Shown: positions 1 through 64,000 of the stretch, one piece after another
Layout of the letters: every line of letters begins with the position of its first letter
Numbering within the stretch: the stretch's first letter is position 1
Source: the human T2T-CHM13v2.0 reference genome, Homo sapiens
NCBI RefSeq assembly: GCF_009914755.1
Contig: NC_060932.1
Strand: one strand, 5' to 3'
DNA length: 64,000 nt
The notes under the pieces: model-generated
The model's input: only the letters and a program-made list of their open reading frames with translations
Databases searched by the model: none
Told to the model about the DNA's origin: nothing
Program-made: the position numbers and the translations under genes

Positions 1-3000
1 AGAGTTAAGCCTTTCTTTTGATTCAGCAGGTTGGAAACAGTATGTTCGTAGAATCTGTGAAGGGACATTTGGGGGCCTATTGAGCCCTATGGTGAAAAAC
101 AGAATATCTTAAGATAAAAACTAGAAAGAACAATCTGTGAAGCCGCTTTGGGTTTTGTGGATTCATATCATTGAGTTAAACTTTTCTTTTGATTCAACAT
201 GTTGGAAACACTGTTTTTGTAGTATTTGTGAAGGGATCTTTGGTAGCCCATTGAGGCCTATAGTGAAAAAGAAAATATACCCAGATAAAAACTAGAAAGA
301 AGTTATCTGTTAAACTGCTTTTTGATGTGTGTATTCATCTCACAGAGTTACACCTTTCATTTGAGACAGCGGGTTGGTAACATTCTTTTTGTAGAATCTG
401 AGAAGGAAAATTTGGGAGCCATTGTGGCCTAGGATGAAAACAGAATATCCTCAGAAAAAACTAGAATGAAGTTATCTTTGAACCTGTTTTATAATGTGTG
501 GCTTTATTTCAGAGAGTTAAATATTTCTTTTGATTCAGCAGTTTGAAACACTATTTTTGTAAAACCTGTGAAAGGACATTTGGAAGCCCTCTGAAGACTA
601 TTGTGAAAAACCAAATATCCTTAGATAAACACTAAAAAAAAAGGCATCTGTGAAACTGCACTGTAATGCGTGGATTTATGTCACAGTGTAAAAATTTCTT
701 TTGATTCAGCAGGTTAGAAACACTTTTTTTTGTAGAATCTGTGAAGAAACCTTTGGGAGGCAATAGAGACATATGGTGAAAAACTGAACATCCCCAGATA
801 AATACTAGGAATAAGCTGTCTATGAAACTGCTTTGTCATGTATGGATTCACCTCACAGTGTTAAACCTTTCATTTTATTCAGCAGTTTGGAAGCACTCTT
901 TTTGTAGAATCTGCAAAGGAATGTTTGGGAGACCATTGAGGTCTATGGTGAAAAACAGAATATACCCAGATAAACACTAGAAAGAAGCTATCTGGGAAAC
1001 TGCTTTGTGATGTGTGGATTTATCTCACAGAGGTAAATCTTTCTTTTCATTCAGCATATTGGAAACACTCTTTTTGTAAAATCTGCGAAAATACATTTCA
1101 AAGCCTATTTAGGCCTATGGTGAAAAACAATATATCCCCAGATAAACACTAGAAAAAAGATCTCTGTGAAACTGCATTGTGATATGTGGATTCATCTCAC
1201 AGAGTCAAACTTTTCTTTTGATTCATCAGGTTGAGAATACTCTCTTGTGGAAACTTCAAAAAGAAATTTGGGAGCCCAATGAGGCCTAGTGTGATAAACT
1301 GGATATCCCCAGATAAAAACTAAAAAGAAGCTATTTGTGACACTGCTTTGTGATATGTGGATTCATTTCACAGAGATAAACCTTTCCTTTGAGTCAGCAG
1401 GTGGAAGTGCTCTTTTTGTATAATCTACAAAGTAATATTTGGAGCCCATTGAGGCCTATCATGAAAAACAGGATATCTTCAGATAAAAACTTCAAAGAAG
1501 CTATCTGTGAAACTGATTTGTGGTGTGAGGATTCATCTCACATAGTTAATCCTTGCATTCGATTCAACAGATTGAAAATACACTTTTTGTAGAATATGCA
1601 AAAAAACAATTGGGAGCCCATTGAGGCCTAGGTAGAAAAGCAAAATCACCAAATAAAAAGTAGAAAGAACCTATCTGTGAAACTCCTTTGTGACATGTAA
1701 ATTCATCTCACACAGATAAAACTTTCTTTTGATTCAGCAGGTTGGAAACATTCTTTTTGTAGAATCTGTGAAGGGGCATCTGAAAGTTCATTGAGGCCTA
1801 TGGTGAAAAACTGGATATCTTCAGAGAAAAATGAGAAAGAAGATACTTATGAATCTGTTTTGTGATGTGTGGATTCATGTCACAGAGTTAAACCTTTCTG
1901 TTGATTCAGCAGTTTTAAAACACTCTTTTTGTAGAATTTGCAAAGGGAAATAGGGCAGCCCATTGAGGCTTATGGTGAAAAACAGAATATACCCAGATTA
2001 AAACTAGAAAGAAGCTGTCTGGGACACTCCTCTGTGATGTGTGGATTCATCTCACAAAGTTAAACCTTTCTTTTGATTCAGCTGGTTGGAATCACATTTT
2101 TTGTAGAATCTGTGAAGGGATATTTGGGAGGTTACTGAGGCCTATGTTAAAAAAAGGAATACCCCCAGACGGAAAATAGAAATAAGCTATTTGTTAAAGT
2201 GCTTTGTGATCGATGGATTTATCTCACAGGGTTAAACCTTTCTTTTCATTCAGGAGGTTGAAAACACTGTTTTTGTAGAATCTGGGAAGGGATGTTTGGG
2301 AGCCCACTGAGGTTTTTGTTTAAAAACAAAATAGCCCCAGATAAAATATAGAAAGAAACCATCTATGGAACTGCTTTGCAATGTGTCGATTCATCTCAGA
2401 GAGGTAAACCTTTCTTTTGATTCAGCAGTTTGGAAATAATCTTTTTGTACGATCTGTGAAGGGACCTGTAAGAGCCCTTTGAGGCCAATGGTGAAAAACT
2501 GAATATATTCAGATAAAAACTAGAAAAAAGCAATCTGTGAAACTGCTTTGTGATGTGTGGACTTGACTAACAGAGTTAAACCTTTCTTTTAATGCACTAG
2601 GTTTGAAATACTATTTTGTAGCGGCCTATGGTAAAAGAAAGAATGTCCACATATAGAAACTAGAAAGAAGCAATCTGTGAAACTGCTTTGTGATGTGTGG
2701 ATTAGTCTCACAGAATTAAAACTTTACTTTGAATCAGCAGGTTGGAAAGACTCTTTTTGTAGAATCTGTAATGGAATTGATTCAACAAGTTGAAAGCACT
2801 CTTGGGATCCAATTCAGGCCTATTGTGAAAAACTCAATATTCCAGATAAAATCTAGAAAGAAGCAATCAGTGAAAGTGATTTCTGATGTACAGATTCACT
2901 TCACAGAGTTAAAAGTTTCTTTTGATACAGTGTGTTGGAAACTCTCTTTTGGTAGAATGTGTGAATGGACATTTGGGAGTTCACTGAGGCCCATAGTGAA

Positions 3001-3088
3001 AAACTGAATATCCACTGTTAAAAACTAGAAATAATTTATCTGTTAAACTGTTTTGTGATGTGTGGATTCATCTCATGGAGTTAAAAAT
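1..3088 (+). repeat. Alpha satellite, diverged monomeric array (left layer, part 1)
   Basis: ~171-bp periodic motifs (gattcagcaggttggaaacactctttttgtagaatctg ... tttgggagcccattgaggcctatggtgaaaaa ... aactagaaagaagctatctgtgaaactgctttgtgatgtgtggattcatctcacagagttaaac). Monomers are strongly diverged from each other; no CENP-B box seen. Confidence 0.97.
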
Positions 3089-5228
3089 TTGTTTTACTTA
3101 TTTTTTTATTATTATACTTTAAGTTCTAGGGTACATATGCACAAAGTGCAGGTTTGTTACATATGTATACATATGCCATCTTGGTGTGCTGCACCCATTA
3201 ACTCGTTATTTACATTAGGTATATCTCCTAATGCTATCCTTCCCCCCTACCCCCTCCCATGACAGGCCCTGGTCTGTGGTGTTCCCCACCCTCTGTCCAA
3301 GTTTTCTCATTGTTCAATTCCCACCTATGAGTGACAACATGCAGTGTTTTGTTTTCTATCCTTGTGATAGTTTGCTCAGAATGATGAGTTCCAGCTTCAT
3401 CCACATCCCCACAAAGGGCATGAACTCATCCTTTTTAATGGCTGTATATTATTCCATGGTGTATATGTGCCATATTCTCTTAATCCAGTCTATCATTGAT
3501 GGACATTTGTGTTGGTTCCAAGTCTTTGCTATTGTGAATAGGGCTGCAATAAACATATGTGTGCATGCATCTTTATAGCAGCATGATTTATAATCCTTTG
3601 GGTATATACCCAGTAATGGGATGGCAGGGTCAAATGGTATTTCTAGTTCTAGACTCTTGAGGAATCACTACACTTTGACAATGATTGAACCAACAGTGTA
3701 AAAGTGTTCCTATTTCTCCACATCCTCTCCAGCACCTGTTGTTTCCTTACATTTTAATGATTACCATTCTAAGTGGTGTGAGATGGTATCTCACTGGGGT
3801 TTTGATTTGCATTTCTCTGATGACCAATGACGATGAGCATTTTTTCATGTGTCTGTTGGCTGCATAAATGTCTTCTTTGGAGAAGTGTCTGTTCATATCC
3901 TTTGCCCACTTTTTGATGAGGTTGTTTGATTTTTTTCTTGTAAATTTGTTTAAGTTCTTTGCAGATTCTGGATATTAGCCCATTGTCAGATGGGTAAATT
4001 GCAAAAATTTTCTCCCGTTCTGTAGGTTGCCTGTTCACTCTGATGGTAGTTTCTTTTGCTGTGCAGAAGCTCTTTAGTTTAATTAGATCCAATTTCTTAA
4101 TTTTGGCTTTTGTTGCCATTGCTTTTGGTGTTTCAGTCATGAAGTCCTTGCACATGCCTGTGTCCTGAATGCTATTGCCTAGGTTTTCTTCTAGGGTTTT
4201 TATGGTTGTAGGTCTGAAATGTAGGTATTTAATCCATCTTGAATTAATTTTTGTATAAGGTGTAAGAAAGGGATCCAGTTTCAGCTTTCTACATATGGCT
4301 AGCCAGATTTCCCAGCACCATTTATTAAATACGAAATCCTTTCCCCATTTCTTGTTTTTCTCAGGTTTGTCAAAGATCAGATGCTGGTAGATGCGTGGTA
4401 TTATTTCTGAGGTCTCTGTTCTGTTCCATTGGTCTATATCTCTATTTTGGTACCAGTACCATGCTGTTTTGATTACTGTAGCCTTGTAGTGTAGTTTGAA
4501 GTCAAGTAGTGTGATGCCTCCAGCTTTGTTCTTTTGGCTTAGATTGACTTGGCAATGCAGGCTCTTTTTTGGTTCCATATGGACTTTAAACCAGTTTTTT
4601 TTTTCCAATTCTGTGAAGAAAGTCTTTGATAACTTGATGGGGATGGCATTCAATCTATAAATTACTTTGGGCAGTATGGCCATTTTCATGATATTGATTC
4701 TTCCTATCCATGAGCATGGAATGTTCCTCAATTTGTTTGTGTCATTTTTTATTTCATTGAGCAGTGGCTTGTAGTTCTCCTTGAAGAGGTCCTTCAGATC
4801 CCTTGTAAGTTGCATTCCTAGGTATTTTATTCTCTTTGAAGCAATTGTGAATGGGAGTTCACTCATGATTTGGCTCTCTGTCTGTTATTGGAATGCTTGT
4901 GATTTTTGCACACTGATTTTGTATACTGAGGCTTTGCTGAAGTTTCCCATCAGCTTAAGGAGATTTTGGGTTGAAATAATGGGGTTTTCTAAATATACAA
5001 TCATGTCATCTGCAAACAGGGACAATTTGACTTCCTCTTTTCCTAATTGAATACCCTTTATTTCTTTCTTCTGCCTGATTGCCCTGACCAGAACTTCCAA
5101 CTATATGTAGAATACGAGTGGTGAGAGAGGGCATCCCTGTCTTGTGCCAGTTTTCAAAGAGAATGCTTCCAGTTTATGCCTATTCAGTATGATATTACCT
5201 GTGGGTTTGTCATAAATAGCTCTTATTA
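3089..5228 (-). mobile_element. 5'-truncated LINE-1, L1PA4/L1PA5-like (~2.1 kb: 3' ORF2, 3'UTR, degenerate poly(A))
   Basis: T-rich tail at ~3089-3115, then the typical L1PA 3'UTR (tatactttaagttctagggtaca ... tttacattaggtatatctcc ... gtttgctcagaatgatg). Minus-strand ORFs 5101-5313, 4885-5100 ([17 protein letters not shown] motif) and 3769-4866 translate as ORF2p pieces. Candidate 8-bp TSD ttaaaaat at 3081-3088 and 5226-5233. Subfamily is from recalled diagnostics. Confidence 0.93.
3690..5228 (-). pseudogene. Disrupted L1 ORF2 remnant (C-terminal RT region through the cysteine-rich domain)
   Basis: [21 protein letters not shown] and [19 protein letters not shown] motifs are spread over several ORFs separated by stops and frameshifts; the endonuclease domain and start are absent. 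Confidence 0.9.
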
Positions 5229-8200
5229 AAAATCGGCATGTTGGAAACAGTCTTTTTGTAGAATCTGTAAAGAAACATTTGGGAGCCAATTGAGACCTAT
5301 GGTAAGATAACAACTAGAAAGAATCTCTTTGTGAAACTGCTTTGTGATGTGTGGATTCATCTCACAGATTTAAACTTTCTTTGATTTAGCAGTTTGAAAG
5401 CATTCTTTTGTAGTATCTGAAAAGGGACATTTTGGAGCTCATTGAAGATTATATTAAAAAACTGAATATGCCAAGATAAAAACTAGAAAGAAGCTATCTG
5501 TGAAACTGCTTTATAATATGTGGACTAATCTCACAGAGGTAAACCTTTCCTTTGATTCCCTAGGTTTGAGGCACTCCTTTTGTGGAATATGCAAAGGGAC
5601 ATTTAATGCACATAGACATCTATTGTCAAAAACCGAATATGTACAGATACAAACTACAAAAAACTCTCTGTGAAATTGCTTTGTGATGTGTGAATTCACC
5701 TCACCAAGTTAAACTTTTCCTTTGACTCAGCACACTGGAAACACTCTTTTTGTAGAATATGTGAGGAAACATTTAAGAGCCCTTTAAAATCTATATTGCA
5801 AAACCCAATATGCCCAGATAAAAACAAGTTTGGAAACACTTTTTTTGTAAGATCTATGAAGAGACATTTTGGAAATCACTGGGTCCAATGGTGAAAAATT
5901 GAATATCCCAAGATAGAAACTAGAAAGAAGGTATTTGTGAAACTGCTTTTTGATGTGGGATTATCTTACAGAGTTAACCCCTTCTTTTGATTCAACAGCT
6001 TGGAAACACTCATTTGTAAAATTGGCAAACGGACATTTGAAAGCCCTTTGAGGTCTATGGCAAAAAAGCCAATATCCCCAGATAAAAACTAGAAATAAGC
6101 AATTTCTGAAACTGCTTTTTGATGTTTGGATTCATCCCACAGAGTTAAAACTTTGTTATGATACAGCAGTCTGGAAAGACTTCTTTTGCAGAATCTGTGA
6201 AGGGGCATTTTGGAGCCCACTGAGGCACTTGTCAAAATCTGAATATCCCTAGATAAATACTAGAAAGACTCTATCTGTGAAACTGCTTTGTGATGTGTGG
6301 ATTCATCTCACAAACTTAGATATTTCTTTTGATTAAGAAGATTGGAAACACTCTTTTTATAAAATCTGTGAAAGGACAATTTGGAGGTCACAGAAACCTA
6401 TGGTGAAAAAGAGAATGTCTCCATATACAGACAAAAAACATGCTATTTGTGAAACTGCTTTGTGATGAACAGATTCATCTCACAGAGTTAAAAGTTTCCT
6501 TTGATTCAGCAGGTTGAAAAACCTGTTTGTAGAATCTGTGATGGAACTTTTGGGAGACCATTGAGGTCTATAGTAAAAAAAAATCCCCAGTTAGAAACTA
6601 GAAATAAGCTATCTGTGAAACTTCTTTGTAATGTGTGGATTCATCTCACAGGGAAAAACCTTTCTTTGGATTCAGCAGGTTCTAAACACCCTTTTTGTAG
6701 AATTTGTGAAGGGACATATGGGAGCCCATTGAAGTTTATGATGAAAAACGGAATATCCCCAGATAAAAACGGTAAAGAAGCCATCTGTGAAACTGTTTTG
6801 TGATGTGTGGATTCATATCACAGAGTGAAACCTTTCTTTTTATTCATTAGGTTGGAAACACTATTTTTGTAGAATCTTCAGAGGGATGTTTGGGAGGACT
6901 TTGTGGCCTATAGTGAAAAACTGAATATCCCTAGATAAAAACTAGAATGAAGCTTCAGTGAAATGATTTTTGGTGTGTATTCATCTAATGGAGTTAAACC
7001 TTTCTTTTGATTCAGCAGGTTGTGAACTCTTTTTCTGTACAATTTTTGAAGGGATATTTGGGAACCCTGAGGCCTAAGGTGAATAACTGCATATTCCCAA
7101 ATACAAACTAGAAAGAATCTATTAGTAAAACTGCTTTGAGATGTGTGGGTTCATCTCACACTGTTATCACTTTGTTTTAATTCAGTAGGTTGGAAACACC
7201 ATTTTTGTTGAAACTGCAAAGGGACAATTGGGAGCCTATTGAAGCTTATGGTGAAAAACAAAATATCCCCAGATAAAAAGTAGAAAGAAGCTGTCAGTGA
7301 AACGGCTTTGTAATGTGTCAATTCTTATCACAAAAGTAAAACTTCCTTTTGATTCAGCAGGTTGGAAACACTCTTTATGTAGAATCTGAAAGTGAATATT
7401 TGGGAGCCCATTGAGGCCTGTGTTGAATATCTGAATACCCACCAATAAAAACTAGAAAGAAACTATCTGTGAAACTCATTTGTGATGTGTGTATTCATCT
7501 TAAAGAATTAAGCCTTTCTTTTTTTTTCAGAAGGTTGGAAACACTCTTTGTAGAATCTGGGAAGGTACATTTTTGAGCCCATTTAAGCCTATGGTGAAAA
7601 ATTTAATATCTCCAAATAAAAACTAGAAAGAAGTTATCTGTAAAACGGCATTGTGTGGTGAGGATTCACCTCACAGAGTTAAACTTTCCTTTTGATTCAG
7701 CAGGGTTAATTCTTTCTTTTGATTCAGTAGGTTGGAATCACTTTTTTTGTAGAAACTGTTAAGAAACATTTGGGAACCTATTATGACCTATTGTGAAAAA
7801 ACGAATTTTTCCAGAGAAAAACTAGAAGGAAGCTATCTGTGAAATTATAATATGTGTATTCATCTCACAGAGATATAACTTCCTTTTGACTTACCAGGTT
7901 AGAAACACTGTTTTGTAGAATCTGCAAAAGGACGTTTTTGATCACATTGAGGCCCATGGTGAAAAACCGAATATCTCCAGAGAAAAAGTAGAAAAAAGTT
8001 ATCTGTGAAACCGCTTTGTGCTGTGTGGATTCAGCTTACAGATTTAACCCTTTCATCTGATTCAGCAGGTTAGAAACACTCTTTTTGAAGAATATGTGAA
8101 TGGACATTTGGGAACCAATTGAGGCCTATATTGAAAAAACGAATATCCCAAGATAAAAATTCATAAGAAATTATCAGTGAAACTTCTTTGTGATATGTGG

Positions 8201-11200
8201 ATTCATCTCAAAGATTTTTAACATTTCTTTTGATTTATCTGGTTGAATCACTCTTTTTGTAGAATCTGTGAAGATATATTTGGGAGCCCATTGAGGCCTA
8301 TGGTGAAAACCGAGTATCTCCAGATAACAACAAGAAAGAAGTTATCTGTGAAATTGCTTTGTGATGTGTCTATTCATCTCACAGAGTTAAAATTTCCTTT
8401 CTGTTCAGTAGGTTGGAAACACTCACTTTTAGAACTGAAAAGGGAAATTTAATAGTCAATTAAGGCCAATGGGGGAAAACAGAATATCACCAGATAAAAA
8501 CTAGAAAGAAGTTATCTGGGAATCTGCTTTGTAATGTGTGAATTCATCTCACATAGTTAAGGCTTTCTCTGGATTCACCAGGTTGGAAACCCTTTTATTG
8601 TAGAATCTGAAAAGGGACATTTTGAAGCCCAGTGAGGCCTATGGTGAAAAACAGAATAGTAACAGAAAAAAACTATTAAAAAGCTATCTGTGAAACTGCT
8701 TTGTAATGTGTGGATACATCTCACAGAGTTAAACCTTTCTTTTGCTTCAGCATGCAGGAAAATCTCTTTTTGTAGAATCTGCCAAGGGAAATTTGTGAGC
8801 TCATTGAGACTAAAGGTAAAAAATTGAATATACCAAGATAAAAACTAGAAAGCAGCAATCTGTGAAATGGCTTTGTGATGTATGCTTCATCTCAGAAATG
8901 TGAACTTTTCTTTTAATTTAGAATGTTGGAAACTTTTTTTTGCAGAATCTGTGACTGGACATTGGGGAGCTCATTGAGGTGAATGGTGCAAAACTGAATA
9001 TCCCTAGATAAAAACTGGAAAAAATCTCTTTGAAACTGCTTCATGATGTGTGGATTCTTCTCATGGTGGTAAACATTTATTTTCATTCAGCAGATTGGAA
9101 AATCTCTTTTTGTAGAACCTGAAAAGGAACATTTGGTAGCCCAATGAGGCCTATAGGAAAAAAGAGAATGTCCTGATAAAAACAAGAAATAACTTACCTG
9201 TGAAACTGCTTTGAATGTGTGATTCACCTCACAAAGTTAAACGTTTCTTTTAATCAGCAGGTTGGAAATAAGCTTTTTGTAGAACCTGTGAAGGAACGTT
9301 TGAAACCCCATTGAGGCTTATAGTTAAAAACAAAATATCTCAAGATAAAAGCTAGAAAGAAGGTATCTGGGAAACTGCTTTGTGATGTTTGGATTCATCT
9401 CACAGAGGTAAATCTTTCTTTCGAATCAGCAGGTTGAAAACACCATTTTGTAAAATCTACAAAGAGACATTTGGGAGACCATTGAGGCATATGGTGAAAA
9501 ACGGAGAATCCCAAGATAAAAACAAGAAAGAAGCTATCTGTGAAACTCCTTTGTGACGTGTAGATCCATCTCACAGAGTGAAACTTTTCTTTTCATTCAG
9601 CAGGTTGGAAACATTCTCTTTGTAGAATCTGCAAAGGAACAATTGGGAGTCTATTGAGGCCCATGTTGGCAAACTGATTATTCCCAGATAAAAACTAGAG
9701 AGAAGATATTCATGTAACTGCTTTGTTATGTGTGCATTCATCTAACAGAGATAAAACTTTCTTTTGATTCATCAGGTTGGAAACACTCTTGCTTTAGAGT
9801 CTTGAAAGGAATATTTGGGAGTCCCTTGAGTGCTATGGTGAAAAACCAAATATTCCCAGATAAAAACTAGAAAGAAGCTATCTGTGAAACTGCTTTGTGT
9901 TGTGTGGATTCATCTCACACAGTTAAACCTTTCTTTTGATTCAGCAAGTTGGAAAGCTTCCTTTTGGAGGATCTGGGAATGGAGATTTTGGAGCCCATTG
10001 AGGCCTACGGTGAAAAACCGAATATCCCCAGATATAAACTAGAAAGAAATTTTCCATGAAACTGCTTTGTGATTACTGTGAAAATGCTTTGTGACATGTG
10101 GATTCATCTCACAGAGTTACACATTTATTTTGGTTCAGCTGGTTGGAAACACTCTTTTTGTAAAACCTGAAAAGAGACATTTGGGAGCACATGGAGGACT
10201 ATGGTGAAAAATTGAATAACCTCAGGAAAAAAAAAACAAGAAACTATCTGTGAAACTGCTTTGTGATATGCGGATTCATCTCACAAAGTTAAATCTTTGT
10301 TATAACTCTGCAAGTTATAAACACTCTTTTTGTAGAACATGTGAAAGTACATTTGGGAGCCCTTCAAGGACTATGGTGAAAAACAGAATATCCCCAGATA
10401 AAACGAAAAAGAAACTATCTGTGAAACTATTTTGGGATGAGTTAAGTCATCTTACAAAGTGCAACCTTTCTTTTAATTCAGCAGGTCGAAGACAGTCTTT
10501 TTGTAGAATCTGTGAAGGCATATTTGAAAGCCCATTGAGGCCTATGGTGAAAAACCGAATATCCTCAGATACAAACTAGAAAGAAGCTATCTGTGAAACT
10601 TCTTTGTGATATGTGGATTCATCTCACAGAGTTACACCATTCAGCATGTTTGCTAACACTTTTTTTGTAGAATATTCAAAGGGACATTTGAGAGCCCTTT
10701 GAGGCCTATGTTAAAAAAAGAATAACCCCAGATAAAAACTAGAAATAAACTATGAAACTGCTTTGGGTTGTGTGGATTCATCTCACAGAAATAAACCTTT
10801 CATTTGATTCATCTACTTGGAAACACTTTTTCCGTAGAATCTGTGAAGAGGCATTTAAAAGCCTATTGTGGAGTATGGTGAAAAATCAAATATCTTCTAA
10901 TAAAAACTAAAAACATGCTATCTATGAAACTGCTTGTGAAGAGTGAATTCATCTCACAGATTTAAAAATTTCTTTTGATTCAGCAGGTTGGAAACACTCT
11001 TTTTGAAGAATCTGCCGAGGGATATTTGGGAGCCCCTTCAGGCCTATGGCAAAAAACTGAATATCCCCAGATAAAAATTCAAAAGAAGTTATCTGTGAAA
11101 CTGCTTTGCAATGTGTGAATTTGTCTCACATAGTTAAACTTTTCTTTTGATTCAACAGGTTGGAAACACTTTTTGTAGAATCTAGGAAGAGACTTACGGG

Positions 11201-13510
11201 AGCCCAAGGAGGCCTATGGTGAAAAAATGAATATCCTCAGATAAAAACTAGAAAGAAGCTCTTTGTGAAACTGCTTTGTGATGTGTGGATTCACATCTCA
11301 AAGTTAAACGTTATTATTATTATTTTTTTGATTCTGCAAGTTGGAAACACTTTGTAAAATCTGCAAAGGTAGAGTTGGGAGCCCATTGAGACCTATGTCA
11401 AAAAACTGAATATTTCCAGTTAAAAACTAGAAAGAGGCTAACTGTGAAACGGCCTTTTGATGAGTTTATTCGTGTCAAAAACTTTAACCTTTCTTTTCTT
11501 TCAGAACGTTGGCAACACTTTTTGGAGAATCTGTGAAGGGACATTTCATAGTCCATTGAAACCTATAGCAAAAAAAAAAAAAAAAAAAGGAATATCCCCA
11601 GATTAAAACTAGAAAGAAGCCATCTGTGAAACTGCTTTGGGTTGTGTGGACTCATCTCACAGAGGTAAACCTTTCTTTTGATTCAGCAAGTTGGAAACAG
11701 TCTTTTTGTAGAATCTGCGAAGGGACATTTGGGAGCCCATAAATGCCTATGGTGAAAAACTGAATATCCTCAGAATAAAACTGGAAAGAAGCTACCTGTG
11801 AAACTGCTTTTTGATGGCTAGATTCATCTCACAGAGATAACACTTTCTTTTGATGTAGTAGGTTGAAAACACTCTTTTTGTAGAATCTGCAAAGGGAATA
11901 TTTTGGAGCACATTGAGTGCTATGGTGAAAAACAGAATATCCCCAGATAAAAACTGGAAAGAAGGCTCTCTGTGACACTACTTTGTGATGCCTGGATGCA
12001 TCTCATAGAGTTAAACCTTATTTTTGATTCAGCAGGTTAGAAACACTCCTTTTGTATATATGCCAAGGTACATTTGGGAGCCCGTTAAGGTCTATCATGA
12101 AAAAATGAATATCCCCAGACAAAAATTATAAAGAAGCTATCTGTTAAACTGCTTTTTGATGTGTGAATGCATCTTACACAGTTAAACATTTCTTTTGATT
12201 CAGCCAATTGGAAACACTCCTTTTGTAGCATGTCTGAAGAGATATTTAAGATTCCATTGAGGCCTATGGTGAAAAATTGAATATCCCTTGATAAAAATTA
12301 GAAGAAACTATCTGAGAAACTGCTTTGTGACATGTGGATTCATCTCACAGTTAAAAATTTCGTTTGATTCAACACATTAGAAACAATCTTTTTGTAGAAT
12401 CTGTGAAGGGACATTTGGGAGCCCATTGAGGCCTCTGGTGAAAAACTGAATATTCTTAGGTAAAAACTAGAAAGAAGTTATCTAAGAAACTGCTTTGTAA
12501 TGTCTGGATTCAGCTCACAGCTTTAAATATTTCCTTTGATTAAGCAGATTGGAAACACTCTTTTTGAAGAATCTGCAAAGAAACATTTGAGAGCCTTTTG
12601 AGGCTGATTGTGAAAAACTGAATATCCCCAGGTAAAAACTAGAAAGATGTTATCAGTGAAACTGTCGTGTGATGTGTGGATTCATCTCACAAAGGTAAAA
12701 TTTTCTTATGATTCTGAAGGTTGGCAACACTCTTTCTGTAGAATCTGTGAAGGTACATTTGGGAGCCCATTGAGCCCTATGGTGAAAAACTGAATATCCC
12801 CAGATAAAAATTAGAAAGAAACTCTGTGAAACTACTTTGTGATGTTTGGATTCAACTCACAAAGTTAAACTTTTCTTTTGATTCAGAAGGTTGGAAACAC
12901 TCGTTTTGTAGAATCTACAAAGGAACATTTGGAGGCCATTGAGGCCTATAGTGAAAAACTGAATATTCTCAGATAAAAACTAGAAAGAAGCTATCTGTGA
13001 AACTGCATTGTAATGTGTGGATTCATCTCACAGAGTTAATCCTTTCTTTTAGTTTAGCAGGTTGGAAACACTCTTTCTGTAGAATCTGCGAATAGATATT
13101 TAACAGCCCATTGAGCCCTATGGTGAAAAATCAAATATCTTTTCTTTAAAAAAAATAAAAGAATACTATTCTGTAGAATCCTCTAAGGGACATTTGGGAG
13201 CCCATTTATGCCTATGGTGAAAAACCAAATATCCCAAGATGAAAACTGGAAATAAGCTGTTCCTGTAACTGATTTGTGATGTGTGGATTAATCTCACCAA
13301 GATAAGTATTCCTTTTCCTTCAACATGTTGGAAACACTCTTTTTGTAGAATCTGTGTTGGAACATTTAAAGGTCCCTTGAGATTTTAGGGGAAAATGGAA
13401 TATCCCTATATAGAAACTAGAAAGAAGCTATCTGTTAAACTGCTTTGTGATGTGTGGATTCATCTCACAGAGTTAAACCTTTCTTTTTATTCAGCAGGTT
13501 GAAAAGACTC
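5229..13510 (+). repeat. Alpha satellite, diverged monomeric array (left layer, part 2)
   Basis: Same ~171-bp monomer type as 1-3088. Ends abruptly mid-monomer at ...ttcagcaggttgaaaagactc (13510). Confidence 0.97.
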
Positions 13511-16500
13511 CCTAGACCCTGTGCAGAGACTGATGGGAAGGCATTTTCTTTCCTGGGTGACCAAGGCCCCCCTCCTTGGCTGAGCTGCTTTTTTCCCTTC
13601 CCAAGCTGCCTCAACATCCCCTTTAAAGTGTGACCTTCACTTGGGGGCCTTCTTCCTGCTTTGGGGTGCCCCTTGCATGAGAAACACACCCTGGATGTAA
13701 GCTAGGGACTCCATGACCCCCTTGGCATGGCACAGGGGCTGCCAGGAACACATTTTCATCAGTGGAAGGACCCAGGCCACCCTTTTTTTCCTTCAAGAGT
13801 TGCCTCAACATCCTCTTTCAAACCTGACCATCACTTGAGGGACGTTTTGCCACTTGATGGTGCCCCGTGGGTGAGACATGCATCCTGGGTGCAAGCCAGT
13901 TATGACACTATCCACCCACACCTTGTGCAGGGGCTGACAGGAAGTCATTATTTTCCATGGGAGGACCCAGGCACCCTCCTAGGCTGTGCCACTTTTTTCC
14001 ATTCCTGAGCTGCCTCAACGTCACCTTTCAATCCTGACCTGCCATACCCTTCCTTCTGGGGCCTTTTTGCCACTTTGCGGTGCCTCCTGTGGGCAACACA
14101 TGCATACTGCATGCAAGCCAAGGAGTCCACGATGACCCCCATGGATCCTACAGAGGCGCTGCCAGGAAGACATTTTCTTTTGTGGGAGGACCGAGGTCCC
14201 CTCCATGGCCGCATTTTTTTTTTCCAGAGCTGCCTCAACCTCCACTTTCAAGCCTGATTTGCCATGGCCTTCCCCCTGGGATATTCTTGCAGCATTGTAG
14301 TGCCCCCATGGGAGAGACATGCATCATGGTTGCAAGCAAGGGACTCACGGCCCCCTGTGCCCACTGCAGGGGGTGCTGGGAAGAGATTTTCACTTGCTGG
14401 AGGATCTAGAGCTCCCTCCTGGGCCGCCTCATTGTTTTTCCTTCCAGAGCTGCCTCCACATCCCCTTTCAAGCCTGACTTGCCATTCCCTTCCCTTGGAG
14501 GCCTTCTTGCTGCTTTGGTGGGCCCTGTGGGTGAGACACGCACCCTGGAGGCAACCCAGGGATGCCACAACCCACCCGGACCTCGCTCAGGGACTGCCAG
14601 TAAGACATTTACATTTGTGGGAGTACCCAGGCCCCCACACTGAGAGTGATGCTTTTTTTCCCTTCCTGACATGCCTCTACATCCCCTTTCAAGCCTGACT
14701 TTCCCTTGGAGGACTTCTTTCCCATTTGAAGTGCCCCTGTGGGTGAGACCTGCACCTTGAGTGCAAGCTAGGAATGCCATGACACTCCCAGATGCTGCAC
14801 AATGCCTGCCTGGAATGCATTTTCTTCTGTGGGAGGACCCAGGCCCCCACCTGGGCCGCACCATTTTTTTCCATTCACGAGCTGCCTCAATGTCCCATTT
14901 CAAGCCAGAATTTTCTTGGGGGCCTTCTTCTTCCTTTAGAGGTGCCCTGTGGTTGAGATACACACCCTGGGGGTGAGCCAGGGATACCATGACTTCCCCA
15001 GACCCCATGCAGGGACTACTGGGAAGGCATTTTCATCCATGGGAGGACCTAGGTCCCTTCCCAGGCTAGGACGCTTTTTTCCCTTCCTGAGCTGCCTCAA
15101 TGTCCGCTTTCAAGCCTGACATTCCCTTGCAGGCCTTCTTGCTGCTTTATGGTGTCCCCCGAGGGGAAACACGAACCCTGGGTGCAAGCCAGGGATGCCG
15201 CAAACACCCCAGACTCCATGCAGGGGCTGCCAAGAAGGCATTTTCTTCTGTGGGAGGTCACAGGTCCCCCTGCTGGGCTGTTTCACATTTTCTCAACCTG
15301 CACTGCCTCAACCTCCCCTTTCAAGCCTGACTTGCCATCTCCTTCCCTTGGAGGTCTTTTTGCCCCTTTGGGGTGCCTCCCAAGATGGGACATGCAACCT
15401 GGGTGCAAGTCATGGATGCCACGAGCCCCCCCCAACCCGGGCCACACAGAGTAGATGCCAGGAAGGCACTTTTGCCTGTTGAAGGACCAAGGACCCCATC
15501 CTTGGCTGAGCTGCTTTTTTCCTTTCCTGAGCTGCCTCAACATCCACTTTAAAGCCTGACCTTCAATTTGGGGCCCTCTTGCTGCTTTTGGGTGACCCCC
15601 ATGGGCGAGACACTCACCCTGGGTGAAAGCCAGGGATGCCACAGTTTCCCTGGATTGTGGCTGCCAGGAAGGCCCAGGCCTCCTTTGGAGGCCTTTGGCA
15701 TCCCCTCAGCCTGGCCACCGTTTTTCCCTGGATGCCTCAACATACCTTTTGAATGCTGACATGCTGTTCCCTTTCCCTGGAGCCCTTCATGCCCATTTAT
15801 GATGCCCATCATAGGTGAAAGATGACTTTGGTGCAAGCCAGGGACTCCGTGATCACTTTGGGCCCAGCACAGGGGTTGTCAGGAAGGCCCAGGCTTCCCT
15901 GGGAGGCATTCAGCCTCCCCTTTGGCCTGGCTGCTTTATTTCCCTGGCTGCCTCAATGTCCTGTTTCAAACTTCTTGCTGCTTTGGGGTGCCCATCGTTT
16001 GCAAGACATGCACCCTGGGTGCAAGCCAGAGACCCCCACGGATGCCATGCAGGGGCTGCTGGGAAGGTATTTTTATCCATGGGAGGATCCAGGCTACCGT
16101 CCTGGCCCTTGCCAATTATTTTTCCCTTCCTGTGCTAACTCAACGTCCCCTTTCAAGCCTGACCTTCCTTTGGTGGCCCTCTTGCCACTTTGGGGTGCAC
16201 CTGTGGGTGAGACACACAACCTGAGTGCAAGCTAGGGACTCCACTAATCCCCATGCTCAGCACAAGGGCTACTGGAAAGGCCCATTCAGCCATGGGAGGA
16301 TCCAGGCTCTCCTCCTTTGTTGTGCCAGTTTTTTTCCTTCCAGAGCTTCATCAACCTCCCCTTTCAAGTCTGACATGCTGTGGCCTTCCTTCTGGGGCAT
16401 TCTTGCCACTTTGGGGTGCCCCCATGGGCGAGACATGCACCCTGGGTGCAAGATAGGGACTCCACAACCTCCCAGGCCCAGTGCAGGGCCTGCCGGGAAG

Positions 16501-17135
16501 GCACTTTCATCTGTGGGAGGAAACAGGCCCCCTCCTCAGCTGTGCCATTTTTCTTTCCTTCCAGAGCTGCCTCAACCTCCCCTTTCAAGTCTGACGTGCC
16601 ATGGCCTTCCTCCTGGGGCATTCTTGCTGCTTTCCAGTGCCCTGTGGGTGAGACACGTGCCCTGGGGGCAAGCCAGAAGCATTACAACCTACCCATACCC
16701 CACGCAGTGCCTGCCGGGAAGGCATTCTTATCTGTGGGAGGACCCAGGCCCCCCTCCTGGGCTGTGCCACTTTATTCCTTTCCTGAACTGCCTCAATGGG
16801 CTCTTTCAAGCCTGACCTTCCTTTGGGGACATTCTTGCCACTTTGGGGTGCCCCCATGGGTGAGACATGCACCTTGGGTGCAAGCCAGGGAAGCCACTCA
16901 CCGGACCCAGCACAGGGGTTGACGGGAAAGCATTTTCATCCATGTGAGGAGCCAGGCCCCAGTACTGGGTGATGCCAGTTTCTTCCCTTCCCAAGCTGCG
17001 TCTTCTCCCTGTCCTAGCCTGACCTTCCCTTGTGGGCCTTCTTGCCACTTTGGGGTGCCCCCGTGGTGAGACACAAACACTGGGTGCAAGCCAGGGATGC
17101 CATGTCCCCATCCCAGACTCCACACAAGGGCTGCA

Positions 17136-18185
17136 TATCAGGGGAACCCACCCCCAATAATTCAACACGAGTCCTTTTCTATTTTCCCTAAGTGTCGGCC
17201 AGTCTGAGAAATAAAGGAAAAAAGTACAAAAGATAAATTTTAAAGGTGGGTGTCCGGGGGAGACATCACATGTCAGGAGGGTCCATGATGCCCCCTACAC
17301 CGTAAAACCAGCAAGATTTCATTAGTGATTTTCAAAAGGGGAGAGAGTGTACAAATAGGGTATGGGTCACAGAGATCACATGCTTCACAAGGTAATAAAA
17401 TATCACAAGGCAAATGGAGGCGGGGGAAATCACAAGACCAGGGTGAAATTAAAATTGCTAATGAATTGCATGCATTGTCATTGATAACATCTTATCAGGA
17501 GATAGGGTTTGAGAGCAGACAACCGGTCTGACCAAATTTTATTAGGCAGAAATTTCCTCATCCTAATAAGCCTGGGAGTGCTACTGGAGACTGGGGCTTA
17601 TTTCATCCCTTATCCACAATCATAAAAGACAGGCAACCCTGGAGTGGCTATTTTAAAGGACTACCCCATGGAAGGCATTCTCTTTCCCAGGGCTGTTCCT
17701 TGCTGAGAAAAAGAATTCAGTGATATTTCTCCTATTTGCTTTTGAAAGAAGAGAAATATGGTTCTGTTCTGCCCAACTCTCAGGCAGCCAGACCTAATGG
17801 CTATCTCCCTTGTTCTCTGAGCATTGCTGTTATCCTGTTCTTTTTTCAAGGTGCTCAGATTTCATATTGTTTAAAAAATTTGTGCAGTTAACATAATCAT
17901 CACCAGGTCCTGAGTTGACATACACCCTCAGCTTATGAAGATGACAGGATTAACAGATTAAAGACAGGCATAGGAAATCACAAGAATATTGTTTGGGGAA
18001 GTGATAAGTGTCCATGAAATCTTTACAATTTATGTTCAGAGACTGCAGTAAAGACAGGCATAAGAAAATATATAAAAGTATTAATCTGGGGAACTAAAAT
18101 ATGTCCATGAAATCTTCACAATTTATGTTCTTCTGCCATGGCTTCAGCTGGTCCCTCCATTTGGGGTCCCTGACTTCCCACAACA
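17136..18185 (-). mobile_element. Solo LTR, MER11A/B/C-type (HERV-K11/HML-8), 1050 bp
   Basis: Minus strand starts TGTTGTGGGAAGTCAGGGACCCCAAATGGAGGGACCAGCTGAAGCCATGGCAGAAGAAC and ends ...GGGTTCCCCTGATA, matching recalled MER11 termini. Perfect 6-bp TSD gctgca at 17130-17135 and 18186-18191. Confidence 0.9.
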
Positions 18186-21100
18186 GCTGCAGGGAAGGCA
18201 TTTTCCTCTGTGGGAGGACACAGGCATCCCTCCTGGGACATGCTGCATTTTTCCCTTCATGAGCTGCCTCTATGCCCCCTTTCAAACCTGACCTTCCTTT
18301 TGGGGCCTTCTTGCCACTTTGGGGTGTCCTGTTGGTGAGAAAGGCACCCTGGGTGCAAGCTAGGGACTTCATGAACACCTGAGCCAGGCACAGGGCTGCT
18401 GGGAAGGCACTTTTTTCCATGGGAGGACACAGGCTCCCCTCCTTGGCCATGTGGATTTTTTTCCTTACAGAGCTGCCTCAACCTCCCCTTTCAAGCCTGA
18501 CATGCTGCGACCTTACTCTTGGGATATTTTTGCCACTTTGCGGTGCCCCTATGGGCAAGATATGCACCCAGAATGCAGGCTAGGAACTCCACAACACCCC
18601 ATGACTGGTGCAAGGGCTGCCAGGAAGACACTTTCATCTGTGGGAGGACACAGGCCTCCTCCTCGGCAGCACAGGTTTTTTTCTTCCAGAGCTGCCTCAA
18701 CCTCCCCTTTCAAGCCTGAAGTGCCGTGACCTTCCCTCTGGGGCATTCCTGCCACTTTGCAGTGCCCCGTGGGTAAGACACATACCCTGGGGGCAAGCCA
18801 GGGGTGTTACCACCACCCTGCACCCGACACAGAGCCTGGCTGGAAGGCTTTTTCATCCATGGGAAGACCCAGGCCCCCTCCTGGGCCTTGCCACATTTTT
18901 CCCTTCCTGAACTGCCTCAACATCCTCTTTGAAGCCTGACCTTCCCTTGGGGGCTCCTTGCCTCTTTGAAGTGACACCTGTGGGCGAGAAATGCATCCTG
19001 GTTGCAAGCCAGGGATGCCATGTCCACCCCGGATGCTGTGCAGGGGCTGCCGGGAAGGCACTTTAGTCTGCAGCAGGACCCAGGACCCACTCTAGGGATG
19101 CACCACTTTCTTCCCTTCCCTAGCTGCCTCAGTGTCCCCTTTGAAGCCTGACTTACCATCCCCTTCCCTTGTGGGCCTTCTTGCTGCTTTGCAGTGCCCC
19201 CGTGGGTGAGACACACACCTTGGGTGCCAGCCAGGGGCATCACGACACACCCCTACACCGTACAGGAGTGCATCCTGGGCCGTGCCCCTTTTTTCCCTTC
19301 CTGAACTGCTCCAAAGTCCCCTTTAAAGCCTGACCATCCATTCGGGGCCCTCTTGCCACTTTTGGGTGCCCCCTGTGGGCAAGACACGAACCCTGTGTGC
19401 AAGCCAGGGATGCCACGACCCCCCCCACAGACCCTGTGCAGGAGGTGCCAGGAAAGCCCAGGCCTCCCTGGGAGGCCTTGTGTTTCCCTCAGCCTGGCTG
19501 CTTTTTTGGCCTGGCTCCCTCAATGTCCCCTTTCAACACTGATGTGCTGTTCCCTTTCCTCGGGGGCCTTCATACCAGTTTGTTGGGGCCTCCCATATGC
19601 AAGGTCACCCTTTGTGCAAGTCAGGGACTCCACGACAGCTACGGGCCCAGCGCAGGGGCTGCTGGCAAGGTGGGGGCCTCCGTAAAAGTCCTTCAGCTTC
19701 CTCCTCAGCCTGGCCACTTTATTTCCCTGGCTGTCTCAACATCCCGTTTCAAGCCTGACTTGCAGTCCCCTCCCCCCAGGGGCCTTCTTCACACTTTGGG
19801 GTGCCCACCGTATGTGAGACATGCACCCAGGATGCAAGCCAGGGATGCCACGACCTCCACAGGTGCCACACAAGGACTGCAGGGAAGGCAATTTATCCAT
19901 AAGATGACCCAGTCCCCCATCTGGGCAAACGCCATTTTTTTCCCTTCCCAAGCTGCCTCAAAGTCCCCTTTCAAGCCTGACTTTCCTCTGGGGAGCTTCT
20001 TCCTGCTTTGCGGTGGCCCTGTGGGTGAGACACACACCCTGGGTGCAAGCTAGGGACTCCATGAACCCCCAGCCTGGTGTAGGGGCTGCCAGGAAGGCAC
20101 TTTCAACCCTGGGAGGACCCAGGCCCCCTCCTCGGCTGTGCCATTTTTTTCCTTCCAAAGCTGCCTCAACCTCCCATTTCATGCCTGATGTGCTGTGGCC
20201 TTACTAATCGGGCATTCTTGCCACTTTAAAGTGCACCCTGTGGGTAATACACCCACCCTGCTTGCAAGCCAGGCACACCACGAGCCCCTCAGAACTCCCA
20301 CAGTGGATGATGGGAAGGCATTTTCGTCCATGGGAGGATCCAGGACCCCTTACTGGGCTGCGCCAATTTTTCCTTTCCCAAGCTGCCTGAACATATACTT
20401 TCCAGCCTGACTTGCTGTCCCCTTCCATTGGGGGACTTTTTGCCACTTTGGGCTGCCTCCCATGGGTGAGACACGCATTCCGGGTGCAAGCAGTGATGCC
20501 ACGACCCTTCTGCACCCTGTGCAGGTGCTGCTGGGATGGCACTTTCGTCCATGAGAGGACCCAGGACCTCCTCCTGGGCCATACCCCTTTCTTCTTTTCT
20601 CAAGCTGCCTCAACATCACCTTTCAAACCTGATGTGCAGTCCCCTTCCCTTAGGGACCTTTTTGCTGCTTTGAGGTGTCACCTGAGGTCAAGAAACACAC
20701 CCTGGGTGCAAGCCAGGGATGCCAAAATCCCCATGGACCCAGTGCAGAGGCTGCTGGGAAGGCACTTTCCTCCCTGGTAGTGCCCAGGCCCCCGTCCTAG
20801 GCTGCGCCAATTTTTTCACTTCAAGAGCTGCCTCAACGTCCGCTTTCAAGCCTGACATTGACTCGGGGGCCTTCTAGCTTATTTGGGGTGCGCCTGTGGG
20901 CGAGACACGAACCCTGGGTGCAAGCTAAGGACTCCATAAATCCACCGGCCCAGTGCAGTGGCTGCCAGGAATGCACATTCATCCACGGGATGACCCAGGC
21001 CCCCCTCCTTGACTATGCCATTTATTATCCTTCCAGAGCTGCCTCAACTTCCCCTTTCAAGCCTGACGTATTGTGGCCTTCCTCCTGGGGCATTCTTGCC

Positions 21101-22583
21101 ACTTTGGGGTGCCCCAATGGGCAAGACATGCACTGTGCGTGCAAGCTAGGGACTCCATGACCTTCCGGGCCCAGCACATGGGGTTCTGGGAAGGCATTTT
21201 CATCCGTGGGAAGACACAGGCCCCCCTCCTAGGCCATGCCATTTTTTTCCTTCCAGAGCTGCCTCAACCTCCCCTTTCAAGCCTGCCACGCTGTGGCCTT
21301 CCTCCTGGGGCCTTCTTGCTGCTTTGCAGTTCCCTGTGGGTGAGACATATACCCTGGGGGCAAGCCAAGGGTGTTAAAACCTACCCACACCATGTGCAGA
21401 GCCTGCCTGGAAGGCATTTTCATCCATGGGAGGACCCAGGCCTCCCTCCTTGGTGACACCACATTTTTCTTTTCCAGAACTGCCTCAATGTCCTCTTTCA
21501 AGCCTGACCTTCCCTTGGGGGCCTTCTTGCCACTTTGGGGTGTCCACCATAGGTGAGACATGCACCCTGAGTGCAATTCAGGGATGCCATGACCCCAGTG
21601 GACCCCGCACAGAGGCTGACGGGAAGGCATTTACATCTGTGGGAGAACCCAGGTCTCAGTATGGGGCCACGCCGATTTTTTCCCTTCCCAAGCTGACTCA
21701 ACGACCCCTTTCAAGCCTGAACTTCCGTTGCAGGCCTTCTTGCTGCCTTATGGTGCCTCCTGTGGCAAGACATGATCCCTGGGTGCAAGCCAGGGACACC
21801 AAGACCACCCTGGATTTACACAGGGGCTGCCAGAAGACATTTTCATCCATGGGAGGACACAGGCCCCCCATCCTGAGCTGTGCCCCTTTTTTTCCTTCCC
21901 ATGTTGCCTCAATGTCCTCTTTCAAGCCTGACTTGCCGTCCCCTTTCTTTGGGGGCCTTTTGGCCACTTTAGTCTGCCTCCCATGGATGAGACACCCACC
22001 CTGGTTGCAAGCCAGGGATGCCACGGCCCCCCCAGACCCTGCTCAGGGGCTGCCAGGAAGGCATTTTAGTCCGTGGCAGGACCCAGGCCCCCCTCTTGTG
22101 CCGCACTACATTCTTTCTTACCCCAGCTGCCCTAATGTCTCCTTTGAAGCCTGACTTGCTGTCCTCTTTTCTTGGGGTCCTTCTTGTCACTTTGCCTGCC
22201 CCCAAGGGTGAGACATGCACCCTGGTTGCAATCCAGGGATGCCATGACACACCCCAACCCCGTGAATGGGCTGGTGGGAAGGCACTTTCATCCATTGAAG
22301 GACCTAAGCCCCTGTCCAGGGCCATGCCAATTTTTTCCCTTCTTGAGCTGCCTCAACATCCCCTTTAAAGCCTGACCTTCCATTGGGGTCCTTCTTGCCA
22401 CTTATAGGTGCCCCCTGTGGGTGAGACATGAACCCTGGGTGCAAGTGAGGGATGCCATGACCCCCACCCCGGACCTTGTGCCGGGGCTGCTGGAAAGGCC
22501 CGGGCCTCCTGGGAGGCTTTCAGTGTCCCCTTTGGCCAGGCTGCTTTTTTCCCCTGACTGCCTCAACATCTCCTTTCAAACCT

Positions 22584-23454
22584 TGTAGGGAAACCCCCTG
22601 AAACTACTGCTACAGAACAAAAGATGAAATGCTCCTGATTATTGTAAATACAAAATTGGATGCAGGATTGTGTAAAGACAATGACAGGTTGTACTGCCAG
22701 AATGAGCCAACAGCACGTGATGTGCTTCCCCCTGCAGAGAGCCTATGAATGGATGTGCAGTCAGGGAGGTTTCACATCACCAAGATTCCTATCCCAGAAA
22801 AGCAGATGTTCATAGCTCTGGGCATGGAATGCAACCCCTGTGGAGAGCCTATAAATGGATGCATGAGGGGCGCCTATTCATATGGATAAGATAGGGCTAT
22901 AAACACCCTCATCTTGCCATGGCTCATCTAGGCCTCTTTAGGGTTAAGACATACTCCCTTCTGAGAATTTCTGGTCTAACCAGGTGTTCGGCATCACGTC
23001 CTGTTTCTATGGATTGTTTGTTACCAGCTTTTGCTGCAACTGTTACTGCTGATTAATATCTTGTTAATCATAGGTTATGGAAAGACTGTATTTCTTTTTT
23101 AAGGCTCCGTTAGAAATTACTGATGCACACACTATATTGTAAATTCTTTTCTCTGTATACTGTAGTTCTGCATACAGATGTTATGTTAAAGAATTACTTC
23201 ATCCCTATGTGACCATCTCACCTCATAATCAAATGACCCAAATCCCTCACTAACCTACTTCTGCCCTCACTAAACTTAATAATAAATGCTGATATATCCA
23301 GTGCTTTGGTGGCATCACGGGACCAGAAGGTGGTGACCCCCGGATGCAGCTTTCACTATCTTGTGTGTGTATATTATTTCTCGACCTGCCAATTCACCTG
23401 GGAACAAAGAAAGAGCCCCTTTGCATTGCAGGATGCTGACCAGATCCCACAATA
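22584..23454 (+). mobile_element. Solo ERVK-class LTR, probably MER11D (HML-7), 871 bp
   Basis: Starts TGTAGGGAAACCCCCTGAAACT and ends CAGATCCCACAATA. TATAAA-like boxes at ~22850 and ~22898, AATAAA at 23281. Degenerate 6-bp TSD (aaacct 22578-22583 / agccct 23455-23460) within the gamma motif ttcaagcctg. LTR nature is clear; the family name is from memory. Confidence 0.78.
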
Positions 23455-26400
23455 AGCCCTGGCATGCTGTCCCCTTTCCCTGGGGTCCTTCATACCAGTT
23501 TATGCGGTCCATTGTATGCGAGAAAGGCACACTTGGTGCAAGCAAGGGATTCCATGACCACTTCGGGCCCTGCCTAGAGGCTGCCAGGAAGGCCCAGGCC
23601 TCCCCCTCAGCCTGGCCACTTTATTTCCCTGGCTGTCTCAACGTCCCGTTTCAAGCCTGATGTAGTGTCCCCTTACACCAGGAGCCTTCTTGCAGATTTG
23701 GGGTGCCCACCATTTGCAAGAAACACACCCTTGGTGCAAGTCTGGGATGCCACTACCTCCGTGGACCCCGCACAGGGGCTTCTGGGAAGGCACTTCTGTC
23801 CATGGGAGGACCCAGGCCCCCATCCCTGCTCGCGCCAATTTTTTCCCTTCCCAAGCTGCCTCCACGTCTCCTTTCAAGCCTGATCTTCCCTTTGAGGCCT
23901 TCTTGCCACTTTGGGGTGCCCTGTGGTTGAGATATGCACCCAAGGTGAAAGCTAGGGCCTCCATAAACCCCCGGGCCCAGTGCAGGGGCTGCCAGGGAGG
24001 CACTTTCATCCACGGGAGGATCAGGATCCCCTCCTTGGCTGTGCCATTTTTTTCACTTCTAGAGCTGCCTCAACCTCCACTTTCCAGCCTGACGTGCCGT
24101 AGTCTTCCTCTTCCAGCATTCTTGCCACGATGGGGTTCCCCCATTGGTGAGACATGCACCCTGGGTGCAAGCTAGGGACTCCACTTACCCCCAGGACTGG
24201 CGCAGAGGTGCTGGGAAGGCACTTTGGTCCATTGGAGGGCCCAAGTACCCCTCCTCGGCCGTGCTGAATTTTTTCCTTCCAGAGCTGCCTCAACCTCCCC
24301 TTTTAAGCCTGACATGTCTTGGCCTTCCTCCTGGGGCATTTTTGCTGCGTTGTGGTGCCCCCATGGGTGAGGCACAGACCCTGGGTGCAAGCTACGGACT
24401 CCACGACATTCCGTGACCAGTGCAAGGGCTGCTGAGAAGGTACTTTCATCCCTGGGAGCACACAGGCCCCCTTTTCAGCCACCAGTTTTTTTTCCTTCCA
24501 GAACTACTTCAACCTCTCCTTTCAAGCCTGACATGCTGTGGCTTTCCTTTTGGGGCATTCTTGCCACTTTGTAGTGCCCCATGGGTGAGACATGTATCCT
24601 GGGGCAAGCCAGGGGCATTACGACACCCCCGCACGCTGCACAGTTCCTGCCAGGAAGGCATTTTCCTCCATGGTAGGACCCAGGCCCCCTCCTGGCCTGT
24701 GCCAATTTTTTCCCTTCCCGAACTGCCTCAACATCATCTTTCAAGCCTGACCTTCCCTTGGGGGCCTTCTTGCCTCTTTGGGCTGCCCCTATGGGTGAGC
24801 CACGCACCCTGGGTGCAAGCCAGGGATGCCACGATCCCCCTGGATCCCATGCAGGGGCTGATGAGAAGAACCAGGCATCAGTGGGAGGCTTTATGCATCC
24901 CCCTTGGCCTGGCTGCTTTATTTCCCTGGCTGCCTCAATGTCCCATTTCAAGCCTGAGGTGGTGTCCCCTTACGCTGGGGGCCTTCTTGAAATTTTGACT
25001 TGCTCCCCATGTGCAAGACCCTCACCCTGGGTGCAAGCCAGGGACTCCACGACCCCTCAGGGCCCAGTGTAGGGGCTGCAGGGAAGGCCTGGGCATCCGT
25101 GGGAGGCCTTCAGCATCCGCTTCAGCCTATATGCTTTTTTACCTGGCTGCCTCAAGGTCCCCATTACAGCCTGATGCCCTGTCTCCTTCCCTTGGGGGAC
25201 TTCTTGCCACTTTGGGGTGCCTCACTTTGCAAGACATGCAGCCTGGGTCAAGCAGGGACTCCATGAACCCCCCAAGGCCTGGCACAGAGGCTGCCAGGAA
25301 GGCCGGGGTCTCCGTAGGAGGCATTCAGCATCACCTTCAGCCTGGCTGCTTAATTTCTCTGGCAGCTTCAACGTTCCTTTTAAAGTCTGACATGCTGTAC
25401 CCTTTGTCTGGGGGCCTTCTTGCCAGCTTCAGGTGCCTCCCGTTTGCCAGACAGGCACCCTTGATGCAAGCCAGGGACTCCATGACCACATGGGGCCTGG
25501 CGTTGGGACTGTGGGAAAGCCCAGGCCTCCATGGAAAGCCTTCAGCATCCCCTTTGGCCTGTCCGATTTATTTATCTGGCTGCCTCAATGTCCCCTTTCA
25601 AGACTGATGTGCTGTCACCTTCCCCCAGGGGCCTTCTTATTGCTTTGTGGTGCTCCCTGTGTGCAAGACATGAACCCTGGGTGCAAACCAGGGACTCCAC
25701 GACCCCTCAGGGCCCTTTGCAAGGGCTGCTGGGTAGGCCCAGATCTCCTTGGGATCACTTCAGCATCCCCTTCAGCCTCGACACTTTTTTCCCTGGCTGT
25801 CTCAATGTCCCCTTTAAAGCCTGACGTCCTGTCCCCTTTTCTTGGGGAACTTCTTGCCACTTTGTGGTGCCTTCCGTGTGTGAGACACACAAACAGGGTT
25901 CAAGACAGGGATTCCACAATCCCCCTTGGTCCAGCACAGAGGCTGCTGGGAAGGCCCGGGCCTCCGTGGGATGACTTCAGCATCCCACCTGGTCTAGTCG
26001 CTTTTTTCCCTGGCTGCCTCAATGTTCCCTTTCAAGCCTGAAGTGCAGTCCCCTTTCCCTGCTGGCCTTCTTGCCAGTTTTTGTGCCCTCCATGTGTGAC
26101 ACAGGCACTCTTGGTGCAAGCCATGGGCTCATGACCACCCCAGGCACGGTGCAAGGGTTGTCGTGAAGGCCCAGGCCTCCTTGGGAGGACTTCAGCTTAC
26201 CCATCGGCCTGGCCGCTTTATTACCCTGGCTGCCTTAATATCCCATTTAAAGCCTGATGTGATGTCCCCTTACCCCGGGGGCCTTCTTGCTGCTTTAGGG
26301 CCCCTAACCATGTGTGAGACACCCACACTGAGTGCAAGCCAGGGACTCCATGAAGCCCCCAGGCCCAGCACAAATGCTGTTGTGAAGGCCTGGGCTTCTC

Positions 26401-29400
26401 TGGGAGGCCTTCAGCTTCCCCCTCGGCCTGGCTGCTTCATTTCCGTGGCTGCTTCAAAGTCCCCTTTCAAGCCTAACTTGCTGTCCCTTTTCTCCCGTGG
26501 CCTTCTTGCCACTTTGGGGTTCCCTTCGTGTGCGAGACACACACCCTGGATGCAAGGCAGGGACTCCACGACCACCCCGGGCCCAGCATAGGGGCTGCTG
26601 GGAACGCCTGGGCCTCCGTGTAAGGCCTTCAGGTTCTCCCATGGCCTGGCTGCTTTATTTCCTTGGCTGCCTCAACATCCCCTTTCAACCCTAATGTGCT
26701 GTCCCCTTTTCCCAGGGGCCTTCTTGAGAGTTTGTGGTGCCCCCCGGTGTGCGAGACACGCACCCTTGGTGCAAGCCAGAGACTCCATGATCACTCCAGA
26801 CCTGGCGCAGGGGCTGCCGAAAAGGCCTAAGCAACTGTGGGAGGCCTTCAGGGTCCCCCTCAGCCTGGCCGTTTCATTTCTCTGGCTGCCCCAATGTCTT
26901 GTTTCAAGCCTGAGGTGCTCTTCCCTTCCCCTGGGGACCTTCTTGCCACTTTGGGGTGCCCACTGTGTGCGAGCCACGCACCCTGGGTGCAAGACAGGGA
27001 CTCCCAACACCCTTCAGGGTGCGGTGCAGGGTCTGCCAGGAATGCCTGAGCCTCTATGGGATGCCTTCAGTGTCCCCTTCGAACTTGCCACATTTTTTCC
27101 CTGGCTGCCTCAACGTCCATTTTCAAGCCTGATGTGCTGTCCTTTTTCCCCGGGGGCCTTCTTGCCAGTTTGTGATGCCACCCCTCTGTGAGGCAGGAAC
27201 GCTTGGTACAAGCCAGGGACTCCACGACCCCATCAGGCTCACCAAAGGGGCTGCCGGGAAGGCCCGGACTTCTTCTGTTGCAGGCCTTCAGCATCCCTTT
27301 CGGCCTCAACGCTTTTTTTCCCTGGCTGCTTCAAGGTCCCCCTTAAAGCCTGACGTCCTTTCTCCTTCTCTTGGGGGCCTTCTTCCACTTTGGGGTGCCC
27401 CCCGTGTGTGAGACACGCACTGTGGATGGGGGCCAGGGATACCACGAACACCCGGGCTGATGCAGAGGCTGCCAGGAAGGCCCGGGAGTCCGTGGGAGGC
27501 CTTCAGCATCCCCCTCAGGCTGGCCACTTTATTTTCCTGGCAGCTTCAAGGTCTCATTTAAAGCCTGACATTCTGTTGCCTTCCCTTGGGGGCCTTCTTG
27601 CTGCTTTGGGATGCCCCTGTGTGTGAGACAAACAACCTGGGTGCAAGGGAGGGACTTTACGAATCCCCCGGGCCTGAAGCAGAGGTTACCAGGAAGGTCT
27701 GGGTGTCCGTGGGAGGCCTTCAGCCTCCCCCTCTGCCTGCCCACTTTATTTCCCTGGCTGCCTTGATGTCCACTTTCAAGTCTGACATGCTGTCCCTGTT
27801 CCCTGGTAGCCTTCTTTCTGCTTTGGGATGCCCCACTGTGTGCAAGACGTGCACTTTTGGTGCAAGGCAGAGACTCCACCATCCCCCCAGACTCCACTCA
27901 GAGGCTGCCAGGAAGGCCCAGGCCTCTGTAAGAGGGCTTCAGCGTCCCCCTTGGCCTGGCCGCTTTTTTTCTCTGGTTGACTCAATGCCCCCTTTCAAGC
28001 CTTATGCACTGTCCCCTTCCCCTGGTGGCCTTGCCTGTTTGGGGTCCCCTTCGTGTGCAAGACATGCACCACTGGTGCAAGCCACGGACTCCACGACCCT
28101 ATCAGACCAGGCTCAGGGGTTGCCAGGAAGGCCCTGGCCTCAGTGGGATGCCTTCAGCATCCCCCTCGGCCTGGTGGCTTTATTTCCCTGGCTGCGTCAA
28201 CATCCTGTTTCAAGCCTGATGTGCTGTCCTCTTCCCACAGGGGCTTTCTTGATGCTTTGGGGTGCCCCATGTGTGTGAGACACATACCCTTGCTGCAAGC
28301 CAGGGACAGCACAAACCCTCCGGGCCCAGCCCAGGGGCTGCCGGGAAGATCTGGGCCTCCGTGGGAGGCCTTCAGGGTCCCCTTTGGCCTCAGAACATTT
28401 TTTCCCTGGGTGCCTCATGGTACCCTTTAAAGCATGACGTCATGTCCCCTTCTTTTAGGGGCCTTCTTGCCACTTTGGGGTGACTCTGTGTGTGAGGCAC
28501 GCACCCTGAGTGCAAGCCAGGGACTCCATCAATGCCACGGGCCTGGCACAGAGGCTGTAGGAAAGGCCGGGGCCTCTGTGGGAGGCCTTCAGCGTCCACC
28601 TTGGGCTGGCTGCTTTATTTCCCTGGCTACCTCAATGTCCCCTTTCAAGCCTGATGTGTTGTCCCCTTCCTCTGGTGGCCTTCTTGCCAGTTTGCTATGT
28701 GCCACCTGAGTGAGACACACACCCTTGTGGCAAGCCAGGGGCTCCACGACCACCCCAGACCATGGGCAAGGGCTGCTGGGAAGGCCTAGGCCTTTGCGGG
28801 ATGAATTCTGCATCCCCCTTGTCCTGGCAGCTTTATTTCACTGGCTGCCTCAATGTCCCCTTTAAAGCTGGACATGCTGTCCCCTTCCCCTGCAGGACTT
28901 CTTGCCACTTTAGTGTACCCCCGTGGGTGAGACACGCATCCTGGGTGCAAGCCAGGGACTCCACGACCACTCCAGGCCTGGCGCAGGGGCTTCCGGGAAG
29001 GCCCAAGTCACTGCTGGGGGCCTTCGGTGTCCACCTGGGCCTGGCCACTCCTTTAACCTAGCTGTCTCAACCTCTCCTTTCAAGCCTGACATAATGTCCC
29101 CTTTCCCTGGGGGCCTTCTTGCCAGTTTGTGGTGCTCTCCGTGTAAGAGACAGGCACTCGTGGTGCAAACCAGGGATGCACCGACCCCCCTGACCCAGCA
29201 CAGGGGCTGCCGGGAAGGCTCGGGCTCCGTGGGACTACTTCAGCATCCCACTTGGCCTGGATGCTTTATTTTCCTGGCTGCCTCAAGGTCCCCTTTCAAC
29301 CCAGACGTCCTGTCTCCATCCCCCAGGGGCCTTCTTGCTGCTTTGGGGTGCCTCCCTTTAGTGAGACATGCACACTGGGTGCAAGCCATGGACTCCACGA

Positions 29401-30339
29401 CCCCTCCGGGCCCGGTGCAGGTGCTGCCTGGAAGGCCCAGGCCTCCGTAGGAGGCTTTCAGTGTCCCTTTTGGCCTGGCCGCTTTTTTTCCCTGGCTGCC
29501 TCAAGGCCTCCTTTAAAACCTGAAGTCCTCTCCTTTTCCCTTGGAGACCTTCTTGCCATTTTGGTATGCCCCTCCCCACCCCGTGTGTGAGACACGCACC
29601 CTGGGTGCAAGCCAGGGACTCCACGACCCCTCTGGGCCCTACGCAGAGGCTGTTGGGAAGGCCCGGGCATCAGTGGGAAGTCTTCAGGGTCCTGCTCGGC
29701 CTGGCCACTTTATTTCCCTGCCTGCCTCCCTGTCCGTTGTCAAGACTGATGTGCTGTCTCCTTTCCTCGGGGGCTTTCTTGCCACTTTGGGATGCCCCTG
29801 TGTGAGAGACATGCAGGCTTAGTGAAAGCGAGAGTCTCCATGACCCTCCTGGGCCTGGCGCAGGGGCTGCTGGGACGGCCCGGTCCTCAATAAGTGGGCT
29901 TCAACATCCCAGTTGGCATGGCTTTTTTCCTCTGGCTGACTCAACGTCCCCTTTCAAGCCTTATGTGCTGTTCCCTTCCCCTGGTGGCTTTGACAGTTTG
30001 TGGTGCCACCCCCTGTGTGCGAGGAAAGCACCCTTGGTGCAGGCCAGGGACTCCACGACCCTCCCGGGCCAGATGCAGGGGCTGCAGGGAAGCCCTGGGT
30101 CTCCGCATGAGGCCTTCAGCGTCCCCCTCGGCTTGGCCGCTTTTTTTACCTGGATGCCTCAACATCCCCTTTCCAGCCAGACGTACTGTCCCTTTCCCCT
30201 GGGAGCCTTCTTGCCACTTTGGGTTGGCAAGGAGACTTGCCCCCTGTGGGTGAGTCTCACACCCTCGGTACAAGCCAGAGACTCCATCATGCATTCAGCT
30301 TCCGCCCATTTTTATGTTAAAAGCAGGGCACTTTGCTTC

Positions 30340-31740
30340 TGCACATCAACGGAATCATTATCATACTCAGATCACTTGGACTGGGGTATGCAGTACTTCA
30401 GCATTGTCTCACCTTTCATATTACTAGAGAAGGCTTTCTCACCATGTTTTGTTCACAGTCTCCACCCGCCAGTTGCCCCTCATTGTTTCTGAGAGCCACA
30501 CATGGATGCCTCGGGAAGAAATTGTTCTGCCTTACAACCAAACCCTGCAGCAAATGTTGAATGCTTTCTATTAGGGTGGTTACCTTGTGCTCATGCACTC
30601 ACTGCCAACGTCCCTCCATTTACCCACCTTTCTCTCAAGGCCACAGTCCTCCCCAAGACCTACACACCAAGGTGGTAGGCATGAGCTTACCAAAGTCGCT
30701 CCTGCATCTTGTGCACACTTTGCAGAGTGGAGCATGGCACAGATGTGCACTCGACAGATGAGGTGGCATTTCTTACCATCTGGGATTGGCCTGCTTCACT
30801 CAAACGCCTCGCCCACCCAGCGACCTCTTCAGGACGTACTCACAAACACAGCGGTGGCGGCTGTAGGAGAGGGCAGTTGTCGTTGGCACAACACACCATC
30901 TTTTATTCTCAGGCACGTGAGGGACAATCTGGAGCACTGCTGGATCACCACAAAGGCCTCTGCGGTGCCAACACTCATGCATCCCAGAAAGGGCAGCATG
31001 GTGTTTTTTAAGGATAGTCCACCATGGCCACAGAGAGGTGCCATGGCCACCCCCAAGGCAACAACCACAGGAAGCCAGAACAGAGGTGCCTGCTCTGTCA
31101 GAGGACCCCACAAATTTCCTCAAAGCCACGAGGCACCAGGTGTGAGTGCAGTGAAGTCATGCCAAATTCCATGCCTCATGCCTCCCAACACACCACCCAC
31201 AAGCGGGGAGGAGAGACGAGGAGCCTCACGAGTAGAAAGAGAAGAACAGACCCATTCATCATGAATTTCCATCCCTTGCTGCTCGCTGCTTAGTACCCGC
31301 CCAGGAGAGCATGACATCATCACATCAATTGTGAAAAGCCCCATAGCGGGGCAGTGGTTGAGTCGGGGTCAGTCCTGGCTAAGCTGATGAGCATAACAGC
31401 CTAGCCAGCCTCACTCTGGGATAGGGACAGCAAACAATTCACAGAAGAGAATGTCTGACGTGCACAGCACAGAGCCAACAGGGGGTTGTTTTGGCTATCC
31501 CGCGCAGCTGCAGCATGGAGCACGTGGGTCAAGGGAGCCCACTCCGCTTTCCCCACCAGGGTGGAAGTTCCAGAGACCTGGGGCACCACCAACAGTTATA
31601 ACACTAGCATGCGTCAGAGCAGGCGCACAGGTCCCAACAGTCAGCTCAAGCTGGAGCAGTGCCTGTTAGCTGGGTTACCAGTATACCACAGCTTCACACC
31701 CATCTAAAGACCCACTCTAATAGCCGGACACCATGTTGAC
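30340..31740 (-). pseudogene. Partial 5' external transcribed spacer of 45S pre-rRNA (about the first 1.7 kb in human numbering), truncated at the gamma satellite
   Basis: Minus-strand matches to recalled human 5'ETS: GGGGCTTTTCACAATTGATGTGATGATGTCATGCTCTCCTGG (~31300-31342; A'/01 site region, human GGGGCTCTTCGTGATCGATGTGGTGACGTCGTGCTCTCCCGGG), GGGGTCCTCTGAC (~31098-31110), CGAGGCGTTTGAGTG (~30797-30811) and GGTGAGAAAGCCTTCTCTAG (~30424-30443; A0 site region). Confidence 0.88.
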
Positions 31741-31900
31741 AACAACCTGGTGGCCCAAAATGCCACCCCGGAGTGAAAGATATACCTCGCCTGGAGGCAG
31801 GTTGTCAAGTCACCGACCACGCCACTGGCCTATAAATGCGCGACCTGGACATCTGTTCCCAAAAATGCCATAATGGCAGTCAGACACGGAACACTCAGGG
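31722..31900 (-). promoter_or_regulatory. RNA polymerase I rDNA gene-promoter homologue (core plus upstream control element), +1 at ~31740
   Basis: Minus strand reads ...GGCATTTTTGGGAACAGATGTCC...GGCGTGGTCGGTGAC...GAGGTATATCTTTCACTCCGGGGTGGCATTTTGGGCCACCAGGTTGTT|GTCAACATGGTGTCC, versus recalled human GAGGTATATCTTTCGCTCCGAGTCGGCATTTTGGGCCGCCGGGTTATT|GCTGACACGCTGTCC. Confidence 0.92.
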
Positions 31901-31904
31901 CCCT

Positions 31905-31915
31905 CTGGTCGACCC
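31905..31915 (-). terminator. T0 promoter-proximal Sal box (TTF1 site), perfect GGGTCGACCAG
   Basis: ctggtcgaccc on the plus strand is GGGTCGACCAG on the minus strand, at about -165 to -175 from +1, the canonical T0 position. Confidence 0.9.
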
Positions 31916-32373
31916 CAGGACACAAGTCGGAGCAGCAGATGATGAGGGACTCCGTCCTGGCCACCCATGAAACACAGGGCCTGGCCTCTGTCTCCAGAGC
32001 AAGACTCAGAATCATTTTCAGCCAACCCCTCGCATGACCAGATCACACGAGGGACCAAAGCCTGGCCAGATGCCACCTCTGAAACCACATGCACATTCAG
32101 GGGCTGCTCTCCGACTCCGCATGGGGACTTGGAAAAAAAGATTAGAGCAGGGGGACTGGGGCCGGGCCAGGGGACTGCTCCTCAGTAACCAGAGGACAGT
32201 GCAGGATGGTCCCCAACTCCCCGCGGGGACCTGGAAAATAATTCGCCAGATGCCTTAGACTGCCAGGACCAGCATGGGCTTGCAACTGGGCTGGGATTGG
32301 CGTCCGTGGCCACCCACACCATGCCCAATAGGTCGCCATGGGTCTCGGCTTGGGCTTTGGGAGTTGCGGCACT

Positions 32374-32385
32374 CTGGTCGACCAG
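32374..32385 (-). terminator. Spacer-terminator-type Sal box (Tsp homologue)
   Basis: ctggtcgaccag (palindromic; TGGTCGACCAG is 10/11 to the Sal box), ~640 bp upstream of +1, in a context matching the recalled human GCCGGTCGACCAG region. Confidence 0.78.
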
Positions 32386-32559
32386 CCAGGGTAGCCCCAC
32401 ACTACCCTTGGGCATGGAGGCACGGCTACAGCCTCCCCACACAAAGCCCTGCATGCTCAAGCTCTGACTCCCAGATGGCGTTGCTAGAGCTCTGGCGAGA
32501 CTGGGACAGCCCCGTTGATGGCCACAGGCTTTCTGGAGCTATGCCTAAGTCACAGCAGG

Positions 32560-32700
32560 ATGGTTTTTTTCCCTTGGCAGCTGCCACTGGAGCTCCGGAA
32601 GCCAAGAGAACTATATAAAAGCAGCCGCCAGATGGAGCCAGACAGCCGTCGACAACCGTCGCGAACATCAGCAAAGCAGATCCGGATGGCGTGGCAGCCT
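32560..32700 (-). promoter_or_regulatory. rDNA spacer-promoter region homologue with CTCF motif
   Basis: Minus strand CGGCTGTCTGGCTCCATCTGGCGGCTGCTTTTATATAGTTCTCTTGGCTTCCGGAGCTCCAGTGGCAGCTGCC matches the recalled human IGS about 0.8-0.9 kb upstream of +1. CTCF-type motif gccgccagatggag at 32624-32637. Confidence 0.72.
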
Positions 32701-32974
32701 GTGACCGCAATACCCAAACCGTGAGTCGAAGTCTTCTTGAGGCCGAAAACGCAGCCCCTCCACGCCAACTTCACAGAAACCGTTCCCCAAAAGTGTCTCT
32801 GCATAGACTGCGACAGAATCAAAAGACAACCAATGGCGTGTGGGTGTTTGAAGATGCATCTCAGAAGGAGAAAGAAGAAACAGGACTTGGTCGTGGGTCG
32901 GTTAGGGCACAGGGAAAAACAGAGTAAGGAGAGTCTTCCAGAACCCAAACAAGTCTCCAGTCTTCCAGAATCCA

Positions 32975-33303
32975 ACAGAGGAAGGGAGGGAGAAAGGGAA
33001 TAGAGAAAAGGGACAGACCGAGGAAGGGAAGTAGGAAGGGAAGTGAGCAGCGAGGGAGGGAGGGAGTAAGGAAGTGGGAAAGAGAGACAGAATATTAAAA
33101 ATCTAGAGAAATAAATATAAAGAAAGAGAGAAAGAGACATAGAAAGGGAAGAAAGATGAAAGAGATAAAGAATAAGGAAAGAATTGAAGGAAAGCAGGGA
33201 GGAAAAAACAGAGCAAGGAAAGAAAAAAGAAAAAGAAAAAAGGACAGAAAGAAAGGAAGAAAGAAAGAGACAGAAATAAAAAAGAAGAGAAAAGAACAAA
33301 GAA
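32975..33303 (+). repeat. Polypurine (GA-rich) low-complexity tract typical of rDNA IGS
   Basis: ~330 bp almost entirely G/A (CT-rich on the rDNA sense strand). Confidence 0.9.
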
Positions 33304-33585
33304 GGCAGGGCATGGTGACTCACATGTATAATCCCAACACTTTGCAGGGTTATGTAGGAGAATCACCTGAGCCCAGCTCTGGCAACATAGCGAGACTCTG
33401 TCTCTACTTAAAGAAAAAAAGAAAAGAAAAAAAAGTTGGCAGGACGCGATGACATGTAGTCACAGCTCCTCAAGAGGCTGAGATAAGAGCTTCTCTTGGA
33501 CTCGGGAGGTCAAGGCTGCCATGAGCCATGGTCAGGCCAATGCACTGCAGCCCGGGTGACAGAGCGAGACTCCACCTCAAAAACT
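33304..33585 (+). mobile_element. Old Alu (AluJ-like)
   Basis: Dimeric Alu with J-type motifs (caacatagcgagac, ggaggtcaaggctgc); highly diverged. Confidence 0.82.
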
Positions 33586-33684
33586 TGAACAAATGAAGGC
33601 TGTGAGTCCCGCAAGAAAAAGATATAAAGGAAACAAAGAAGGAAGTTGAGTTCTGAAAGGAAAACTATTTTTAAAAGAAACAAT

Positions 33685-33975
33685 GGCCAGGCCCGGTGGC
33701 TCTCGACTGTAATCCCAGCAATGTGGGAGACCAAGGCAAGCGGATCACCAGGTCAGGTGTTCAAGACCAGCCTGACATATATGGTAAAACCGTGTCTCTA
33801 ATAAAAATACAAAAATTAGCTGGGAGTGGTGGTGTGTGCCTGTAGTCCCAGCTAACCTGGGGGGTGCGAGGCAGAAGAATCACTTGAACCCAGGAGGCGG
33901 AGGTTGCTGTGAGTCAAGATTGTGCAACCGCACTCCAGCCTGGGTGACAGGGTGAGACTCCATCTCAAAAAAAAG
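33685..33975 (+). mobile_element. AluS-family element, tail continuing as a GA-rich tract to ~34260
   Basis: ggccaggcccggtggctc ... aaaaatacaaaaattagc ... gagactccatctcaaaa. Confidence 0.9.
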
Positions 33976-34954
33976 AGAAAAAGGAAAAAGAAGGGGGAAG
34001 AGAGAAATATGGAAAGAGATACTAAAAAAACAGAAAGAAAGGGAAAGAAAGGGAAAATAAAAAAAAGAAAGAAGAAAAAGAAAGAAAGACAGAAGAAAGA
34101 AAGAAAAAGAAAGAAAGAAGGAAAAAGAAGGAAGGAAGGAGAAAGAAAGAAAGAGAAAGAGAGACAAAGACAGAGTCAGAACTGGAGAAAGATATTAGGA
34201 AGACAGAAATGAAAGGAGAAAGATAGAAAGATTAAAAAAAAGAAAAAGAAAACAAAACTCTAAAAGGATAGTAAGGCCCAGGGAGGGGCTATGGTGCACT
34301 TTCCACTTTACCAACATGCGGGCCAGGGAAAGAAAAATATTAAACATAATACATAACGGTAAAAAGTGACTATGGCGGCCCAGCCAGGGTGGTTGAGTTT
34401 CCCTAGGGAGGGAGGGAGAGAGGAAGAGGGAAGTTGCTCGAGTTGAAGGAGAGAATCCGTGGCTAGGGGGAGGGGACAGAAAGAGGAGGGGAAAGGGACA
34501 GAGGCACAGTAGTATACACTGGAATGTTTTTTAGCCTGGGGTGGGTGGGGGGACACGAAGGGCAATTCAGGAAATAAGCTGACTCCAGAAATGACACTTA
34601 ATTCATAGTGCTGCCATCGCTGCCTTGAAAGGTGTGCAGTGCATGTTTGTTCCTCCACACTCATTCGGTTATTTCTAGGAAATGCCATTTAGTCCCACAT
34701 GCTTGAAATCCACCTGCTTTAACAACATCTGGGGAGAATCAGAAAAGTCCCCACTAACGAAAAGGCCTAGAGTTGAGCTGCCATCTGTAAAACCCAGGCA
34801 GAAGAGTCCACGCGGGTCAAACACATGAAGAAAGAAAAGGAACCAACTGAAGAAAAAAAAAAATCACCAACATGGCCCAGCCGGAATCTCCAGAAGTTTT
34901 CTGCTCAATGAGGGAGTGGGGGAACGGATGGATGGAGGTAGGGCGAACCTCCGA

Positions 34955-34982
34955 GGGTGGGGGCGGGGGCGGGGGTGGGGGG
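34955..34982 (+). other. G-quadruplex-forming / GC-box tract
   Basis: gggtgggggcgggggcgggggtgggggg: five runs of 3 or more G with 1-nt loops. Confidence 0.75.
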
Positions 34983-35293
34983 AGCGGAAAGAAGCCACAC
35001 TTGCTCCTGACCATGGGCAGGCAGCCAGAGCATCCTGTGCACCGCCTAGATTTCAAAACCAGTGACGGCTAGAAGACGCCCAATGACAACAGATGGAAGG
35101 GTCAGCCTGGCACCCTCCCAGAAGCTCCCAGCAACTAATTGACCAGAACTCTGCAGGGGAAGAAGCACTGTGACGGGAAAACATGGAGAAACACACGCAC
35201 CTAAGCACGTACGCATGCATGCACCATATCCCACATATAGATGAGTTTATACCGTGACAGTGAGAGAGCCCACCTCTAGAAACGAAAGAAGGA

Positions 35294-35600
35294 GGCTGGG
35301 CGCCGCAGCCCACGCCTGTCACCCCAGCACTTTGGGAGGCCGAGGCAGGCAGATCACCTGAGGTCAGGAGTTCCAAACCAGCTTGGTCAACATGGTGAAA
35401 CCCTGTCTTTAAGAAAAATACAAAAATTAGCTGGGCTTGGTGCTGGGCTCCTGTAATCCCAGTTCTTTGGGAGGAAGAGGCACTAGAATCACTTGAACTC
35501 CAAAGGTGGAAGTTGCAGTGAGCCGAGATCTCACCACTGCACTCCAGCCTGGGCAACAGAAAAAGACTCCATCTAAAAAAAAAAGAAAAGAAAAGAAAAG
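35294..35600 (+). mobile_element. AluSx/Sq-like element
   Basis: Full dimer containing gatcacctgaggtcaggagtt, with an A-rich tail. Confidence 0.9.
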
Positions 35601-35602
35601 TC

Positions 35603-35817
35603 AATCGCTTCTGTCTTTAGATGAATGCACTCACGCATAGACAGATAGCTTTAAGCTTTGTAAACTTTTGTAATTTTGAGTCGGTCTGGCGATATTTCCA
35701 AGCCTTCTCCCCGTAAGTGGTCACAGAAATGAAAACTCCCTCCTTTTTTAGTTCATTTGCATCTCATTATCAGGCCACGAGAATAAGCAGCCCACCCTCT
35801 GTTTGGTCCGGGAACAA
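35603..35817 (+). mobile_element. 3' fragment of a MER4-group (ERV1) LTR
   Basis: Ends gagaataagcagcccaccctctgtttggtccgggaaca, resembling the recalled MER4 LTR 3' terminus. Confidence 0.62.
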
Positions 35818-35820
35818 ATA

Positions 35821-36110
35821 CACTCCAGCCAGGAGACATAGGGAGAGCTTGTCTCAGAAAAGAAACAAGAAAACAATAAAAAAAAAGAAGGAAAATAATT
35901 AGCCTGGCATTGTGCTGTGTTGCGGGTCGCGCCCGTGACTATAGACCCAGCAACTCGGGAGACTGATGTAGAGGAGAATCAATTTAAGCCCAGCAGTTCA
36001 AGGTCGCAGTGAGCTATGATCTTACCTCTGCACTCCAGCCTAGGCAACACAGGGACACCCCATCTCTAAAATATACATGAAAGAATGAATAAATGAATGC
36101 AAATAAAATG
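35821..36110 (+). mobile_element. Diverged AluJ-like element (partial)
   Basis: aattagcctggc ... gttcaaggtcgcagtgagctatgatc ... ctgcactccagcctaggcaacacag, then an A-rich tail. Confidence 0.75.
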
Positions 36111-36537
36111 CAAGGAGGTGGAAGAGCATGGGAAGGCTCTACTCTTTCCTAAAGACCAGAGCAGAAAAACAGGACCATCCATTTGAGACATAGGCGATTC
36201 CAAATCACAGTGGAGGCTGTGAGGATTTTGGAGCAAGGCCTTGCCGTTATCTGCAGATTACCAGCTTTCTTTCGAGCGACAGAGCTCTCTCAGCTAGCCT
36301 CTGGCTGTTAGTAGAAACCAAATGCCCAATCGTGGGGCCTGGAAGTTACCATGTGAGCTGAGCCACTCCTCACACACATAAGTGGGTGTGCACGGCAGCA
36401 CTCTAGTGTGACATGGAAGTGCAGTGGACCTGATCAAGTCCGAACAGATCCTGAAGCACAAGTAAGTTCCAGGAGAAAGAAGCCCAAATGCCCATGGTCC
36501 CCAGTCAAGAAATGAGCTGACTTAAGAAATTACACAT

Positions 36538-36940
36538 AGCTGGGCACAGTGCCTCACGCCTATAATTTCAGCACTTTGGTAGGCTGAGACGGGTGGATCA
36601 CTTGGGGTCAGGAGTTCGAGACCAGCCCAGCAACCACAGTGAAACCCTGCCTCTATGAAAAATACAAAAATTAGCCAAGGGTGGTGGAATGTGCCAATAG
36701 TCCCAGCTACTCAGAGGTTGAGGAAGGAAAATCGCTTGAACCTGGGTGGTGTAGGTTGCAGTAAGCGACGAGCAGTGTGCTCCAGCCTGGGTAACACTTC
36801 AAAACTCTGTCTCAAAACAAACAAAAATTACAGTAAATTAAAAAAAAAGAAAGTACACGTAAAAATTACACATAGCTGGGCACAGTGGCTTACATCTGTA
36901 ATCTCAGCACTTTGGGAGGCTGAGAAGGGTGAGTCACTTT
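36538..36940 (+). mobile_element. AluS element (36538-~36850) followed by a ~65-bp Alu 5' fragment
   Basis: Both Alu starts are preceded by the same flank: aaattacacata|gctgggcacagtg. Confidence 0.82.
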
Positions 36941-37056
36941 GTGGTATCATTGCCATTACTGCCTCCACTACTGCCTTGAAAGGACAGAGGCATATGTTTA
37001 TGTCACTTTGTGTTTTTTTTTCTTTTTTCCTGGAAACTCACTTATATATTTATTCA

Positions 37057-37690
<634 letters not shown>

Positions 37691-38461
37691 TATTTATTTT
37701 TTTTAACTGATCAAAGAACCATCAGACCCAGTCATCAGGGTGGCAATTCCCTGGGCAACAAGGGAAGGAGGAACTTGGAGGTGTGGGAGGGGGTTGGGCA
37801 CGGTGCAGAAGACATAGTTGCCCTGGGCTGTGCACAGGTGCCATGAGCTTTCTTCCTCCTTGAGGCCTCAGGTTTCAGAGTAACAGTGGCCTCTTAGTGA
37901 CGCCTGACATATGCCAATGAGACTGTCAGCCAGGAATGAATTGGGATCACCCAGAGGGGGAGAGGGCAGGGGAAGGATGGAGGCCCCCACAGCACAGTGG
38001 GTCGCTGCACCCTCCCAGGTGGTTCCCACAACTAATCGACCAGGGCCCCTGGAAGACACAGCCTAAGTCCTCACCCATTTGTCATCTGGAAATTCCATCC
38101 AGAGACCGACTGAAAATTCTCTCAGTCAAGGTCCAAACCTAAAAGAATCAATGACACACCCAACAGGACTAAGACAACTTTTAAAAGAATCATTTCTGTG
38201 TTTTGGGTGCATCTGTGTATTTATTTCTGTACAACAAAATTATTTATTTTAAACTTTACAATTTTTTTACTTCTTACATGTATAGTCCCATGATAGACAG
38301 ACCAGAAGACTCGTCAGCTCAGAGTCCATGAGGCCAGAAGCTGACATCCTCAATTTCTATTTAGAATAAATTTAAACAAGCCAGCCAAACACCCTGCCAT
38401 AAAATTCCTGGAAGGACTAGTGATTAAAAAAAGGAAAAAACAAAAACAAAAACAAAACAAT

Positions 38462-38600
38462 GCTGTCAGGAGCAGTGGCTCACACCTGTCATCCCTGTAC
38501 TTTGGGAGCCTGAGGGCAGCATTGATCCCAGGCAATTGAGACCAGCCTTGGCAACATGGTGAAACCTCATCTCTAGAAAATTACAAAAATTAGCTGGTTT
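38462..38600 (+). mobile_element. Alu left-arm/FLAM-like monomer
   Basis: gcagtggctcacacctgtcatccc ... ggcaacatggtgaaacc ... aaaaattagctgg, then the similarity stops. Confidence 0.72.
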
Positions 38601-38749
38601 CATAATCTGGACTCAAAATTAATAAATAGATTGAAATTTAGAATTTTAAAAAAGTCTTAAATTCTGTATTCTGTTTTTTTTTTTTTTTTTTGCTTCCTAC
38701 CCTGAGTTGGACATAAATATATCTGTTGTCTGTCTGTCTGTCCATCTGT

Positions 38750-39003
38750 TTGTGACAGGGTCTCACTCCATCTGCCACCTAGGCTTGAGTGCAGTGCTAC
38801 CATCACGGCTCACTGCAGCCTCAATCACCCCAGGGTTAGGTGATTCTCCCACTTCAGCCTTCTGAGTAGCTGTGACCACAGGCAAGCACCTCAGGCTTTG
38901 GCTCTGTTGTCCAAAGCTGGTTTGAGCTCCCGGGCTCAAGCGATCCTACTGCCTCGGCCTCCCAAAGTGTTGGGTTTGCCAGCGTGAGCCACCACACCTG
39001 GCC
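38750..39003 (-). mobile_element. AluJ-like element
   Basis: gacagggtctcactc ... ggctcactgcagcctc ... ctcccgggctcaagcgatcct ... gtgagccaccacacctggcc. Confidence 0.82.
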
Positions 39004-39574
39004 TGACTTAATACATCTAGTCGCACTACATCCTAACCACATGTCTTTGAAGAACTCGATTCAAGAGAGAGTCAGCAAGAGAGGTTCAGCATTCTATCCC
39101 TAAAGCAGTGAGGTTGGTGATGGCAGAGTTTTCCGTGCTTCTGTGGTTTTAGGTGTCCAAGCATAGAGGATAGATTTCAAATGTTTCCGGAGAGGTGCGA
39201 GCCACAGTCATTCATGGCATCTGAGTTCGGGTTGGGGTTTCTGACAGTGCCTTAAGGGCCAGGATCTGCTAAGGCCCGTGTTCTAGGGTGGGGACGTTGG
39301 AATCCAAGGTAGAGGGAGCAATCAGTCCACACTGAGCTCCTGCCCTAGGCCCCACCATGCAGACCAAATCAGAAGGAACAGTCCCTTGTCCTCATGCCAC
39401 ATCCATCCACTGAACTTGAGATCGGATTTGTTTTCCAAACATGAGGTGACTCTTGGTTTGAAATGTATGACAAGGGGCCTGGCTTTCCTGAGTTGGCAGG
39501 ATAAAGAAGTCATTCTGTGGCATAGAATGAGATGTGCCTTGAATCTAAAATCTCCAGTTAAAACCAATGATGGT

Positions 39575-40360
<786 letters not shown>

Positions 40361-40879
40361 ATGAATGTATATAAAAAGAAAAATGCAAGGAAATAGCGGA
40401 GCACGAGAAGGCTCCACTCATTACAAAAGACCAGAGCAGAAAAATAGGGTCATCAGGTTGAGACACAGGCCATTTTGAATCTGTTGTCACCATGCCCAGG
40501 TTTCTGTGCCTCCCGTCTGTCATCACCGATCTCGTCAAGTACAATTGCTGGGTCATGACTACACAGAGATCTTTCAGTCTACCAAATGTGTCCGTACTTT
40601 CACTAGCCTGGTTGGGAGAATAAAAAGCACATTTAGCAAAGTACTCATTGTACGTTCATTGGTCTCCCATGTCTCTCATGAAACCAATCAAATTCATAGT
40701 CTGTTTTTTTTTTCCAGCCCTCAACTGTCCACAATATACCAAAATAAACGAACAGTGAATACATTTTTTGCAACAAGGAGGAAAAACAACAAAGCAAAAG
40801 TCTCAGAGGCTTGTGATACACAGGGGGATACAGAATGAGGAGACTCTTCCAGAATCCACACAAAGACAGACAGATGGAG

Positions 40880-41125
40880 GGATGGCAGGAAACAGATTGA
40901 GAAAATAGAGTAAAAACGATCAAGAAAAATAAATGTAAAGAAAAAAAGACAAAGATGTAAAGGGAAGAAAGATGAAAAAGAAAATAGAAAGACAGAGAAA
41001 CAAAGAAAAAGAATGACAAATGAGAGAAAGAAGGGAGGAAGAAAGAGAGAAGAAAGAAAAAGAAAGAAAGAAAAGGAAAGAAAGAAAGAGAAAGAAAAAA
41101 GAAAAATGAAGGAAATAAAAAAGAG
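40880..41125 (+). repeat. Polypurine (GA-rich) IGS tract
   Basis: G/A low-complexity sequence. Confidence 0.88.
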
Positions 41126-42040
41126 GGCAGTGCATCATGGCTTACGCCTATAATCCCAACACTTTAGGAGGCTGAGATGGAAGAATCACTTGAGTCCAGC
41201 AGTTTGAGACCAGCCCTGGCAACACAGTGAGGCCACGTCACTACTTAAAAAAAAATTAAAAAGTTAGCCAGGTGTGATGGCAGGTGCCTGTAGTTTCAGC
41301 TCCTTTGGAGCCTGAGGTGGGAGCATCACTTGGGCTCGGGTGGTGGAGGCTGTGGTGGGCCTTGGTCAGGCAAATGCACTGCACCTGTTGCCCAGGCTGG
41401 TCTCGAACTCATGGGCTCTAACGAACTGCCTGCTTCAGCCTCTGAACTTGCACCTGCCATGTCCAACGGCCTTGGGGGTATCAGTGACACATTTTAGTAG
41501 ACACGGTGTTATGCCTCATTGCCCAGGTTGGTCTCGAACTTGAACCCGGGAATTTGAGGCTACAGGGAGCCAAGGTCATGCCATTTAATGGCAGTCTGGG
41601 TGATAGAGCAAGACTCCATCTCTAAATAACTAGATAAATAGCAAAAACAATAACAATAATCACAATAATACAAAGAAATAATAAACAACAGCAATAGCAA
41701 TATACAAACTAGTGGAAGTGAAAAATATAAAAATATAAAAGGTAATTTAGATCACAATTAATTGTAATTTCAAGGAGTTATTTCTTTAACCTGTCTCTCT
41801 TACTTTCTGAAACAGGATCTTTCTCTGTTACTCAGGCTGGAGGGCAATGGCGTGATCACAGCTCACTGCAGCTTCGACATCCCAGAATCAAGCGATTCCT
41901 GCAGTCTCAGCCACTTAGAAGGCTGAGATGGCAAGATCACCTGAGGGAGCCCAGGAATGTCAAGGTTGTGGTGAGCCGAGATTGCATTCTCACACTCCAA
42001 CCTGTCTCAAAAAAGAAAAGAAAAGAAAAGAAAAAAGTAA
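41126..42040. mobile_element. Cluster of AluJ-like elements and fragments in both orientations
   Basis: AluJ on + at ~41126-41385, scrambled pieces at ~41385-41625, minus-strand fragment at ~41810-41910, plus-strand fragment at ~41915-42040. Confidence 0.72.
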
Positions 42041-42273
42041 ATGTAAAACAACAGCAACTTCAGTGTGTAGAAAGAGAAGTAAGAAAAGTAAAAGAAAAAA
42101 GAAACAAAATGAAAAGCAACTGAAAGTACTGTGGAAACAATTGGAGAGGAAGAAACGGCTTACTGAAATAGCGACATCTAATGGATGCAGCTGGTAGTGC
42201 TGCCTACCAATGTCAACTGTTCTACCTTAGAAATCCCAATTTGATGGTCAAGTCCAACGCTCACCGCAGACAT

Positions 42274-42407
42274 CTGGCTGACCAGGCGCTCGCGGATGGA
42301 AGCGTTCAGACCCAGTTGGAAACTTTTCACACCGAGCCGGCCCACTTTTGCAGCCATCTAACTCCACCGACCTGCCCGCCGTTCCCCCACTGTCCACTGG
42401 TTGACCG
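42274..42407 (-). terminator. Degenerate Pol I terminator Sal boxes (T1-like at 42397-42407; second at 42274-42284)
   Basis: Minus strand CCTTTCCTCCTCTCTCCGCCC-CGGTCAACCAG (9/11 to GGGTCGACCAG, preceded by the expected pyrimidine tract) and TGGTCAGCCAG (8/11), just downstream of the 3'ETS. Confidence 0.7.
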
Positions 42408-42930
42408 GGGCGGAGAGAGGAGGAAAGGCACAAGGGCAGTGAGTGGCTCATATCCCATCCCCGTGCACCTGGGAGGGGGAGAGGGGCTGTGACCCCAACG
42501 GCCAGTACCGGGCATGAGTGAACACTACTCGAACAGGGACTGCAGGGGTACACCCCCCCGACACCCACGCCTCAGCCATTCTCACCAGGCTCAAGGAATC
42601 CGATCCCAGCCCCAGTGGGGTGTGGGGAGGAGGCGGAATCAGAGAGGCAGAACGACGAGCAGGGGCGCCACCTCTACCTCAGCAACCCCCGGCGCGGCAC
42701 TTTGCAAAGCCCATGGGTGGGGACGGGCACCTCCCAAATGTACAGTGGGCACCGATAGGCTCTCGCTAGAGACACCAACTGCGTGCCCCGGGGATCCGGG
42801 GCGGGTGGGCGGGCATGAGTGGGCCAGGGAACGAGGTCCCCGGGGGCAACAGGAGGGAGGAAGGAAGGTAGAAGTCAAGCACTGAATTACACAGGACACG
42901 CCACATCACCAGGTCCCCCCCACACGAGTG
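42408..42930 (-). pseudogene. 3' external transcribed spacer homologue
   Basis: GC-rich, directly follows the 28S 3' end, and contains TTCCGCCTCCTCCCC (recalled human TTCCCGCCTCCTCCCC). Confidence 0.75.
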
Positions 42931-43459
42931 GAGAGACCCCTGTTTGGAGGTCTGACTTTCAATAGATCACAGCGAGGGAGTTGCTCTGCTCCATAGAAAA
43001 CCCTAATCCAGAAGCAGGGTGTCTACAAATAGTTTAGCATCAGATTCCCCACAAACCTGTTATGTGATGGGTCAGGGGATGACCGCATTTCTGGCAGCAG
43101 CCCATTTCCCAGGACGGGGGGCTCTCTGCACCGGACCTCAGTTCCCGCCGCGCGTTGGGACATGCCCCACATTGGGCAGGGCAGACCGCCAGCAGGGACA
43201 GCAGAGGACCGGCTATCCGAGGCCAACCAAGGCCCCACAGCCCTGCCATATCCTTCCGTGGGATTCTGACTTAGGGGCGTTGGGTCATAATCCCACAGAT
43301 AGTGGCTTTACCCCATTGGCTCCTCAACCAAGCACACACACCAAATGTCTGAACCTGTGGTTCCTCTTGTACTGAGCAGATTACCGTGGTAGCATCACAT
43401 GGGCAAAACACATGGGGAACACACACAGTAAAACTAACCTGTCTCACATGGGTCTAACC
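42931..43459 (-). pseudogene. 28S rRNA pseudogene fragment (3'-terminal ~530 nt)
   Basis: Minus strand GTGAGACAGGTTAGTTTTAC ... CTCAGTACAAGAGGAACCACAGGTTCAGACATTTGGTG ... GAGGAGCCAATGGGG ... CTGTGGGATTATGAC ... CTAAGTCAGAATCCC ... TTGGCCTCGGATAGCCGGTCC ... CTCCCTCGCTGTGATCTATTGAAAGTCAG. The sarcin-ricin loop is mutated. Confidence 0.96.
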
Positions 43460-43542
43460 ATGATGCTTTCCAGGGCATGCGCACCACTTTTGGGTGAATC
43501 CATTTCAGTTTGCCTTGCCCTTCACAAAGAAAAGAGAACTCT

Positions 43543-44130
<588 letters not shown>

Positions 44131-44249
44131 TATGTGTTTGTTTTTTAAATCTATCTTCCTACGGTCATAAGAATTCTCATTAATTTTGCTTAAAGCTCCT
44201 GGAGAGAAAAGCCTTTATTATTGTCATTGTAAGAGTAGAAAAAGTAGAG

Positions 44250-44545
44250 TTCTTTTTTTTTTTTTTCTTTTGAGACACAATTTCGCTCTTTTTGCCAGGC
44301 TGGAGTGCAATGGCCCATTCAGCTCACTGCAACCTCCACCTCCCAGGTTCAAGCAATTCTTCTGGCTCAGCCTCCCAAGTAGCTCAGATTACAGACATGC
44401 GCCACCACTCCTGGATAAGTTTATATTTTTATTAGAGTTGGGGTTTCACCATGTTGGTAAGGCTGGTCTCAAACTCTGACCTCAGGTGATTCACCTGCCT
44501 TGGCGTCTCAAAGTGCTGGGATCACAGGCATTAGCTGCTGTGTCC

Positions 44546-44576
<31 letters not shown>

Positions 44577-45200
44577 CTCTGACAGCATCTCTTTCTATTG
44601 CCCAGGCTGGAACACAGTGGCACAAGTATAGCTCACTGCAGCATCAAACTCCTGGATCTCAAGCAATCTTCCTGGCTCAGCCTCCCAAGTGGCTAGGAAT
44701 ACAGGTGCATACCACCAAGCCCAGGTAATTTTTTTAAAAACAAAACTGTCTCAACATGGGTATTTTTCTTTTTTTGCAGAGATGATATCTCACTATGTTG
44801 CCCAGGCTGGTCTCAAACTCCCCATCTCAAGCCATCCTTCCACTTTAGCCTCCCAAAGTGCTAGGAATACAGGGGTGAGCCACCGCATGCAGCCCTAAGA
44901 GCTCTTTTTTTGTGTGTGTCTGACAGTCTTGCTCTGTCAACCAGGCTGGAGTGCAGTGACATGATCTCAGCTCACTGCAACCTCTGCCTCCCAGGTTCAA
45001 GCAATCTCCCGCCTCAGCCTCCTGAGTAATTAGAATTACAGACACATGCCACCAGACTCGGCTAATTTTTGTATTTTTAGCAGACACTAGGTTTCATCAT
45101 GTTGGCCAGGCTGATCTTGTGAACTCCTGACCTCAAGTGATCCACCTGTGATGGCCTCCCAAAGTGCTGAGATTATGGGCGTGAGCCACCACATCCAGCC
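44250..45200 (-). mobile_element. Three tandem antisense Alus (AluS ~44250-44545, AluJ ~44550-44895, AluS ~44905-45200)
   Basis: Three reverse-complement Alu dimers, each led by poly(T). Confidence 0.88.
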
Positions 45201-45587
45201 ACCAAGAACTCCTTAAATGCACATAGTGTCACAAAAGTGGCTCATGCAGGGAAATTTGTGGTGGATTTGGGGAAAATTAGGGCAAATTTTAAACATGTGA
45301 CCTTTTATCAGATCACCTACATTTCTTGGATTCTATGTGGGTTTGTCGCAGATGCTTAATGTGACAAATTACACAGCTTCTATCACTTCATTTGATCAGC
45401 CTCCTGTTGACTTTTAGCCAAGTCCTGCAGGGCTGCTTCTCAGATTTTATCTTTCTGCAAGACAAAGATGTTTTCACAGTCTCTCTCTAACTTCCCCCTT
45501 TTGTGGCTATTAATTTATACTTATATGTTTTTCAACTCCTTATTTTTGTTTTCTCTTTATGAAAGCTTTAACCTGTGTGAATTTTGT

Positions 45588-45900
45588 AAATATATAAATA
45601 TATCATATTATATTATAAATATATATTTATATAGATATATAAATATATCATGTTACATTATAAATATATATTTATATTTATATAAATAAAACAAAATATA
45701 TAAAGAAAATATAAACAGATATAAATGTAAAAATAAATATAAACTATATACAAAATATAAAATATATTTTATAAAAATATAAAAATATGTAAAAATAAAT
45801 ATAAAAATTTTAAATAAATATAAATAAAATAAGTTATATAAATATTTATATAAATATTAGAAATATAATATTATGAATATATATTTTTTAAATAAATGAA
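45588..45900. repeat. AT-rich low-complexity tract
   Basis: ~310 bp almost entirely A/T, including a short internal duplication (tatataaatatatcat.tta.attataaatatatatttatat twice). Confidence 0.9.
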
Positions 45901-46419
45901 TAGGATTCATCACCTAACTTCTAAAGCTACTTCTCTAGATGAAATTCCAGGTACTTTGGAGTCAGCAATGGTATATTGAGTGCATGGCTCTTGCTCACAG
46001 GTGTTTCTTTCCTGTCCCATGGCAGGCAGCACCAACAGAAGGCTTCTGAGAAGCTGAGAGCTATTTTTACCCATGGAACAGGAGCAAAGTTTGCAGCTAC
46101 ACTATCAGGCTGTGTTAGGATGTTAGCAGTTAGTTTAGCTTTGAGTCTTCAGAGCAATTGTTCTTAGCTACAGAAAAAAAAATCACACCCATAAAGCACT
46201 TGCTGCTCTGCAGGATGGGAGCACACTCTGTTGTCGGGGCATTTGAGGTCCCCTGGCATGTGTTTTTGATGTTTATTGCTATCAGGGATACCCCTGTAGA
46301 ACTTCTGATAGCTGTTTCCCAGAAAGGACAGCATTAGAGATAATGAGTGCCAGAGGCAGAGAACAGTCCAGTGCTAGATCCTTGGGCTGCTATCTCAGAC
46401 ATTTGCTTATTTATTAAAT

Positions 46420-46863
46420 TTTTTTTTCTGTTTTTTTTTGGAGATGGGGTCTATGTTGTCCAGGCAGGTCTTGAACTCCTGAGCTCAAGCAGTCCTCCCA
46501 CCTTGGCCTCCTAAAGTGCTGGGATTACAGGCATGAGCCACCATGTCCAGCTGTTATTATTATCGTTATTATTATTATTTTGAAGCAGAGTTTTGCTCTT
46601 GTTGCCTAGGCTGGAGTGCAATGGCAAACCTAGGCTCACTGCGACTGTCACCTCCTGGGTTCAAGCAATTCTACTGCCTCAGCCTCCCGAGTAGCTGGGA
46701 TTACAGATGCCTGTCATCATTCCCAACTAAGGTTTGTATTTTTAGTAGAGATGAGGTTCCACCTTGTTCAAGGCTGTTTTCAAACTTCTGACTTTAGGTG
46801 AACCACCCACCTTGGCCTCACAAAGTGCTGGGATTACAGGCATGAGCCACCGTACCTGGCCCT
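46420..46863 (-). mobile_element. Alu left-arm monomer (~46420-46550) plus AluSq-like element (~46562-46863)
   Basis: The second Alu is flanked by the TSD agctgttattatt (46549-46561 and 46864-46876). Confidence 0.85.
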
Positions 46864-46876
46864 AGCTGTTATTATT

Positions 46877-47160
46877 TTTCATTGATACCTAATACATATT
46901 TAATTGATACCTAATCCATATTTATAGGGTACATTGTGATATTTTTATACATATTTACAATGTATAAGGATCAAATCAGGGTAATTAGTATACACATCAC
47001 CTCAAACATTTATCATTTCATGGTGTTGAGATGTTCAAAATCTGCTGTTCTAGCTATTTGAAAATGTACAATAAATTGTTAATTATAGTCACCCTATAGT
47101 GCTTTAAAGAACTAGAACTTAATCCCCCTATCTAGCTGTACTTTGGTATCCATTAAACAA
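46877..47160 (-). mobile_element. Old L1 (L1MA/L1PB-like) 3' end
   Basis: catatttatagggtacattgtgata ... gatcaaatcagggtaattag ... catcacctcaaacatttatcatt ... ctagctatttgaaaat ... atagtcacccta, typical of older L1 3'UTRs. Confidence 0.75.
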
Positions 47161-47166
47161 ATTTTA

Positions 47167-47300
47167 GGCTGTGCATTTTGGTTCATGCCTATAATCCCAG
47201 CACTTCAGGAGGCCGAGGTAGGTGGATCACCTGAGGTCAGGAATTCAAGACCAGCCTAGACAACATAACAAAACCCTTCTAAAAAATAATAAAAGGAAAG
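47167..47300 (+). mobile_element. Alu left-arm fragment
   Basis: catgcctataatcccagcacttcaggaggccgagg ... gatcacctgaggtcagg. Confidence 0.8.
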
Positions 47301-47304
47301 AAAA

Positions 47305-47590
47305 TAAAATTTAAAATTTTCTTCATTGATCATTCAGGAGCATATTGTTTAATTTCCATGTGTTTGTACAATTTCAAAAGTTCACTTTGTTGTTGAGTTC
47401 TAGTTTTATTTAATTGTGGTCAGGAAAGATACTCGGTATAATTTCAATTATTTTAAATTTGCTGAGACTTGTTTTGTGGCCTAACGTATGGTCTATTCTG
47501 GAGAATGTTTCTTGTGCTAATGAAAGAACATGTTTTCTGCATCAGTTGGATGAAATGTTGTTAATGTCTCTTTATTAGTCTAAAATGCAT
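47305..47590 (-). mobile_element. Old L1 ORF2 (endonuclease-region) fragment
   Basis: cattcaggagcatattgtttaatttccatg ... tgtggtcag ... ttgctgagacttgttttgtggcctaac ... ctattctggagaatgtt. Confidence 0.75.
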
Positions 47591-47601
47591 TTGTTTTTTT
47601 T

Positions 47602-47667
47602 GAGCTGCAGTGAGCCAAGATACCACTCCACTCCAACCTTGGCAAAAGAGCGAGACAAAAAAAAAAT
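47602..47667 (+). mobile_element. Severely 5'-truncated Alu 3' end fused to alpha satellite
   Basis: gagctgcagtgagccaagat ... ccactccaaccttggcaaaagagcgagac plus poly(A), running directly into tctagaaaaaagctgtctgtg. Confidence 0.8.
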
Positions 47668-50600
47668 CTAGAAAAAAGCTGTCTGTGAAACTGCTTTGTG
47701 ATGTGTGCATTCAGCTCACAAAGTTAAATCTTCTTTTGTTTCAGCAATTTGCAAACACTCTTTGTGTAGAATATGCGAATGGACATTTTGGAGTGCAGTA
47801 AGGCTTATAGTGAAAAACAGAATTTCCCATGATAAAAATTAGAAAGAAGCTATCTATGAAACTGCTTTTTAATGCGTGGATTAATCTCACAGAGTTAAAC
47901 ATTTCTTTTGGTATAGTTGTTTTGAAACACTCTTTTGGTAGAATCTGCAAAGGGACATTTTGAAGTGCTGTAACACCTACAGTGAAAAACAAAATATCCC
48001 ATGATAAAAATTAGAAAGAAGTCATCTGTGAAATTGCTTTGTGAGCTGTGCATTCATCTAACAGAGTTAAATCTTACCTTTGATTCAGCAGTTTGGAAAC
48101 ACTCTTTTTGTAGAATCTACAAAGGGACATTTCAGAGGGCAATCAGGCCTGTAGTGTAAAAAAGAATATTATGCAATAAAAACCAGAAAGAAGCTATCTG
48201 TGGAACTGCTTTGTGATATGTGGATTCAGCTCACAGAGTTAAACTTTTATTTGAGTCAGCACTTTGAAAACATTCTTTCTTTAGAATCTTCAAAGGGACA
48301 TTTCAGAGAGCTGTAAGGCCTATAGTGAAAAACAAAATATCCCATGGTAAAAACTGGAAAGAATTCATTTCTGAAACTGCTTTTTGAAGTCTGCATTCAC
48401 CTCACAGCATAAAACCTTTCTTGTGATTCAGCAGTTTGGAAACACTCTTTTTGTAGAATCTGTGAAGATACATTTCAGAGCACAGTAAGGCCTGTAGTGA
48501 AAAACCAAATATCTTGTGACAAAATCAAAAAAGATGCTATCATGAAACTGAATTGTGATGTCTGGATTCAACTTACAGAGTTAAATCTGTCTTTTGATTC
48601 AGCGGTATGGAAACACTTTTTTTTGTAGGATCTGTGAGGGACATTTTGGATCCCACTAGGCCTATAGTAAAAAAACAATTATTCCTAGATAAAAACTAGA
48701 AAGAAGCTATCCATGAAAATGATTTGTAATGTGTGCTTTCAGGTCACAGAGTAAAACCTTACTTTTGATTCAGCAGCTTGGAGATCCTCTTTCTGAAGAA
48801 TCCACACAGGGACATTTCAGAGCCCACTTTGCCTAAAAACTGAATAGCACCAAATATCCCTAGATAAAAACTAGAAAAAATTATCTATTAAACTGCTTTG
48901 TGTTGTGTGAAATCAGCTCACAGAGATATACCTTTCTATTTTACAGCAAGTTAAAAACACTCTTTTTGTAGATTCTGTGAAGGGACATTTTGGTATGCAC
49001 TGAGGCCTATAGTGAAAAACAGAATAACCCATGATAAAAACTAGAAAAAAGCTATCTGTGAAACTACACTGTGATGAGTGTATTTAGTTCACACAGTTTA
49101 AACTTTCTTTTGATTCAGGAATTTAGAAACCCTCTCTTTGTAGAATCTGAGAAAGGGACATTTCAGAGCACAGTAAGACCTATGGTGAAAAACCAAATAT
49201 CCCAAGATAAAAACTAGAAAGAAGCTATCTATGAAACTGCTTCATGATGTGTCCATTCAGCTCACTGAGATAACACTTACATTTGATTCATCAGTTTGGC
49301 AACATTCTTTTTGTAGAATCTGTGAAGGAACATTTCAGAGGTTATTGAGGTCTATAGTAAAAGACTGAATATCATGCAATAAAATCTCGAAAGAAGCTAT
49401 CTGTGAAACTGCTTTCTGATGTCTGGATTCAGCCCAAATGGTTAAAGCTTTCTATTGATTCAGCAGTTTGGAAACACTCTTTTTGTAGAAACTGTGAAGG
49501 GACATTTCAGACATCAGTAAGGCTGATAGTGAAAACCCGAATACTCCACGAAAAAAACTAGAAAGGAGCTATCTTTGAAACTGCGTTGTGAAGTGTACAT
49601 TCAGCTCACAGAGTCAAATCTTTCTGTTGATTCAGCAGTTTAGAAAGGCTCTTTGTACAATATGCAAAAGGACATTTCAGAGCCAACTGAAACCTGTAGT
49701 GAAAAACCAAATATGCCTAGATAAAAACTAGAAAAAATCTACCTGTGAAACTTCTTCGCAATGTGTTCATTAAGCTCACAGAATTAAACCTTCCTTTTAA
49801 TTCAGCAGTTTGGAAACATGCTCTTGGTAGACTCTGTGAAGGTACATTTCACATAACACTGAGGCCTCTAATTAAAAACTGAATATTCTGTGATAAAATC
49901 TAGAAAGAAGCTATCTAGGAAACTGTTTTGTGATGTTTGGATTCAGCTCCCAGAGTTAATTTTTTTTTTTTCTTGCTTCAGCAGTTTGCAACACTTTTTC
50001 TGTAGAACTTGCAGAGGGACATTTTGGAGCCCACTAGGCTTAAAAACCGAATGTCAGTAAATAATTTTAGATAAAATGTGGAAAGAAGCTGTCTCTTAAA
50101 CTGCTTTGTGATGTGTGCATTCAGGTCACAGAGATAAACCTTACTTTTGTTTCAGCAGTTTGAAGACACTCCTTTTGTAGAATCAGTGAAGGGACCATTC
50201 AGAGCTCACTAGGCCTATAATGAAAAACAAAATATCACTAAATAAAAACTAGAAAGAAGTTATCTGTGAAACTGCTTTGTGATGTATGCATTCAGCTCAG
50301 AGAATTAAACCTTTTTTTTTTTTTTTGATTCAGCACATTGAAAACACTCTAGTTGAAGAATCTGCAAAGGGATGTTTCAGAGTGCAGTAAGACCTATAGT
50401 AAAAAGAAAAAAAAAACAAATATCCCATAATGAAAACTAGAAATAATCTATCCTTCAAACTATTATGTGATGTGTGTACTCAGCTCACAGGGTTAATTTT
50501 CTTTTGATTCAGCTCTTTGGAAACACTCCTTTTGTAGAATTTGTGAAGGGATTTTTTGGATTGCAGTGAGGTCTATAGTAGAAAACAAAATATCCTGCAA

Positions 50601-53600
50601 TAAAACCAAAAAGAAGCTTTCTGTGAAACTGCTTTGTGACGTGTGCATTCAGCTCAGAGAGCTAAAACTTACCTTTGATTCAGCAGTTTGGAAACACTCT
50701 TTTTGTAGAATCTGCACAGGGACATTTCAAAGGGCGTTGAGGTCTGTAGTGAAAAACTGATTATCCCACAATAAAAACTAAAATCTGTCTCTGAAACTGC
50801 TTTGTGATATGTGGATTCCACTCACAGAGTTAACACTTTCTTTTCATTCAGCAGGTTGGAAACACTCTTTTTGTAGAATTTGTGAAGGGACGTTTTGGAG
50901 TGCCGTGAGGCCTACAATGAAAACTGAATACCCTGTGCTAAAACTAGAAAGAAAATATCTGTGAATCTGCTTTGTAATGTGTGCATTCAGCACACAGGGT
51001 TAAATTTTACCTTTGACTGAGCAGTTTGGAAACAATCTTTTTCTACAATCTGTGAAGGGACATTTCAAAGCCCACCAGACCTATAGTGAAAAACAAAATA
51101 TCACTAAATAAAAACTAGAAAGAATTTATCTGTGAAACTGCTTTGTGATGTTTGCATTCAGCTCACAGAGTTAAACTTTACATTAGACTGACCAGTTTGG
51201 AAACACACTTTTTGAAGAATCTGCAAAAGGACAATTTGGACAGCATTGAGGCTTATACTGAAAAACAGAATATCATGCAATAAAATCTAGAAAGAAGCTC
51301 TCCTTTTAACTGCTTTGTTATGTATGGATTCAGCTCAGAGAGTTAAACCTTTCTTTTGAGTCAGCAGTTTGGAAACAATCTTCGTAGAATCTGTGAAGGG
51401 ACATTTCAGAGCACAGTGAGACCTGCAGTGAAAAACCATATATCCTGCAATAAAAACTTGAAAGGAGCTATCTGTGAAACTGCTTTGTGATGTGTGCATT
51501 CGGCTCTGAGAATTAAACCTTTATTTTGATTTAGCAGTTTGGAAACACTCTTTTTGTAGAATCTGCAAATGGACACTTCAGAGCCCAGTGAGCCCTATAG
51601 TGAAAAACTGAATCTCCCCCAATGAAAACTAGAAAGAATCTGTCATTGAATCTGCTTTGTGATGTGTACATTCAGCCACAGATTTAAACTTTTATTTGAT
51701 TCAGCCCTTTGGAAACACTCTTTGTGTAGAATCTGTGGAGGGACACTTTGGAGCATAGTGAGACCTATAGTAAAAAACCAAATGTCCCAGATAAAAACTA
51801 GAAAGAGGCTATCTGTCAAACTTCTTTGTGATATGTTCATTCAGCTCACAGAGTTAAACGTTTCTTTTGATTCAGCAGTTTGGAAACACTCTTTTTGTAG
51901 AATCTGCAAAGGAACATTTCACAGTGCAGTAAAGCCTGTAGTGAAAATTCGAATATCCCATGATAAAAACTAGAAAGAACATGTCTTTGAAACTGCTTTG
52001 TAATGTGTGCATTCAGCTCAAAGAGTTAAACATTTCTTTTGATTCAGCAGTTCGGAAACATTGTTTTTGTAGAATCTGCAAAGAGACATTTCAGAGGCCA
52101 CTAGGCCTATGGTGAAAAACTGAATATCCCTAGATAAACCTAAAAAAAGTTATCTGTAAAACTGCTTTGTGTTGTGTCCATTCAGCTCACAGAGTTAAAC
52201 CTTTCTTTTTATTCAGTAGTTTGGAAATACTCTTTTTGTAGAATCTGTAAAGGGACATTTTAGGGCTCATTGAGGCCTATGGTGAAAAACCGAATACCCC
52301 TAGATAAAAACTAGAAAGATGCTATCTATGTAACTGCCTTTTGATATGTGGATTCAGCTCACAGAGTTAAAATTTTCTTTTGATACAACAAATTGGAAAC
52401 ACTGTTTTAGTAGAATCCACAAAGGCATATTTCAATGCGCAATGAGGCCTGCAGTGAATAATTGAATATCCTGCAATAAAAATATTCTTTTTGTGGAATG
52501 TGTGATGGGACATTTTGCACTGCAGTGAGGCCTAAGGTGAATAACCAAATTTCCCGTGATAAAAAGGAGAAAGCTTTGTAGAATCTGCGGACGGACATTT
52601 TGGAGCACAATGAGGCCCATAGTAGAATCTGAACATCCCAGATAAAGACTAGAAGGAAAATATCTGCAAAACTGCTTTGTGATGTGTGCATTCAGCTCAC
52701 AGAGTTAAACTGTGCTTTTGATTCAGCAGTGTGGCAATACTATTTGCAGAATCTGTGAAAACACATTTCAGAATGCAGTGAGGCCTATAGTGAAATATCA
52801 AATATCTTGTGATAAAGAATACAAAGAAGCTATCTGTGAAACTACATTGTGATGTGTGCACTCAGCTCACAGAGTTAAATCTTACTTTTGATTCAGCAGT
52901 TTGGAAGCACTCCTTTTGTAGAATCTTCAAAGGGACATTTTGCAGCCCACTAGGCCTATTGTGTAAAACAAAGTATCCCTAGATAAAAACTAGAAAGAAA
53001 CTATTTTTGAAACTGCTCATGATGTGAGGATTCAGCTCACAGAGTAAAATCTTGCTTTTGATTTGGCAGTTTGTAAACACTCTTTTTGTAGAGTCTGCAA
53101 AGGGAAATTTCAGAGCCCATGGAGGCCTACAGTGAAAACCCGAATATCTGTGATAAAAACTAGAAAAATACTGTATGTGAAACTTCTTTGCGATGTGTGG
53201 ATTCAGCTCACAGAATTAAACCTTTCTTTTGATTCAGCAGTTCAGAAACACTCTTTTCCTATAATCTGTGAAGAGAACTTTCATAATGCAGAAAGGGGTA
53301 TCATGAAAAAAAACTATTCCACAATAAAAACTAGAAAGAAGTAGTCTGTGAAACTGCTTTGTGATGTCTGCATTCAGCTCACAGAATTAAACCTTTCTTT
53401 TGATTCAGCATTTCGGAAACACTCTTTTTGTGTAATCTGCGACAGGAAATTTCAGAGCACAGAAAGGGGTATTGTGAAAAACCAAGTATTCTGCAGTAAA
53501 AACTAGAAAGAAGTGATCTGTGAAACTGCTTTGTGATGTCTGCATTCAGCTCACAGAGCTAAACCTTTCTTTTTTTTCAGGGGTTTGGAAATTTCTTTTG

Positions 53601-56600
53601 TGGAATCTGTGAAGGGACATTTTGAAGCACATGAGGCCTACAGTGAATAACCGAATATCTTGTGATAAAAACTAGAAAGAAGCTAACTGGGAAACTGCTT
53701 TGTGATCTGTGCATTCAGCTCAGAGAGTTAAACCTTGCATTTGATTCAGCAGTTTGGAAAAGTCTTTTGGTACAATCTGTGAAGGGACATTTCAAAGGGC
53801 ATTGAGGCTTGTAGTGAAAAACTGAATATCTTGTGATAAAAACAAGAAATAAGGTATCTGTGAAAATTCTTTGTGATGTGTGGATTCAGTTCACAGAGTT
53901 AAACTTTCTCTTTGATTCGACCATGTGGAAATACCTTTTTGTAGATCTGCAAAAATACACATTGAAGCACAGTGAAGCCTATAGTGAAAAATCGAATATC
54001 CCACAATAAACAATAGAAATAAGCTATCTGTGAAACTGTTTTGGAATGTGTGCATTTAGCTCACAAAGTTAAAACTTTTATCCAATTCAGCAGTTTGGAA
54101 ACACTCTTTCTGTAGAATCTGCAAAAGGGATGTTTCAGAGCCCACTAGGCCTATAGTGAAAAACAGAATATACCTAGATAAAAACTAGAAACAAGCTATA
54201 TGTGAAAATGCCTTGTGATGTGTGCATTCAACTCACAGAGTTAAAACTTACTTTTGATTCAGAAGTTTGGAACACTCTTTTTGTAGAATTCGTAAAGAAA
54301 CATTTTGGAACGTGATGAGGCCTGTAGTAAAAAACACAAATTCATGCAATAAAATCTATAAAGAAGCCATAAGAGAAACTGATTTGAAATGTGTCAATTC
54401 AACTCATAGTTAAACCTTTGTTTTGAATTAGCAGATTCGGGAAACACTTTTTTGTAGTATTTGTGAAAAGACATTTCAGATCTCAGTATTCCTGTAGTGA
54501 AAAACTCACTATCCCTAGATAAAAACTGGAAAGAAGCTATCTGTGAAACTGCTTTGTAACATTTGCATTCAGCTCACAAAATTAAACCTTTCTTTTGATT
54601 CAGCAGTTTGGTAATTTTTTTTGTAGAATCCGCAAAGGGATGTTTTGGAGCACAGTGAGATCTATAGTGAAAATCCAAATATCTCATTAAAAAAAAAGAA
54701 ACTGTGTGTGAAACTGCTCTGTGATGTGTGGGTTCAGCTCATAGAGATAAAACTTTCTTTTGATTCACAAGGTGGGAAACACTTTTTTTGTATAATCTGC
54801 AAAGGGACATTTCAGAGCACATAGAGGTTTATATTGTAAAACAGAATATCCCCAAATCAAATATAGAAATAAGCTGTCTGTGAAACTGCTTTGTGATGTG
54901 TGGATTCAACTCACTGACTTAAAACTTTTTTTTGATTCAGCAGTTTGGAACCATTGTTTTGTGCAAACTGTGAAGAGATCTTTTGGATCCCATTAGGCCT
55001 ATAGAGAAAAAAGAAATATCCTGACATAAAAACTAAAAAAAAAAAAAAAAAAAACTATGTGGGAAACTACTTTGCTTTTTGTGCATTCAGCTCACAGAGT
55101 TAAACTTTACTTTTGAATCAGAAGTTTGAAAACCCTCTTTTTAAAGAATCTATGAAAGGGCATTTTGAACTGCAATGGGGCCTATAGTGAAAAACTGAAT
55201 ATTACCTGATAAAATCTAGAAATATTCTATCTGTGAAACTACTTTGTAAAGTGTGGATTCAGCTCTCTGATTTAAGTCTTTCTTTTGATTCAGTAGTTTG
55301 GAATCACTCTTTTTGTAGAATCTGTGAAAAGACACCACGGTTCCCAATAGGCCAGTAGTGAAAAAACAAATATCTTTAAATAAAACCTAGAAAGAATCTA
55401 TCTGAAAACACTTTGTGATGTGTGCATTAATCTCAAAGTTAAATTTTACATTTGATTCAGCAGTTCAGAAGCACACTTTTTGTAGAATATGGAAAGGGAC
55501 ATTTTGGAGCACAGTGAAGTTTATAGTGAAAACCAGAATGTCACATGATAAAACCTACACAGAAGTTATCTGTGAAACTACTTTGTGATATGAGCATTCA
55601 GCTCACAGAGTTAAAACTTTTATTAAATCCTGCAGTTTGGAGACACTCTTTCTGTAGAATCTACAAAGGGACATTTCAGAGTGAAGTAAGACCTACAGTG
55701 AAAAAATGAATATCCCACAATAAAATGTAGAAAGAAGCTATCTATCTGTGAAAATGCTTTGTGATGTGTGCATTCAGCTCAGAGTTAAGACTTTTTTTGA
55801 TTCAGCAGTTTGGGAACACTGTTTTTGTAGAATCTGTGAAGGGACATTTCAGAGCGCAGTAAGACCTATACTGAAAAACTGAATATCCCATGATAAAAAC
55901 CAGAAAGAAGCTATCTTTGAAACTTCTTTATGATGTGTGCATTCAGCCCACATAGTTAAAACATTCTTTTGATTCAGCAGCCTGGAAACACTGTTTTTGT
56001 ACAATCTGCAATGGAACATTTCAGAGCCAGCTGAGGTCTATAGTGACAAACAGAATATATGCAGATAAAAACTGGAAAGAAGCTAGCTGTAAAACTACAC
56101 TGTGATGTGTGCATTCTGATCACAGAGTTAAAACTTCCTTTTGATTCAGCAGTTTGGAATCACTATTTTTGTAGAATTTGTGAAGGGACATTTTGGAACA
56201 CAGTGAGGACTATAGTGAAAAACAAAATATTCCATGGTAAAATCTAGAAAGAAGCTATCTGTGAAGCTGCTTTGTGAGGTTTGGATTCAGCTTACAGAAT
56301 TAAACCTTTCTTTTGATTGAGCAGTATGGAAACACTTTTTCTGTAGAATCTGCAAAGGGGAATTTTGGAGCCCACTAGGCCTATAGTAAAAAACTGAATA
56401 TCCCTAAATAAAAACTAGAAAGATGCAATCTGTGAAAGTAGTCTGTGATGTGTGCATATAGCTCACAAAGGTAAACCTTTCTTTTGATTCAGTAGTTTTA
56501 AAACACTCTTTTGGTAGAATCTGTGAAATGACATTTCAATGCACAGAGAGTCCTATAATGAAAAACTGAATATCACACAATAAAATTTAGAACGTAGCTG

Positions 56601-57340
56601 TATGTGAAACTGCTTTGTGATGTGTGGATTCAGCTCTCAGAGGTAAATTTCTGTTTTGATTCAGCAGTTTGTAAACACCTTTTCTGGAGAAGCCACAAAG
56701 GGATATTTTGGAGCCCAGTAGGCCTAAAAACCAAATATCACTAAATAAAAACTAGAAAGAAGCTATCTCTGAAACTGCTTTGTGATTTGTGCATTCAGGT
56801 AATGAGATAAATTTTACTTTTGATTCAGCAGTTTGGAAACAATATTTTTGTAGAATCTGTGAAGGTACATTTCAGAATGCAGAACTCTTTTTTTGTAGAG
56901 TCTGTGAAGGGAGATTTGAAAGTGTAGTGAGGCTTATAGTGAGAGAATGAATATCACGCAAAAAATCTAGTAAAAAGCTCTCTATGAAATTGCTTTGTGA
57001 TATGCGGATTCAGCTTGCAGAGTTAAACCTTTCTTTTGATTCAGTACGTTGGAGACACCATTTTTGTTGAATCTGTGAAGGGACATTTTGGAGTGCAGTG
57101 GGGCCTACAGTGAAAAATTTAAAAACCCGTGATAAAAACTAGAAAGAACATAACTGTGAAATGGCTTTATGGTGTGTGCATTAAGCTCACAGAGTTAAAC
57201 CTTACTTTTGATTGAGCATTTTGGAGACACTCTTCTTGTAGAATTTGCAAAGGGACATTTCAGAGAGCAGTATGACCTATAGTGAAAACCTGAATATCTC
57301 ACAATAAAAACTAGAATGAAATTATCTTTGAAACTGTGTT

Positions 57341-57644
57341 GGCCAGGTGCAGTGGTTCACTCCTGTAATTCCAGCACTTTTGGAGGCTAAGGCATGTGGA
57401 TCATGAGGTCAGGAGATCAAAACCATCCTGACTAACACGGTGACATGCCATCTCTACTAAAATTACAAGAAGAAATTAGCTGGGTGTGGTGGCGGGTGTC
57501 TTTAGTCCCAGCTGTTCAGGAGACTGAGGCAGGAGAATGGCATGAACCCAGGAAATGGAGCTTGCAGTGAGTCAAGGTTGTGCCACTGCACTCCAGCATG
57601 GGGGAAAGAGTGAGACTCCATCTCAAAAAACAAGCAAACAAACA
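57341..57644 (+). mobile_element. Old AluY inserted in alpha satellite
   Basis: Y diagnostics (atcctgactaacacggtga, gaatggcatgaacc, ggagcttgcag) with nearly all CpGs decayed. Degenerate TSD aaactgtgtt / aaactgcttt. Confidence 0.88.
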
Positions 57645-60597
57645 AAACTGCTTTGTGAAGTGCACAATCATCTCAGAGAGCTAAAACTTTATTTCGTTTC
57701 AGCAATTTAGAAACACTCTTTGTACAATCTGTGAAGGGGCAATTCAGAGCCAACTGAGGCCTATGGTAAAAAACTGAGTATCACTAGTTAAAAGCTAGAA
57801 AAAAAAGTTATCTATGAAACTGGTTTCTGATGTTTGCATTCAGCTTACAGAGTTAAACCTTACTTTTGACTCAGCAGTGTGGATAAACTCTTTTTGTAGA
57901 ATCTGTGAAGGAATATTTCGGACCCAACTAAGGTCTATGGTGAAAAAACCCACTGTCCCTAAATAAAAACTAGGAAGCAGCTATCTGTGAAACTGCTTTT
58001 TTCTGTGTGGCTTCAGCTCTCAGAGTTAAACTTTTTTTGATTCAGCAGTTTGGAAACACTCTTTCTGTAGAATCTGCAAAAGGACACTTCGGAGTCCATG
58101 AGGCCTAAAAACCAAATATCACTAAATAGCCCTAGACAAAAATTAGAAAGAAGCTATCTCTGAAATGGCTTTGTGATGTGTGTATTCAGGTAACAGAGAT
58201 AAGCCTTACTTTTGATTCAGCTGTTTGGAAACACTTTTTTTGTAGAACCTGCAATGGTACATTTTGAAATGCAATAAGGCCTATGGTGAAAAACCAAATA
58301 TCCCATGATAAAACCTAGGAAGAAACTATCTGTGAAACTGCATTGTGATGTGTGGATTCAGCTCACAGAGTTAAATATTTCTTTTGAATCAGCAGTTAAC
58401 CCTCTTTTTGTAGAATCTGAAAAGGGACATTTCAGAGCACAGTAAGACCTACAGTGAAAAACAGAATAACCCTACATAAAAACTAGAAAGAAGCTATCTG
58501 TGCAAGTGGTTTGTGATGTGTGCATTCAGCTCAGATTTAAATCTTACTTTGGATTCAACAGTTTGGAAACACTCTTTTGGTAGAATATGTGAGGGGACAT
58601 TTCGAAGCACAGTGAGGCCTGTAGTGAAACATCAAATATCACGTGATATAATTGATAAAGAAGTGATCTGTGAAACTGCTTTCCAATGTGTGGATTCAGC
58701 TTTCAGAGTTAAAACTTTCTTTATATTCAGCAAGTTGGAAACACTCTTTTTGTTGAATCTGTGAAGGGACATTTTGAAGCACAGGGAGGCCCACAATCAA
58801 AAATTGAAAAACCTGTGAGAAAAACTAAAAAGAAGATAAATGTGAAACTGCTTTGTGATGTGTGCATTCAGGTCACAGAGTTAAAACTTGCTTTTGATTC
58901 AGCAGTTTGGAAACATTCATTTTTGGTAGAATCTGCAAGGTGACATTGCAGACTCCACTAGGCCTGTAGTGAAAAACTGAATATCACTAAATAAAAACAA
59001 GAAAGAAGCTACTTGTGAACCTGCTTTGTGATGTGTGCATTCAGTTCCCAGAGTTAAACTTTACTTTGGATTTGGCAGTTTGGAAATATTCCTTTTGTAG
59101 AATTTATGAAGAGTTATTTTGGAGGTCATTGAGGCCTATTGTGAAAGACCAAATATCACCTGATAAAATCTAGAAAGAAGCTGTCTGTGAAAATGTTTTG
59201 TGATGTGTGCATTCAGCTCACAGAGTTAAACTTTTCTTTTGATTCAGCAGTTTGAAAACACTCTTTCAAAGTAATTTGATAAGGGGCATTTCAGACCATA
59301 AGAAGGCATATCTAGGGATAGTGGGTTTTTTCACCATAGACCTTAGTTGAAACTTATAGTGAAAAACCCAATACACCTAGATAAAAACTAGAAAGAAGCT
59401 ATCTGTGAAAATGCTTTCTGATGTGTGAACTCAGCTCACAGATTTAAACCTTTCTTTTGATTCAGCACTTTGAAAACACTCTTTTTGTAGAATTTGATGA
59501 GGGGCATTTCAGAGAGTAGAAAGGCATCTAGTGAAAAACTAAATATCCCATGATAAAAACTAGAAAGATTCTATATTTGAAACTGCTTTGTGAAGCATAC
59601 ATTCAACTCACAGAGTTAAACCTTTTTCTTTGTTCAGCAATTTGGAAACAATATTTTTGTACAATCTGCAAAGGGACACTTCAGAGCCAGCTGGGGCTTA
59701 TATTGAAAAACCTGAATATCTCCAGATACAAACTAGAAAGAAGCTATCTGTGAAACTGCTTTGTCATGTGTGTTTTCATTTCACAGAGTTAAACCATTTT
59801 TCTTTGATTCAGCAGTTTGGAAACCCTCTTTTTGCAGAATCTGCATAGTGAAATTTTGAAGCCCACTAGGCCTGTAGTGAAAAACCAAATATCACTATAT
59901 AAAAAGTAGGAAGAAGCTATCTGTGAAACTGCTTTTTGATGTGTGGATCCAGCTCTCAGTGTTAAGCTTTCCTTTTGATTCAGAAGTTTGAGAACACTCT
60001 TTTGGTAGAATCTGTAAAGGGACATTTCAGAGTACAGTGAGTCCTATGCTGAAAAAATGAACATTGTGAGATAAAAAGAACAAAGAAGCTATATGTGAAA
60101 CTGCTTTCCATGTGGTGATTAAGCTCACAAAGTACAATCTATTTTTTAATTCATTCGTTTTAAAACGCTTTTTTTGGTGAAATCTGCAAAGGAGCATTTT
60201 GGAGTGCTTTGAGGCCAACATTGAATTATGGAATATCCCATAAAACTATAAAGAAGCTATCTGTAAAACTGCTTTGTGATGTGTGCATTCATCTCAGAGA
60301 GTTAAAACTTACCTTTGATTCAGCAGTTTGGAAAAACTCTTTTTGTAGAATCTGCACAGGGACATTTCAAAGGCATTGAAGCCTATAGTGAAAAACCGAA
60401 TATCTACTGATAAAAATGAAAAGGAAGCTGTCTCTGAAACTGCTCTGTGACCATGTGTATTCTGCTCACCGAATTAACAATTTATTTTGATTCAGAAGTT
60501 TAGTAACTTTTTTTGTAAAATCTGCAAAAGGACATTACGTAGCACAGTGAGGCCTACAGTGAAGAACTGAATAGTTCAATTTAAAAGCTACAAAGAT

Positions 60598-60952
<355 letters not shown>

Positions 60953-63900
60953 TTACAGCTTTATATTGATTCAGCAATTTGGAAACTCTTTTTGTAGAAT
61001 CTGCAAAGGGACACAGCAGACAGCCTTGAGGCCTATACTGAAAAACAGAAATTCACATGATAAAAGCTAGAAAGAAGCTATCAGTGAAACTGCTTTGTGA
61101 TGTGTGGATTCAGCTCACAGAGTTAAAACTTTCTATTGATTCTGCAGTTAGGAAACACTCTTTTTGTAGATTCTGAGAAGGGACATTTCAGAGCACAGTA
61201 AGACCTACAGTGAAAAGCAGAATATCCTGCAAGAGAAACTCTAAAGAAGCTATTGGTGAAACTGCCTTGTGAAGTCTGCATTCAGCTCAGACTAAAACCT
61301 TTCTTTTAGTTCCACAGTTTGGAAACTCTTTTTGTAGAATCTGCAAAAAGGCATTTCAAAGTGCATTGAGGCCTGTAGCAAAAAACTCAATATCTCATGA
61401 TAAAAACTAAAAAGAAGTTATCTGTAAAGCTGCTTTGTGAAGTCTGCAATCACCTAACAAATTAGAACCTTTATTTTAATTCAGCACTTTGGAAAGACTC
61501 TTTTTGTAGAATCTGCAAGGGGACATTTCAGAGTACATTGAGGCCTACAGTGAAAAACAAAATATCATGTGATAAAATCGACAAAGAAGGTATTTGTGAA
61601 ACTGCATTGTGATGTGTGGATTCAGCTTAAAGAGTAAAACATTTCATTTGCTTCAGCAGTTCAGAAACACTTTTTCTGTATAATCTGTAAAGAGACATTT
61701 CAAAGCCCGCTAGGCCTACATTAAAAAAACAAATATACCTAGATAAAAACTAGAAAGAAACTATCTGTGAAAGTGAAGTTTGATGGGTGCATTCAGCTCA
61801 CAGAGTTAAAACTTTTGATTCAGCAGTTTGGAATCACTCTTTTTGTAGGATCTGTGAAGGGACATTTTGGAGAATTGTGAGGCTTATAATTAAAAACTGA
61901 ATATTCTGTGATAAAGTTGAGAAAGAAGCTATCTGTGAAACTGATTTTTGATGTGTGGATTCAGCTCAAAGAGTTAAAACTTTCCTTTGATTTAGCAGTT
62001 TAAAAACGCTTTTTTTGTGAATCTGTGAAGGGATGTTTCAGAGAGCAGTAAGACCTGTTGGGAAAAACAGAATATCCCAACATAAAAACTAGAAAGAAGC
62101 TATGTGTGAAAGTGGTTTGTGATGTGTGCTTTCAGCTCACAGAGTTAAACCTTACTTTGGATTCAACAGTTTGGAAATACTATTTTGGTAGAATCTGTGA
62201 AGGTACAATTCAAAGTGCAATGAGGCCTACATCAAAACAGCAAATATCATGCAATAAAATGTAGAAAGAAGCTATCTGTGAAGCTGCTTTGTAATATGTA
62301 AATTTAGCTTTCAGAGATAAACCTTTCTTTTATTTCAGCAGGTTGGAAACACTCTTTTTGTAGAATCTGGGAAGGGACATTTCAGAGCACAGAGAGGCCT
62401 ACAATGAAAAATTGAAAAACCCATGATAAAAACTAAAAAGAAGCTGTCAGTGAAACTGCTTTCTCATGTGTGCATTCAGCTCACAGAGTTAAACCTTACT
62501 TTGATTCAGCAGCTTGGAAACGTCTTTTGGTAGAATCTGCAAAGGGACATTTCAGAGCCCACTAGGCCTATTGTGAAAAACATCATATCACTAAATAAAA
62601 GGTAGAAAGAATCTATCTCTGAAACTTCTTTGTGATGTGAGCATTCAGCTTCCAGAGTTAAACCATATTTTTCATTCAGCAGCTTGGAAACATTCTTTTA
62701 GTAGAATATGCAAAGGATCATTTCAGAGTTAATTGAGGCCTACAATGGGAGACTGAATATCACCTGATAAAATCTAGAAAGAAGCTATCTGTCGAACTTT
62801 GTGAAGTGTGGATTCAGCTCACAGAGTTAACCTTTGTTTTGATTCAGCAGGTTGAAAACACTCTTATAGTAAAATCTGTGAAGGTACATTTCAGTGTGCA
62901 CTGAACCCTATAGTGAAAATCTGTAAATCCTGTGAAGAAAAACTAGAAAGAAGCTATCTGTGAAACTGCTTTGTAATGTGTGGATTCATCCCACAGGGTT
63001 AAACCTTTCCTTTTGTTCAGCAGGTGGGAAATATTTTTTACATAGAATCTGCAAAGAATCATTTTGGAGCTTACTGAAGACTACAGTGAAAAATAATTGA
63101 ATATCCCTAGATAAAAACTAGAAGAACTTATCTGTGAAACTGCTCTGTGATGTGTGCATTCAGATCACAGTGTTAAATGATTCAGCAGTTTGGAAGCACT
63201 GTTTTTGTTGGATCTGAGAAGGGACATTTCAAAGGGCTTTGAGGCAAATAGTGAAAAACTGAATATCCCATGATAAAAACTAGAAAGAAGCTGTGTGTTA
63301 AACTGATTTCTTATGTTTTAATTCAGCTTACAGAATTAAGCCTTCATTTTTTTCAGCTGGATGGAAACACTTTTTTTTGTAGAATCTGCAAAGGGAAATT
63401 TGGGGGTGCACAGAGGCTTACAGTGAAAAACAAAATTCTGTGATACAAACTAGAAAGAAGTTATCTGTGAAACTGCTTTGTGATGTGTGGACTCAGCTCA
63501 CAGTTTGGAAACATTCTTTTTGTAGAATATAAGAATAGGCATTTCTGAACCCACTGAGGACTATAGTGAAAACCAAATATTTGTGAAAAAACAAGAAAGA
63601 AGCTATCTGAGAAACTGCTTTGTGATGTATGGATTCAGCACACAAAATTAAACCTTTCTTTTGATTCAGCATGCTGGAAACACTTTTTGTGGTATCTGTA
63701 AAGGGATATTTCAGAAGGCAGTGAGGCCTATTGTGGATAATGGAAAATCCCACAATAAAAACTAGAAAGAAACTATCTCTGAAAAAGCTTTGTGATGTGT
63801 AATTTCAGCTCACAGAATTAAATCTTTCTTATCATTCAGCAGGTTGGAAACCTTCTATTTGTAGAATCTATGAATGAACATTTCTGAACCCACTGAGGCC

Positions 63901-64000
63901 TATAGTGAAAACCATATATTATGTGATGAAAACTAGAAAGAAGCTATCTGTGAAATTCTTCGTGATATTTGCATTCAGCTTATGGAGTTAAACCTTTCTT

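What the first reader, a model, noticed from the sequence alone, without database searches (positions are those of the whole stretch)
30288..31915. Well-preserved Pol I promoter and perfect T0 Sal box aimed into the gamma-satellite array
Seen: the core keeps GAGGTATATCTTTC, GGCATTTTGGGCC and G at -7 (31747) and -16 (31756). T0 is a perfect GGGTCGACCAG with its CpG intact, although the neighbouring 5'ETS has lost most CpGs. The +1..+15 initiator matches recalled human at only 10/15. The 5'ETS stops after ~1.4 kb and fuses to gamma satellite, and I noticed no Sal box downstream. Known: G-7 and G-16 are critical for mammalian Pol I promoters, and TTF1 bound at T0 recruits chromatin remodellers such as NoRC. 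Inference (speculative): an orphan UBF/SL1/TTF1 landing pad that could drive Pol I read-through satellite RNA or tether this pericentromere to nucleoli.
Basis: partly seen in the sequence, partly recalled or inferred. Interest (0 to 1): 0.72.

Follow-up and report, generated by a model that had tools for sequence, protein, structure and literature searches.

The report
Ancient rDNA promoter fossil beside satellite
A 13-kb piece of ribosomal-gene spacer and promoter is fused to gamma-satellite DNA on chromosome 8 and has sister copies on chromosomes 12, 21 and Y; its promoter core has decayed as much as a dead control, so it is likely a silent fossil, likely about 40 million years old, though three short predicted protein-binding sites upstream remain nearly intact.

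Summary
The motifs are real: start site 31740 (minus strand), G-7, G-16, a perfect Sal box at 31905-31915, and no Sal box downstream. The promoter is one part of an old composite: chr2-like unique DNA, the 28S/spacer fragment found at the end of the acrocentric distal junction, rDNA spacer, promoter, about 1.45 kb of 5'ETS, then gamma satellite. The same 5'ETS/satellite join recurs on chr12q, chr21q and twice on Y (77-79% identical).

The promoter is not specially preserved. The core matches live rDNA at 80-84%, against 85% for a dead 28S fragment in the same insertion. The two named motifs are CpG-free and intact in 4 of 5 dead copies, and chr8 has the worst initiator of the four satellite-linked copies. 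The perfect T0 is an inferred ancestral state: live human T0 reads TG there, and the sister copies changed it three different ways (chance of survival about 0.05-0.11).

One hint remains. Chr8 alone keeps the CTCF site, Tsp and T0 almost untouched (joint P 0.008-0.022, chosen after the fact; 0.06-0.14 over all five elements). Verdict: a dead rDNA duplicon. Pol I read-through is unlikely; a leftover CTCF/TTF1 boundary is possible.

The parts
13507..30290 (-). Gamma-satellite array, ~217-220 bp monomers, one orientation, with two non-satellite insertions
   Evidence: TRF period 217; 71 profile hits, all on one strand
30300..31740 (-). Truncated 5'ETS, +1 to about +1450, fused to gamma satellite; same join in chr12q, chr21q and both Y copies
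   Evidence: 62-65% to live rDNA, 77-84% to sister copies
31727..31785 (-). Decayed Pol I core promoter (-45..+14); +1 = 31740, G-7 = 31747, G-16 = 31756; 14 bp of rDNA +15..+28 absent
31846..31895 (-). Decayed upstream control element (-156..-107), overlapping the Rfam pRNA hit 31788-31876
   Evidence: 38 of 50 identical; RF01518 57.1 bits
31905..31915 (-). T0 Sal box, perfect consensus with CpG; inferred ancestral state
   Evidence: live rDNA and chr15p TG, chr12q TG, chrY CA, chr21q CC
32374..32383 (-). Tsp Sal box (spacer terminator), identical to live rDNA; broken in the chr12q, chr21q, Y and chr15p copies
   Evidence: Tsp as described in PMC5765358
32435..32585 (-). Spacer-promoter homologue (-850..-700), decayed; partly deleted in the sister copies
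   Evidence: 74% to rDNA over -900..-700; window 32474-32678 missing in L002-L004
32621..32639 (+). Homologue of the rDNA CTCF boundary motif (rDNA -904..-886 in L006 numbering); 18 of 19 identical, with a 16-bp exact run that includes a CpG
   Evidence: taken as the -896..-876 site of PMC5765358, small offset put down to reference differences (inference)
32700..39518 (-). rDNA spacer homology: -7.1 to -4.4 kb (39518-37047), an Alu-rich mosaic of spacer duplicates (37000-34900), then -3.6 kb to -1 kb
40090..43848 (-). Block colinear with the rDNA-proximal end of the acrocentric distal junction (77-78%): Alu, 28S 3' fragment (about 43480-42945), diverged 3'ETS, decayed terminator at 42407-42397
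   Evidence: Rfam LSU hit 43260-43382
43858..47600 (.). Duplicon from euchromatic chr2 (G000:C2:38,702,661-38,706,906), 10-11% diverged in non-repeat DNA; also in the chr12p, 12q, 21q and Y copies

Best explanation
This is a fragment of rDNA spacer, promoter and 5'ETS inside a multi-chromosome pericentromeric duplication, and it is likely silent, likely methylated in the germ line, and decaying like its flanks. Shown: the composite order (chr2-like DNA, distal-junction-like 28S/spacer piece, spacer, promoter, 5'ETS, gamma satellite) sits in monomeric alpha satellite. Four other loci share the 5'ETS/satellite join. Promoter divergence equals that of a dead control. Inferred history: a copy of the outer edge of an ancestral rDNA array (junction end plus first promoter) broke at about +1.45 kb, joined gamma satellite, and was copied between pericentromeres about 35-45 million years ago (10-11% divergence; calibration recalled). 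The promoter looks good against live rDNA because the live lineage is constrained there, because the surviving motifs lack CpG, and because T0 kept its ancestral CpG, which has a chance of about 1 in 10 to 1 in 20.
For: Sister copies at 77-79% with the same join. Dead 28S control 85% (88% non-CpG) vs core 80-84% (85-91%). Chr8-private changes: core 7 of 54 vs flank 182 of 1250, P=0.47. Across the four satellite-linked copies: core 15 observed/17.2 expected, P=0.31; UCE 12/12.0; -200..+20 61/67.1, P=0.20. Against 28S-calibrated rates, chr8 UCE P=0.97-0.99 and core P=0.90-0.95. Both named motifs are intact in 4 of 5 dead copies aligned, including chr15p, which has lost G-7. CpG o/e is 0.32-0.59 vs 1.01 in rDNA. 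Gamma satellite is reported densely methylated (10.1101/2021.07.12.452052, passage). Degraded rDNA copies cluster near centromeres (PMC5381670, passages).
Against: -45..-1 alone is quieter than expected: 6 vs 11.6 across four copies, P=0.031 (non-CpG P=0.070); two 5'ETS windows score as low or lower. On chr8 alone it is 2 of 40, P=0.059. CTCF, Tsp and T0 together on chr8 give P=0.008-0.022. Inferred ancestral CpGs kept: 6 of 12 in -200..+20 vs 21 of 88 elsewhere, P=0.063. The A at -34, -11 and -8 is shared with the independent chr15p copy, so it may be an old rDNA state rather than damage. No methylation, ChIP or RNA data could be examined.
Confidence: 0.8

Rival explanations
1. The Pol I promoter is dead, but the upstream module (CTCF site, Tsp, T0) is still bound by CTCF and/or TTF1. 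Binding would shield these CpGs from methylation and could mark a chromatin boundary next to the gamma array.
For: Chr8 alone keeps all three sites: 1 change vs 3.1-3.4 expected, 0 vs 1.6-1.7, and 0 vs 1.7-1.8; joint P=0.008-0.022. The CTCF run ties for the longest exact match (16 bp) in 2.4 kb. Its one difference is shared with chr15p and so is probably old. CpG o/e is 0.52 and 0.59 in these stretches vs 0.32-0.34 beside them. In live rDNA this is the single ChIP-supported CTCF site (PMC5765358, passage).
Against: The three sites were chosen after seeing the data; over all five elements P=0.06-0.14, and about three independent dead lineages were looked at. Another 16-bp run with two CpGs lies at -385..-370, with no function known to me. 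The dead 28S/3'ETS stretch also has o/e 0.46. Sister copies deleted or mutated these sites. TTF1 depletion changed no non-rDNA gene expression in mouse cells (10.1101/2024.02.11.579707, passage).
Confidence: 0.15
2. One reading: a working orphan Pol I promoter that loads UBF/SL1 and reads through 1.45 kb of 5'ETS into about 17 kb of gamma satellite, or tethers this pericentromere to nucleoli.
For: G-7, G-16, both core motifs and T0 are present, with T0 one base nearer +1 than in rDNA; no Sal box downstream. -45..-1 is slightly under-mutated. Some differences from live rDNA may be ancestral working states. Pol I promoters tolerate poor sequence homology (PMC5765358, passage).
Against: Chr8 has the most damaged initiator of the four satellite-linked copies (10 of 15 vs 11-13), lacks +15..+28 and has a 76% UCE. 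Core CpGs kept are 1 of 6. Off-rDNA Pol I ChIP peaks were judged artefacts (PMC3130253, passage; built on hg18). Nucleolar association of NORs depended on rDNA transcription plus DJ sequence (PMC10097779, abstract and passages).
Confidence: 0.04
3. On anatomy only: the 11.2 kb from 28S end to start site is a fossil of a short ancestral spacer of an ordinary rDNA unit, not a copy of the array's outer junction.
For: The order 28S end, 3'ETS-like DNA, one Sal-like box, spacer, promoter is colinear with a unit. Chr8 holds spacer -7.1 to -4.4 kb that the modern junction lacks.
Against: The 28S piece starts at the same Alu/non-rDNA join and carries the same internal insertion and decayed terminator in the distal junction, chr15p and all five dispersed copies aligned. 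The modern junction has a similar 28S-end-to-start spacing of about 9 kb. Primate units including marmoset are 37.5-42.9 kb (PMC6281188, passage).
Confidence: 0.2

Closest known systems
Degraded centromere-associated rDNA copies (Robicheau et al. 2017, PMC5381670; passages seen)
   Same: Decayed rDNA-unit sequence beside a centromere, outside the NORs
   Different: Older (62-76% to rDNA outside the core), lacks 18S, 5.8S and most of 28S, and is fused to gamma satellite. The terms 'chromosome 8', 'chr8', 'chromosome 12', 'gamma' and 'promoter' occur 0 times in that main text; that paper writes 'HSA' plus a number, which I did not search, and its figures and supplements were not seen.
Human 47S promoter module: CTCF site, spacer promoter, Tsp, T0, UCE, core (PMC5765358, PMC12326227, PMC6281188; passages seen)
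   Same: All six elements are present in order and spacing
   Different: UCE 76%, core 80% with a 14-bp loss, CpG-depleted, no rRNA cassette or terminators downstream; T0 matches the consensus better than live human T0
Acrocentric distal junction, rDNA-proximal end, and its dead copy at chr15p 14.80 Mb
   Same: Same Alu-28S-3'ETS block followed within about 10 kb by a promoter
   Different: 77-81% diverged copy; carries further spacer (-7.1 to -4.4 kb); flanked by chr2-derived DNA rather than DJ
Gamma-satellite arrays GSAT/GSATII at 8q11, 8p11 and 12p11 (PMC2588610; passages seen)
   Same: 217-bp GC-rich arrays in pericentromeric monomeric alpha satellite
   Different: Here the array begins at an rDNA 5'ETS breakpoint shared by chr8, 12q, 21q and Y; 'rDNA' and 'ribosomal' occur 0 times in that main text

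Membership tests
Functional human 47S Pol I promoter | Core element -45..+18 intact | tested here: not met
   47 of 59 aligned bases identical, +15..+28 absent, 5 private changes at +2..+10
Functional human 47S Pol I promoter | G at -7 and -16 (importance recalled, source not retrieved) | tested here: met
   joint chance of survival 0.76-0.78
Functional human 47S Pol I promoter | UCE -156..-107 conserved | tested here: not met
   38 of 50; 12 changes vs 7.7-8.4 expected if dead
Functional human 47S Pol I promoter | T0 and Tsp Sal boxes and upstream CTCF motif | tested here: met
   0, 0 and 1 changes; sequence only
Functional human 47S Pol I promoter | CpG-rich, germ-line unmethylated signature | tested here: not met
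   o/e 0.59 at the promoter and 0.32 in 5'ETS vs 1.01 in rDNA; an indirect measure
Functional human 47S Pol I promoter | rRNA cassette and T1-T10 terminators downstream | tested here: not met
   Gamma satellite from 30290; no Sal 8-mer within 1 mismatch down to 13500
Functional human 47S Pol I promoter | UBF/SL1/Pol I occupancy and initiation at +1 | not testable with these tools
   No ChIP or RNA data available
Dispersed rDNA pseudogene (orphon) | Colinear homology to the rDNA unit, outside a NOR | tested here: met
Dispersed rDNA pseudogene (orphon) | Neutral decay across functional elements | tested here: met
   UCE, core and -200..+20 are not below flank or 28S rates; the three short sites are inconclusive
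Pericentromeric interchromosomal duplication | Mosaic with a euchromatic donor, copied to several pericentromeres | tested here: met
   chr2 donor; copies on chr8, 12p, 12q, 21q and Y twice
Pericentromeric interchromosomal duplication | Formal segmental-duplication cut-off of at least 90% identity (recalled) | tested here: not met
   77-85% over long alignments: an ancient duplication below the usual cut-off

The most novel reading that the evidence does not exclude
Chr8 is the only dispersed rDNA copy that keeps the whole upstream boundary module (CTCF site, Tsp, T0). CTCF and TTF1 have stayed bound there for some 40 million years, turning an rDNA insulator into a pericentromeric boundary at the head of a gamma-satellite array: a natural non-nucleolar TTF1 site in the human genome.
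Probability: 0.15. Interest if true: 0.65.

Novelty: new member of a known kind. Interest (0 to 1): 0.3.

Why it matters
As a fossil it is still useful. It suggests that the simian T0 was once a perfect Sal box and that live human T0 later lost its CpG. It suggests that the rDNA-proximal end of the distal junction predates an approximately 40-million-year-old dispersal. It shows that gamma arrays on chr8q, 12q, 21q and Y share one rDNA breakpoint. Because the copies are 77-85% identical, short reads should map uniquely, so existing CTCF, TTF1, UBF and PRO-seq data could test factor binding at rDNA promoters outside nucleoli, with sister copies that lack the sites as built-in controls. If the boundary reading held, it would be a co-opted rDNA insulator.

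Tried and rejected
Gamma satellite derived from rDNA: a profile of 25 monomers found nothing in the rDNA pieces held, the DJ end or the chr2 donor (best E 7.5); rDNA from about +4.2 to +12.2 kb was not held, so it is untested there. T0 as a sign of selection: rejected, P 0.05-0.08 on the whole path and 10 of 90 CpG-centred 8-mers survive on the chr8 branch. Counting the decayed box at 42407 as a chr8 loss (the '2 of 3' figure): dropped, since all seven dead copies aligned share it. The T0 row used a window off by one base and is not used. Reading -34, -11 and -8 as chr8 damage: dropped, since chr15p shares them. Rfam SRP and miRNA hits below threshold are Alu matches (my reading). The chr20 5'ETS copy (L047) holds no promoter in the 3.5 kb fetched. 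Four papers looked up by id were not held, so the roles of G-7/G-16, linker-scan data, CTCF binding to gamma satellite and the methylation sensitivity of TTF1 are recalled or untested. Earlier scan findings were not available.

Full report
Observation. On the minus strand the stretch aligns to the genome's own live rDNA promoter at 72% over 1.08 kb (42 matches, 40 of 232 candidates scored), and Rfam finds pRNA at 31788-31876 and a 28S piece at 43260-43382. The alignment puts +1 at 31740, G-7 at 31747 and G-16 at 31756. The Sal 11-mer at 31915-31905 has no mismatch. 5'ETS homology ends near +1.45 kb, and a gamma array of 71 profile hits on one strand runs from 30290 to 13507 with no Sal 8-mer within one mismatch.

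Anatomy. The promoter is one part of a 34-kb composite set in monomeric alpha satellite of one orientation, with no CENP-B box (motif recalled). On the minus strand the order is as follows. 47600-43858 matches euchromatic chr2:38.70 Mb. 43848-40090 is colinear at 77-78% with the rDNA-proximal end of the acrocentric distal junction, including an Alu, a 28S 3' fragment and a decayed terminator. 39518-37047 matches spacer -7.1 to -4.4 kb. A mosaic of Alus and spacer duplicates follows, then spacer -3.6 kb through the promoter and 5'ETS, then gamma satellite.

Copies. The same 5'ETS/satellite join occurs on chr12q (38.10 Mb), chr21q (12.42 Mb) and as an inverted pair on Y (18.47 and 19.24 Mb), 77-79% identical to chr8; the Y copies carry an extra insertion just before the join. 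A chr12p copy (34.09 Mb) joins gamma satellite earlier and lacks the promoter. A younger dead copy of junction end plus promoter lies at chr15p 14.80 Mb. A core-motif pattern has 230 genome matches, 226 forward and 4 reverse (only 100 listed). This fits 219 array units (PMC10245113, passage), five partial units and six dispersed promoters; that split is my inference from the counts. In trees chr8 is sister to a 12q/21q/Y clade (97-100% support), and the junction and chr15p pieces lie outside all dispersed copies. Non-repeat DNA differs by 10.3-11.2% between chr8 and either chr12p or the chr2 donor (1,522 sites), which on recalled calibrations means roughly 35-45 million years.

Is the promoter preserved? 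Comparing with live rDNA is biased, because half the path is under selection and CpG-free words decay slowly. I used three controls. First, the dead 28S piece in the same insertion is 85% identical to live 28S (88% non-CpG); the core is 84% for -45..-1 and 80% for -45..+20, and the UCE 76%. Second, chr8-private changes are 7 of 54 in the core against 182 of 1250 in flanks (P=0.47), five of them at +2 to +10. Across the four satellite-linked copies with context-matched rates, the core shows 15 changes for 17.2 expected, the UCE 12 for 12.0, and -200..+20 61 for 67.1. Third, with 28S-calibrated rates chr8 has 12 UCE changes for 7.7-8.4 expected and 12 core changes for 8.9-9.6. G-7 and G-16 survive together with P about 0.77. 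All four satellite-linked copies lack +15..+28, which overlaps the core defined as -45..+18 (PMC6281188, passage).

Against my reading. -45..-1 alone shows 6 changes for 11.6 expected (P=0.031; non-CpG 0.070), though two 5'ETS windows are as low or lower. The A at -34, -11 and -8 is shared with the independent chr15p copy and may be an old working state. Ancestral CpGs are kept 6 of 12 times in -200..+20 and 21 of 88 elsewhere (P=0.063).

T0. Live human T0 has TG where chr8 has CG; chr12q and chr15p have TG, Y has CA and chr21q has CC. TG and CA are the two deamination products of CG, so the orphan ancestor most likely had the perfect box (inference) and the three sister lineages each changed it. 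Chr8 keeps 23 of 90 inferred ancestral CpGs and 10 of 90 whole CpG-centred 8-mers. T0 alone is therefore not surprising.

Chr8 also keeps Tsp (32383-32374, no change) and the CTCF motif (32639-32621, 18 of 19, tied for the longest exact run in 2.4 kb). The sister copies broke Tsp and deleted the CTCF region. These are the ChIP-defined boundary elements of live rDNA (PMC5765358, passages). Single-site P values are 0.05-0.09. The three together give 0.008-0.022, but all five elements give 0.06-0.14; the subset is post hoc and about three lineages were examined. This is a hint, not a result.

Mechanism. Most likely (0.80): a copy of the outer edge of an ancestral rDNA array was broken in the 5'ETS, joined to gamma satellite, spread between pericentromeres, and has decayed under methylation since. 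The structure, copies and rates are shown; history, age and silence are inferred. Next (0.15): residual CTCF/TTF1 binding with local protection from methylation. Least (0.04): Pol I read-through. A ChIP-seq study judged off-rDNA Pol I peaks to be artefacts (PMC3130253, passage).

Comparison with what is known. Degraded rDNA near centromeres is described (PMC5381670), and gamma arrays at 8q11 and 12p11 are catalogued (PMC2588610, PMC8125562); I saw passages only. Searches listed no paper whose title, abstract start or passages read describe this rDNA/gamma composite. The library lacks most subscription papers, I opened no supplements, and masked-region tables such as Table S1 of PMC10245113 could list the locus. 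I also read passages of 10.64898/2025.12.22.696095, PMC13041921 (marmoset arrays lack the DJ), PMC10097779 (conserved DJ blocks in New World monkeys), PMC12326227, 10.1101/2024.02.11.579707 and 10.1101/2021.07.12.452052. It fails membership as a working 47S promoter and meets it as a dispersed rDNA pseudogene in an ancient duplicon.

Verdict. New member of a known kind; interest 0.3. The speculative Pol I function is not supported. The shared rDNA/gamma breakpoint, the ancestral T0 state and the intact CTCF-Tsp-T0 trio are worth one look in existing data.

Noticed in passing
L006:2279-2289 (live rDNA, -176..-166): Live human T0 differs from the Sal consensus at the CpG (TG). The chr15p dead copy already has TG, while the older chr8 family points to CG, which brackets the change in time.
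   Followed up: partly
L031:972-4900 (chr21 distal junction end) vs window 43848-40090: The last kilobases of the distal junction hold an old 28S/3'ETS relic that is more diverged from the dispersed copies than they are from each other; its 3'ETS part has no clear match in the modern spacer.
   Followed up: partly
L046 (G000:C15:14,801,001-14,809,500) and L042: A younger dead copy of junction end, promoter and at least 2 kb of 5'ETS on chr15p, 86% to DJ and 80% to rDNA; G-7 lost.
   Followed up: partly
G000:C12:37.998 and 34.153 Mb; C24:19.161 and 18.556 Mb: Further partial copies of the spacer segment (window 39800-37700) at 78-81%, not fetched.
   Followed up: no
G000:C13:18.137-18.140 Mb; C8:43.82-43.85 Mb; C18:11.465 Mb; C1:12.61/12.65 Mb: Gamma-satellite matches at places where my searches showed no linked rDNA promoter.
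   Followed up: no
window 17135-18171 and 22583-23487: Two ~1-kb non-satellite insertions in the gamma array; they look like solo LTRs (recalled resemblance, family not determined).
   Followed up: no
window 32121-32106 (rDNA -385..-370) and 31823-31809 (-83..-69): Exact 16- and 15-bp matches to rDNA, each keeping two CpGs, outside the elements tested.
   Followed up: no
window 1-13500 and 47663-64000: Old monomeric alpha satellite (73-75% to a window probe, weak ~340-bp period), same orientation on both sides of the 34-kb composite, no CENP-B box.
   Followed up: partly
G000:C8:94,894,065-94,894,467 and C20:26,212,501-26,213,628: Isolated 5'ETS-like fragments; the chr20 one is 87% to live rDNA and has no promoter in the stretch fetched.
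   Followed up: partly

What the first reader, a model, noticed from the sequence alone, without database searches (positions are those of the whole stretch)
30340..43459. End-to-end fossil rDNA intergenic spacer (28S end to next 5'ETS), only ~10.7 kb, trapped between gamma and alpha satellite
Seen: on the minus strand, 28S 3' end (43459-42931), 3'ETS, Sal boxes (~42400), spacer, spacer-promoter/CTCF region (~32600), Tsp (32374), T0 (31905), Pol I +1 (31740) and 5'ETS occur in native order. Terminator to +1 is ~10.7 kb. Known: the modern human IGS is ~30 kb, and non-transcribed spacer cannot come from retroposed rRNA. Inference: this is a DNA-level copy of a unit-to-unit junction that escaped concerted evolution. 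It may be a snapshot of an ancestral, more compact primate rDNA spacer, or a relic of an NOR beside an extinct centromere. Alternatives are post-duplication Alu-mediated deletions, or a copy of an array-edge/distal-junction-type mosaic.
Basis: partly seen in the sequence, partly recalled or inferred. Interest (0 to 1): 0.8.

Follow-up and report, generated by a model that had tools for sequence, protein, structure and literature searches.

The report
Decayed rDNA array-edge copy near centromere 8
This is a real but long-dead piece of ribosomal DNA, one of several old copies scattered near centromeres, and it looks copied from the ragged outer edge of a ribosomal gene array rather than preserving a short ancestral spacer.

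Summary
They are the 28S 3' end, a weak 3'ETS, one decayed Sal box, the upstream terminators Tsp and T0, the Pol I promoter with +1 at 31740, and about 1.3 kb of 5'ETS.

The segment is not a unique snapshot of a working unit-to-unit junction. The same block, with the same roughly 11-kb spacing and the same junction to gamma satellite, occurs at 77-85% identity on chr12q. Partial copies lie on chr12p, chr21q and twice on chrY.

Its 28S part carries a 1.83-kb internal deletion and starts at an Alu. The same deletion junction and the same Alu are found in a degenerate rDNA remnant 2.4-6.3 kb distal to the rDNA array on chr13. Near-identical copies of that remnant (checked over a 1.3-kb block) lie on chr14, 15, 21 and 22. 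There, the 28S end lies 9.2 kb from the first +1, against 34 kb inside the array.

The fossil holds the exact empty site of the IGS cdc27 retro-pseudogene, so it left the array before that insertion (published as present in apes, absent in monkeys).

Best reading: an ancient DNA-level copy of the distal array edge, joined to a 2p22-derived module and spread among pericentromeres. Interest is low to moderate.

The parts
43858..47600 (-). Flank module homologous to an interstitial 2p22 locus (chr2:38702661-38706906), including three Alus. It belongs to the duplicated block but is not rDNA.
   Evidence: 84-85% identity to chr2, and the homology stops at 43858; the same module is present at the chr12p, chr12q, chr21q and chrY copies.
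43543..43839 (-). Alu that bounds the rDNA-derived part. It is shared with the acrocentric distal-junction edge (chr13:5764223-5764526).
   Evidence: homology to chr13 begins at window 43848 = chr13:5764221 and runs through this Alu into the 28S piece.
43456..43542 (-). 28S fragment from the middle of the gene (canonical offset about 21825-21915).
   Evidence: 79.5% identity to the canonical unit. The same fragment sits at the same place in the distal-junction edge.
42931..43460 (-). Last ~530 nt of 28S, fused to the previous piece at GGTT|AGACC (a 1.83-kb internal deletion).
   Evidence: Rfam 84.5 bits and 76.7% identity to canonical; the junction is identical in chr8 and chr13:5764612-5764669.
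42397..42930 (-). Decayed 3'ETS ending in one Sal-box-like terminator (GGTCAACCAG at 42406-42397).
   Evidence: local alignment to canonical 3'ETS plus T1 has z = 4.4 against 100 shuffles. The motif aligns to the first canonical GGGTCGACCAG.
40372..42396 (-). Unassigned proximal spacer. It is found only in the paralogous copies and at the distal-junction edge, not in the modern spacer. It contains Alu fragments and a CT-rich tract.
   Evidence: blastn and nhmmer against the canonical unit return low-complexity hits only. (query 41950-42930): 18 long matches fall at 12 loci (chr8 itself, 12q, 12p, Y x2, 21q, chr15:14.81 Mb and 5 DJ edges). Four further matches are short ~100-130-bp hits elsewhere (chr19 x3, chr6). 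None is a canonical unit.
40063..40342 (-). Alu 'A', shared with the distal-junction edge (chr13:5767890-5768149). Colinearity with that edge breaks just after it, and about 16 kb of modern spacer is missing here.
37700..40017 (-). Distal-spacer blocks colinear with the modern spacer from about -15 kb to -4.7 kb. They include the exact empty site of the cdc27 retro-pseudogene at 39518-39503.
   Evidence: 76-89% identity blocks. Pfam ANAPC3 and TPR hits identify the insert in the canonical unit. It is flanked there by a 16-bp target-site duplication that is present once in the fossil.
37086..37684 (-). Two tandem Alus in the same orientation and position as the canonical pair (offsets 6746-7437), so probably orthologous.
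   Evidence: Orthology is inferred from position and strand only.
34923..37045 (-). About 2.1 kb absent from the modern spacer at this position, with later Alu insertions. An 80-bp marker (37045-36966) occurs only in the paralogues and the distal-junction edges.
   Evidence: 13 of 13 candidates are chr8 itself, 12p, 21q, 12q, chr15:14.81 Mb, Y x2, chr19:30.37 Mb and 5 DJ edges.
31741..34922 (-). Promoter-proximal spacer. It holds a block matching canonical -3.6 kb, CT-rich tracts, Alus, the CTCF-like motif (32639-32625), Tsp (32383-32374), T0 (31915-31905), the pRNA region (31876-31788), UCE and core.
30412..31740 (-). 5'ETS from +1 (31740) to about +1.44 kb, heavily CpG-depleted.
   Evidence: CpG o/e 0.32 against 1.0.
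14490..30223 (.). GC-rich 217-221-bp tandem repeats (gamma-satellite type) abutting the truncated 5'ETS. The junction is shared by the chr12q and chr21q copies.
   Evidence: TRF; alignments run through the junction to window ~28612-28631. The name 'gamma satellite' rests on recall and on PMC8099727 passages.

Best explanation
Window 43848-30412 (minus strand) is a non-functional, ancient DNA-level copy of the distal edge of an acrocentric rDNA array. At that edge the outermost, already broken unit (a 5'-truncated 28S with an internal deletion, 3'ETS, one terminator and a short rearranged spacer) ran into the promoter and 5'ETS of the first array unit.

That stretch was duplicated out of the short arm. 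It became joined on one side to a 2p22-derived segment and on the other to gamma satellite. The composite block was then copied among pericentromeric regions (chr8, 12p, 12q, 21q) and to chrY.

Since then it has decayed by CpG loss, Alu insertions and indels. The short 'spacer' reflects the rearranged array edge, plus the absence of elements added to the working spacer later (the cdc27 retro-pseudogene and a CT block). It does not reflect a short ancestral working spacer.

Shown: the homologies, the shared deletion junction, the shared flanks and the empty site. Inferred: the direction of transfer (edge to pericentromere), a single founding event, and the age (older than the ape ancestor, roughly 20-50 My).
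For: 1. Shared derived rearrangement. In chr8 and in chr13:5764527-5765141, a 28S piece (canonical offset ~21825-21915) is fused at the same GGTT|AGACC point to the last ~530 nt of 28S, and both begin right after the same Alu. Rfam independently calls the chr13 piece LSU rRNA at 84.8 bits.

2. Colinearity with the edge. Window 43848-40090 matches chr13:5764221-5768149 at 77-78%. Further colinear anchors are 37045-36457 = 5768552-5768710, 34922-34706 = 5770781-5770997, and 33290-30796 = 5772748-5775279.

3. Position and conservation of the remnant. On chr13 it ends 2.4 kb distal of the array boundary, which I located at chr13:5770549, 3.86 kb upstream of +1. This agrees with the published '~4 kb upstream' breakpoint (PMC6942050, passage). 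Copies on chr14, 15, 21 and 22 are near-identical over the 1.3-kb 28S/3'ETS block aligned (K 0.000-0.005).

4. Spacing. 28S end to +1 is 9.16 kb at the chr13 edge, 11.19 kb in the fossil and 33.95 kb inside the array.

5. A multi-copy block with shared junctions.
- chr12q:38085331-38102806 is colinear with window 45577-28631.
- chr21q is colinear except for a deletion of 42206-39450.
- chr12p is colinear from 47600 to 35523.
- chrY carries two inverted copies, seen as matches. Only the promoter part was fetched.
- pRNA matches occur in 3 of the 3 fetched paralogue promoter loci.

6. In 28S, at 363 non-CpG sites compared, 22 are derived in all five sequences (four paralogues plus DJ). Three are derived in the four paralogues only, 11-12 are private to each paralogue, and 26 are private to the DJ copy. 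This means decay before the split, then a short stem, then dispersal.

7. The cdc27 empty site, together with the published distribution of that pseudogene (apes yes, monkeys no; PMC6281188 passage).

8. No 18S, 5.8S or second unit in the window. CpG o/e is 0.32-0.47.
Against: The fossil is not a plain copy of today's edge.
- The fossil's 40017-37700 (modern-spacer-like, -15 to -4.7 kb) is absent from the present DJ edge.
- The DJ edge carries other spacer-like pieces (matches to canonical offsets 43926-44260, 32519-33132 and 37601-37732) that the fossil lacks.
- So at least one or two further rearrangements must be assumed, and their mechanism is unknown. The Alus at the breakpoints are mutually inverted.

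Non-CpG distances are uneven. Paralogue to DJ edge is 0.21-0.22, whereas paralogue to canonical distal spacer is 0.11-0.16. This fits one event only if the DJ lineage evolves about 1.8 times faster. The 28S counts suggest that (26 against about 14.5), but it is not independently shown.

Some of the 22 'shared derived' 28S sites could be changes on the canonical lineage, because no outgroup was available.

The direction of transfer is inferred from parsimony only. No other primate genome could be examined here.
Confidence: 0.68

Rival explanations
1. Two-source mosaic. The 28S-end/3'ETS/unassigned part (43848-40063) came from the distal-junction edge. The distal spacer, promoter and 5'ETS part (40017-30412) came separately from an ordinary array unit. 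The two were joined in native order at the Alu at 40342-40063, either in the pericentromere or by a deletion.
For: Colinearity with the DJ edge breaks right after that Alu. Distances to the two putative sources differ: 0.21-0.22 against 0.11-0.16 non-CpG. Pericentromeric blocks are typically mosaics, and a 2p22 module is already joined at 43858.
Against: An 80-bp marker found only in DJ edges and the paralogues lies downstream of the supposedly separate module (37045-36966; 13 of 13 candidates). Orientation and order are native throughout. The overall span matches the edge architecture (9.2 against 11.2 kb). Rate differences can explain the distances.
Confidence: 0.17
2. One reading: a copy of an internal unit-to-unit junction that preserves a compact (~10.7 kb) ancestral primate spacer.
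For: The landmarks are in native order. Some of the modern spacer's extra length is demonstrably later growth: the 3.8-kb cdc27 insert and a 1.3-kb CT block inside a 3.9-kb stretch absent from the fossil.
Against: The 28S is 5'-truncated and internally deleted, and that state is shared with the DJ edge, so the source was not a working unit. Marmoset, orangutan and gorilla units are about 40-42 kb (PMC6281188 legends). Large units are reported as ancestral to mammals (PMC11373518 abstract). The fossil carries dimeric Alus, so it is of primate age.
Confidence: 0.03
3. Relic of a former NOR that sat beside an old chromosome 8 centromere and decayed in place.
For: The window lies among q-arm gamma-satellite tracts. 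The chromosome 8 paper proposes that a ~70-kb q-arm segment with divergent monomeric alpha satellite, nestled between gamma-satellite clusters, is a remnant of the ancestral centromere (PMC8099727 passages). Degraded rDNA units near active and vestigial centromeres are documented (PMC5381670).
Against: There is only one partial unit, with no 18S or 5.8S in 64 kb. The same block with the same junctions to the 2p22 module and to gamma satellite recurs on chr12q and chr21q, and partly on 12p and Y. That pattern points to duplication of a composite block rather than local decay.
Confidence: 0.04
4. Reverse direction. The block arose in a pericentromere, and a copy was later inserted next to the acrocentric arrays and homogenised across the five chromosomes.
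For: The DJ copies are nearly identical to each other (K 0-0.005), so they say nothing about their own age. A DJ-like extra copy exists at chr15:14.81 Mb.
Against: At the acrocentrics the remnant lies in array orientation, directly distal to the array and among other spacer-like debris, such as a canonical-43160-like piece at chr13:5762675-5762780. That is what a decaying terminal unit should look like. Insertion by chance in that place and orientation is less parsimonious.
Confidence: 0.05

Closest known systems
Degraded rDNA units and fragments near centromeres of non-NOR chromosomes, and pseudogenic units at array ends (Robicheau et al. 2017, PMC5381670; I read the abstract, section 21 and passages)
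   Same: The sequence is rDNA-derived and includes non-transcribed spacer. It is centromere-proximal, lies on a chromosome without an array, and has decayed beyond function. The paper also argues that array edges escape homogenisation.
   Different: That paper describes near full-length ~43-kb units on HSA20 and HSA2 and only slightly diverged first units at the DJ and PJ. Word searches of its main text for HSA8, HSA12, HSAY, 'gamma' and 'segmental duplication' gave 0 hits each. The present block is a partial unit with an ~11-kb 28S-to-promoter distance. It ties to a much older deleted-28S remnant inside the DJ. Its supplements were not opened.
Acrocentric distal junction (DJ) next to the rDNA array (Floutsakou et al. 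2013, PMC3847771; van Sluis et al. 2019, PMC6942050; passages only)
   Same: The fossil shares an Alu, a 28S deletion junction and about 3.7 kb of colinear sequence with the last 6.3 kb of the DJ. The array boundary I found (3.86 kb upstream of +1) matches the published ~4 kb.
   Different: The chr8 copy is not next to an array and is 21-22% (non-CpG K) diverged from the DJ copy. Its interior differs, with extra distal-spacer blocks. '28S' and 'IGS' occur 0 times in the main texts of both papers, so the remnant itself is not described there. Supplements were not seen.
Pericentromeric mosaic duplications (the two-step model of donor segments joined at an acceptor site and then copied between pericentromeres; recalled, and She et al. 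2004 as cited in PMC3847771)
   Same: Modules from different origins (2p22, the acrocentric array edge, gamma satellite) are joined. The composite is present at several pericentromeres with the same junctions.
   Different: Identity between copies is only 77-85%, below the usual 90% threshold for annotated segmental duplications. These are much older than most catalogued ones. Two copies are on Yq rather than pericentromeric.

Membership tests
DNA-level rDNA pseudogene or fossil | Significant homology to 28S rRNA | tested here: met
   Rfam LSU_rRNA_eukarya 84.5-91.7 bits, above the gathering score of 50. 76.7% identity over 506 columns to the canonical unit.
DNA-level rDNA pseudogene or fossil | Homology to the Pol I promoter region and 5'ETS | tested here: met
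   Rfam pRNA 57.1 bits against a gathering score of 34. A 2.5-kb alignment at 67-68%, with UCE, core, T0 and Tsp in register.
DNA-level rDNA pseudogene or fossil | Contains non-transcribed spacer, so it is not a retrocopy of rRNA | tested here: met
   Blocks colinear with the modern spacer at canonical offsets 43172-43315, 279-346, 4150-4673, 5868-6569 and 7649-7865.
   A 1.83-kb internal 28S deletion and a 5' truncation at an Alu, both shared with the DJ edge.
   Against the human unit, about 16 kb is missing at one junction and about 2.4 kb has no counterpart. Other primates' units could not be fetched.
Copy of the acrocentric distal array edge | Shared derived rearrangements with the DJ-edge remnant | tested here: met
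   The same 28S deletion junction and the same bounding Alu. An 80-bp marker is restricted to DJ edges and the paralogues, 13 of 13 candidates.
Copy of the acrocentric distal array edge | Colinear over the whole length with the present-day edge | tested here: not met
   The two are colinear at the ends and at anchors, but the interior differs in both directions. Later rearrangement must be assumed.
Copy of the acrocentric distal array edge | Direction of transfer from acrocentric to pericentromere | not testable with these tools
   This needs presence/absence data in other primate assemblies, and none is held here.
Pericentromeric mosaic segmental duplication | Several paralogous copies sharing internal junctions between modules of different origin | tested here: met
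   chr12q and chr21q share the 2p22-module, rDNA and gamma-satellite junctions. chr12p shares the first.
Pericentromeric mosaic segmental duplication | At least 90% identity over at least 1 kb (the usual annotation threshold; recalled) | tested here: not met
   77-85% identity between copies.
Relic NOR | Remains of 18S or 5.8S, or of more than one unit, nearby | tested here: not met
   Only two Rfam matches at gathering threshold in the 64-kb window, a 28S piece and pRNA. Sequence beyond the window was not scanned.

The most novel reading that the evidence does not exclude
The paralogue family is a datable snapshot of the distal edge of an rDNA array from before the ape radiation.

It would show three things:
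- The last ~8 kb of the distal junction is a graveyard of decayed terminal units.
- The edge of homogenisation has since moved, from at least -15 kb to -3.9 kb relative to +1.
- The array edge, rather than the array interior, seeded rDNA-like DNA into several pericentromeres and the Y.

The copies would then serve as internal outgroups for reconstructing how the human spacer grew (the cdc27 insert, the CT blocks) and how NOR flanks evolve.
Probability: 0.4. Interest if true: 0.5.

Novelty: new member of a known kind. Interest (0 to 1): 0.3.

Why it matters
It replaces an attractive but unsupported idea, a compact ancestral spacer or a lost NOR on chromosome 8, with an ordinary one: an old composite duplication.

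Two small points may be useful to people working on NOR evolution. First, the DNA just distal to all five human arrays contains a much older, internally deleted 28S/3'ETS remnant. The main texts of the two DJ papers I searched do not mention it. Second, pericentromeric and Y copies of that edge preserve a pre-cdc27 state of the promoter-proximal spacer.

Together these give a way to polarise changes in the spacer and at the array boundary without leaving the human genome. They also identify the array edge as a plausible source of centromere-proximal rDNA debris.

Tried and rejected
1. Clean Alu-Alu deletion as the cause of the short spacer. The 16-kb gap abuts the Alu at 40342-40063. That Alu is inverted relative to the Alu pair at 37684-37086 and to the canonical Alu next to offset 43172. 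I dropped the claim.

2. Sensitive search of the 2.9 kb after the 28S end against the modern spacer. blastn with short words gave mainly CT-rich low-complexity noise. With dust and best-hit filtering nothing remained. nhmmer on tiles gave 4 low-complexity hits only. Only the 3'ETS/T1 stretch aligns weakly (z 4.4 for chr8 and 3.8 for the DJ copy, against 100 shuffles each).

3. Finding the cdc27 parent gene by genome search with the canonical insert. All 39 scored matches were rDNA units, which was uninformative. I identified the insert by Pfam instead: 2 of 5 ORFs hit ANAPC3 or TPR.

Two smaller gap-filling requests were granted. The chrY copies were therefore examined only through search hits and one 4.9-kb locus. 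The chr19:30.37 Mb, chr15:14.81 Mb and chr1:162.8 Mb matches were not fetched.

6. Absolute dating from K2P distances was abandoned as a firm number. Block-to-block rates differ up to about threefold, and the chromosome 8 paper reports an acceleration of more than 2.2-fold extending into centromere flanks (PMC8099727 passages).

7. Literature searches turned up no listed paper whose title or abstract describes this chr8 block or the DJ deleted-28S remnant. This covers only the open-access library. Gonzalez and Sylvester 1997 on the distal flank was not available to read.

Full report
**What is there**

The window is chr8:46376001-46440000 of the T2T assembly, on the q side of the centromere.

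Tandem Repeats Finder shows 171/172-bp alpha satellite at 1-13130 and 47663-64000. It shows GC-rich 217-221-bp repeats of gamma-satellite type at 14490-30223.

Between them, on the minus strand, Rfam at gathering threshold reports exactly two matches in the whole window. One is a eukaryotic LSU rRNA fragment and the other is pRNA, the RNA that overlaps the Pol I promoter. With laxer filters the LSU match covers 42934-43397, model positions 3006-3399 of 3401, 84.5 bits. The other 45 of the 47 matches at E <= 1 in 29500-45500 were all below their families' gathering scores. They are mostly SRP-like and mir-1268/mir-3135 hits, which I take to be Alu-derived.

**Checking the landmarks against a working unit**

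I took a canonical unit from the same genome (chr13:5810001-5860000). Unit length there is 46,970 bp, +1 is at offset 11273 and the 28S end is at about offset 24290.

The fossil's promoter region aligns base for base well enough to place the landmarks:
- +1 at window 31740
- T0 at 31915-31905
- the Tsp core at 32383-32374
- a conserved block with a CTCF-like motif at 32639-32625 (the CTCF label is recall)

The 5'ETS continues to about +1.44 kb, at window 30412. The first Sal box after 28S survives as GGTCAACCAG at 42406-42397.

CpG o/e is 0.32-0.47 in the fossil against about 1.0 in the working unit. This is what long-silenced, methylated DNA looks like.

**What the spacer is made of**

After Alu masking and best-hit filtering, nine blocks remain. 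Together they give about 4.9 kb of alignment columns to the canonical unit:
- two 28S pieces
- five blocks colinear with the last ~15 kb of the modern spacer (canonical offsets 43172-43315, 279-346, 4150-4673, 4867-4934 and 5868-6569)
- one block at offsets 7649-7865
- the promoter/5'ETS block

About 3.4 kb is Alu-like.

The 2.4 kb after the Sal box (42396-40372) matches nothing in the modern spacer by blastn or nhmmer. About 16 kb of modern spacer is missing at one point, next to the Alu at 40342-40063.

Part of the modern spacer's extra length is demonstrably later growth. The canonical stretch at offsets 347-4149 is a processed cdc27 pseudogene on the minus strand. Pfam gives ANAPC3 and TPR hits in 2 of 5 ORFs tested. 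It has a poly-T end and a 16-bp target-site duplication. The fossil carries that 16-mer once, with both flanks continuous, which is an exact empty site at 39518-39503. A further 3.9 kb of the canonical unit (offsets 43361-47249) is represented in the fossil only by an Alu. It includes a 1.3-kb CT array.

**The fossil is not unique**

A search of the whole genome found the same block elsewhere:
- chr12:38085331-38102806 is colinear with window 45577-28631. That is the whole rDNA-derived part plus both neighbours, at 82-84% in the spacer and about 73% through the 5'ETS into gamma satellite.
- chr21:12430676-12416897 is likewise colinear but lacks the equivalent of 42206-39450.
- chr12:34102812-34089612 matches window 47600-35523 at 84-85% and then runs straight into gamma-type repeats.
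- Two inverted chrY copies match the flank, the 3'ETS block and the promoter part.

Rfam finds pRNA in the chr21q, chr12q and chrY promoter loci (3 of 3) and LSU rRNA in the chr12q copy. The chr12p locus did not reach threshold, and the chr21 28S part was split between two loci.

The promoter part is 77-80% identical between paralogues but only 68-69% identical to working units. The ~11-kb arrangement therefore predates the spread of these copies.

**The link to the array edge**

Every acrocentric gave one extra hit that does not sit at a canonical 28S position. On chr13 it is 5764221-5768149. I located the array boundary at 5770549, where near-identity to the canonical unit begins 3.86 kb upstream of +1. 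This agrees with the published ~4 kb (PMC6942050, passage).

The remnant begins with an Alu and is followed by a 28S piece from the middle of the gene. That piece is fused at GGTT|AGACC to the last ~530 nt of 28S. The chr8 fossil has the same Alu, the same two pieces and the same fusion point. Rfam calls the chr13 piece LSU rRNA at 84.8 bits.

Homology then continues for about 3 kb, through the decayed Sal box (GGGTCAACCAG at chr13:5765678) to a second shared Alu.

Further colinear anchors follow:
- An 80-bp marker at window 37045-36966 hit 13 of 13 candidates. They are chr8 itself, 12p, 21q, 12q, Y x2, chr19:30.37 Mb, chr15:14.81 Mb and five DJ edges. None is a working unit.
- The -3.6 kb block.
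- The promoter/5'ETS.

The 981-bp query just after 28S gave 22 matches from 23 scored candidates. Eighteen long matches fall at 12 loci: chr8 itself, 12q, 12p, Y x2, 21q, chr15:14.81 Mb and five DJ edges. Four are short ~100-130-bp hits elsewhere (chr19 x3, chr6). None is a working unit. The tool skips very common words, so absence from the ~200-copy array rests mainly on the direct comparisons.

At the chr13 edge the 28S end lies 9.16 kb from the first +1. The figure is 11.19 kb in the fossil and 33.95 kb inside the array.

**Order of events**

On 363 non-CpG 28S sites, 22 are derived in all four paralogues and the DJ copy. Three are derived in the four paralogues only, 11-12 are private to each paralogue, and 26 are private to the DJ copy. 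Read plainly, the broken unit decayed for some time, then the founder split from the DJ copy, and dispersal followed soon after.

Non-CpG K2P distances in the 28S/3'ETS block are 0.085-0.133 among paralogues, 0.21-0.22 to the DJ copies and 0.000-0.003 among the five DJ copies. Distances to the working unit vary by block, from 0.11-0.16 in the distal spacer to 0.28-0.32 in the 5'ETS.

The rates are clearly uneven, and the chromosome 8 paper reports an acceleration of more than 2.2-fold reaching into centromere flanks (PMC8099727, passages). I therefore give no firm age from distances.

The cdc27 empty site gives a cleaner bound. That pseudogene is reported in apes but not monkeys (PMC6281188, passage). 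So the fossil's spacer left the homogenising array before the ape ancestor fixed the insert. My rough range of 20-50 My is inference.

**Neighbours**

Window 47600-43858 matches chr2:38706906-38702661 at 84-85%. The homology stops at 43858, a few bases from the Alu that opens the rDNA-derived part. The same module accompanies the block on chr12p, 12q, 21q and Y.

The block is thus a composite of a 2p22-derived piece, the array-edge piece and gamma satellite, copied as a whole. This is the familiar pericentromeric mosaic pattern, though at 77-85% identity it is older than annotated segmental duplications.

**What does not fit**

The fossil is not a plain copy of today's edge.
- It has 2.3 kb of modern-spacer-like blocks (40017-37700) that the DJ edge lacks.
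- The DJ edge has other spacer-like pieces the fossil lacks.
- The Alus at these breakpoints are mutually inverted, so simple Alu-Alu recombination does not explain the difference.

A two-source mosaic remains possible, and I give it about 17%. Direction of transfer is inferred only. No other primate genome could be consulted.

A compact ancestral working spacer is contradicted by three things:
- the broken 28S shared with the DJ edge
- published unit sizes of about 40-42 kb in marmoset, orangutan and gorilla (PMC6281188, figure legends)
- the report that large units are ancestral to mammals (PMC11373518, abstract)

A local NOR relic is contradicted by the absence of 18S, 5.8S or a second unit in the window. 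It is also contradicted by the recurrence of the same composite block on other chromosomes.

The chromosome 8 paper proposes that a ~70-kb q-arm segment among the gamma-satellite clusters is a remnant of the ancestral centromere. It does not mention rDNA: 'rDNA' and 'ribosomal' occur 0 times in its main text. That context makes the relic idea tempting, but the paralogy argues against it.

**Prior art**

Robicheau et al. 2017 (PMC5381670; abstract, section 21 and passages read) established that degraded rDNA, including spacer, lies near centromeres of non-NOR chromosomes and that array ends are pseudogenic. This finding is another member of that kind.

I did not find two things in the texts I could search. 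One is the deleted-28S remnant inside the DJ: '28S' occurs 0 times in the main texts of PMC3847771 and PMC6942050. The other is its tie to the pericentromeric and Y copies. Supplements of these papers were not opened, and the 1997 paper on the distal flank was not available.

Noticed in passing
L028-L030 (chr13:5762675-5770548): The last ~8 kb of the distal junction looks like a graveyard of rDNA pieces. In order, it holds a piece like canonical spacer offset 43160-43265, then Alus, the deleted 28S, 3'ETS and Sal box, ~2.5 kb unassigned, and then pieces like offsets 43926-44260, 32519-33132 and 37601-37732. The array then starts inside an Alu at 5770549.
   Followed up: partly
chr12:34088800-34089612 (L001), equivalent to window 35523: The chr12p copy loses the promoter-proximal 5 kb and runs straight into gamma-type repeats. 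Gamma satellite therefore flanks the block in both the chr12p copy and the chr8 copy, but at different internal positions.
   Followed up: no
chr15:14807376-14810939; chr19:30371639-30371825; chr1:162807470-162807562: Further partial matches to fossil-specific markers. The chr15 one resembles the DJ version, with the same 14-bp spacing of the two marker pieces and 77-81% identity. The chr19 one lacks the Alu that splits the marker on chr8. None was fetched.
   Followed up: no
chrY 18473759-18491443 and 19227600-19245279: Two copies of the composite block in inverted orientation about 0.75 Mb apart on the Y long arm. They have identical scores in every search, which suggests arms of a large inverted repeat.
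   Followed up: no
window 36440-36535: The second half of this stretch (query positions 30-95) hits dozens of dispersed loci at 84-88%. It is therefore an unidentified interspersed repeat rather than block-specific sequence.
   Followed up: no
window 17000-18000 and 22000-24000: GC content dips to 0.44-0.50 inside the gamma-type array, and TRF arrays break there. This suggests insertions or a change of repeat type.
   Followed up: no
window 2991-5515: The alpha-satellite array is interrupted between 2621 and 5304. AT skew there is strongly negative (-0.23 to -0.32), and NCBI masks the region as repeats. It is probably a retroelement insertion (and the hub annotation).
   Followed up: no
promoter blocks, window 33000-30420: In the promoter and 5'ETS blocks the chr8 copy is the outlier among paralogues. 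Non-CpG K is 0.16-0.21 to the chr12q, chr21q and Y copies, against 0.08-0.10 among those three. So chr8 either branched early or evolves faster in its centromere flank.
   Followed up: partly
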